DNA of 61,849 nucleotides, filler included, from Collodictyon triciliatum (GCA_043381765.1; 4 parts of 4 records of this genome joined end to end with filler, not necessarily neighbours in it); one strand, 5' to 3'; numbered from the whole stretch's first letter, positions 1 through 61,849 are shown. The notes: generated by a model from the letters alone, not told the origin. Made by a program: numbers and translations.

Positions 1-84
<84 letters not shown>

Positions 85-214
85 AAAAAAAAACAAAAAA
101 AGAACAAAAAACAAAAAAAACAAAAAAAACATACACTTGTAAGCACCTTTCCATCCGCCACTAGCGCCGCATTTCCCGCGTTCTCCAGCAAAGACGGAAG
201 ATCAACCAGACATA

Positions 215-3592
<3,378 letters not shown>

Positions 3593-4309
3593 TTGCATCG
3601 CCGTTTTGCAGTGTTTTGTTTCGTTTCGTTGTGAGTTCCTGTGCGAAGGGAGTACGCCAGCAACCTCAGATGTCTTTTTTTTCTTTTCGCCTTTGACCTT
3701 TTTCATCTTACATCGTACGTGTATTAGGGTTCTTTTACTCTGTCTGTCTGTTCATTTGCTTGTTTGTTTCTTTGTTTGTACGGGTGTATTTTCGCAGTTG
3801 TCTCTTGTTTGTGATGGCCGTTGACTTTGCCAGTAGTTTGTATGTGAAATCCATCGTCTGTCTTGTTCCTTTTCAGCCATGCAATAGAAAAAGGAGGCGT
3901 AAATGGAGTAGGCACTGATGACATGACTCTCTCCTTTAACTGCATCCACACCATCTCATCGCTCTTCCCTTTCTGTCCTCCTCCTCTTGCGTCTTTCCCT
4001 GCCTTTCCCTACACGCCCCATCTCACAGACATACAAACATGTTGCCGCCCATTTTCTAATTACACAAACCCCATTTTTCCACGAATAAATAACAAAGGAG
4101 AGAAAAGAGACACAGGTATAGAAGAAACCTACTCGCAAGGGCGCGCTGAAAGCATCACTCGCTCGGTTGGCCATGGAGCGCGCATCTGTTCAAGCATCGT
4201 GTTATGGTGGATTCATTTGCCTCGTCAGGAGACAACTCCCCACGGCGTCGCTTTGTCTATGTGCTCGCCAGACGGCCTCCTTTTGCGCCGATGTCTCGGC
4301 ATTGCTTGC

Positions 4310-6768
4310 TCACAGCTCAGCGTCAGAGTATTTGCCCTGCGCCTTGCCCTTTGGGTCGTGGCTGTCGTATCCGCGGAACTTGAGCACCACCGCAAGAACA
4401 ATCCATCCCACCATCAGAACTACAAACGCAGCCGCCCTGCAAGCAAAATATTCGTGTGAATAAAATAAATACATTAATAAATAAATAAATTGAATGAAAA
4501 CGAAAAGGAGAGAAATTGAATGAAAATGAAATGGAAATAAGGGAGTGTGATTTGAAAGAGAGGCTCTTTATTTCTATGAGTTCACGTATGTGCAAACAAG
4601 GGGAACCAACCAAGGAGTGATATCCTCGAATTTTGCGATACCCAAACAGACTGTAATTAATGAGAGGACAAAAACGATTCGGCCGATGTACCAGTGCACC
4701 TTGTCGGGCCAGAAAGGAATCTAGGGACGAGGAAGTAGCATATGCTGTCAGAGGAGTATTGAGGAAAACGCAATGGGTTGTGACAAAATTGGAAACCATT
4801 ACCAAACGAATACGTAAGTTATGTGAGATAAATAATCGGGGTTCGGTAAATTCCGGCTTTAGCAAACAAAAGAAAAAGAAAAACAAAAGAATATAAAAGA
4901 AAAAGAAAAACAAAAGAATATAAAATAAAAGAAATGAAAAGAAATGAAATGAAATGAAAAGAAAGGAAAAGAAAGGAAAAGAAAAGATAAGAATAGAAAA
5001 GAAAAGAAAAGTAAAGAAAAGAAAAGAAAAGAAAAGGAGAGTAAGATGAATATAAAAAAAATCTACCTCATGACGCTTCGCATCATAAACTTTATCAGCA
5101 TAGAGCCCTATAAATGGCTGCAACAATGATAAGGACAATACAACAGTTCCAACGGTACCGTGAGAAGACTCAATCTCTCCTTCCTCAGCGAGCATGATTC
5201 CGTATCCAATGCAAGTAAAGACTAGTGCAACAGAAGACATGACGATGTGGATGATGAACCTGGGCACATGTACATGAACAATGACTAGTTAGTCAATCGA
5301 AGAGTATAGTTCATATGAATGGTGCGCTTGATTATAATGAAGCAATCAATCCTGAAAAGCTGGCATCCGCTGATCAAATGATGTATCATGTCTAGGTTCA
5401 AACCATTTGTGACCAATGTGCTTGAAGTAGCGCGCAACGATCTGAGATGCAGGAATCAAGACGACCCAGGCAATCAGCATCAACGAGCCGTGAGCAAGCT
5501 CAGACACACTCAATTTCTCTTCTGAGTCTTTGCTCATATAGCAGCCGGTCAGGCTCAGTTCAACAAAGTAGGAATCGTGCTCCTACGAATAGAACATAGA
5601 TGAAAAAAAATTACAAAAAAAAAATGAAACTAATGAGAATATGAGAGTTGATGTTCTTTTTTGAGTAGCTTCACATGTCGTCGTGTGGTACCATCTCATT
5701 CAGAATCAAAGATTCCACTCGGAGTTCGCATGTACATTGGCACTTAGGGAAGCTATGGAAGACATACCTCGTGAACATCTCTCAGATCGTCGGAGCTCTT
5801 GTGCCAAGCAAAGATGGCATTTGTTTTGTCAGATTGGGCAGCAAGGTTGGTGTCGAGCAAGTCCTTCGTGTCGAGAAGACGAGCAAACTTAACTGTAGTG
5901 ATTCCGTTCTCTTCTTTGCCAATACTTCTCAAAAAGCTGTATTCGCCGCCATGGTTAGCGTCATCAAGTGGAAGCGCGTTTGATGGAGAAAACTGGTCAG
6001 CGATCTGTGACACGATATATATATATATATTTGATTGTTTAAATTATGAGAAAGGCAATTGAGTTAAAATCGTGGATGAATGGAATTATATGACATGAAA
6101 ATTAAGGGTTAATGTCATCGTGAAAACTGAATGAAAAATTAAATTGTTTTCCTTTACAAAATAACAGTGAGTAATTAAGTATACAAGACAAAAATGAAAC
6201 CCAAGAGTAAAAATAAACAAAGTCTTGTAAATTGATATGCAAAAGCTACTTGGGCTTTGGGGAATAAAGCTCTCAAATTCACCTGTAGCACTCCATCTTT
6301 GACTGAGGCCATCATGATATCAGCGCCTTCCATTTCATCGCGTGCGCCTGTTCCAAAGCCAATCCACCCTTTCGTCGCCATCTCCAAGGCAAAATCGACC
6401 ACACCGCCCTAAGTGTGCAAAGAGAAATAGGATGAAATTTCATTGTAATTATCATTTTCACCATACTAATACTAATAATAATACTAATAATAATACTAAT
6501 AATAATACTAATAATAATACTAATAATAATACTAATACTAATAATACTAATACTAATAATAATAATAATAATAATAATACTAATAATACTAATACTAATA
6601 CTAATACTAATAATAATAATACTAATAATACTAATACTAATACTAATACTAATACTAATACTAATACTAATAATAATACTAATACTAATACTAATACTAA
6701 TAATAATACTAATAATAATGATAATAATAATGATAATAATAATGTTAATGATAATGATAATAATAATA

Positions 6769-6799
<31 letters not shown>

Positions 6800-6832
6800 T
6801 ACTAATACTAATACTAATACTAATACTAATAC

Positions 6833-6927
<95 letters not shown>

Positions 6928-7507
6928 TTTTCATCTGCATTTTAAGCCAGCCCAATAAGGAGTAGATAGTACATCATTGTAATTGCCCCATGTCAACAGC
7001 ACACGAGAAAATGTGATAGAAATAGTGATATAATAATTAAAAAAAAATGAGCGCGCGGTGTATATGAAAGCCCTACAGAAGTAATGTTCCAGTAAAGCTT
7101 GACTTTACCGCCCCCTAGAGTCCCCGAACAATTGTAGCTGGCTGGATCGATGTCAGCGGACTCATAAGGATCCAAGACTAAGTCATACATAAATAAAGAC
7201 GTTCAATTAATTCAGCGACAGAGTCACCCCAGCAAAGCTGACGTTGGGCAAAGAGTGAAGCAACACAGAACTCCTGTCCTGTGTGATGGTTTCCTTAGTC
7301 CAAGTTTCAACTCCTGCTTGGCTATGAGACAACCTCGGCCATATCTCAAAAGTCAAGCTTTCTCCCTGAGCAGATCTTTTTGTTCTGGAGTCAATTGGCT
7401 GGAATCAAACCTGCTCCTTCAGCAAAAGCGGCGAAGGCAACAAAGGCAACAAAGGCAACGACGACGAAAGCAGAAGCCGGCCGATAACCATGACGGGTTG
7501 CGCTCAT
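4310..7507 (-). CDS. DOMON domain + cytochrome b561 transmembrane protein (CYBDOM / ferric reductase-like)
   Basis: Signal peptide MSATRHGYRPASAFVVVAFVAFVAFAAFAEGA; DOMON motifs KLYWN, GWIGFG, MEGADIM, KFARLL; b561 heme His motifs AHGSLMLIAW, WFIIHI, SHGTVG, KVHWYIGR. Eight GT-AG exons, stop at 4310-4312. Confidence 0.9.
6464..6925. repeat. Compound (AAT/ACT/GAT)n intronic microsatellite
   Basis: Direct sequence; intron 2 of the DOMON-b561 gene. Confidence 0.95.
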
Positions 7508-8226
7508 CTCGCCTCGCAGAGTCTTTCTGATGTTGCATATCATGGATTCAGAGTCTCACGAAGTATGTCTTTGTGCTTGTGCGGGTTGTTCTGGGCCGCC
7601 TTTGTGACTCTGCTTCTCCGAGCCAACTCAGCCTGTTTTGCAAGTATGGATCTGCTTGTGATGTGGCTGCATATACATCCGAGCGCAGAACATGGCAAAC
7701 CATGTAGAATCTTGCAGTGGTATGGTGAGCCTTGTGATTTATATGCACATCTATATCTAGATGGATTAAATTTTACGTATTGCATCCCAAATTATAGCGT
7801 TTTATCAGAATCCGATTGAATATACATGTAAATTCCGTATTAATATATCATATGTGGAGATTTATTTTGTTTGTGTTTGGCCAGTGTGCCAAGGGCGAAA
7901 GCATGGGGTTGCAACATCCGATTCGGGGGCTGTGTTGCCCAAACATATGGGTTTTAATTGCCACAAAAAAATAAAATAAAAAAATAAGACGAAAAAAAAA
8001 GAGAGAAAAGAACGCAGACTGCCTGGAATTACTTTTCCATTTCTTCTTTCTTGACAGGCACTCAAAACCTTTCCAGAGGTTAAGATTTATTCTTTTCTTG
8101 TTTCGTGTCCTTCATAGCAGTTAAAGGAAGAGATGTGAAGTGTGAGTTTTTTTTTTGTTTGCCACGCAGTATTCAGGCAACATCAAGATATTGCTCGAAG
8201 GCTTCAAGAAAAGAAAAATGAGAAAG

Positions 8227-10597
8227 TTACTCCGTTAGTATGTAGGCTTTCCCATTCGATGGAGAGGAAGAGTCGAATGGAGCAGAGACAAGGACAGTCT
8301 CTCCATCAACGGCAACATCAAATCCGTAACCATCGGAACCATCTGCGACAGGGGACTCCACGGAATAGTATTCAGCCCAAAAGTCTCCGTTCTTTGTAAA
8401 AACATGCACGGAACCTACGGAAGACAAAGGTCACATTTTTTTTATTTGATGATAAATCAATTAGAAAAACCAGTCAAACCTTTGATGTCACATGCTTGCT
8501 CGTCATCACATGGCTTTGCTCCGACCACAAGTCTTGGTCCGGCGTTGGAGAAACTGAAACTGTGTCCAAAGTGCTTCCCAGCAACAACAGAAGACGGTTT
8601 AATAGATTGACTTAAAGTGTACTGACCAGCATTATCGAGTGCGTACATCGAGACTGAGCCAGCGTTAGTAGCATCCTCTTCGTCGTTCACTGCGGAAACA
8701 TAAAGAGCTCCGTCATAGAACTCAATAAACCACCCGAAGCCTGATTTGTTTATGTCTGTGATGGTTTGCGAAAGAACCCACACATCATTCTCGTAAAGAT
8801 ACACATAAACTGCTTGGTCAGATGCAATATCAGGATTATTCGATACGGCCAAGCGGGTTTCGCTCTCAAGAGAAACGGACTGGCCGAAGCGGTCGTTCGT
8901 TTTTGGGTTTGGCCCAGTGATGGAGATTCTCCCTCCCCATATCGCGCTGTTGTCAAGCTTCCTATAAACATGAGCACATCCAGAATTGGTGGCATCTCCA
9001 GAAAAGTCAAAAACGGGCATTCCTATCGCTGTAACGCTGTTGACATTCGCAATAGAGGCACCGAGGTCAAAGTTTTTTGACTTTTTTCTGTATCGGATGA
9101 TGGAGTTTTTCAGGAATGTGTCCTGGACCTCATCCCATGTGTAAAATACAATCACTCCTACCTCAGTGCCGGCAAAGTTCGACTTAGGGGCTGATATAAT
9201 GAGATAATTAGTGTTTAGAATCACATTATTTCCAAACCTGTTATCACGATTTCGGAATGGGTTTCTAATCTTCTTGTGGTTATTCCACAGCCCAGTTGAA
9301 TCATCTTTCTTGTATGTCAGAATGTGACCTCCATCACATATTTGAGGAGTTGATGGCGTCTTACAGAATGGAACAGAAACCACGGCAATACCATCTTGGA
9401 CTTTTACTCTGAATCCAAACTTTTCTGATTTTTTTTGGTCGTACCAATCTAATTCAGAAATCATCGGATAAGTGAATTGAGATAGATCCCATATCTTGAT
9501 AGTTTGGTCAAGACTTCCCGACACAATTTTTGAACCATCTGAGGTAACAGTAACACTCAGAACGTACTCAGAATGCCCTGTTAATGTATGAATTAAAAAG
9601 CCGTCAAAAAGACTCCATATCTTGATTGTATCGTCATAGCTACCAGACACAATTTTTGAACCATCTGGTGTTATAGCAACGCTCCAAACATCACCGGTAT
9701 GACCGGTCAATGTACGAATGAGAGAACCATCCGAGATATTCCAAATCTTCGTTGTTGTATCAGTACTTCCCGATATTAATTTTGAACCATCTGGGGTAAT
9801 AGCGACGCTGTAGACAAAGTTAGTGTGACCTGTCAGTGTGCGAATCAAACTTCCGTCGGAGAAATTCCATAGTTTGATAGTAAAGTCTCTACTCGCAGAA
9901 ACGATCATGGAATCTCCTGCAACAATCACACTCGTCACAGGGCCTGCATGGCCACTTATCACCCTGAGTTCACTTCCATCAGAAAGATTCCAAACTTTAA
10001 CGGTCTCATCCCAGCCCCCAGAGACTATATTGGTTTCATCACTAGTAAAGACTGCACTAAGGGCACCGTAACTGTGCCCAGTCAATGAACGAATCAGATT
10101 TCCATCAGAGAGATTCCAAACATTGATAGTTCCATCCCAACAACTTGATACAATTTTTGAACCATCGTAGTTAAGAGAAATACTCATGATATCCTTGGCA
10201 TGACCTGTCAATGTGCGAATCAAATTACCATCAGAAAAATTCCAAATCTTAATAGTGTAATCTCTGCTCCCAGAAACGATGGCTGAACCATCGGGAGTAA
10301 CAGCAACACTGTTAACATAATCAGTATGACCAATGAGCGTTCGAATCAAGTAATCCTGTCCAGTTGCGTGATAACACCGGCTAGATAAAAGCAGCGCTAC
10401 AAGATTAGGTAAGAATATATTAGTTTGGAGAAAGGAAGATTTTTATTTATTTATTTATTAACCAAATGTGTTGATTTTAAAAACAAAATGAGAAACTTCG
10501 AAGTGAAATTATTCAACATTTCATCAAATTTCAGAGTGGAAACAAATCCACCTGTGAGGAAAATCGCAGCCATGGTAGATTTGGAGGAAAGCTTCAT
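8227..10597 (-). CDS. Secreted protein: signal peptide + 7 WD40 repeats + 7 FG-GAP (integrin-alpha-like) repeats
   Basis: Exons 10597-10552, 10396-8480, 8414-8227 (GT-AG). N-terminus MKLSSKSTMAAIFLTALLLSSRCYHA. Seven GH...W repeats of ~42 aa, then seven FG...(S/G)AP-like blades. Confidence 0.85.
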
Positions 10598-10641
10598 TCT
10601 AAAAATGTACGTTGATTCAGATTGGTCTTACTATTATTGTA

Positions 10642-10741
10642 NNNNNNNNNNNNNNNNNNNNNNNNNNNNNNNNNNNNNNNNNNNNTTAATTAATTAANNN
10701 NNNNNNNNNNNNNNNNNNNNNNNNNNNNNNNNNNNNNNNNN
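10642..10741. other. Artificial contig-join linker (N44-TTAATTAATTAA-N44)
   Basis: TTAATTAATTAA at 10686-10697 (stops in all six frames), symmetrically flanked by Ns; the identical structure occurs three times in the window. Confidence 0.95.
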
Positions 10742-10956
10742 TTTTATCTTTTTATCTTTTTATCTTTTTATCTTTTTATCTTTTTATCTTTTTATCTTTT
10801 TATCTTTTTATCTTTTTATCTTTTTATCTTTTTATCTTTTTCTATTTCTCTATTTATCTATTTATCTATTTCTTTGAATCGAATAAAGGAAAAAATCTAC
10901 TTATCTATTTATCTATTTATCTATTTATCTATTTATCTTTTTCTTCTCCGATTAGA

Positions 10957-13697
10957 ATGGAAGAGTCTGAGGACCCGGAGACACCCGAAATCCAGTTTGA
11001 GTTGAGGAAAGGAGCACACCGTGGACAAGGTCAGTTGGTGAAGCCCCCTAATGCTTGGAACCCATACTTTCGACCCATAAAATGTTGTCGTATAGCAAAT
11101 ATTTACATCGTTTATTGAGAGTAATCACCCAAGCTAAATCCTTCTCTATTTATTGCTACTTTTTTTTATTGTTATTGAAGAAACAAGTTGTTTATTTCCA
11201 CAATATTATGGTTGACTTCTTTTTTTTTTTCCCCCCCTTTATTCATTATGGTTGACTTTTTAATCGTAGTGTATAAGGGCACGTTTTTTATCACTTCTCT
11301 GATTAATTAATTAATTTATCAATTAATCGATCAATAGTATATGATAAAGCGCTTAGTTTAACAGTGGTAATTCATTATACTATAAAATGTATTATATCTT
11401 ACCGTAATTATTTGATAGAACATAACTACTAGTGTTAGCACCCAAAACTTTAATTCATCGAGTACGTTATTATTGGGAGAAGGGAGTGTATATGTCTTGT
11501 GATACATTCCATTTTTTTTTTCAGTGTATCCTATTTTCTCCATAGAGTAAGACACCAGAAAAAAGCAGCTACCTATATGACCTCGATCCAGCGAGTATAC
11601 CTCCATTACCGAGAATTAAAGTACTAGATTACTGTTACTATTATTTCTCTTTCAAGTAATAAGCATAAAAGTTCACTTTATTCAAACATGATAAAGTATT
11701 CATAATCTCACAAAAAAATTGTAAGGGACACGTACCAGGTCAAGGAAGCCTCGAAATGCGATCGCCAACTCCAGAGCAAAGTGATTACAACATATCAATC
11801 TTTCGATTTCAATGGATATTTCCAGTATTAGATTATTAAATAAGAGTATTTGTATAAATATACAGATCATTCATTATTTTCAAGCTTCGCTGCCTCACCA
11901 AAAAAGATATATAATTTAAATTTGCAAGTGGAAGATGAATTGGTATTATTTTGTGTTGCGTCCTTTATAAACCCCTACCCCAATAAAAAAAAAATCCAAA
12001 AGGCTTATTCAGAAAATGAGCTCACATCTTCTTTTCTTTTCCTCTTTTCCCTTTCCCTTTTCCCTTTCCCCTTTCCCCTTTTTTCCCTCTTTTTCGTTTC
12101 TGTTTTCTAGGATTGATTTTTATATTTCTTTGATGACGATTTCTAATCTAAATATACGTTTATTTAGAGCCAAAATACCGATGACTCAAAAGAGCAAAAA
12201 CCTAGTCTTAACAGTCCAAATAAAACTCTTGAAATAAGGTTTGATTTAAAATTCAACCTTACATCCCAGATGAACATCACTTTATTAACATGTATAATTT
12301 TATTTACTCTATGACAGAAAATCCTTTCTGAACACCGAAATACATTTACAAAATTTTGAGTACTCGGATAACTTTGTTTCAGAAGATATCTCCGAAAACA
12401 TCGAAAGAGTTCGTGACCCAGGGTAATATCCTTTTTATTTACCTGGCATACCAATTTAAATAGCCTGATTATTATTTTTCATTGTTTTTTTAATTAAAAA
12501 AAAGGTATGCTCGCTAATTGATTGTATCCACTTGTTGTTAAGTGAACACATAGGAGTTAGAGATACCGCTAATCAGTTCAAAGAAAACGTTGCCACCTCC
12601 TCCAATGAAAGTATGAGTCCTAAATGAAAAAATAAAAGACTGAACCAGTTTTTAAAATTGTTCCTTAGAATGATTTAATAGCCATAGATTTCATCGATTT
12701 GCAAACCAATAAGACAGCATCTGATTCTGATGAGAAGCATACATGTATATCAATCAAAGTTCCAATACATGCACAACTACGATCAATTATAAATAACTTT
12801 CCAAATTATAAAGGAGTAGATTCCTTTTTCGCATATTCATCTAATTTTATTGAATTTATATTCACGCTATCAGTTTACAATTTATTAATCAGCATTTTTA
12901 TATACCACACTTTCCCTTATCGTTTTCTATGCGTTCTGTCCTTGACCAGCCCATGAAAAAGAGGTTAATATATTTTTCATGTGCTTTCGATGAATTTATT
13001 GCAAATTTTTACTTTAGAAACAGGCTTTTTTTTATCCTATTCGCTTTTACTTATACATACCCCACATTTTTACAAAAAAAAAAAAAAAAAAAAAAACAAT
13101 AGTTAAAAAAAAAAAAAAAATTTTTATTTAAAAAAAGGGAAAAAAAAATAAAAAAAAAAAAAAAAAAAAAAAAAAANNNNNNNNNNNNNNNNNNNNNNNN
13201 NNNNNNNNNNNNNNNNNNNNNNNNNNNNNNNNNNNNNNNNNNNNNNNNNNNNNNNNNNNNNNNNNNNNNNNNNNNNAAAAGTTTTTTTTTTTCCCTATTA
13301 CAAAAAAAAAAATAAATCCCAAAATTTTAAAAAAAAAAAAAAAAAAAAAAATAGTGAAATAATATAATTGTAGGTGCATTTTTCTGGAAAACCTGAATTG
13401 ACAAGAATAATGCAAGTCAGTTCCAAGGCGCGTAATTGGCAAAGAAAAGCAGGGAAACAAAGAGGCGAGGAATCTGAATCTACTAAAAAAGTAATAGATT
13501 GTCAACGAAGAGAAATATACCTGCTAATAGTACATTTGTGTAATGCCATTCTTGAGAATATATGTGCTTATTAATAGCTAAATTTTATGAGCAGTATGAG
13601 AGATCTCTAAAACAAATGATTGAACTACAAATTACTCGGTCGAAAACAGAGGTTTGACAGCATCATAATTGACTTTTTCTTTTCTTTTCTTTATTTG

Positions 13698-13739
<42 letters not shown>

Positions 13740-14330
13740 TTTTTTTTATTTTTTTTTTTTTTTTTATATTTTTTTTTTTTGTTTTTTTTTTTTTNNNNNN
13801 NNNNNNNNNNNNNNNNNNNNNNNNNNNNNNNNNNNNNNNNNNNNNNNNNNNNNNNNNNNNNNNNNNNNNNNNNNNNNNNNNNNNNNNNNNNNNNGGGTAA
13901 ACATTTTTTTCCTTTTTTTTTTTAAATAAAATTTTTTAAAAAAAAAAAAAAAAAAAAAATTGATTTTTTTTTTTTTTTTTTTTTTTTTGTTTTTTTTTTT
14001 TTTTTTTTTTTTGAAAACGTTTCACATTTTTTATCGAACCTATGGTAATTTATAAATATGCTCTGCAGGTGCCTTTTGCTCTTCAGATGGATATTTACGA
14101 AGAGACTTACCCCATCATGCTCAAATCAGTCGAGGTAATATGAATACATATTTTGTAATGCTACAATCATGAGTTGAATTATGTTCCTTTTCGCCAATAT
14201 TTTGTGCTCCTATTCTCTTTTCGTGCAGATGTATATAGCAGAACTCGGTCCAAGGCACCAGGTTTCGGTGGCCGCCATCAGCCGGCTTCGCGATATGGCA
14301 AAGATTCTTCGAAGGCCTTGTGAATACTGA
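10957..14330 (+). CDS. Hypothetical multi-exon protein (5' part uncertain, probably truncated by the contig edge)
   Basis: Series of GT-AG-bounded open segments; final exons read VPFALQMDIYEETYPIMLKSVE|MYIAELGPRHQVSVAAISRLRDMAKILRRPCEY* (weakly TPR-like). Internal exon phases are not fully resolved. Confidence 0.45.
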
Positions 14331-14609
14331 AATGTTTGTTTCCGCATGCCACCTCTCGCTTCAAACACCTGTATTGATATCGTTGTTGGTTTCATATATG
14401 GGCAGCTTTCTAGACCCTTGATTATCGTTTTTGGTGGGCTGTTTTTCTCGGAAAGTATGTCCCCAGTCTATGTTTTGTTCTAAATCGACGGTTGTGGCCC
14501 GTGAAGTTTACTTTTACTTCCTTTCGGCTCACTCTTAATAAACACATAGTTATATTGACTGTGGTGTCAGTTTGGCAGCTTTATTTTGTTTATTTGGTTG
14601 GTTATCTAA

Positions 14610-14728
14610 ATGTATCTATGTATGTATCTATGTATGTATCTATGTATGTATCTATGTATGTATCTATGTATGTATCTATGTATGTATCTATGTATGTATC
14701 TATGTATGTATCTATGTATGTATGTATG
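14610..14728. repeat. (TATGTATC)n microsatellite
   Basis: Direct sequence; between convergent gene ends. Confidence 0.95.
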
Positions 14729-14945
14729 GTTATTCCAGCAAAGATGAAGGTTATCACGATAGCACATGGCACAAGATTTTATGAATATTTATAGCAATAT
14801 GTCTCAGAATTAATTTCATCAAACAATATACTCCTGAGAATATCATTTCGGTTTCTTTTTTCTTTTTCTTTCTCTTTTTCCAAGGGTGCAAGGCTCGATG
14901 TCCTATATTAGAGCTATTTATTATTGTTTAATAGCCTTTACTGTA

Positions 14946-17900
14946 TCAAAAATCGAGAAATTGGAGGCCCTCGCACGATAATCGTTCTCCTGTTCCACCG
15001 ATGGCACAATAGCCTTGTAGCCCCGCCACATATGGTCGCCTACAACCCATTTTTTATTTCACTTCACTTTATTTTATTATGAATGGCGCGGTTGACAACA
15101 ATTTTAAATCACACAAAGATGAAATAGACAGTGTGACAATCATGCGATACTTCAGAATTAAAATAAGTTATAAAAGTCGTGATTGTATTTGAGAGGCTAG
15201 GAGAAGGGGGGAAAGGAGAAGGTGCGCAGAGAATGTAATATCTCCTAACCCTATCATCGCTGCGTAGCTCATCGGCAGTATATGCCCTTCAGTATTGAAG
15301 GTGTAGCTTTCCTCTATTTAGTTTTGTCATTAGAAGGCTATCAAAGATAATGCGGCATAGAATATGAGATGTGGTATTAGATAAAGTTTGTTGTGAACAA
15401 GTATGTGTAGTTGGTGTTTTATGGTATGTTATCGAGATAAAAGGAATCTAGAGAAGAGTCGGAAGATTGAAAGGTGAGATAGAACGAGACGTAAAAAAAA
15501 AAAAATCTTTGAATCGAATAAGGTGAAAAAAAGGGGGACGGAAAAAAAAACACAGACCATGTTGATTGACAAAGTTCTCGGGGTCAAAAAGGAGGTAAAG
15601 ATATTTTGTTGTTTCAGCCAGGAAGAAGCTTTCCATATGATCTCGTAGCGCGTGCGTCTCGACGTTGCTTATGGTAGCATATCCGCAATCCTTTTAGGTT
15701 ATTGTCATAAAAAAAATTATGTGGTGGTGGTGAGGAGAAAAGGATAAATATAAAGACAATTTTGTATGGGCCCATTATACACTGTTTTTTGCGACGGGGT
15801 TTATTTTGGATATCTGTTATCATATTGGTGTTTTCTATAAGGGCTTCTTTATTGCGCTTTTTGTTTATTTTTAATGAGTTTTTCTTTTTTATTGTTCTCT
15901 TGTCTGTTTTCTTTAACTATGTATTTTGAAACCCTGGAAAACTCCTATGCTTTATAATGAAACAATAATCCTTCTAGCCGGTCCCGTTCAATCAATTTAG
16001 CACTAATTAGACGGGGGAAATTCATCATAGCTGTGAAACTTACTGTTCGCGCAACTTTGGATATAGAAGAAATCATATCTCGTCCTAGGTACAGCCAGTA
16101 TGGGTCCAGAGTCGACCGGTACATGAAGTAGATACTCTCTGCCAACTCCTGAAGCATGTATGACGATGTGGTATTTGTGGTTTGAGTGATATTTTATCAA
16201 TAAATTAGGCTCGATATTGAAGTAAACAGGGTGTAATATCTCTCCCTTTTCTCTTTTCTAGGAAAAATACTGACATATACATGGAAGTGATAATTAAGGT
16301 TATAAAGGACAAGTATGAATAATTTTTTTTTAAAAAAAAAAGTATATCCCAAATATGAGAAGAGTCGGTAATTACAAACATCTATAAAGGCTTCATATAA
16401 AACATAGAATATTACAGGGCGCAGTGGATATGATTCTTGGTTTGGCTGGATATTTGCGTTAACAAGATTAAAGCCCTCGGGTACGAATCCATATCTCCTC
16501 CAAACGTTAAAGAAGGATTTCAATGTCCTTGATGCTTCCCTAACATGCCCTGTGTGAAGTTGAGGACCAATTGAATGACTTTTGTTTTGTATTGTTTTTA
16601 TTTATTTATTATTCTTTTCAATTTGTGCAAGATGGTGGGAATGTTGAGATTGAGTGATTTTGTTGTTCCAATTTTTGGGAAAGTATATGAATTTTAATTT
16701 AGGGAGAAGGGAGGCGTTAGTCATTTGGATAGATAACCTGTATGTACTTGAACGCCAGGCCAGAACCCCTGAAGTGAATTGTACAAGGGCCACATCACCA
16801 TACCACGATGCTGGCCGAGCAAACCCATATTAATGACAAAGAGTGGGAGGAAATAGGAATGTCGTATTAGATCGGAATATTTTTGCTGTTTAGTTCAGAC
16901 CAACTAACTCCATATTTAAATAAAAGCCAACACTCTCACCATCTGGCACAAAATTGAAGAGAAGAATAAAAAAAAAAACTCCATATTTAAATGGAGAATA
17001 TGTGTAAACGGAGAAGAAATACGACCATGTGTATAATATGCTATTTTAGTAACTCCCTTTCCAACTAATCAAAAAATCCACCATTTCAATAATACTCACC
17101 ATGTGTACATCAACGTACCAATCCTCCTTCTTTGCATGACGTATGATTGCCTCGTACGCCTTTTTTTTTCGGTAATTATGAATGTATATATCGAGATTAA
17201 ATTTCAAATAGGGAATCGTTCGCAAATTAGCTGGAAACGTTATCTTTCTTGTTGTTATGAAATATAAGCTTTTTTCCCTCTTTACTCGATTCGAAGTTTA
17301 TGAAATATGAGCTTAATATCGTGACCTCAGAGTTACCTTATGGAGAATCCTCAGGTAATCGTCATCTGAAAAATACATCGCCGCTGCAGAAGAATGGCCA
17401 TATTTGTATTGCATCCAAAAAGAAGAGATTGGGTTAAATTGAAACGAATAATTAAAAAAAAAACACTCAGATAAAGTTGGTTCATACATGTATGAATTTT
17501 TTTTCTCTCAGTTTGCTGATTTCTTTCCTTTCCTTTCCTTTCATTTCCTTTCCTTTTCTTTTCTTTTCTTTTCTTTTCTTTTCTTTTCTTTTCTTTTCTT
17601 TTCTTTTCTTTTCTTTTCTTTTCTTTTCTTTTCTTTTCTTTTCTTTTCTTTCATTTTCTTTCATTTTCTTTTCTTTTCTTTTCTTTTCTTTTCTTTTCTT
17701 TTCTTTCATTTCCTTTCATTTCCTTTCATTTCCTTTCATTTCCTTTCATTTCCTTTCATTTTTTTCTTTGCTTATTTAAAGTCGATAACAGTATTTGTAG
17801 AATAATAACCTTTCATTAAATATTCGTAAAATGAGTCAATCCCAGAACTTATTCCAGCATCAAGATGAGTCCATTCTCCACTTATGATGTTGATGTGGTT

Positions 17901-19991
17901 TCCAACCTTAAAAAAAATATGAGTGAATAAAATAAAAATCTTCAAACATTACTGCATAATATGTCTGCTGCTCTTTTTGTGTGAGTTGGTAGAACATGTT
18001 TTGAATTATTATGAAGGGGATAATACTAGATCTAGAGCCGACCGCCTTTCCCATATCCCGTAAACAGCTTTTTTTGCAGCATTCTGTGACCCACAAGTGA
18101 TTCTCATGGGTAAGGACACCAGCAAGGATAAAGAATTTTCGGAGAACATTACAATGAGATGAAACTAAACGGTGGGAAGAATACCTCGTATTTGTCATCC
18201 CCAGTGAGCCAACTGAGAATACCAAACTCAAGAGAGAAAGTTGTGGCGCTGGCTGTAGATGTTATGTTTGATTCATCCTCCATCACGCCATGTCTTAGGT
18301 TAATCTAGAAGTCATTTATGTAATCATCGGTTCGTGGGAGAAAGAGTAGGGGAAATAAATGGATTTATATATTAAACAGGACAGGACAAGACAGTAGGAC
18401 AGCAAAGATAGGAGGGGAAAGGAAAAAGGGAATAGGAAAAGGGGGAAATGAAGGAAATAAATGAAGGTGATTAAAAAAAATTGGCCTCAACACATACGAC
18501 TTACTGAACCATAGGGAATTCCAGTGGGTGTGTTAAATGCTATACATAAAAGGGATGGAGAACAATCAGTAAACTGGCATATATGGACTTCAATGGGAAT
18601 GATTCCTCTTTACATTTATTAAGTATAATAGCACATTGGGTTCATCAGTAGTTTTAGAAGGGAGAAGATTAAAAAAAAAAAAAAAAGAAACCCCTGATCA
18701 ATCTGTTTCCCAGGTCTATGGATAGATCCAATAACTTCGACTTTCGATTAAAATCAATGCTTAAGTGCTTGGAGTGAAAAGGGTCTTTACTGAGCAAATG
18801 TGCTGATAGGAGCCCACCCAGGGCTCGTATATTCAATTCTAAATATTTTAAGTGACATTATTAAATATATATGGCTTTGTACACTATTATTAAGTATTGC
18901 CCGTCTTGAATAAAGGAAAAAAAATTAAGTATTGCCCGTCTTACATCGTGCAAATTGAGAGTGGAATAATTAAATGAATATATAGATAAATAAAATTATT
19001 TAATTGGTCTATAATTATCCTCAAAAAGAAAAGCAAAGTAGCCAGATAGAGGGCTGGATGGGGAGACCAAATAAGATTGAATTACCAAATACTGAAACAT
19101 TATCGTCTATGTTAAAATCGAGGTTATTTGATATCCACGTCACAGCCTTTTCAAACTCTGTGTAATTGCCAAATATCTATATCACAGGTGATTTTAAAGA
19201 AGAGAGAGAAAACATGAGTCATGAATCTGCAAGAACAAATATCATGAATTACATTAGGTAATAAGTAACCCAAAGATTAACGAGATGTAGACCTTACCAC
19301 GAGAGCATCCAGCGAGTCGATTAGTGTCATAGCCGTGCTGATGCAGGGTATTGATAAAGTCTGATCAGTTTGTTTGATTTTTGGTTGTTGTTATTTGAAC
19401 CACAAAAAAGTTATGAAAACAGGAACAGGACTGCATGAAAATAAACCATGTAAGTAAAAAAAAAAAACCGACTTCCCAAAAGATTTCTTTCCCTGACAAG
19501 ACAACGGAAGAAGATCATCCATGGGAAAGGCATATGTCATGTAGCCGTCGTATGCGTGATAAAACATAGATACCACTTCCTTCCTACGATCAAATAAAAA
19601 TAAACACCTTCACAATCCAAAGCATAGATAAATGCGGGGGATGTCACACATATCTGATGTTCGAACGAGACGAAAATAAGAATGAGACCACACTCACGCA
19701 AAGGACAATTAGATAGAGTCACCTGTATTTTAGCACTTGCTCAGCAGGCAATGCGGAAGCCGCATGGCTGGAACACAAAGCAACGAGGGACAACGCAACG
19801 AGGGCCAAAGAAAGCCACCCCACTGGACACAGGCGGCCTCCTGCGGCGTATTCTCATGAATTAATCCCCGCGATATATCTTCGGCTATGGCGCCGGCAAC
19901 GCCAGAACAGAGTCAAGAAAACCGCAGAGAAGGCCAAGCGACCTCTGCCCCAAGCTCGATCATGACGCCTGTCGGCCCGTTCTCGCAGCAT
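14946..19991 (-). CDS. EDEM: EDEM-like alpha-1,2-mannosidase (glycoside hydrolase family 47), EDEM2-like, ~17 exons
   Basis: Spliced motifs [117 protein letters not shown]-terminal hydrophobic signal/anchor. Confidence 0.93.
17255..17314 (-). mobile_element. Diverged micro-retroposon copy with 17-bp TSD (1 mismatch)
   Basis: Reverse-strand ACTTCGAATCGAGTAAAGAGGG(A)n lies between TTATGAAATATAAGCTT and TTATGAAATATGAGCTT. Confidence 0.7.
18889..18942 (+). mobile_element. 5'-truncated copy of the micro-retroposon with 19-bp TSD
   Basis: GAATAAAGGAAAAAAA (18908-18923) lies between exact repeats ATTAAGTATTGCCCGTCTT (18889-18907, 18924-18942), in an EDEM intron. Confidence 0.75.
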
Positions 19992-20445
19992 GAAAGAGAG
20001 GGGAAGGAGGGAGAGACAGAAAAGGGGGTTTCCCGAGAACTTGCCCGAACCTGTGCGCTTGCTTTTCATCAATCCCTGGCGTGTGGAGATACTGGGTGTT
20101 TGTCGGGTTACGATCCTATTGCCCGGTCAGCCTTGTTCAGTGCTCTATGTTGTTCGCAGTTGTCTTCAAGAGGGCCACGTCCGGGGAGAGAAACCAGGAT
20201 ATTCTCATGGCCCAGTGATTGGTCGCTGTCATTTTCTAAGTATCCCCCACGCTACTTTCTCTCGTTGCTGACTCACAAGTTCAAGTGTTGGTCGTTATTT
20301 CAGTTTATTCGATCGGTGTGACACGCGCCGGTCGGAAGCAGTTAAGACCTCTTGCGGTTCTTCTGCCCTGGGAGAAGAGTTTGCGTTAGGGCACAGTCAT
20401 ACTGCTTGCTTCGAAAGAGGGGTTTATCGTGAGGTTGTCGTTGGT

Positions 20446-20515
20446 TTGTATCAGGGACTAAGTCAAAGTTAGCGTCATTGAAACACTAAGATGAAACACG
20501 AGTCATCATCTAGAG
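20446..20515 (-). ncRNA. Second intronic box C/D snoRNA, target unassigned
   Basis: Box C ATGATGA (20509-20503), box D CTGA (20454-20451), internal ATGA as candidate D', and a closing 8-bp stem TCGTTGGT/ACCAACGA (20438-20445 vs 20516-20523); lies in intron 2 of the host gene. Confidence 0.7.
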
Positions 20516-20728
20516 ACCAACGAGCCACTAGAAGAGAAGTCAAGGCGCGAAGTTAGCCTTGCATACCGTGTTTGGGGGAAGCTTGGGGCTGTTGCCGTAG
20601 ACAGGAGGTGGTGGCGGCATAGGTCCCTTGCGTATTACTGCAGGGAGAGTGAGTTTAGGTACTGGGACATGCACAGTTCAGGATGGGTCATTAAGGATGG
20701 TTCTTATAGAGCAGTTGTTCAAGATAAC

Positions 20729-20801
20729 AGGTTCAGCACTTGGTAATGGTATATTCACGGTTCAGTCATAAACACGGACCAATTAAGTGTCATCATATTG
20801 G
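20729..20801 (-). ncRNA. SNORD18: Box C/D snoRNA U18 (SNORD18) homolog
   Basis: Box C ATGATGA (20796-20790). The 13-nt guide TTGGTCCGTGTTT (20782-20770) is complementary to the conserved LSU rRNA sequence AAACACGGACCAA and is directly followed by D' ATGA. Box D CTGA at 20736-20733. The D'+5 rule points to the A in GAAACAmCGG, the known U18 target. Confidence 0.9.
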
Positions 20802-21081
20802 GTCATTGGCGGGGTGGCACAGCTGGAGAGTATGAGACGGAGGCGTTGTTATAAGCGAGTGTTGAGACTTTACCTCATGGGGTCTTCAGTGCGTCGGGCG
20901 CTAATCGAATTGAAGTGCCGGGTGGCATGAGGCAGTCTCAGCTGGCAGCCGTCCCGGGTTCCATAGCGATGCAGGTTAGGCAGGTATTGCTGTCGTGGGT
21001 GCAGACTTGTCGCTCGGTCTTGGGTGCTCGTTGTCCAGTGGTGTCCAGGCGGTTTGTGGATGAATAAGTTGTTTTGAAGAG

Positions 21082-21153
21082 AAAGCAAAGTACATTGTCT
21101 GCCCTCTATATATACTGTGCTGTTGGTACTTTGCTTTGTGGCTTCCCGCCAAA
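21082..21153. promoter_or_regulatory. Near-palindromic core promoter (TATATATA flanked by a 12-bp inverted repeat) with an adjacent E2F-type site
   Basis: AAAGCAAAGTAC (21082-21093) / GTACTTTGCTTT (21126-21137) surround TATATATA (21107-21114); TTCCCGCCAAA at 21143-21153. Lies between the divergent snoRNA host and SNARE genes. Confidence 0.5.
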
Positions 21154-21707
21154 ACTCACCAGTCTATTAGATTTTCGGCCGTAGACCACAAATTATTTCT
21201 GGAAAATATATATAATAATTTAAATTCTATTTTATTACTATTTGGTGTCATAAATATATCATATAAGTGACAATATTATATATATATTAAATTATTAGCT
21301 TTAGTTGCCAGTCGATGGCGTGCTAAGGCCGTTCCTGGAAATGTTCCTTGCCGTGCTTCTGAAGTTGATCCTGTTAATGGGGCGTGCAAGGGTGAGATTG
21401 AAATTGTCGGGGTTCCCTTATTTGATCACCGGCAAGTCAGGATGCTGCCTCGTTGATCGAGTCATTGCCTGCGGGCTTTTGCCGTTCTTCGTGGCACGAA
21501 GCCGATCGACCCAGCAAGAGATTTCCACAACTGCTTGTTGAACTAGAGATTCATTTGCATGATCATGCTTTCGGTTGAGCGTGTCCTGTCTATGATATGC
21601 TGTGCTTCTGCTGCTTCTGCTGCTTCTGCTTTTTTGTTGCAATTGTGTAAATATGTTCTCTCTCTCTGCAAGTAGAAAGGGACCAAAGAGAAGGAGGCGG
21701 TTGTGGA

Positions 21708-24169
21708 ATGAAGCCCAGTACTCCAGCCAAAAAGTCAAATAGCAACTTTGAATCTCGTTTTACCCGTGCGAACGATCCGGATGATTTCCATGATGACGAG
21801 GAGGTATGTTATGTGGACGGCTGTGTCTTTCTTTCTTTTTGTTTTTTTTCATTTGTGCCCGATCAAAAAGTGAAGAGATACTGTCATAAAAGTATAATTC
21901 TCAACAGTAATCGTAACAACAGTTTTCATCGCATTTCTTTCCGAATGTTTTGCTGTGCTCTCATCTTTTGACGATTTATTTCAAGACTCTTGTTTATCAA
22001 TTATTTATTCATTTATTTATTTGCTAACTAAAAACACGATGTAATTTCATGAGTACCCTAATGCTTATTCCAGTTAAAAGATTTATTTTTGTTTTCCAAT
22101 ATACAGCTCATCAATTAGAGCCAGCGATACTTTGAATCGAATAAAGGAAAAAAAATTAGAGCCAGCGATGATGTTTGCCAAAGTTCTCACTGCCACTTTA
22201 TAATTTTAAACCCAAGGAAGTTCTTGATGCAGCCTATGAGCTTCATAAAGATATTACTGCAGGCACGGATAGAATTGTACGAAAGCTGGAGGAGACAAAG
22301 CAGATTGGTAATTTTTTTTTATTGGTCTACGGTTAAGGTCATTCCGTATCTTATTAATTGATAAGGGAGAGGAAAATGAGACTTTTTTTTTTTGGAAAAG
22401 TGCACTATTTTATTCATGTAAATTCAATCAAAATTAGCAATAAACACCAACCAGAATTTAAAAGGCCAGTCAGGTATATCTTTATGTATATCTTGATCAT
22501 TTTCATATCTTTTTAAGAGTATTGACCAGTCGATTATTTGAGGCGTTGCAAAAAAACGTGATGTGTACAATAATCATTTTTGTGTGTTTTCTTTTCCATT
22601 TTTCTAATGCAAACCTATTCCATGTTGCTATTTTCCGTAATGAGATCTTTGAATCGAATAAAGGAGGGATCTTTCTACAATAAAATCATCGAATTTGTTA
22701 ACTAAATTAATATTTTTCCCCTTTATTCGATTCAAAGTGTATTAACTTGATTTATAATTAATATATATTTTAAACCCTCGTTGGTATAATTGCAGAACAG
22801 TTGGACCATATCGAACATGATGTAATGCCATTAATCGAGTATTTTCGAGTCACGAAAGGATGTATTATTGTGAATTGATAATATGAATAAAAGAATACAA
22901 TTTACTAAGATTCTTGATTGTCATATGGTACCAAAAACAAAACAAAAAAGATGGAAAGAGTGAACGACAACGTTGACAGCTCCAAGCCTTTAATTCAAGG
23001 AATACTCTCACTACCGAGTGCCATCAAAAACGGGTTTCTAGGTAACTAAGTCATGAGATGTTAAGAACATACACGAATATAGTAATTGAAGACAAACGAC
23101 TAAAAAAAAATACATCATTTATGTCTCCCATTCACTTTGAATCGGATAAAGGAAAAAAAAACATTTATATGTCCCATGAAAACATCCAGTCTGTTCTGCC
23201 ATTCATCGTATTATATACATTATGATCTTTTCAGTGACGTATAATTGACATGCATATGCAGGATTATTTTCAGCAGAACCCAAGTCAGCTTCTTCAAAGC
23301 TTCCGAAAGAATCGTCTACACCATCTTCTGGGCGAATTCAGTCAGGCCATCCATCATCTCAATTGGAACTCTCGAAAGATAGGACTTCAAGAGCAGGCTC
23401 TGCATCTTCCCCTAGTCAAGAGTGAGTTTTTTTTTTTATTATTGTTATTGTTATTGTTATTGTTATTGTTATTGTTATTGTTATTGTTATTGTTATTGTT
23501 ATTATTATTATTATTAATTATAAATTGGGACCAAAGGATATCAATGCCTTCATTCATTTATGGGGTTTTTAGGCACAATTGATTATAACAATATTTTTCC
23601 TTTCGTGCTGAATGCGTTTAATTTAACACCTCCTTGATTTCGAGTTTTGAGTTTTCTTCGTTTTCTTAGTTTTCTGCGTCCATCACTTAGTTTCCCAAGA
23701 CTTTAGCTGATTCACGCATACATACATTTATTTGCACATTACAGCACAAGATACACTTCCGTTCTCGGTCAAAAAGGAGGTCGTTTTGACCAAGAGACAA
23801 ACAAGCAGAGGGCAAACCTTGAAATTATGGGGACTCTGCTATCAGAAATCAAAGTAGTTATTGATAAAGAAGTCAATTATAAAAACTTCACATCCCAAGA
23901 CTTTATTTCTCTCTCCATACAATTCAGTAATATGATTTGCATAAGATTTTACAGCCTACGAAATTGAGCTGCATTTCTGTGATGATATCTACACATATGT
24001 AGCTTATGCACTTATTTATACCAACTACAATAATCAGGGCGCATCTGAAGAAATGGGACGGGAACTTGACAGCCAATCAGAAAAAATCGAACGCATCACA
24101 AATCGTACCGACGATGTGCACTCAAAGCTGGCCGACGCCAATCGAATGCTCAGAAAAGCCAACAACTGA
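21708..24169 (+). CDS. SNAP-25/SNAP-29-type Qbc t-SNARE
   Basis: Eight GT-AG exons give two SNARE helices with central Q layers (..RKLEETKQIAINTNQNLKGQSEQLDHIEHDMERVNDNV..; ..LLSEIKGASEEMGRELDSQSEKIERITNRTDDVHSKLADANRML..); no transmembrane segment. Confidence 0.85.
22113..22169 (+). mobile_element. Micro-retroposon ACTTTGAATCGAATAAAGG(A)n with 16-bp TSD (reference copy)
   Basis: Insert 22129-22153 lies between exact direct repeats AATTAGAGCCAGCGAT (22113-22128, 22154-22169). Confidence 0.8.
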
Positions 24170-24635
24170 AGTGGCAAAGATGTTGCAAACATACGAATTA
24201 GTAAATATTAAATCACGAAACACTTGCGTTTGCTCTCTACGGTGCGCACTCATCTCGCCCCTTTGTATGGCATAAGCTCACTGCACTTCGAATTGAATAA
24301 AGGAAAAGAAAAATACCTTTCTAGTACCCAATAAAATAAGAACATGAAGTATTCTGGTTTTGGGCGTCGAGGTTACACACATTACCTACCATCCTATCGA
24401 GCGCTCGGAAATATCATATATCTTTTTGTATTTGTTTGTACATGTTTACTTGATTATTTGTTTTTTTGTTGTTGTTTGCTATTTGCTATCCCTTTTTCTT
24501 GCCGAGCTCTGCAAGCGCCCCGGCCTCTGGACAGAGTCGCTAGTCCCTTTCAGCCAAAGCCCAACAAAAACACAAGGAATACAGAAACAGGACTTGAAAC
24601 TGCACTGATCAGCCCAGTCGGAGACAAACAGATGG

Positions 24636-24668
<33 letters not shown>

Positions 24669-25219
24669 CAAAACAAAACAAAACAAAACAAAACAAAACA
24701 AAACAAAACAAAACAAAACAAAAANNNNNNNNNNNNNNNNNNNNNNNNNNNNNNNNNNNNNNNNNNNNNNNNNNNNNNNNNNNNNNNNNNNNNNNNNNNN
24801 NNNNNNNNNNNNNNNNNNNNNNNNAAAAAGAAAAAGAAAAAGAAAAAGAAAAAGAAAAAGAAAAAGAAAAAGAAAAAGAAAAAGAAAAAGAAAAAGAAAA
24901 AGAAAAAGAAAAAGAAATAGAAATAGAAATAGATCAACAAAGAGAAAAAAGAAAAGAAAAATAAAACAAATAAACAAATAAATGCGCAAAGCTATAAGCA
25001 GAGAAGAGAGAAAATAATTTTTTTTTTCCCCTTCGATTCAAAGAGAGAAAAAGGATATAAACATTTGATACAGTTAAAGAGTAAAAAAGAGACAACTGTA
25101 AAAAGAAAAAAACGAACAAAGTCAAAGCCAAGCTTGAATTGAGTTCACCCTAACGATGAATAACCCCATGACTTAGTGGCATTACACAATAGCTACAAAG
25201 CCAACCCTCTGCTCTTTCT

Positions 25220-28200
25220 ATGCTACATATTCCCTACACACCCTCCACCCACTTCGAGCAGCGCTCCAGCCTCCCAAGCAGACAAATCCCAGAGGCAGCC
25301 TCACCACAGAAGCAAGTTCCAAAGATGACTACTTATCAGTCGCCGTCATCAGACTACACAATTGGAGGAGCAAGCAAGCCAACTCCCCAAGATTATCCAG
25401 AGAGAGTAACAACCTTTTCAAACAGGCACGCTAATACCCAAGACAGCACACTTACCTTTCTCGCAGGAGCACAATCTCGCAGTCCTCCCTTCTCAAGCAC
25501 ACAGTCAGCGATCAATACGACACCTGATTACAGTTCTACGTACGATATCCGATCAGCCAAAGCTGAAACGCAATCATCTGGTTCCCAATTCTCGAGTGGC
25601 TCCATATTGGAAAGATCATCTCAATATGATCGCAATCACGCGAATTATTCAGGAAAGCCTGAGGCACAAGCATCTGTTTCACAAATATCAAGCCATCAAC
25701 CACCCTCAAATCGGCAACCAATTACACCAGTGAGCGATGTTTTCTCTACAAAGCCAAGAACACAATCACCAAATATCCAACTACCAAGCGCAATAGTAGC
25801 AGAAAGGCCACCCCAACACACTCCTGCTAGGGACGGGAAGGGCACAACCAAACCCACAAATCAGCCGGTGCAGCAAGGATACGAAAATCTGAAGAAGGAA
25901 GGCTGGGCAGCGATTAAAAAACTGTATGCTCTCGGATCGAAACCTCTCAAAGCAGATTTACTTCCAAGTGAGGCTAACTCGCTAAAATATACATTCCCGG
26001 AGGAACTGGAAAAAGAATACAGCAAATATGAATATTTTTTGGATTCAAACGAAAGCAATCTCAAACGTACCCTCAACAGTAATATCGAGTATGCGTCAAA
26101 GATAAGTGAATTCAATCTAGAATGTGCCTTGAAATTAAAAACAAAAGTTGATGGGCACATTTCAGAGAGCGAATTAAATGGATTTTCATCCATCTCTCGG
26201 CTAGCAAAAAACGAAAAAGATACCATCCTGACTATGTCTTTGCTTCTGAAGTATAAATGGAAGTATCGATTTGTGTCAGGAAATTTGTTAAATTTTATCA
26301 TTGCAAAAAAGGTCTACGAGGAATTAGTTACCTCGAAGCAATGTTCCTTCCTCGAAACAAATCATCTGGATACGCACATATTGTCAAATTTACAATACCT
26401 TTCTTTTAAAAACATCAGATTCCCATCTATTTTGAAAGAGCTGATTCAGAGGGAGTCAAAACCAGGGTCATTTTTCGGCGGCAATATAGCGTCGATTCTA
26501 TGCTTTATCCATGAACCTTTGAACGGATTTGACTTTTCTGGACAAAATCTCAGTCATGCTTATCTAAGAGGTGCGAATATCCATGGCGCAAACTTGAGCA
26601 ACTCGAACCTCACTTGTGCGACCCTACGTGACGCGTTTCTCGATGAAGCCAATATGGACGATGCCAACTTGGAAAACCTAAACATTGGATTTGTTGCTCA
26701 AAAAAAGTGGAAGGGAAAAATTCAATCGATACTGCACCTAGATGGTGACTTATTGGTGGTTGCTACAGCGAATGAGAATCTAATTTGGAATCACATAACT
26801 GATGCAGAGGAAAAAATTTATACTGGGAGCGAGGTTAAAGTGATTGGGCTAGGGAAATCTAGAGACGGGAAACCCGCGGTTTTGTACGTCGAAAATAGTA
26901 ATACGATTTCTATATGGGGCGTGGAACAACACACAAAGTTGCTCACCTCAGATTCAGTCCAAGGGATTATCACATGCATCGCTTTTTACGAGGACAAAAT
27001 GGGAAATCGAATCATATTCTTTGTCGTCAATGATGTGACGATAGGGTGGTGGGACATGTGCTCATCAGAACTCATGCTTGGGACCAAGCAAGATATCCAC
27101 GCGTATGGAAAAATACTGCCTTTGAAAGGAAAATCAGACCCGACACTTATTGTCTGTTCAAAAGATGGAACAATGTTAGAGTACAACCACTCGACCAGAG
27201 AGACGAAGATAATCCACCAGTATGCTAACAAAGACTTTTTGACTATAGCGCCTGTTCGTTCGCATAAAAATACTTTCATCATCACACACAAGTCTGCGGT
27301 AGAAATTGTAGAGAACGAGGATGAATGGAAAGTACTGAATAGAATCACAGCTACAGATTACAGTTTCCACCACGCAACTGCGGTTATTCACGAAAACTAT
27401 GGGAAATATATATTAACATCAGACACAGAACGAGTTGGAACCTTGTGGGATTATAATGGGAAAAAATTGGAGAGTTACTACGGTTTCAAAAAGACTACCA
27501 CAGGAGTGTGCGCTATTGTGAGAAAGCAGGATGATAGTTTTACAGTTTTCATTGGTGATGATGACGGACTCATTCGGGGCTGGAAAACAAGCCCCCATAC
27601 CAATACAAAAGGGTTGACATCGTTTTCTGGGACAGTCAACTACGTTTCTGTAGAAGAATTGCATCAAAATAAAACATCGACGGTATTTTCAGGAAGTAAG
27701 GACGGTTCAGTCCAGGTCCGAGATTTACGCAACGGAAACTTGTACGCCTGCTTCAAGGATACAAACGGGCCAGTCCAATGTGTACGTGCAGGGATATGTG
27801 GCGATGAACCCGTTATTGCAGCTGGGGATTCAAAAGGATATATTCATTTTTGGAGCCAGAAAACCTTCAAACCAATTCGAAGTGTTAAAGCGAATGATGA
27901 TAAGATTGTTTCTGCTTTATACATAAAAGTGGACGGACACGATTTCCTGGCCACCTTGAACGCAAAAGGTTTTATTTGTGTATGGGACAACAAGAGTGAT
28001 AGACCTTGGCTAACAGAAAAAGCCCAGTGCGGGAAAGCCATTGATTTGTTGGATGCTTCACGAGATGGCAAGTGTATCCTATATGCACTCGGAGGGGACA
28101 TTTGTCGCCTTGACATCACCCCAGACGGCATCGAAGTTGGAGAAATGATAGAGTTATCTGTCACACCAGTTTCTGGGTGCCTGTTCACTGAGGATGAGGA

Positions 28201-28720
28201 CGGAGTCATCGAGCAGATGCTTGTTGTTGGCTCCGATGATGGGATAGTTTATGTTTACCCCATCGCCGAAGAAGTGGAAGAGGCAAAATATGAGCTCCTT
28301 GAAGAAGATATGGATTCCAAGCCATTTTCTGTTTGCTCGATAATCCTGGACGACCACCAGTATATTGCAGCCGGCTATGATAATGGAGATGTCTTGGTTT
28401 GGGATGTAAAGGAGGCCAAAGCTGTTTGCCGATTCCGGGCGCATGTCATGGATATTATATCCATGGCATGCAGTCCCTGTGGGAGTGGGACGTCTATTCT
28501 GGTTACTTCATCACGCGACCACACATACCGAGCGTGGGAAATCGGCGCTCGAAAGGAAGCTTCCGAGGATGGAGGTGAGGATGAAAAAGAGGATGAGCTT
28601 CCTTTTGCTCACACGCTCCTTAATACACCTTTTCCTCATCTCTCGACAAAGTCTCTCTCCACCAAGGGAGCGAGGAATGTGAGCAAAAAGACAACGGACT
28701 TTTTCAAAAGCTTTGTTTAA
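25220..28720 (+). CDS. Intronless pentapeptide-repeat + WD40 protein (STAND/NACHT-WD40-like C-terminal half, no P-loop visible)
   Basis: 1166-aa ORF: S/T/P/Q-rich N-terminus, YRFVSGNLLNFIIAK, GGNIASIL..LNGFDFSGQNLSHAYLRGANIHGANLSNSNL pentapeptides, ~13-14 divergent WD40 blades. The start ATG may be downstream. Confidence 0.85.
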   Translation: MLHIPYTPSTHFEQRSSLPSRQIPEAASPQKQVPKMTTYQSPSSDYTIGGASKPTPQDYPERVTTFSNRHANTQDSTLTFLAGAQSRSPPFSSTQSAINTTPDYSSTYDIRSAKAETQSSGSQFSSGSILERSSQYDRNHANYSGKPEAQASVSQISSHQPPSNRQPITPVSDVFSTKPRTQSPNIQLPSAIVAERPPQHTPARDGKGTTKPTNQPVQQGYENLKKEGWAAIKKLYALGSKPLKADLLPSEANSLKYTFPEELEKEYSKYEYFLDSNESNLKRTLNSNIEYASKISEFNLECALKLKTKVDGHISESELNGFSSISRLAKNEKDTILTMSLLLKYKWKYRFVSGNLLNFIIAKKVYEELVTSKQCSFLETNHLDTHILSNLQYLSFKNIRFPSILKELIQRESKPGSFFGGNIASILCFIHEPLNGFDFSGQNLSHAYLRGANIHGANLSNSNLTCATLRDAFLDEANMDDANLENLNIGFVAQKKWKGKIQSILHLDGDLLVVATANENLIWNHITDAEEKIYTGSEVKVIGLGKSRDGKPAVLYVENSNTISIWGVEQHTKLLTSDSVQGIITCIAFYEDKMGNRIIFFVVNDVTIGWWDMCSSELMLGTKQDIHAYGKILPLKGKSDPTLIVCSKDGTMLEYNHSTRETKIIHQYANKDFLTIAPVRSHKNTFIITHKSAVEIVENEDEWKVLNRITATDYSFHHATAVIHENYGKYILTSDTERVGTLWDYNGKKLESYYGFKKTTTGVCAIVRKQDDSFTVFIGDDDGLIRGWKTSPHTNTKGLTSFSGTVNYVSVEELHQNKTSTVFSGSKDGSVQVRDLRNGNLYACFKDTNGPVQCVRAGICGDEPVIAAGDSKGYIHFWSQKTFKPIRSVKANDDKIVSALYIKVDGHDFLATLNAKGFICVWDNKSDRPWLTEKAQCGKAIDLLDASRDGKCILYALGGDICRLDITPDGIEVGEMIELSVTPVSGCLFTEDEDGVIEQMLVVGSDDGIVYVYPIAEEVEEAKYELLEEDMDSKPFSVCSIILDDHQYIAAGYDNGDVLVWDVKEAKAVCRFRAHVMDIISMACSPCGSGTSILVTSSRDHTYRAWEIGARKEASEDGGEDEKEDELPFAHTLLNTPFPHLSTKSLSTKGARNVSKKTTDFFKSFV

Positions 28721-30036
28721 TACGTTGTTATCAAGCGCATGATATGTGCCCAAGCAAGTTTGTTATCTTACGTCTCGGTATAAAAAATTATTATTATCCT
28801 TTTTTTGTTTGTAAAAAAACAAGCCAAAAAAGAGGGAAAAAAAAAACAGAGTTTTATAATATATAATTGATTAAAACTGCACCAGATAATTCCTGAAATC
28901 TAACATATTTCTCCCAGATGAATCTGCTATGAGGCAAAGAAAAAGAAAAGCAATCAAGACCAAGGAAAATAAGCAGAGGAGAGGGGAATAAACCCAGCAA
29001 TAAACCAATCGATGATGAGATAACCAGAATCATTGGCCTGTTTATTTTTCCCTTTCGTTCGTTCCTTATTTCTTTCTCTTTTTTGGGGCGCCCTGTTTAT
29101 TCATCACTGGCATCATCTTTCTGCCTTTTGAGTTGTTCTTGCTTGCTTGGCGGCAGCGATTGAATTCTTTCCTCGAGTGTTCCTAAGCGATTAGATTATA
29201 ATTCCATGAATTATTTGCCCTCCTTTTACACAAACATATGTTAAATACTTGAAATGGCCTGTATTAAGAAAAAGAAAAAAAAAGGGAAAGAAATGGACAT
29301 GAGGGGTATAAGATGAAGAAAGAAACAGAAGAAATGGAGAGATTCGATAGCCATATTCTGTGTGTGGATGCCATGATCTGGATGCTACTGAGTCAGCCGA
29401 TGGCAGTGGTGGCGGCAGCGCTGAGCGACTCAGTTCGGCCAAAAGCCTGGTCGGGAATCTTGTGGCAGAGAGGCGAAGCCCAGGAAGACAGCGCGGCGCA
29501 GGCTGCGGGCATATGTGGCTATTCGACGTCATTTCCCCAAAATCGCATATGCGCTTGTCAAGATCGGTCGATCTGTTTTCTTGTCCGGCTTTGATCGCTG
29601 TCATTCTCGTGCCAACGCCGGGTTTGGCGTGTTGCTCCGAGACATACTGCTTTGCGGTTGAGAGGAAGGCACTGGGTGAGGATGAGCAGGGGAAATGAGA
29701 ATCTGCTGCTGATCTGAACTGCCATGCCCTTTTCCTTTCCTTTCCTTGTTTCCTTTGTTTCTTTTTCTTTTTCTTTTTCTTCTTTCTCCTTTCCTTTCCT
29801 TGTTTCCTTTGTTTCTTTTTCTTTTTCTTCTTTCTTCTTTCTTCTTTTTCTTTTTCTCTTTTTTCTTTTTCTCTTTTTTCTTTTTCTCTTTTTTCTTTTT
29901 CTTTTCTCTTTTCTTTTTCTTTTTGTTTTTTCCTTAATTAATTCTTTATCCTTTTCATTAACTTACTAATGATGGCGTGACTGTGGACTGCCTCTTTTCT
30001 TCTCGAGCGTTGGCCTGTCTGAGACGCTTTCGAAAA

Positions 30037-30559
30037 ATGGATCTTGTGAGCCAAAAACTGTCTGCGTTTCGCATCACCCCTGAATACAGAACAAAGAGAA
30101 CGGCAGAACCCGTTAGTTCTGATTACTGTGCTCTTTTCAGTCATTTTTTCTTACTGCAAACGTTTAACTCCTCTTTCAAAAAAAAACATTTGTGAATGAT
30201 TTTATTTCCTTTTATTCTATAATTAAAAAAATAGAATGGTTTGATATGATAAAAAGGTACGATAGTTGTATTTTCAATATCATAGTTAATAGCCGGGTCG
30301 ATTGACGAAGGAAACCCCGTTCTAAGAGAGATCCATCAGATCATATTTGGTTTGAAAAATATAAAAAATTTATATGAATTACTCTTTTATGTATTCTTAT
30401 TTAAAAAAACCACAGGGAAATGGGTTCTCTTGAAGCTCCGTATCCCAAGATACATCCAACAATCTTTCGATATAGAAAAGCTCTCGGTGCAAGACTGTAT
30501 CCCATCACAATATGGTAATACACACCAGCAGAATCTATATTACAAATAGCGTGGCTCAT

Positions 30560-30634
<75 letters not shown>

Positions 30635-32455
30635 TCATAGGGGATTCTCAAGATGTACAGGGGATCATTGATTTGAATTTTGACTCTCCTCTGATCGACT
30701 CGTCCCTTGATGAAGTCTACCCCAATCTATTTATGCTCGGTTTGCTTTTATTCAAGCATTTACTTTGGTTGTTAACGAATCTATCATTATTTTCTTTAAA
30801 TATAATCGAACCTCATTTTTTGGGTGCAATGTATTTGATATAATGAATAATATTTCTTATTGAAGCCCTAAAGCGGTCTTTTAATACATAAGATGTACAC
30901 TATCTAACATTTATACGATTACATTAGCTGATGAAGCATATAATTCCAAGTATATCGAAAGATCTGAAAAGGACTTTTTTTCTATGGAGGACGACATTGT
31001 GATGGCTGATTCGTATGATACCATATTGCGAGGCTACCTGACTTCTACCAAGCAGATCGACCCATCTGTCTACATGTCCCACAAATTCCTCATTGAGATG
31101 TTGTCACTCACACCCGCTGCATCGGGGGCTGACTTGTATGGGAAAATGAGACTATTCGACGCAAATCTGTGTGATTATGTTTCAGGTCTTCTATTTTTAC
31201 TTGCAAGGATCCTAACTCGTGTATTCTTCTGATTCATAATAAAAAAAAAAAAGAAAATAAATACCACTGTTTTGATGATTTCTCCATGAATCAAGGAAAG
31301 GGAGGAAAATTCTCAACCATGTCATTCGTATTAAATACTTTCCTCGTCATAGAGGAGTACTACTTTGATTTTGCAACCATAACCTTCGGGCAACAATCCT
31401 CTGTCTACACATGTGCTAAGTCTGCTATATTCGAGACCAGGTTTGAAATCTATATTCATAATCATTATTGAGAACTATGATTGAAACATAGTTTGAATTC
31501 ATCACTATTAAACATGGATATTGTTCTATTAGCCATAAAAATAGCCATATTTACCTTGCCATAACAATAGAACAGGTGAGTGAAACTATACTATTTTAAG
31601 TATTGTGGGTTTAATCTGTTCATATGTAATTTGCGTCTCATATTTCTTTCCAATGGCATCATTTACTTTTTCTCAACACTTGCAGACTTTACCAAGCATG
31701 GACATAACAATTGATGGACACAAGAAAGGATCTGATTGTACGCCAGTATCTCTCCACAGGAAGATTCGAGAACCAATAGCCATGGCCATTTTCCAGATAT
31801 TCGATGATTCAGGAGTTGTTTGTATTAACCAAGGTATGATTTTATCCATTTGATATGTATCAAATCTACTAAGTTTGGGGCTTGACTATCGAAATTTGGC
31901 CCTATATACACAAAAATATGAATACAGAAAATTTTTTAATAGACAAAGCATAAGTGGGTTCAATAATGTAAACACTCCTTTTTTAAAATAAATAAATAAA
32001 TAAAATAATGTGCTGATATCATTTTTCCCATCAGAGAAAAAAATAACGACATTTTGTGACCTTCGCACATCTCCGGGGATTTCTTTCGCTACTTTACTGA
32101 AAGATGGAATCCCATGGGGCTCAAAGAATCGTAAATTAGCTCTCAACATTCGCGGTAACAAGAACATCATCTAAACTCATGACTTTCTTAAAATGTGTCT
32201 CGTTTAAATATATTTAAATCTATTATCGCGTTTGTTTTCTAATGATTTTATTGATTTTATTTTTGTTTATGTTATTGAATTATGTTATCTTTTTCTTTTT
32301 CGTCCTTTTTTCGATTTAAATTACTTTATTCCAAAGTCACCGAGCTTGAGGATAAGACCCCAGCCGGCAAGATTCGATTAGACCCTTCCTATAACTCGGT
32401 GTCTTTGGCAAATATGGTCACATGTAGGCTATCTGGTCATCGAAAGAGGAAACAA

Positions 32456-32534
<79 letters not shown>

Positions 32535-34725
32535 AAAAGAACTCATCAGTTTTAACTATTTATCAGCATGTGGCAATATCATTAATCATATTTATGTAGA
32601 TGAAGCTACTCCGATCCCTGAAAGTCCTGGTCATCACGTCATTCGAGAAATTCAAGAGTTAAACAGGTGTGATGCACTACTCCTGATACGTATTGGTGAT
32701 CCATATCGCGTTATCTACCTTATCAAATTGTTGACCAGACCTTGTATTCAGCACTACGCGACTCCGAACCCCAAAATGTGTATACATGAATACATTCTAC
32801 CTAGGAGTCAATCGCGTTTCCCTGGAACACATGCTTCTCGGTCTAGGTCCAAAGGTCTCATCCCTTATCTTCCCCCTCTTCCCCCTCTTCCCTCTCCCTC
32901 CAGGAGAAATTTTTATATTTTTATTTTCAGTCTCTAGGTTTATTCATAAAAAAAAAAATAATAATAATCTTCGGTCTTTACTGTCGAATTCATTTGCTTG
33001 AATAAATTGTATTTTTATATTTTTGTTTAAAAATGTCATTCATAGGATCAATTTACTATATCAATCGAGCTGCGAAAAGACGGTGATGGTGGTGCAAATA
33101 TCGAGTCCATATATGGCAAGAACAAAGATCCTTGTATGGTTGATTGTTCGTTCACACATACATCTTCGTTGAGTTCATCAGCCACAATCGATTTTGATTC
33201 CCTTAGCAAGATAGAGATACCAATGGATCTAACCCCAAAGTTTATTTTCTTTTAAATTAGAATATTCCGTGAACTTTTACCATAACTTATGATGTCTAGT
33301 AATTGAAACCCCTTTTATATAGAAAATCCTAAAATAGAAAATATGTCTACAAAAAAATTATAGCCATCACATCTTGTTAACTGTCTTCATCGTCTTGATG
33401 GGAAATAACCAAGCTACTGAAAAAACGCTGAAGACTAAAGACATTCTAAACATGCTTTCACCTCGAAGTAGTGGGTCGAATTCTCTTTTTGTTGAAAAGG
33501 AATCAAACGTGGCACCAGGTTGGAATATATTATTTATATTTATATTTATATATATATATATATTTCACGCGTAATATGGCACCATTTTTTGAATAATCAC
33601 AAAAACAAAACAAAATTAAAGGATCGGGCCACAGCAAACAGAAAATTACTCTGACGCCGTTTGGTAGGTTTTCGTAAAAATGAAAACAAAACTAGGGTGT
33701 TCCATTTCATATTTTAATTTTCTAATCATTGAATTTATGTATAATCTACAGGATACTCGATATTGAGGCTGAATCCTGATGGAAATTTCATCCCCGACGG
33801 AAAATATAGCATTCCATTGCACCCAGGACCACCAAATCCTGGATATCTGTCGGGTATCGAAAACTTTAGTTGTTCATTTGGACCTCTTTTCCTGACTCTA
33901 GCCTTTCGAATATGCCTTGAAGTGAAATTTTTTTGCAATTCTTTTATAGAATTTTCTGATCAAAGGGCGTTGCTCTTAAGAGCAATTATGTAATATGACT
34001 ATATTTATAGGTAAATTCGGTGAAATAGGAAAATTGGACATCTATTCAACTTTTTTATCTACTGTGCACTCAAGGATACCATCAATAAACAATTTTTTCA
34101 AATCATATGGGTATTTTCAGGCACATTAAATACATCCAAAGATTCATATGAGCATGCTTTCAACAACAATCCCCCAGTTTAAATTATTCCAGATATATTG
34201 AATTTAGGGAATTGAAACCTCACAGAAGCAAAATAGATTTAACTATAAACCACATGTATTAGATTGATATCTTCTGGTGACCGAAGTGAGAGGTGCATTG
34301 AGGATATACAAGGTTGGAACTATAGAAAAAAAATGCATACATGACACATGTTTAATTTTTAAATCTTTGTCATTATTCACATCTCGTACAAGTTAAATGA
34401 TAGAAGCTATTATAATATTAAGCAAGAACAACATCAAATAGCTTTATCATCAACGCCAGTTATGGAGCTATCAAACAAACTTCCAGCAATTTTCAACATG
34501 CTATTAAGTCTAACTACTACTTTTGGACCCATCGGACATGAATCTTTTCAAACTTTTGTGAATGTGTTAAGCAAATTACTTGATGTCCAGAAGATTCACT
34601 TTGCTACACAAGTTCACCATAGGTGACTAACCTCTTTCCCCTTTCCCCTATCTGATGTCCTTACTTAATTTAATGAAAGGTGCAGAGCTTTGGAATATGC
34701 TCGTTCTCCATACTTTGTCATTTAA
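30037..34725 (+). CDS. DOCK-C/D family (DOCK6-11-like) N-terminal region and DHR-1 C2 domain; DHR-2 not present in the window
   Basis: Spliced motifs KMRLFDANLCDYVSEEYYFD, CAKSAIF, IYLAITIEQ, REPIAMA, REIQEL, YMNTFYL, SIYGK, KIEIPMDLTPNHHILLTVF, TPFGYSIL, STVHS..INNFF align by eye to the DOCK-C/D N-terminus and DHR-1. Confidence 0.75.
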
Positions 34726-34912
34726 ATATAGTCTCTTATTTTCTGATAATGAAACATGTTATCAGATTGATATTTGTAAAAGAAAAAAAAACATTCATTT
34801 GTAATCATGTGTTTTTTTTTTTTTTTTTTTTTTTAAAAAAAAATCTTTCTGTTTCTTGAATAAATTTTTTTTTTTTTTCACCTTTTTGTTTTTTTTTTTA
34901 AATTTTTTTTTT

Positions 34913-35012
34913 NNNNNNNNNNNNNNNNNNNNNNNNNNNNNNNNNNNNNNNNNNNNTTAATTAATTAANNNNNNNNNNNNNNNNNNNNNNNNNNNNNNNN
35001 NNNNNNNNNNNN
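34913..35012. other. Artificial contig-join linker
   Basis: TTAATTAATTAA at 34957-34968 flanked by N runs. Confidence 0.95.
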
Positions 35013-35142
35013 ATACATACAGAAATACATACATACAGAAATACATACATACAGAAATACATACATACAGAAATACATACATACAGAAATACATACATAC
35101 AGAAATACATACATACAGAAATACATACATACAGAAATACAT
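35013..35142. repeat. (ATACATACAGAA)n 12-mer tandem repeat at contig edge
   Basis: Direct sequence. Confidence 0.95.
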
Positions 35143-36173
35143 TTACAAATGAAGGTTGAGTTTTAAATCAAATTCACACAAGCGAATACGAGTTGTGATT
35201 GTTTCTTTTAAAAAAAAGAGAAAAATTGAGGGCACTTGATCAATGGCAGCGTCAAACGAGGTGATCGCCTCTTTAACTTTTATCGCTTCGCACCTGTCTT
35301 GCTTCTCCATCTGTGTTCCTAGCAAAAACATGAGTATCCTAGTCTATTAAAATAATAATGTATCTAAAAGATAAGGAGCGTAAAATAAAAAAAAATTATA
35401 ATTTATTCTTCCTTTCAATTTGTACGAGATAAGGGTGCATTTCATAAAATTATGAATAATGAAATACTGGAAAGTGCAAATGAGCTGCAAATGTATTGTC
35501 CTCTCATTTTAGTATTGTTTTGCTGCTTATGTTTTCAGGATAATCTAATATATATAAAAAGAAGTATAGATTCTGTAATTAAAAATCTTTCGTCTTGCTG
35601 CAGCCCCTCCTCTCGAAATCGGTCACTCATTCAAGGGGGAACTTCGGCAAACCGCCCCAAACTCAGGATGTATGTAAACAAATGAGAAAATAAGACAAAG
35701 AAGCAAAATGAAAAATAAAGAGTATAAAAAAGTACAAAAAAAGTAGAAAAAAGTAGAAAAGTAAAAAAAAAGCTTAAAGTAGAGTAAAAAAAATGTAAGG
35801 TGTAAGGTCAATTATCAGTTAAATTGGTGATCGAGTGGGCGACAGCGCAACCTAACATAACAAATCGAACTATGCCAGTTGCCAAGCATACCAGTCAACG
35901 CAACTGAGAAAAAAAAACCGATCTTATGCCGCGATTTTCGGTAGCAGATTAAAAAAAACTGCTTTTTCGATATCTTGGATTCATTCTCTGACATTAGCAA
36001 GAAAGCAAAAAAAAAAACTAAAGAATCAGAGACAAAGAAACAAAGAAACAAAAACAAAAAAGGAGTCAAAAACAAATCATAAAAACAAAAAAAAACAGAA
36101 AAGAGAAACAAAGAAACAGAAAAAAAAAACAGAAAAATTAGTTGAAAACAAAACGAAAAAAACAGGCAGCAAC

Positions 36174-39100
36174 ATGTTCCAGTCCTTCCCGAGCAGCCAA
36201 CCGCACATCTCCGTGACCTGCGACCTATGCAACACACACCCGATCATCGGCGCGCGCTTTGTGTGCCTCAACTGCCCCAACTTCGACGTCTGCTGCAGCT
36301 GCTACCGCCCGGGCGAGATGAATCACGCGCCCAACCACCACTTCCTGCTTCTGCGCCAGTCTGCCCCAGGCTTCACCGTCACACGGCCATGCTCGCCAAT
36401 CCATACGCAAGAGACGCACACGCACTCGGGCATCACTTGCGACCTGTGCCGCTCATCCCCGCTCGAAGGGCTGCGTCTCAAGTGCTGCGCCTGCCCAGAC
36501 TTTGACGTGTGCGCAGCCTGCATCCCACGTTTGGCCCAGCCTGACTCCCACAACCCGGCCCACGCCTTTCTGGTGCTGCACAAGCGGCCCGAGTCGCGCA
36601 TCGGCTCGCCCGAAACCATGATTGCCAACCGCATCATCCCCAGAGAAATCCTTGCGGTCCAGGCACAAACGCAGCCGCAGCCGCAATCCCAGTCTCAGAC
36701 TCCGAGCCAATCGCCTGCCCAGCCCTTCTCCCACAAGGAGCTGCAGATTGGCGATGCCGTCCACTTGTCGGCCGCAGCCCATCAATGCCTCGAAGTTACT
36801 GCTGGTCCGCTGCTCAACGGCTCCCTCGGCGTCGTGGTCGACATCGTATCTGCGCAATGCCCCTTCAAAGTCCGCTCGCTTTCTGGCGTCTGCGGCTTCT
36901 ACTCCAGCCGTGCGCTCCGCTTCGTGGCTCGGCCCGGTGTGAATCCAACCATCCATGACGCTGCCCCCGGGCTTTGCGTCGTCCCGGGCTGCGACTGGCC
37001 AAAGACCGAGCCTCATCCAGGCATTGCGCGGCCCGGCGTTCTTGTTGCCCCGGCAGAGACGCTCGGCTTCTGGACAGTGCTGTGGCCCGACGGTTCGGCC
37101 AAGACATACCATCTCAACAACGCTGCAAGCAGGATGTTGGAATATGCGCCGAGGATTCTCTCGTGTGTTCCCTCCGCGATGCCGCCGGCAAGGCTTCATA
37201 GCTATGTGATTCCAAAGGGCGGCTCCAGTGGCGTGGCTCCTGGTTTGCAGAGTATGAGGGATGGAGATGTTGCGCTGGTTGTGGGTGTTGATCAAAGCGA
37301 CATCACAGTCAAGAATCAGCAAGGATTGACTGTTATCTGCAAGTCCAGTGATGTTGTGTCGGCACCGAGGGCTCATGAGGTTGTTTCAGTGGTGTCTGCA
37401 AGACCCGGCTTCCATGTCATGTGTGGCGGACAAAGTCATTCGTTTGCAAGTATCCAGGCCAAGGAAACCGTCGGCACAATCGTTTCTGTATATGCAAAGA
37501 ATGGAACGTGTTTGGTGCGATGGGATACAAAGACTCGTGTGGTTATTACCCATTCGATTGGACGCGATGGTGTGTATGAATTAGTCTATGCGCATTCGCC
37601 TTTTGATTTTGTGTTTCACGAGGCTCCAGCGCAGCAGTACGAGGCTGGGGAACATGTGATTTTATTTACCTCACCGGAGAATCAAGAGCGTGCTGTAGGC
37701 TCCACTTCACCAAACTTTCGAGTTGGAATGGTAAAACAAGCGAACCACTTGAATGGGATGTACAAGGTTCGGTTTAGCGATGGAGACGTCGATTGTGCAG
37801 CATATTCTCTGGCCCTCTTTAGTCCAGTTGCTGTAACCTTGTCGAATATAAGCAAGGGGCGGAAAGTTTTCCGAGGACCAAATTGGACATTTGAGAATCG
37901 CGACGGTGGCTTTGGTGCTATAGGCATCATTAAGGATTACAACAGTGCCCATGCCGTCGTGCAATGGGGGAGCGGTGCTGCCCATGAATGTAGCTATGGT
38001 CAAAATGGAAAGTTTGATTTATACTTTGCCCCATGCTCAAATGAAGAATTGTAAGTGATTACATTCAAAAAAATATATGGAAAAATAAGATATGAGATGA
38101 ATGATTAGTCTATATCGGTTGTTTCGTAATTCAACACTTTATATTTTTTTTTCATTTAATTTTTACAGGCGAATTATTTCACTAAGTTTTTTTAGAAAAT
38201 AAATAATGATTCATATTCTATGATAACAATTGGTAATAAAATAAACATTAAAATAGAATAACACCCGAGACAGCCTCCGCATCGATTCAGTATGTAGCTT
38301 CGAACAAGTATCACATCGGGATGACGGTGCAACTTTCGCCCATTTACAACCTACATGGAGATGCAACATTTGGGCCGTTGAAGCCACAAATGACAGGCAC
38401 GGTGATTGGATTAAATATGGACTCGGTCAATTCCGTCCAAGTCCAATGCCCAAGCGGAGAGTCATGGTGGTATTGTGCTTTGGCTCTCAATTCTACCCAA
38501 TCTTTGTCAAAACAAGGAGAGCAGTCCGCTCCACCATCATCCAACTCTACAGCAATACCAGTCCGAATCACGGAAGGAAGTCGAGTTGTTTTGGCATCAA
38601 ATTATCGAGAATGTGCTGATGCTGGAAACGGACCACTGAACCCAGGTGATGTGGGGACTGTTGTAAAAGATGATGGCTCCTCGAAACCTTACCAAGTTCG
38701 TTCAAGTGGTGGAAGAACGTGGTGGTACACGGCGGCTGCGTTGGTCTTGGAAGGCAGTCCCGGTGCAGCAACTACAACAGATGCATCAAATCCTTCTGAC
38801 CGCATCACAGAAGGCAGTCGTGTTGTTTTATCGGCAGCCTACACTTCCTGTGATGATGCAGCAGGTGGGCCGCTCAGACCGGGTGATGTGGGTATGGTTA
38901 TCAAGGATGATAGGTCCTCCAAACCGTATCACGTGCGCGCTGATGATGGCAGAACTTGGTGGTACACGGCAGCCGCGTTGGTCTCGGAAGGCAGTCCTGG
39001 TGCAGCAACTACAACAAATCCACCAAATCCATCCGGCCGCATCACAGAAGGCAGTCGTGTTGTTTTATCATCAACTTATCAGAGTCATGGAGATGCAGCA

Positions 39101-39706
39101 GGCGGGCCGCTCAGACCAGGCGATGTTGGTGTGGTTGTTAGAGATGATGGCTCCTCCAGACCTTTCAATGTGCGCGGAAATCAAGGAAGAACTTGGTGGT
39201 ACGCAGCCGCCGCGTTGGTCTCGGAAGGCAGTCCTGGTGCAGCAACTACAACAAATCCACCAAATTCACCCGGCCGCATCACAGAAGGCAGTCGTGTCGT
39301 TTTATCACCAACCTATCAGAGTCATGGAGATGCAGCAGGCGGGCCGCTCAGACCAGGTGATGTTGGTGTGGTGATTAGAGATGATGGCTCCTCCAGACCT
39401 TTCAATGTCCGTGCACAAGACGGGAGAACGTGGTGGTACACAGCAGCCGCGTTGGTGTTAGAGAATGGCATCGACGCGACTGCCCCAACCACACCGAATC
39501 AAGCAGGCCGCATCACAGAAGGCAGTCGTGTCGTTTTATCACCATCCTATCAGAGTCATGGAGATGCAGCAGGCGGGCCGCTCAGACCAGGCGATGTTGG
39601 CACTGTTGCAAGGGATGATGGCTCGTCTGTTCCGTTCCAAGTCCGCGCCGCTGACGGGCGAATGTGGTGGTATCGCCGCGAGGCTTTGGTTGCCGCTCCG
39701 AATTAA
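36174..39706 (+). CDS. ZZ zinc finger x2 + MIB/HERC2-like domains x3 + SH3-like tandem repeats (one gene, ~1109 aa)
   Basis: Intron 38051-38256 (GTAAGT...ATAG) joins the two listed ORFs in frame. ZZ motifs CDLC..IIGARFVCLNCPNFDVC and CDLC..RLKCCACPDFDVC; MIB/HERC2 motif GRKVFRGPNWTFENRDGG..VVQW..G..GKFDL. Confidence 0.85.
38564..39700 (+). repeat. Five coding tandem repeats of 234-237 bp (78-79 aa)
   Basis: Unit starts (RITEGSRVVL) at 38564, 38801, 39038, 39275 and 39509, with high nucleotide identity between units. Confidence 0.95.
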
Positions 39707-40097
39707 TGGCACGCAGTTTTCAGCATCCCACAATCCCAATATCTACGGCAGACACCAGACTGAGAATCATAACGAAAACGAAAAGAGAAACCAGAATAAA
39801 GAGAGAAAAGGAAGAAAAAAGACATTATTTCTCTTACATGCGGTGTGGAAAGAAAATCCTCGAAAGGGAACCGCGGAAAGAACATTGAAATAAAAGAGGG
39901 AGAAATCCGAGGAAAGGAGGCGTTATGAGTGCAGCAGATATAATGCAAAAACGATGATTTTCTTTTTCGTTCTGTGTGAATGTCTTTTGGTGTGTGAGTG
40001 TGTTAGTGTGTTATTGCCCTAGAGACCGTTTTTTTTCTTTGAAAACTTGAGTTCGTTTGGTCTTTGTTTACGTGTCTTTATTTATTTTAATATTATT

Positions 40098-43000
40098 TTA
40101 TTTTCGTTGTGCCTTTTGTTTCTTGTGTTGGTGCTGGTGACCTTTGTGCGAATGTTTTCTCTTTGATCTCCGAACCTGGAAGATATGAAAAGTCCGGGCG
40201 TTTAGTTTTCATATTCGAAGGTCATATGAAAGAAAAGGAAGTTTGGAGGCCGAATCAATACAACTCAGCTACCGGCATGCTTTATTTCACCGTTATATGT
40301 GTACCTTGGGTGTAATTTTTTCTGCTGGTGCTTCTTCAGTTGCATCTTCTTCTTCATCTTCTTCCTCGCCAACTCTTTCTGCATCTTCCCCATCATCACC
40401 GGCAGCTGAGGATTCTCCCTCATCCTTTTCTGACATGTTCTTTACTTCAAATATTTTTTCAGTTGTAGACTCTTTCTCGTCTGCATCCCCTTCTTCTTCT
40501 TCCTCCTCATCCTCGGTGTCTGGAAGAGATATCTGAATTGGGTCTGGAATACTGCTCCAGGAGTCCGGATTTTCCATTTCCTCGTCTGTCAAAAGGCATT
40601 TGTCAAGAATCTTGCCGAAAAAAACAAATGGTGATCGGTTAGATTTGCCCAAGGTTTTCTTACGAGGAGATATATTAGGAATGCACCATCTTTTTCAACT
40701 GATAAGGATTCGATTAATGGAGAAATCAAAATGTGGCATACTGCGTGCAGTTTCTTTTTCTTCAATTTCGTTCCGATGAAGATAAGCTCCTGCTTTCGGT
40801 CACCCCACTTTGGGTCATAATCTTCCATTATCTCGTTGTATTCATCAGACCCTTCCTCAGGCCAGTCTTCCTTAGATGCCACGGCCCAGAATTTGTTTCC
40901 AGCCTAAAGATTGAATTCGAGGTTTTTTTTTATCTCTCATTGGCCTCGAGGCAGATTGAGATATGACATATAAAAATGAAAGTTGTCGTCCAAAAGACGA
41001 TTCGTATGCCTCAGTTGAATCAGTGTGTACTAACTTACTTCAACAGCAAGAATAGACCCTGCCTGATGAAGCTTTCCCATTCTCTTCATTTCAGTTGCTA
41101 TCCAGAAGAATCCTTTGCTCCGAAGAATGTTCTCAAAGAATGTTCCCTTAGTTAGGAGCTGTATGAAAATAAAAATATTCATTTTTGTGCTAGATGGTCT
41201 TGATGTTGTTCGGATATGGCTTCAGGAGAGGTTTTTCAGATTACTAATAGCTGCTGTGTATAAAACACCACAATGCTACAAGGTGAGTGAGTAAATGGTG
41301 AGAAATAACCTTGTGGAGTTTGACAGGGTGAAATGGTTTCCTTCTGACATAAATAACGTGATTGATGTCATATTCTTGAGTTTCCGGTACGTGAGAACCC
41401 CGGGGTTCCTGCGAATCAGGATATAGTTGCGTATCAATATAATATGTAATTGTAAATTCAGCAGAAAATTGTAGTTTTTTTGAATTTGACTTTCATGTCA
41501 TGAATTTAAAATAATAGGGGCAAACGTACATGGTGTGATGGGGCTGTGATGAAAGGGTGTGGTATGTTACCTTAAGCCACATCGGGTTATCAGACGCTTT
41601 GTCCATATCGAACATTGAGGTGTTCAAAATCTCTGAACTTGGAATCTTTCCTTTGACACTGCGAATAACCTTGGCAAATGGGTTCATCTGTTTGAACAGC
41701 GCTTCCAAGTCTCGCAAGTCCTTTTCCTTGGCCAAGTCGCACTGCATAAAAGGCAATTATGTTAGTCATATAATGTACGCGCGAGGGTTTCAAATAATAA
41801 AGTATGATTATATCATTCATTTATCGAGATTTATTCCAGCCACTGGAACGTTGTGCATTTTTTGTTACCTTGTTTATCACAATTACGTTGGCAAACTCGA
41901 TTTGGTCAACAAGCAAGTCTACAAGATTTCGTATGTCCCCTTTTTGAGCCTGCATCTTCATTTGCTTCAAGTTCTTTTTTGAAAAGTACATCTTCATGAA
42001 GTTCTTTGCTGTTCATATAAATGCAACTCGGTGTCAGTTTACTGGTTATTGGAGATGCAAAAGAGGATTGTAATCGTGTCGTAGATTTGTAAATAAAAAA
42101 GACATATATACATGATTACATGAAGATTTACTGTGTTTATTCATGAATACAGACCATCCACAACTGTCACCAATGTGTCGAGTTTCGCAACATCATTAAG
42201 AATCATTTTGGCAGGGTCGACTTCGTCTCCCGTCTTTTCGTCCTATACCCAACAAACATCGTTTATTAGTTGACAAAAAAATGATATCAAACGAGAATAT
42301 AATTGAGATTTTTATTCATACTTTACACAATCAGCATTATTTTCGAAAAAACAAACAGTTTGTTTGTTCACAATTTATGTCTAGAAAAAATTACTTTGAC
42401 TCCGTCAACAATCTCTTTCATATCATCGATGGTGAACGTGAATGTCTCGGCTACTGGAAGAGGCTCCGATATTCCTATGTCGTATAAATTAGAGCTAAAT
42501 TGTATTCATCTGGCGATATATATGAAGAATAAAAACATCTTTGCAATAGTCAGATAATACATTCTTTCAAAAAGGAAAAAAAGAAGAGAATAGTAAAAAT
42601 GACTTTGATAGTGGTCTCGAGACTAAGAAAGTTCAACACAACATTGCCTGGAAATAAGGGCGGTGTTTGACAGGAGGAATTGCGAAAGAGTCGCACAAAC
42701 AATTCAGAGAACGTCTCCATACCTGATGATTCGATAACCAAGTAGTCAAAGCGACCTTCCATGGCGAGCTTTCTCACCTCAATGAGCAGGTCCTTTTGTT
42801 GAGTGCCGTTATAAAAAATAGAGTGGGTGAGTGCGCACCATGCTTGATTGTCGTTGTTCGAAAGAGAAAGAAAATGAGATGGAAGGAAAGAGACACACAG
42901 GGGAACACAATCTACCTCGCGGAGAGTGCAGCAGATGCAGCCGTTGCTCAGCTCTACCATCGTTTCTTCAAGCCTTTGGAAGCCGACCTTCCCGCTTTGA

Positions 43001-43477
43001 ATCAGCTTTGCATCAATGTTGACTATGGTAGAGAAAAGGGATTCACAGCCATCAGTCAGATTAGTTTGGTATATAGCTGTACTCGCACAATTTAGACATG
43101 TTTTAGATGTTAACAGGTCCTTATGTAGCCTGACATATATATATATATTTGAATGGTATGTTGAGCACGTATTAAAGAAAAGAGAAAACAGAGCGTGGTG
43201 GATGTCAGAGACACTCGCTTGTTTTCGGTGGATATTAAATCGAGACTAAGTCGATGCTTTGAGTCTGAAAGGACTCGTCCTCACTTGAGCTCATGTCGTT
43301 GACGATGACGGCTATGCGGAGGGACTCTTCGTTGTTGAGCAGGTTGTTGAGCATGGTTGTCTTCCCGGCGCCCAGAAAGCCGGAGAGCAGCGTGACCGGA
43401 AGCTTCTTTGTAGCAGACGAGGCGGCCTCGGGCGACTGGGCAGCAGAGGCTTCCTGGGCACTTACTGAATCGGCCAT
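40098..43477 (-). CDS. COG0523 / CobW family G3E metallochaperone GTPase (YciC/ZigA-like), ~12 exons
   Basis: [77 protein letters not shown], CobW_C motifs RSKGFFWIA and [11 protein letters not shown]; acidic and then His/Lys-rich tail. Confidence 0.93.
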
Positions 43478-44740
43478 TGCGCTGTGGGTGTTTGTTGGCT
43501 TTGTGCTTGGAGATAAGGTCCTATTGCAGCATCGTTGTTTACAGGGCGGCTTATTTGGTTGAGTATGGATACATGCGTAGATGTCTATGCACCCAGAAGG
43601 ATGGATTTCAGTGGCACGTGACTTGGGAAGGCTGTTGATTTGATTATCAAACCCCGTTCTAACACACATACATGCGCACATACAAGATGTACATGCTATT
43701 CACATATGTTATATCAGCTCTCTTCCCTGTGTCACTTGTGTTCCTTGCCTCTTCGGCTGGTGTGGAATCTGGGATATTAGGGTGATTCGTCCTTGTGATT
43801 GTGACTGGGCGATGCGACAATGGCTTTCGGGCACTTAGTCGCCCTCATAAACCCGCTGCATCATTTTATACAAGTGTTCACGCGCCTGCTTGTGGTCTTG
43901 TGAGGAGCTTATTCGCGCCTTCCTGCTGGCTTTGGCTTCTTCCTTCTCGCTGTTCGCCCTGGCTTCCTGCCTCAGTTTTGGAATCTTCCCGCTCCAAAGA
44001 AGTCTCATCTTCCCTGGCTTCCTGAATTGATAGGTGCTCCTTCATGCCATTTTTGTGGAAATGGACCGAAAGATTTGCCTGTCTTTGCAACTTATCCACA
44101 TGAATCGGTTAGTGTTGGCCAAGTATCTACAAATGATTCAGTCGATTGTAGTAGTTTTCTTCTATATCATACACATGTATATTTTGGGGTTTCTCATCGA
44201 AATATAGTGGTCAAAACCATCCATAATTGACCAAATATTGATTCTTGTCTTTATTTTCCATATATAGATAGTATAATTGAATGTTTCTGTTTCGAGCAGT
44301 CGCATCCTTTCGCCCTTTTGCCTTTTATTTTCTTTTTCTTACCTGGCTGGCTCGCTTTGTTTCACAACCCAACATATTTCCTTCCTGCAAAATACAACAC
44401 AAACGCACATACACATACACTGTCCATCACACTCTGTCTACATTTGCTGTCCAACCACCTATTCAGAAGCAGCTGCTCATGCAAGACTTTTCCTCCAGCA
44501 ACTGTTGTTTATTTTCATTACTTCAGTTCCGTCTTTTTTTTTTTTTTTTCCTTTTCTTTTCATTCCTCTGCATAACCCAAAGCCGTATTCCCTTTAAACT
44601 TCCGTCCTCTGCGCTCTTATTCAGTACTACTACCCACAGAACCGAGCGCCTCAGTCAGCGGCTTTTTCAGCCCCTGACAACAGAGGACAACAGAACGCAA
44701 CTCAGTGAACCAAACCAAACCAAAGCCCCGATCGTGATCA

Positions 44741-46728
44741 ATGGACCCTGTCTCTCTGCCCGCTGTCCAAGAGGCCGATGCCAGAGAGTATCAGCAGGCC
44801 TTTGCGTTTTACTTCCAGCAGTTTGCCCGGCTCCACCCGGAGCCAAACCGACTTGTCTCGCTCATGCTTCTCTTCCACGATCCCGTGGAGGACGATTCGC
44901 AGCAGGTTCCGCCAGCCGATTCGCTGATCCTCGATGCGATCGAAAACCTGGAGGGCTTTGTGCATAGCACCACTCGCTGGTCTCACCACGGATTTCATCC
45001 AGCTTGGATCCATCTTTGCAAAGAAGTCGACTGCCTCTTTCATGTGCCGCCTCAGCGCTTTGCCGAGTTGGCTGCTGCGCATGGACTCGGCCAATTCATT
45101 CCTGACGACGCACATCTGCGTGCGCTGTTTTATGCGATTTCCTATCAGTCGCTTAGGAAAGTGCTCCTTTCCATCCCCAGTCTCCGAGTTGTTTTGGACC
45201 TTCGGAGCTCCTTGGATGATAATCTGTCGGCTGTGTCCATCCAGAGAATATTGATTACACTCTCCCAAATCATACGAGCCAGTATCGACAGACAGGACAT
45301 TTTGTTTCAAATCATTAACGAGCTCGCAGCTGCCCCTGTTGAGCAGCAGCCGAATACGCTCTACAGCTGCTTGAGAAACCTGGATGAGTCCAGCATTCCA
45401 ATTCTTCCCAACCTGTGCAATATCCTTCTTCAAGGAAGAGAAACCATTTTTGCTCTGATGCATCCTCTTTGCTACATGAGTTTATTTGAAAGCAGACAAC
45501 TGGCTTGTTTGCTGCGCTTGACCCGTGACTTGATCGAATGGTTCTGGGGCCACTTTATCGACACGCCCATAGTGAGTGAAGACGACCCTGATTTCATCCC
45601 TGAGTTGCCTATTATCTCTGACGTCCTATCCACTGCAGGGTTGGTTTTTATTATTTTATTTTATTGATACAACTAGCCCACCATTCACCTTTGACCTGTT
45701 GGCTAAATGTTCATCTATATTGCCCCTGACCACGTTCCCATCTAATTATATTTCTTTCACTTTTATTATTGTTTATACTGCAACGCATCCAGAACGGCAG
45801 CAGAGCGAGCTAACAGACCAACTCAGGACCCCCTTATGGCCTTGGTCGTCTTGACTCAGCCCCCAGATGTCACCACCAAACGGAAGAACTTGTCACCGGT
45901 TCCGGCGGTGATGTTTGTTAACAACGGACCTCCTTTGCTGACAAACACCTGGGTGCAAGTAACACTCGTAAAATTCGGTTCGCAAGAAGAGATCAATCAC
46001 TTGGAAGGTGAAACCGTCTATGGGATTCAGAGCGGAGGCAGCGTCGAATTCCATCGCCTTAAAATCACACAAACTTGCCTGCTGACATTCTGTTCTCATT
46101 TTTACTTGAAGTTTCAACTTTTGCAAGGAAACGGCACATTAAGACAGCCTGTACCTGGTGTCTACGTTTTTAGCAATCCTGTCAAAGTTCACGCACATAC
46201 TAAGCAATTAAAAGGTTCCCTTATACTTTATGATTAACTGCCCTCCCCTGCTTCTATTTTCTCCCCAACAATTATTATATGTAATTGATACAACCGTTCA
46301 TCTTCACTACATGTTATCCTTTCCGTGGACTGAAAAAAAAAAGAAGGAAAAATGGAGCGTAGTGTTCTTGATTTAATTTTTCATTATTTTTTTTTGTTCG
46401 TTTTATTAACATTATCAACTTTATTGATGCAGTCCCAGACGAGGTTGTGATTCCGCAGCTCCAGATGATTCTCCCTGATGCCGTTCCTGTGCATAGTGCC
46501 GGGGACATAGGCACAATTGTCGGGCATAACATCATACCATCCAATGACCTAGTGGTGATTTTTGGACATATGGAGGTTACGCCTGTCCAGTCAGAGCGCG
46601 GATGGGTGCAGTTTGCGATTCCTGCTTATGTGCAAGGCTGGCCCATGGAATTCCCTGTCACCATCAGATACAAAAACACAGAGACTTCGGCCTCCAATCA
46701 GGTGTTGTTCCGCTACTACACTCAATGA
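44741..46728 (+). CDS. Putative transcription factor: helical N-terminal region + p53/Rel/STAT-like Ig-fold DNA-binding domain + IPT/TIG domain
   Basis: Exons 44741-45639, 45792-46213, 46433-46728 are in frame. LVVLTQPP..RKNLSPVPAV..VEFHRLKI..FYLKFQL..SNPVKVHAH is followed by an IPT-like PQLQMILPDAVPV..TIVGHNI..VIFG..FAIP..FRY. Fold assignment by eye. Confidence 0.65.
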
Positions 46729-47636
46729 TGCATTAATACGAAAGACCAAACTACAGGAGAAAATATCAGTGCACTTGCGCAGACACGAAAAGAAAAAGAA
46801 AAAGAGAGATGAAGTATCCGAAAAGGAAAAGGAAAATGAAGAAAGAAAAAAGAAGGGAACTTAGAAGCTATTGGGTGGAAAAGGACGAGGCACAGGATGG
46901 AGATGATGCAGAGTTTATGAAGCAGTCGCAATCTAGCATTTGATGCCGACAACAACAAAAAAAAAAAAACACCTGATTATGCTCATTATTTTTTATATTC
47001 TTGATTTCATTTCCATTCCGACCCATAGCATGATTCTACTCCCATGACTTAGGCTTGCCATACACCCCTTCTTTTATGCATACTCTGTTCAACTGCCATT
47101 TTCTTTATTTTTTTATCTTTGGCTTCTGTTCGACTATATTTCCTCCTAGTTTTCCCTGCATCAATTTTCCATTTTCTTTTATTCGTTCATTCCTCTATCT
47201 CTGTCTCTCTGATATTTAATTATTCTTAATTTATTGAGAATAATTCAATACCGCTCTCATCATTTTTTTTATTTTCATATTTTCTCCTTTATGTCTAAAC
47301 CTCCCGGCAAAGCCACCAACCCACAAATAAAAGCAGTTTCCACCCTTAACCCCATAGCTCTAAAATAGGAAAAAGATCTATTCCATATTAGTCACGAGAT
47401 TGTGTGGCTTTTTCGCTGCCTTTGCTTCGCCAACCACAATCTTGCTGAAAGCATCAGCCCCAAGAAGATTCATCAGCACAAGAGCAGTCTTTTTCCATTT
47501 CTTCTTCTTTTTTATTCTATTTTATATTATTATACTTCCTTTCAAGCACCGAGAGTAGTCTCGAAGCATAACAAGAGGACTGCTTTGCTAAACGTCCCTT
47601 GGCAACTGACTCAGGCCCATCCCAGAGCGTTCGTCG

Positions 47637-53512
<5,876 letters not shown>

Positions 53513-53898
53513 CCAATCAGATTAAAAAAAAAAAAACAGCTTACATCCTGCATATCATATTTCGCCTGATAAAAATAAGGATGCGTTACACATTCCTTGC
53601 ATGGTCCACTTTATTTTCTTTTTCCTCCTCCTTTCAAAGCAAGGACGTCCAAATTATACATTAAGAATCGTAACGATGCACATATATTTTAGCAGCAAAT
53701 CTTTAGCAAAATACACCATTGATGTTATTATTATTTTATTTTATTTTATTTTAAAAAAAGAAGAAGAGATTAACAAGGATACAGCAGTGTAAGTGGCAAC
53801 AAAAAGTGTGAAATGCACCCATGTCAAGCAAGAAATAAAGCGTAGACACAAGCGCCCAAAGATAATTCCTAAATATGTCTCGTGAGTGCAATGCTGCT

Positions 53899-54565
53899 TT
53901 ATTCTCTCTCGAAAGAATCATCAAATCTGCTGTCCATATTAGCTTGGATGGCTTTCCACTTTGACAACGCGCACACTACCGCTGCCTTAGTCAGAACCGG
54001 TGACGACCAGAATGCGAACGAGCCCATGTCGTTGAACGACGTGAAGGATTCTCGCGGCTGGTATCCGAAAGCTTCCTGCATCGGCTCATGACTGTCCGGC
54101 AAGATTCCCTCGACGGCAGCCAAAAGCTCATTGGAAACAACGGATGCATCCTGATTTCTCTCCAGCTGATGATTATGTGTCGCTGAGTTGATATAAATGC
54201 TCCAATGTTTCTATATCTCCTACGCTTTGTATGTCTTTTACTAAATTATTTTCTGTGCGTGCCCACCTTCTTCCCGTTAAGAAGCTCAAGAACGTTGCAC
54301 CCGTATGTATATGGACGCAGAGCATTGCTTTTGCAATCACCACTGAAGAATGCGCATTCGAAGGAAGCATAGGGCTTCTTACATTCCCTTACAACAAAAC
54401 GAACCAAACCATGGCAAACCTCAATAACCTACATTTTTTTGCTCCTTCAGTATTATGTTAAGTTTTTCGTTTTTTTTCAATACGGTATATGCTCAAGGTT
54501 AATGATGTGTATCTTTCACGCGACCAAACCTGTTTTGGTGTGCCACCAATCCAGGAGAGTTTACT

Positions 54566-54660
<95 letters not shown>

Positions 54661-55640
54661 CACGAACGCTTCAAACTAACTTCTCGAACAAACAAATCAC
54701 AATTTTCATGAATATGCTATTACCCCGCGTCGCTTTCGCTCCACAGATTTATCAATAAATGGAGCGCAAGAGAGCTTGTATGAAGCTTGTCGTCCCCGTT
54801 GAAAAATGACCACGTTTGTACATCTTGCGCCCCTATGTTCAAAAGATTACAGGAATAATACCTTTATGTTTGTTTGACAAATAGATTCTAAGTTTTTGTC
54901 TCTGCATACCCAAGAAGTTAGATATATACACGCATTGTCCTTCTGTGAGACAACGACCGATGATGTAATTCGTGGCATTTGTGCGAGCCCTTAATAGCTC
55001 TTTGTAAATCCAAATCAAGTTTGCTTCATCGTTTCCAGGTACCCTGTTTAATTGGCATGTGAGTGAGTCATCACAAGAAATGCGGTCTGGTTGGTCGTTC
55101 GCCTTCATGCTTGAGTAGGGTGAGTTAAAGAAAAATGCATAGCCCAGAAATATATAATTATTTGACAGTGGGATATGAAATCTGAGACCTGTCGTTTACT
55201 TGTCTCTTCATCAAATAGCTCAGGTCGAAAACTGGGCGAGAGTAGAGATACAAGACAGTAACCACAGATGGATAGTAGAATGCTGTTAAATCAGGTCTTT
55301 CATATAATGCTCCAGAAAGTATCGACCTTTCACAAAATTAAAATTAAAAAAAAAGGAAAGAACTCTTCAATATTTTTTTCAGTTACTAGCGAAAATATAG
55401 AAATATGATACTTTGTTACCACTGAATGAAAGAGAATGAAATAAAAATGAAACGCATACCAAGTAATCAGGCTGCTTGCGTCTTTTTGCAGAATGAATAA
55501 TTCATAAGCTAACTCACAGTCACCAAGCAACTTGCTCTCTGACATAAAGCTGCATGTCCCATGTATGAAGTTGCACAATACACCAACGTCGATTGCATTG
55601 ACATTGTTTGGCTTTATAGCGGGTATCATTATCATTATCA

Positions 55641-55729
<89 letters not shown>

Positions 55730-56017
55730 NNNNNNNNNNNNNNNNNNNNNNNNNNNNNNNNNNNNNNNNNNNNNNNNNNNNNNNNNNNNNNNNNNNNNNN
55801 NNNNNNNNNNNNNNNNNNNNNNNNNNNNNNNNNNNNNNNNNNNNNNNNNNNNNNNNNNNNNNNNNNNNNNNNNNNNNNNNNNNNNNNNNNNNNNNNNNNN
55901 NNNNNNNNNNNNNNNNNNNNNNNNNNNNNNNNNNNNNNNNNNNNNNNNNNNNNNNNNNNNNNNNNNNNNNNNNNNNNNNNNNNNNNNNNNNNNNNNNNNN
56001 NNNNNNNNNNNNNNNNN

Positions 56018-56113
<96 letters not shown>

Positions 56114-56680
56114 CATGATTGAGATGTAAATTATGATTTTTCAAAGGGGGTTTCATGGGATTTATCATGTGTGCTTGTTCATTTGAAAATTATAAGTTTA
56201 TCATAAAAAAGAAAGATACCATCACCCTCTTTTCATAGTATGCATTTCGATTCTCTGAAATATTTGAAAACCATGTTGTTGGTAATGAGATTTCTTGGCC
56301 TGAAATGAAAATTTTGTTCAACTGCCAATAATTTTGCTTTCATTATCCCCTTATCTTAGTGTCCCTCTTAGAATTCATTATTATCGACTTATTTATTGAC
56401 TTATTTATTTAGTTTTACCATTATGCTTTCGTATATTGATAAATGGTCTGAATATAAAGTAGTTTCTTGGGTCGAGAGACGATTCATTGGGGTTGACTGA
56501 AAAGGGTCTGCCGTGTATCAGGTTACTATCTGTATGCACTTAACTCAATTCATGAATAATTTCCAACCTGTATGCATAATATACCATCTTCTGTACCAAC
56601 TTGGTTGGTTTATTGTGCTTCTCTACCCAAAACTTGTAGATTTTTGGGTGAGAATGACGAATCTTGAAAATAGAACTTGA
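53899..56680 (-). CDS. Hypothetical multi-exon protein, 5' end cut off by the contig edge
   Basis: In-phase GT-AG exons: YYAYRPFS..LDPRNYF, LPTTWFSNI..KRVMPNNVNAIDV, AFYYPSV, NFLGAQD..NGDDKLHTSSLA, AFFSGDCK, FAFWSSPVLT..*; function not recognised. Confidence 0.75.
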
Positions 56681-56747
56681 TTTTTGATTTTTGTTTGGTT
56701 TTTTTTTTTTAAAAAAAAAGTTCAATTATTAAATATCGTCCTTTTGG

Positions 56748-56847
56748 NNNNNNNNNNNNNNNNNNNNNNNNNNNNNNNNNNNNNNNNNNNNTTAATTAAT
56801 TAANNNNNNNNNNNNNNNNNNNNNNNNNNNNNNNNNNNNNNNNNNNN
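56748..56847. other. Artificial contig-join linker
   Basis: TTAATTAATTAA at 56792-56803 flanked by N runs. Confidence 0.95.
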
Positions 56848-57001
56848 ACAATAGACAATAGACAATAGACAATAGACAATAGACAATAGACAATAGACAA
56901 TAGACAATAGACAATAGACAATAGACAATAGACAATAGACAATAGACAATGGACAATGGACAATGGACAATGGACAATGGACAATGGACAATGGACAATG
57001 G
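56848..57001. repeat. (ACAATAG/ACAATGG)n 7-mer tandem repeat in an IFT172 intron at the contig edge
   Basis: Direct sequence. Confidence 0.95.
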
Positions 57002-57077
57002 AAAAGGAGTAAAATCAACATAAATGTCATAAAAAGTCTTTTGCATGCACTTAAGTTGACTCGGAATTAAATGAGAC

Positions 57078-57825
57078 CTTCCCGTCCAGCGTCCCAAACA
57101 CCAGTTCATTTGAATGCTGAGATGGCCACGTAAGACATGTAACAGATGACGAAGTAGGGAATTTATTGCAAATGCTTTTCTTGTCTCCCCATTCTACACC
57201 GAGTTTATATACGAAGACTATATTATCGCTTTGCGCAATAGCAAGTTTCGAGGAATCAGGTGAAAAAGCCATTCCGCGGATGACGTAGCTTTTTCCTGTC
57301 TGAAATTCAAAAAGAAAATAACACAATGAGACTCTCCAAACTATTCGTAATCAAGTTATACATGTATGTATATATCCTTTTTCAAAAAGAAATTCCTTTT
57401 CAATTTCTATGATTATAATTCAGACTTTTGGCAGATGGGAGAGATTGTATATATGTCTCAACGTGAACCAAATATAAATATGTAAGAAACATAAAAGGGA
57501 TGGCACAAATAAAATCGGAGCAAAAGAGATACTTGAAATGTGTCAAAAATGAGGTAATATTGAATGTAGGCATCTTGAATGTAGGTATCTTGAATATATG
57601 TATCTTGAATGGTAGTCGATTTTAGAAAGAAATATGAGAAACCTTCCCATCGGCCGGCTTTGTCGCAAACTTATCTCGCTTCTCACCGGTCTCATCGTAG
57701 AGAACAACGGTGCGATCCAAAGTCACAACCGCCAAGCGTTTCCCGTTTGCAGACCAGCACATTGCAGTGACTTTGGCGATGCCATCCTGAGCGGATTGCA
57801 CTGTTCGAATGTGTCTCAGCTGCAT
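57078..57825 (-). CDS. IFT172: Intraflagellar transport protein 172, first two exons only (rest beyond the contig end)
   Basis: Exons 57825-57643 and 57299-57078: [38 protein letters not shown]|..[44 protein letters not shown], the characteristic IFT172 N-terminus. Confidence 0.93.
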
Positions 57826-58019
57826 CCTTCTTTCTTACTTGCCTTTGGGCGGGTACGAGTCCTTAGTGTTCTGATTCGTTTGTTCTTTGGAACTTTTATC
57901 AGATGGTTTGATTCTAAGTTTTTGAATTAGGTTATTAATTCGAAACGATTACGTGATTGATTGTTTGTTTTTTTTTGGTTTTTTTTGGTTTTTTTTGGTT
58001 TTTTTTTGGTTTTTTTTTT

Positions 58020-58065
<46 letters not shown>

Positions 58066-59389
58066 NNNNNNNNNNNNNNNNNNNNNNNNNNNNNNNNNNN
58101 NNNNNNNNNNNNNNNNNNNNNNNNNNNNNNNNNNNNNNNNNNNNNNNNNNNNNNNNNNNNNNNNNTTTGGTTTTTTTTTTTTGGTTTTTTGTCTGTGAAT
58201 GTGTATCCTATTAACTTTTATCTTTTGGAAACTGTACTTATGGGCTTTTGTCAGAGTTTGTTATTATGAGTAAATGAGGGGAAGATATTTTTAATTTGTA
58301 CTAATAAAGCAAGGAAGAAATATTAACTCAACGCCAGAAAGTGTTTACCTTTAGACCGGTATCGAGAAAGGACGTGTTCTCAAAGGCGCTTTTGGCAAGG
58401 AATAGATAATCTATGAAAAAGTTTACAGAATCTTATCTTCTTACACCATAAAGCAAAGCTCGATCAGCGACGCGGTCACACGAACATTTGTGTATTCATT
58501 CGATGCCGTGTCATCTTTTTCTCCTTCGCTCAATAAATCCAAACACAATTCGTAGGAGAAACGAAGAATTCTCTTGAGATTGTTGTATATCAAGACTTTT
58601 GGGCTGCAAACAATTAAAATATATTGCTCGCTTTAAGTCCATAGAATGTCCCTTTCCCTCGTTTCGCTTCTTGTCTTTTGTATTCTCCGCATTTACTGAA
58701 ACGGAAACATAATAAAAAACAATAAAAAAAAATGGTAAAAATGGTATAAAAAATAAAAATATATATATAAGTTAGTTCCTTTTGCTGCTTCTCAAGCTGG
58801 GCAGCTTACAAAAACCGGGCGAGCGTGATGATCAAATCTGAGGGGGCTGATTCAGAATCGCAGCAAATTTTTGAACCTGGATATTTCATTGAATGAAATC
58901 ATATCTGGAATTATAACGGTAACCCAAAAATGGTCTTCCGTTGTGTAGTGCACGGCTTAGTTACAAAGTCCCGAAGAAAATGATGTCCTTTTCTTACCAA
59001 ATGACTTCACAAAATTATCCAAAGGGGGTTTGAATATGTAGGCAGATATAAAAGACCAAAAATGGCCGAATCAAAAGAGTATTTCTGGTTTAATCATTCG
59101 ATATAAAGGTCTCAGTGTGATAAATTATATTTTCCAGATTTATTAAAGGGTGTGCTGTCATGCTTTCGGGGTTTCCCTTTCGTGATGGAACGGCTCAAAG
59201 TTTTATTCAGGGTTGGTGTGTGCGATGAGTAGAGGGAAAGGCGCGCGTTATAGAGCAATTTTTTTTATCTTGAAGTTGAAAAAAATGTCTGAGAAAATGA
59301 AAAAAAAAAAAAAAAAGGATTGACAAAGGAGAAAAAAAATATTCACCTTTAAACAAGACAACAAACTACCTATCCAGGCTTTATATTGC

Positions 59390-61255
59390 TTACATACTGC
59401 AAAGCAATGATTCAGACTCTGCGTCGTTCTGGGCCATGGCCTTCTCCAAGTACGCGACTGCCTCGGATAAGCTGAGAGGGATATTATCTCCCTTAAGATA
59501 TCTTTCAGCCAAGTTTCTCTGAGAATTAACGTAGCCTTTCTCTGCTGCTTTAATTCCATAGACAGTCGACTGGAAGTGGGACGTCTTGAGGCCCCAGCCC
59601 CTCCGATAGCACACACTCAGATTGTTTAGCGCCACGGCATTGTTTTGCCCAGCGGCCTTGTGGAACCATCGAGCACCTTCATTTCGGTCGGAAGTCACTC
59701 CTTGGCCGCTGGCATAGCAGAATCCCAGTGTGCATTGGGCGTCAGAAAAGCCTTGCTCGGCTGCTTTCTTGTACCACACAAAAGCCGTTTCAGCGTTGGG
59801 CTCCACGCCCGTACCATTTGTAAAGCATAGGGCCAAATTATGCTGTGCTCGAACGTGATCTTTCTCTGCTGCCTTTTTATACCAGTGGACCGCCTTCTCA
59901 AAATCCTGTGCAACACCTTTCCCTTTTTCAAAGCACACACCCACGTTATTCTGCGCCCCTGTGTTCCCTTGCTCGGCAGCCTTCAAGTACCACTCAAAAG
60001 CCTTGTGTGGGTTTGATTCAATCCCAATTCCATGGTCATAACACCACCCGATGTTGTTCTGGGCGTTTGGGTTCCCTTGTTCCGCTGCTTTTCGATACCA
60101 AAACACAGCCTGCTTAAAGTCAGGTTCCTGTGGTATCGTACCGACTCCGTGGTAGAAGCAGTCGCCGATGCAGTTTTGCGCGTCGCTGTTTCCTTGGTCG
60201 GCAGCACGATGGTACCAATGGATGGCAGCCTTCTCATCACGGGTGATCCCCTTTCCGTTCTCATAGCACCAACCAAGGTTGCATTGAGAGCCACTATTTC
60301 CTTGCTCAGCGGCTTTTCGGTACCAGTAAACAGCCTGTTCATAATCCATCTCCACTCCTTGTCCGTTGTAATAACAGGTTCCAAGATAGCTTTGGGCACT
60401 TGCGTTTCCTTTGATTATTGCCTTTCTATACCAAAACAAAGCTGTCCCATAATCCTGGCCCACACCTTGGCCGTGGTCATAGCACAGACCAAAGTTGGAT
60501 TGGGCGTAAGGATCTTCTTGCTTTGCTGCCTGTTCGTAATACTCAAAGGCAAGCGAGTAGTTCTGTGGGGTTCCCTGGCCTTTCTCATGGCAAATGCCCA
60601 GATTGTTTAGAGCATTGACATGTCCACGAGCAGCCGCCCGCCCGAGCCAATAGAAAGCTTGCTGGAAGTCCTTTGTAATTCCTTGGCCGTTGTAATAGCA
60701 AAGACCGATAGTTCGTTCGGCATAGAGATTTCCCTTCTGAGCTGCTTGGATATATCCTTGAGTTGCGGTTGTGTGCTCATCATAGAGCAGATCCCGCAGG
60801 TAGCTCTTCAAAAAGATGCAGTGCAAATCAAAGGCGTCCGAGGGCGAGAGTGGCTCTGATTCGAAGCTACCAGAAACACTTGGGAGAGAGTTTACTGAGT
60901 GGGGCGAGCAATCCATCATGTCAGACGGGCTTAAGTGGGTTCTAATCCACTCGATGGTCTCCAGGTCCCTTTGGCCTTGAAGAGGACTGAAGTTTTTGAG
61001 CAGCTGATAGTTTTCCTCCATCATGTCGGTCTCTCTTGGGGATGGAATGAGTCTGGGCTGGAAAAAGTATACTGCGCGCAGGCAGATCAGCACAAGCGGC
61101 GTTTTTCCGCACTCAGGCGCGGCTTGCAAAGTCATGAGGGTGCTGTGAACTTGATCGGCATCATACCGGACCATGAGTTGCAGGCAGCGGCCAAACTGCA
61201 AGAGGATTTCGTGCGGATATGCCTCGAGAGAAGGAGCAGCGGGCTCTTGGGCCAT
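59390..61255 (-). CDS. Sel1-like repeat protein (~12 SLRs), long single exon
   Basis: Repeated AQxNLGxCYxxGxGVxxDxxxAxxWYxKAAEQG units. A possible donor (TGC A|GTATGT) just before the stop means a further 3' exon cannot be excluded. Confidence 0.9.
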   Translation of the reverse strand: MAQEPAAPSLEAYPHEILLQFGRCLQLMVRYDADQVHSTLMTLQAAPECGKTPLVLICLRAVYFFQPRLIPSPRETDMMEENYQLLKNFSPLQGQRDLETIEWIRTHLSPSDMMDCSPHSVNSLPSVSGSFESEPLSPSDAFDLHCIFLKSYLRDLLYDEHTTATQGYIQAAQKGNLYAERTIGLCYYNGQGITKDFQQAFYWLGRAAARGHVNALNNLGICHEKGQGTPQNYSLAFEYYEQAAKQEDPYAQSNFGLCYDHGQGVGQDYGTALFWYRKAIIKGNASAQSYLGTCYYNGQGVEMDYEQAVYWYRKAAEQGNSGSQCNLGWCYENGKGITRDEKAAIHWYHRAADQGNSDAQNCIGDCFYHGVGTIPQEPDFKQAVFWYRKAAEQGNPNAQNNIGWCYDHGIGIESNPHKAFEWYLKAAEQGNTGAQNNVGVCFEKGKGVAQDFEKAVHWYKKAAEKDHVRAQHNLALCFTNGTGVEPNAETAFVWYKKAAEQGFSDAQCTLGFCYASGQGVTSDRNEGARWFHKAAGQNNAVALNNLSVCYRRGWGLKTSHFQSTVYGIKAAEKGYVNSQRNLAERYLKGDNIPLSLSEAVAYLEKAMAQNDAESESLLCSM

Positions 61256-61849
61256 GGGCGTTTTGATCTGTTTTGCTTCTCTTGGTTGGATCGTTTGATC
61301 GGTTGAGCGTTTCGTTTTGAATACCTTGAGCTATGGGTTTGAAGGTGGGGCAGGAATCAAGGGGCAGGACGGTGGGCCTATTAGGATTGATTTGGCTGTT
61401 AGGGTTGTTACGGCGGTTTTGTCTTGGGCTGATCTGCAAGCTTCCTTACTTGCATTCTTGTTTCTTTCATTGTTTCTTACTAGTTTCCTTTTTCCTTTTT
61501 TCCTTTTTTTCCTTTTTCCTTTTTCCTTTTTTCTTTTTTTTTTTATCTGAAAGCGTGCGCGTTCTGGCGTCCGAATCGTTCGTTGTGTAAAACTGCGCAA
61601 AGACATCGCAAGTTGGTTGAACTACTCGCGCATGATGTTTTGAGTTGGCCGCAAGAAGTAGCGTTTGGTGGTACGGGGATATTGGTTTACAGATTGTTTA
61701 TTCTGTTCTTTGTCATGACAAAACCAAACCAAACCAAACCAAACAAAAACAACAAATAAACAAATAAACAAATAAACAAATAAACAAATAAACAAATAAA
61801 CAAATAAACAAATAAACAAATAAACAAATAAACAAATAAACAAATAAAC

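What the first reader, a model, noticed from the sequence alone, without database searches (positions are those of the whole stretch)
10872..25043. Dispersed ~25-nt A-tailed micro-retroposon with long target-site duplications and a fixed 5' end
Seen: about 10 copies of ACTTTGAATCGAATAAAGG(A)5-9 on both strands, all intronic or intergenic. They are at 10872+, 15507+, 17272-17297(-), 18908+, 22129+, 22647+, 22713-22738(-), 23134+, 24285+ and 25018-25043(-), with a possible decayed copy near 32300(-). Three copies have 16-19 bp direct flanks (22113/22154, 18889/18924, 17255/17298); others have decayed flanks. Known: an A tail plus a variable 15-20 bp TSD is the hallmark of target-primed reverse transcription by a non-LTR retrotransposon. 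Inference: most copies begin at the same (A/T)CTT(T/C)GAA base rather than at random truncation points, so the template may be a discrete ~19-nt RNA instead of a LINE 3' end. Candidates are a spliced-leader-like exon (A-start, ends AAG, as several known SL exons do), a tRNA T-loop-derived fragment (TTCGAATC variants) or a minimal SINE. An element this short would be missed by standard repeat pipelines.
Basis: partly seen in the sequence, partly recalled or inferred. Interest (0 to 1): 0.8.

Follow-up and report, generated by a model that had tools for sequence, protein, structure and literature searches.

The report
Ultra-short LINE retrotransposon tail copies
The repeated 19-base A-tailed motif is the very end of an ordinary LINE-type jumping gene whose copies were cut off unusually early, not a new kind of tiny mobile RNA.

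Summary
The motif CTTTGAATCGAATAAAGG occurs 9 times at 3 mismatches or fewer, against 0.51 expected. I count 12 copies, one of them new at 11236-11244(-). Eight of the 12 have abutting 11-19 bp target-site duplications.

The proposed discrete 19-nt RNA (spliced leader, tRNA fragment or micro-SINE) is not supported. A metagenome contig, L001, carries the same 19-mer plus A10 at the end of a 93-nt 3'UTR. That UTR follows an ORF with the C-terminal zinc-binding domain of reverse transcriptases (zf-RVT). All four of that ORF's full-length relatives tested carry an APE endonuclease and a reverse transcriptase domain. The window copy at 24222-24313 retains 82 nt of that UTR, 86% identical over 92 nt.

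The copies are therefore severely 5'-truncated products of target-primed reverse transcription (TPRT) from an L1-like LINE. LINE-derived lengths are 9, 9, 17-22 (nine copies) and 82 nt.

The pile-up at 17-22 nt exceeds an exponential truncation model (P about 6e-5) and remains unexplained. Folding gives no support for a blocking hairpin.

The window is four scaffolds joined by artificial linkers, and all 12 copies lie on one of them.

Verdict: a new member of a known kind, of modest interest.

The parts
10872..10895 (+). LINE-tail copy: 18 nt (CTTTG...AAAGG) plus A6, inserted in an 8-bp tandem repeat array
   Evidence: The TSD-like flank (23 bp) is uninformative because the site lies inside the ATCTATTT repeat.
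11205..11259 (-).
   Evidence: Blind poly-A plus TSD scans, (TSD matches at 14 of 15 positions).
15507..15531 (+). LINE-tail copy: 18 nt with 2 mismatches and an A7 tail followed by a G run; possible A-rich 14-bp TSD
   Evidence: It lies just 3' of the last GH47 domain-bearing exon on the opposite strand.
17255..17312 (-). TSD (15-17 bp, 1 mismatch) / 19-nt LINE tail with 3 mismatches + GGG + A6 / TSD
18890..18942 (+). Perfect 18-19 bp TSD / GAATAAAGG (9 nt) + A8 / TSD, in an intron of the GH47 gene
   Evidence: exon positions.
22115..22169 (+). Perfect 14-16 bp TSD / exact 19-nt LINE tail ACTTTGAATCGAATAAAGG + A8 / TSD
22647..22665 (+). Exact 18-nt copy with almost no A tail and no clear TSD (alternative reading: a 7-bp GATCTTT repeat around a 14-nt copy)
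22713..22738 (-). Exact 19-nt copy (up to 22 nt if the flank TAC is counted) + GG + A5. It converges on the copy at 22647, 55 bp away. Partial TSD (8 bp, then an indel).
23116..23177 (+). 16-bp TSD (2 mismatches) / TC + 19-nt copy (1 mismatch) + A9 / TSD
24222..24313 (+). Long copy: 82 nt of the LINE 3'UTR plus an A4GA5 tail; no TSD found
   Evidence: 79 of 92 positions identical to the 3' end of L001, E = 2.7e-25 and 9e-24; alignment.
25019..25040 (-). Decayed copy TGAATCGAAGGGG + A9-10, with an 11-bp exact TSD; 15-18 nt LINE-derived, depending on a 3-nt overlap with the TSD
32290..32320 (-). Decayed 17-nt copy (2 mismatches) with an interrupted A-rich tail; no TSD
16908..16992 (+). Context, not part of the family: a 57-nt A-tailed insert of a second retroposon family with a perfect 14-bp TSD
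   Evidence: A second, older copy lies about 300 bp to its left on the minus strand.

Best explanation
The 19-mer ACTTTGAATCGAATAAAGG is the last 19 nt of the 93-nt 3'UTR of a poly(A)-tailed, L1-like LINE (APE endonuclease, reverse transcriptase, C-terminal zf-RVT zinc knuckle). The window copies are dead, severely 5'-truncated insertions made by target-primed reverse transcription.

Proposed sequence of events:
- The endonuclease nicks the bottom strand, often at a T|A step.
- The freed 3' end primes on the poly(A) tail.
- The reverse transcriptase copies only the last 9-22 nt (once 82 nt) of the LINE RNA.
- The top strand is cut 11-19 bp downstream.
- The short cDNA is joined to the upstream end without consistent microhomology, which leaves the TSD.

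Shown here: the motif's identity with the LINE 3' end, the tails, the TSDs, the spread of lengths and the absence of any RT gene in the window. Inferred: the order of events, and that the short length comes from early termination on a long LINE RNA rather than from a pre-shortened template. The cause of the mode at 17-22 nt is not established.

My odds are about 0.9 that these are LINE tails made by TPRT. Within that, I put about 0.55-0.6 on early termination or hand-over to host repair, and about 0.2-0.25 on a trimmed RNA stub as template.
For: (1) The exact 22-mer scan of metagenome contigs returned 2 loci. L001 carries ...GCTACACTTTGAATCGAATAAAGG+A10.

(2) Upstream in L001 is a GC-rich ORF matching zf-RVT (PF13966; 32.4 bits against a cut-off of 27.5, E = 1.5e-7; CX2CX8HX4C). 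P0123 (98% identical) bridges its one frameshift, and P0124 aligns to the same C-terminus. The ORF therefore ends 93 nt before the tail.

(3) A full HMMER scan found 14 relatives. All 4 full-length ones tested (P0131-P0134; 1226-1275 aa; E = 2.8e-8 to 6.2e-5) have Exo_endo_phos plus RVT_1, and the match lies at their C-terminal ~960-1150.

(4) Window 24222-24313 is 79/92 identical to the L001 3' end, so one window copy extends 63 nt beyond the 19-mer into the UTR.

(5) Eight of 12 copies have abutting 11-19 bp TSDs. Seven of 12 exceed the null 95th percentile. The blind scan gave 5 hits against 0-1 at control offsets, and 4 of the 5 carry this tail.

(6) Starts vary (9, 9, 15-22, 82 nt), as truncation predicts.

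(7) Of the 7 TSD sites read, 3 have a TT|A nick step and 1 has TC|AA. This resembles the L1 endonuclease preference, which I give from recall.

(8) A second A-tailed family with a perfect 14-bp TSD lies on the same scaffold, so TPRT activity there is not limited to this motif.
Against: Nine of 12 copies start within 17-22 nt of the tail. That is far more than an exponential truncation model fitted to the same data allows (P = 5.9e-5, or 1.5e-5 without the 82-nt copy). The review PMC3747384 (passage read) gives 100-1000 bp as the usual length of truncated LINE members. No stable RNA or cDNA structure explains a stop there.

The RT and endonuclease domains were seen only in distant relatives (25-38% identity), not in the close family; P0137 and L001 show only zf-RVT. 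L001 comes from an unnamed metagenome, and it is not shown to be the same species as the window. Only 12 copies from one 24-kb scaffold were available. The G runs of 2-7 between AAAGG and the A tail are unexplained.
Confidence: 0.7

Rival explanations
1. The template is a discrete RNA stub of LINE origin. The LINE mRNA is cut, or trimmed 5'-to-3' by host nucleases, down to the piece protected by the reverse transcriptase bound at the poly(A) junction. That ~18-19 nt stub plus tail (and a further-trimmed 9-nt form) is then copied in full by TPRT. The sharp 5' boundary would be a nuclease footprint, not a polymerase stop.
For: The narrow mode at 17-22 nt (9 of 12) and a second class at exactly 9 nt (2 of 12). 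The two cleanest copies, 22129 and 17297, show no microhomology and no extra bases at the 5' junction, as expected for run-off at an RNA 5' end. No RNA structure explains a polymerase stop.
Against: No RNA data could be examined. Starts still spread over 17-22 nt. The 82-nt copy and the second family's inserts of about 50-57 nt show that longer templates are copied as well. The idea is an inference with no direct test here.
Confidence: 0.2
2. One reading: an independent short RNA unrelated to LINE transcripts (spliced-leader exon, tRNA T-loop fragment or minimal SINE) is the source, and it merely shares or lends its sequence to the LINE tail.
For: The TTCGAATC variants resemble a T-loop and the motif ends in AAG(G). 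One copy (15507) reads AAG|GTGA, like a splice donor.
Against: The 19-mer is contiguous with a LINE 3'UTR in L001 and in the window copy at 24222. ARAGORN finds 0 tRNAs and Rfam gives 0 hits at gathering score, SL RNA families included. The copy at 15507 has a possible A-rich 14-bp TSD (1 mismatch), and I saw no Sm-like site in its 3' flank by eye. A 19-nt unit cannot hold the A and B boxes of a pol III promoter (established knowledge). Two copies begin at GAAT, 9 nt from the tail.
Confidence: 0.03
3. A DNA-level origin: the motif is the terminal inverted repeat of a miniature DNA transposon, or short templated filler copied from nearby DNA during break repair.
For: The copies at 22647(+) and 22738(-) form a perfect 18-bp inverted pair 55 bp apart. 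All copies sit on one 24-kb scaffold.
Against: The other 10 copies are solitary, A-tailed and oriented, and 8 of 12 have 11-19 bp TSDs of variable length. The inverted pair has no shared flanking duplication. Templated repair does not make poly(A) tails or long TSDs (established knowledge).
Confidence: 0.02

Closest known systems
5'-truncated copies of L1-clade LINEs (APE endonuclease + RT + C-terminal CCHC/zf-RVT, poly(A) tail)
   Same: Poly(A) tail, an AATAAA just before it, variable 11-19 bp TSDs, dead 5'-truncated copies, a zf-RVT domain at the ORF2 C-terminus, and APE plus RT in full-length relatives.
   Different: The copies are an order of magnitude shorter than the 100-1000 bp quoted for truncated LINE members (PMC3747384, passage read). 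Eleven of 12 are 22 nt or less, with a sharp mode at 17-22 nt.
SINEs that borrow the 3' tail of a partner LINE ('stringent' recognition; e.g. the Chlamydomonas SINEX-3_CR/L1-1_CR pair named in PMC3747384, passage read)
   Same: A non-autonomous unit that shares the LINE's 3'-terminal sequence and poly(A) and is mobilised by the LINE machinery.
   Different: There is no head or body, no pol III promoter and no tRNA/7SL/5S part. The shared tail there is about 80 nt, against 9-22 nt here. No stable, conserved 3' stem-loop is predicted.
Spliced-leader RNA exons and their retroposed relics
   Same: A short (16-40 nt) sequence of fixed 5' end that can be carried into the genome by reverse transcription.
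   Different: Here the sequence sits at the 3' end, directly before the poly(A), and is continuous with a LINE 3'UTR. No SL RNA family was detected in the window.
Tailless retropseudogenes from truncated tRNAs (Schmitz et al., as summarised in PMC3747384, passage read; PMC5322556 seen in the search listing only)
   Same: Very short RNA pieces retroposed by L1-type machinery.
   Different: Those lack poly(A) and derive from tRNA. These have A tails and derive from the LINE itself.

Membership tests
L1-like (APE-type, poly(A)) non-LTR retrotransposon | The repeat is continuous with an ORF2-type coding region and its 3'UTR | tested here: met
   In L001 the zf-RVT ORF is followed by a 93-nt UTR ending in the 19-mer plus A10. 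Window 24222-24313 shares 79/92 nt of that UTR.
L1-like (APE-type, poly(A)) non-LTR retrotransposon | Reverse transcriptase and APE endonuclease domains | tested here: inconclusive
   These were seen only in 4 of 4 distant full-length relatives (25-38% identity; RVT_1 E = 1e-33 to 1e-36, Exo_endo_phos E = 1e-11 to 1e-14). The close family is known only from fragments carrying zf-RVT. None of the 241 window ORFs of 75 aa or more hits an RT or endonuclease family, and tblastn with the L001 ORF finds nothing in the window.
L1-like (APE-type, poly(A)) non-LTR retrotransposon | C-terminal Cys-His zinc knuckle of ORF2 | tested here: met
   PF13966 zf-RVT, 32.4 bits against a cut-off of 27.5. It is also present in P0124, P0126, P0130 and P0137.
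L1-like (APE-type, poly(A)) non-LTR retrotransposon | A tail, variable-length TSDs and 5' truncation | tested here: met
SINE | Internal pol III promoter in a tRNA-, 7SL- or 5S-derived head | tested here: not met
   The unit is 9-22 nt. ARAGORN finds 0 tRNAs and Rfam gives 0 hits in the window. The upstream flanks of the copies are unrelated to each other.
Spliced-leader RNA | A source gene with the exon followed by a GU donor and an Sm site | tested here: not met
   No SL family at Rfam gathering score. The only copy followed by GT (15507) has a possible A-rich TSD, and I saw no Sm-like site in the flank printed, by eye only. This covers the window only; the genome is not held.
Spliced-leader RNA | The sequence is found at the 5' ends of many mRNAs | not testable with these tools
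   No RNA holder was listed, and no reads could be laid.
MITE / DNA transposon | Paired terminal inverted repeats with a short fixed-length TSD | tested here: not met
   One inverted pair without a shared TSD. Ten of 12 copies are solitary and A-tailed.

The most novel reading that the evidence does not exclude
The last 18-19 nt plus poly(A) of this LINE form a discrete minimal retroposition unit. The unit would be an RNA stub with a defined 5' end, either a nuclease footprint of the RT-poly(A) complex or the product of a specific cleavage, and it would be copied in full. It would be by far the shortest retroposed unit with a defined 5' end, invisible to repeat-masking pipelines. Each copy also sows an AATAAA plus A-run into introns.
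Probability: 0.2. Interest if true: 0.6.

Novelty: new member of a known kind. Interest (0 to 1): 0.3.

Why it matters
The finding removes a tempting but wrong lead, a new 19-nt mobile RNA or spliced leader, and replaces it with a documented LINE family from a poorly sampled eukaryote. The host's RIX7 ATPase is at most 72% identical to anything listed, and word-based searches found no homologue for the LINE ORF.

It also shows that TPRT can leave footprints of only 9-22 nt. Standard repeat annotation would miss these, yet each one adds an AATAAA signal, an A-run that can seed a microsatellite, and a 11-19 bp duplication to introns and spacers.

The sharp length mode is a small open question about how LINE integration is cut short. 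It could be settled with the whole genome and RNA-end data.

Tried and rejected
- **Sequencing runs.** Three runs were listed, with shares of 0.11, 0.11 and 0.00. No RNA holder was listed.
- **Laying reads.** Expression, mRNA 5' ends and insertion polymorphism are therefore untested.
- **Other sequence collections.** The genome-contig scan gave 10 loci and the viral-contig scan gave 1. Together with metagenome locus L002, all are matches lacking the LINE UTR upstream; I read them as chance matches. Ten of the 12 are from records titled as bacterial, and L002 and the viral contig are untitled. A protein-profile scan of viral contigs found no relative.
- **Word-based homologue searches.** These found nothing for the LINE ORF or for the ZZ/MIB_HERC2 protein.
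- **Host placement.** Atlas and RIX7 hits are spread over many eukaryote groups at 72% identity or less, so the host is unplaced. Cluster look-ups gave no names.
- **Structural stop hypotheses.**
  - The L001 3'UTR fold has z = -0.96.
  - The window copy's fold has z = +2.2.
  - The terminal CUUU/AAAG hairpin is worth -0.3 kcal/mol and is matched or beaten by 88 of 200 shuffles.
  - The cDNA snap-back hairpin is worth 0 kcal/mol.
  - A weak hairpin in the fold ends by my count at the 'AC' start, but it is not significant and is not kept in the window copy. None of these ideas is supported.
- **Regional hot spot.** The first test gave p = 1e-4, but it treated the window as contiguous. The window is in fact four scaffolds joined by N44-TTAATTAATTAA-N44 linkers. 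Within the one scaffold that holds all 12 copies, clustering is not significant (p = 0.06). What remains is the contrast between scaffolds (P = 1e-4).
- **The 57-nt insert at 16922.** It did not align convincingly to the LINE UTR, so I treat it as a separate family.
- **Literature.** Four full-text searches found no report of LINE copies of 20 nt or so with a preferred start. This covers the held library only, and paper supplements are closed.
Full report
**1. The observation**

The 17-mer TTTGAATCGAATAAAGG has 9 matches at 3 mismatches or fewer in the 61,849-bp window. Dinucleotide-preserving shuffles give a mean of 0.51, and 0 of 100 shuffles reach 9. These include the two that fall outside that threshold: 18908, which keeps only GAATAAAGG, and 25020-25040(-), which is decayed.

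A blind scan that ignored the motif looked for a run of 6 or more A's directly followed by a non-simple direct repeat of 12 nt or more whose other copy lies within 400 nt upstream. It gave 5 hits, against 0, 1, 0 and 0 when the repeat was required 7, 13, 20 or 30 nt further on. Four of the 5 hits carry the motif. That brings the total to 12 copies.

**2. Target-site duplications**

Local alignment of the 35 nt on either side of each copy was compared with 3000 random sites (95th percentile score 9). Seven of 12 copies score above that (binomial P = 5e-7). One of the seven (10872) sits inside an 8-bp tandem array and is uninformative. The copy at 11251 was mis-framed, but searches show its TSD, matching at 14 of 15 positions.

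TSD lengths are 11-19 bp: 22129, 14-16 bp, perfect; 18908, 18-19 bp, perfect; 17297, 15-17 bp; 23134, 16 bp; 11251, 15 bp; 15507, 14 bp and A-rich; 25040, 11 bp. The copies at 22647, 24222 and 32320 show none.

**3. What the motif is**

No whole genome is held for this window. An exact scan of metagenome contigs for the motif plus four A's returned two loci.

- L002 lacks the LINE context and looks like a chance match inside a coding region.
- L001 (1157 bp) reads, on its minus strand, as a GC-rich coding region followed by ...GCTACACTTTGAATCGAATAAAGG+A10 and then AT-rich flank.

The coding region of L001 matches Pfam zf-RVT, the zinc-binding domain found C-terminal to non-LTR reverse transcriptases (32.4 bits against a cut-off of 27.5; motif CX2CX8HX4C).

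A full HMMER scan of 1.84 billion representative proteins found 14 relatives:
- Short fragments are 59-98% identical. P0123 bridges the single frameshift in L001, and P0124 aligns to the same C-terminus.
- Four full-length proteins of 1226-1275 aa match with their C-terminal ~960-1150. All four have Exo_endo_phos plus RVT_1.

The L001 ORF ends 93 nt before the A tail, so the 19-mer is the very end of the 3'UTR of an L1-like LINE.

Inside the window, 24222-24313 is 79/92 identical to the L001 3' end (E = 2.7e-25, 9e-24; alignment). The copy at 24285 is therefore not a 19-nt unit. It is an 82-nt truncated LINE 3'UTR.

The window holds no tRNA and no Rfam family, SL RNAs included. None of its 241 ORFs of 75 aa or more matches an RT or endonuclease family, and tblastn with the L001 ORF finds nothing.

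As controls, the same motif plus A4 occurs 10 times in 596 Gb of prokaryote genomes, and the 18-mer occurs once in viral contigs. None of these has the LINE UTR upstream.

**4. Anatomy of the copies**

LINE-derived lengths are 9, 9, 17, 18, 18, 18, 15-18, 19, 19, 19-20, 19-22 and 82 nt.

The two cleanest copies (22129 and 17297) begin at A of ACTTTG directly after the TSD, with no microhomology and no filler. The copy at 23134 has two extra bases. The copy at 25040 overlaps its TSD by CTT.

Tails are A5-A11. In six copies, extra G's sit between AAAGG and the A run or interrupt it. I have no explanation for these G runs.

Of the 7 sites where the TSD boundary can be read, 3 have a TT|A nick step and 1 has TC|AA. 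This resembles the L1 endonuclease preference, which I give from recall. The sample is too small for a consensus.

Seven copies are on the plus strand and five on the minus strand.

A GH47 mannosidase gene with many short exons lies on the minus strand at about 15.45-19.6 kb. The copy at 18908 is in one of its introns, 17297 is probably in another, and 15507 lies just past the last domain-bearing exon.

**5. What remains odd**

Nine of 12 copies start 17-22 nt before the tail. An exponential truncation model fitted to the same data puts 20% of copies there, which gives P = 5.9e-5 (1.5e-5 without the 82-nt copy). A review gives 100-1000 bp as the usual size of truncated LINE members (PMC3747384, passages read).

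I tested structural causes:
- The L001 3'UTR does not fold better than shuffles (z = -0.96).
- The terminal CUUU...AAAG hairpin is worth -0.3 kcal/mol.
- The cDNA snap-back hairpin is worth 0 kcal/mol.

A weak hairpin in the fold ends by my count at the 'AC' start, but it is not significant and is not preserved in the window's long copy. The mode is therefore real in this small sample and unexplained.

Two readings remain. In the first, cDNA synthesis on a long LINE RNA is cut short, by the enzyme or by host repair, at a favoured early point. In the second, the template is already a stub: the part of the LINE RNA protected at the poly(A) junction after cleavage or exonuclease trimming. I favour the first, at roughly 0.55-0.6 against 0.2-0.25. 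Longer copies of this family (82 nt) and of a second family on the same scaffold (57 nt with a perfect 14-bp TSD, and an older copy about 300 bp away) show that longer templates are used. Nothing here tests the two readings directly.

**6. Apparent clustering**

Eleven of 12 copies lie within 14.1 kb, and a first permutation test gave p = 1e-4. However, the window is not one piece of chromosome. Three N44-TTAATTAATTAA-N44 linkers, at 10642-10741, 34913-35012 and 56748-56847, join four separately assembled scaffolds.

All 12 copies are on scaffold 2 (10742-34912). Within that scaffold, clustering is not significant (p = 0.06). The contrast between scaffolds remains: P = 1e-4 for AT-rich sites. 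Tetranucleotide profiles of the four scaffolds correlate at 0.83-0.95, which is consistent with one organism. The density of these copies therefore seems to vary between genomic regions, but adjacency within the window means nothing.

**7. Host**

The genes are eukaryotic and have introns: WD40, Sel1, ZZ/MIB_HERC2, PP2C, GH47, CobW and a RIX7/NVL-type AAA ATPase. The ATPase is at most 72% identical to listed proteins, which come from fungi, ichthyosporeans, heteroloboseans, jakobids and others. I cannot place the host, and I cannot show that L001 is from the same species.

**8. What could not be done**

No RNA holder was listed among sequencing runs, and no reads could be laid. mRNA 5' ends, small RNAs and empty-site polymorphism are therefore untested. 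Four literature searches found no description of LINE tails of about 20 nt with a preferred start. Supplements are closed, and subscription journals are largely absent from the library.

**9. Verdict**

The TPRT reading is right. The discrete 19-nt RNA, spliced-leader, tRNA and micro-SINE readings are not supported.

These are ultra-short 5'-truncated tails of an L1-like LINE from an unplaced eukaryote: a new member of a known kind. The narrow length mode is a modest curiosity that is worth checking once the genome is available.

Noticed in passing
window 10642-10741, 34913-35012, 56748-56847: Three artificial linkers (44 N, TTAATTAATTAA, 44 N) show that the window is a concatenation of four separately assembled scaffolds. 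Neighbourhood across them is meaningless, and any clustering argument must be made per scaffold.
   Followed up: yes
window 16908-16992 (+), and an older minus-strand copy about 300 bp to its left: A second A-tailed retroposon family: a 57-nt insert ending ...TTGAAGAGAAGAATAAA+A11 between perfect 14-bp TSDs (CTCCATATTTAAAT), plus a diverged second copy nearby. It is not clearly alignable to the LINE UTR.
   Followed up: partly
window 22647-22738: Two exact copies of the tail face each other 55 bp apart, forming a perfect 18-bp inverted repeat. I read them as two independent convergent insertions rather than a MITE.
   Followed up: partly
window copies at 11220-11244, 15525-15540, 17270-17278, 22713-22719, 25019-25031: Runs of 2-7 G between the LINE end (AAAGG) and the A tail, or after it, vary from copy to copy. 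They could reflect tail heterogeneity in the RNA, slippage or non-templated addition. I did not resolve which.
   Followed up: no
window 15451-19609 (-): A GH47 alpha-mannosidase gene split into at least 8 short exons with introns of roughly 150-350 bp. Its introns hold two LINE-tail copies and, between two of its mapped exons, the 57-nt insert.
   Followed up: partly
window 25193-28720 (+) and 35856-38054 (+): A 1175-aa uninterrupted ORF combines pentapeptide repeats with WD40 propellers. A 732-aa ZZ/MIB_HERC2 ORF found no homologue in the word-based search.
   Followed up: no
window 32304-32340 (-): Just 5' of the decayed copy, the flank reads CTTTGGAATAAAG. This looks like a second, internally deleted remnant of the same tail.
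   Followed up: no
window 13074-13176, 13701-13794, 30561-30632, 17520-17773, 24825-24966: Very long homopolymer A/T runs (49-103 nt) and pentamer/hexamer arrays (TTTCT, AAAAAG) crowd scaffold 2. Some may be expanded retroposon tails.
   Followed up: no
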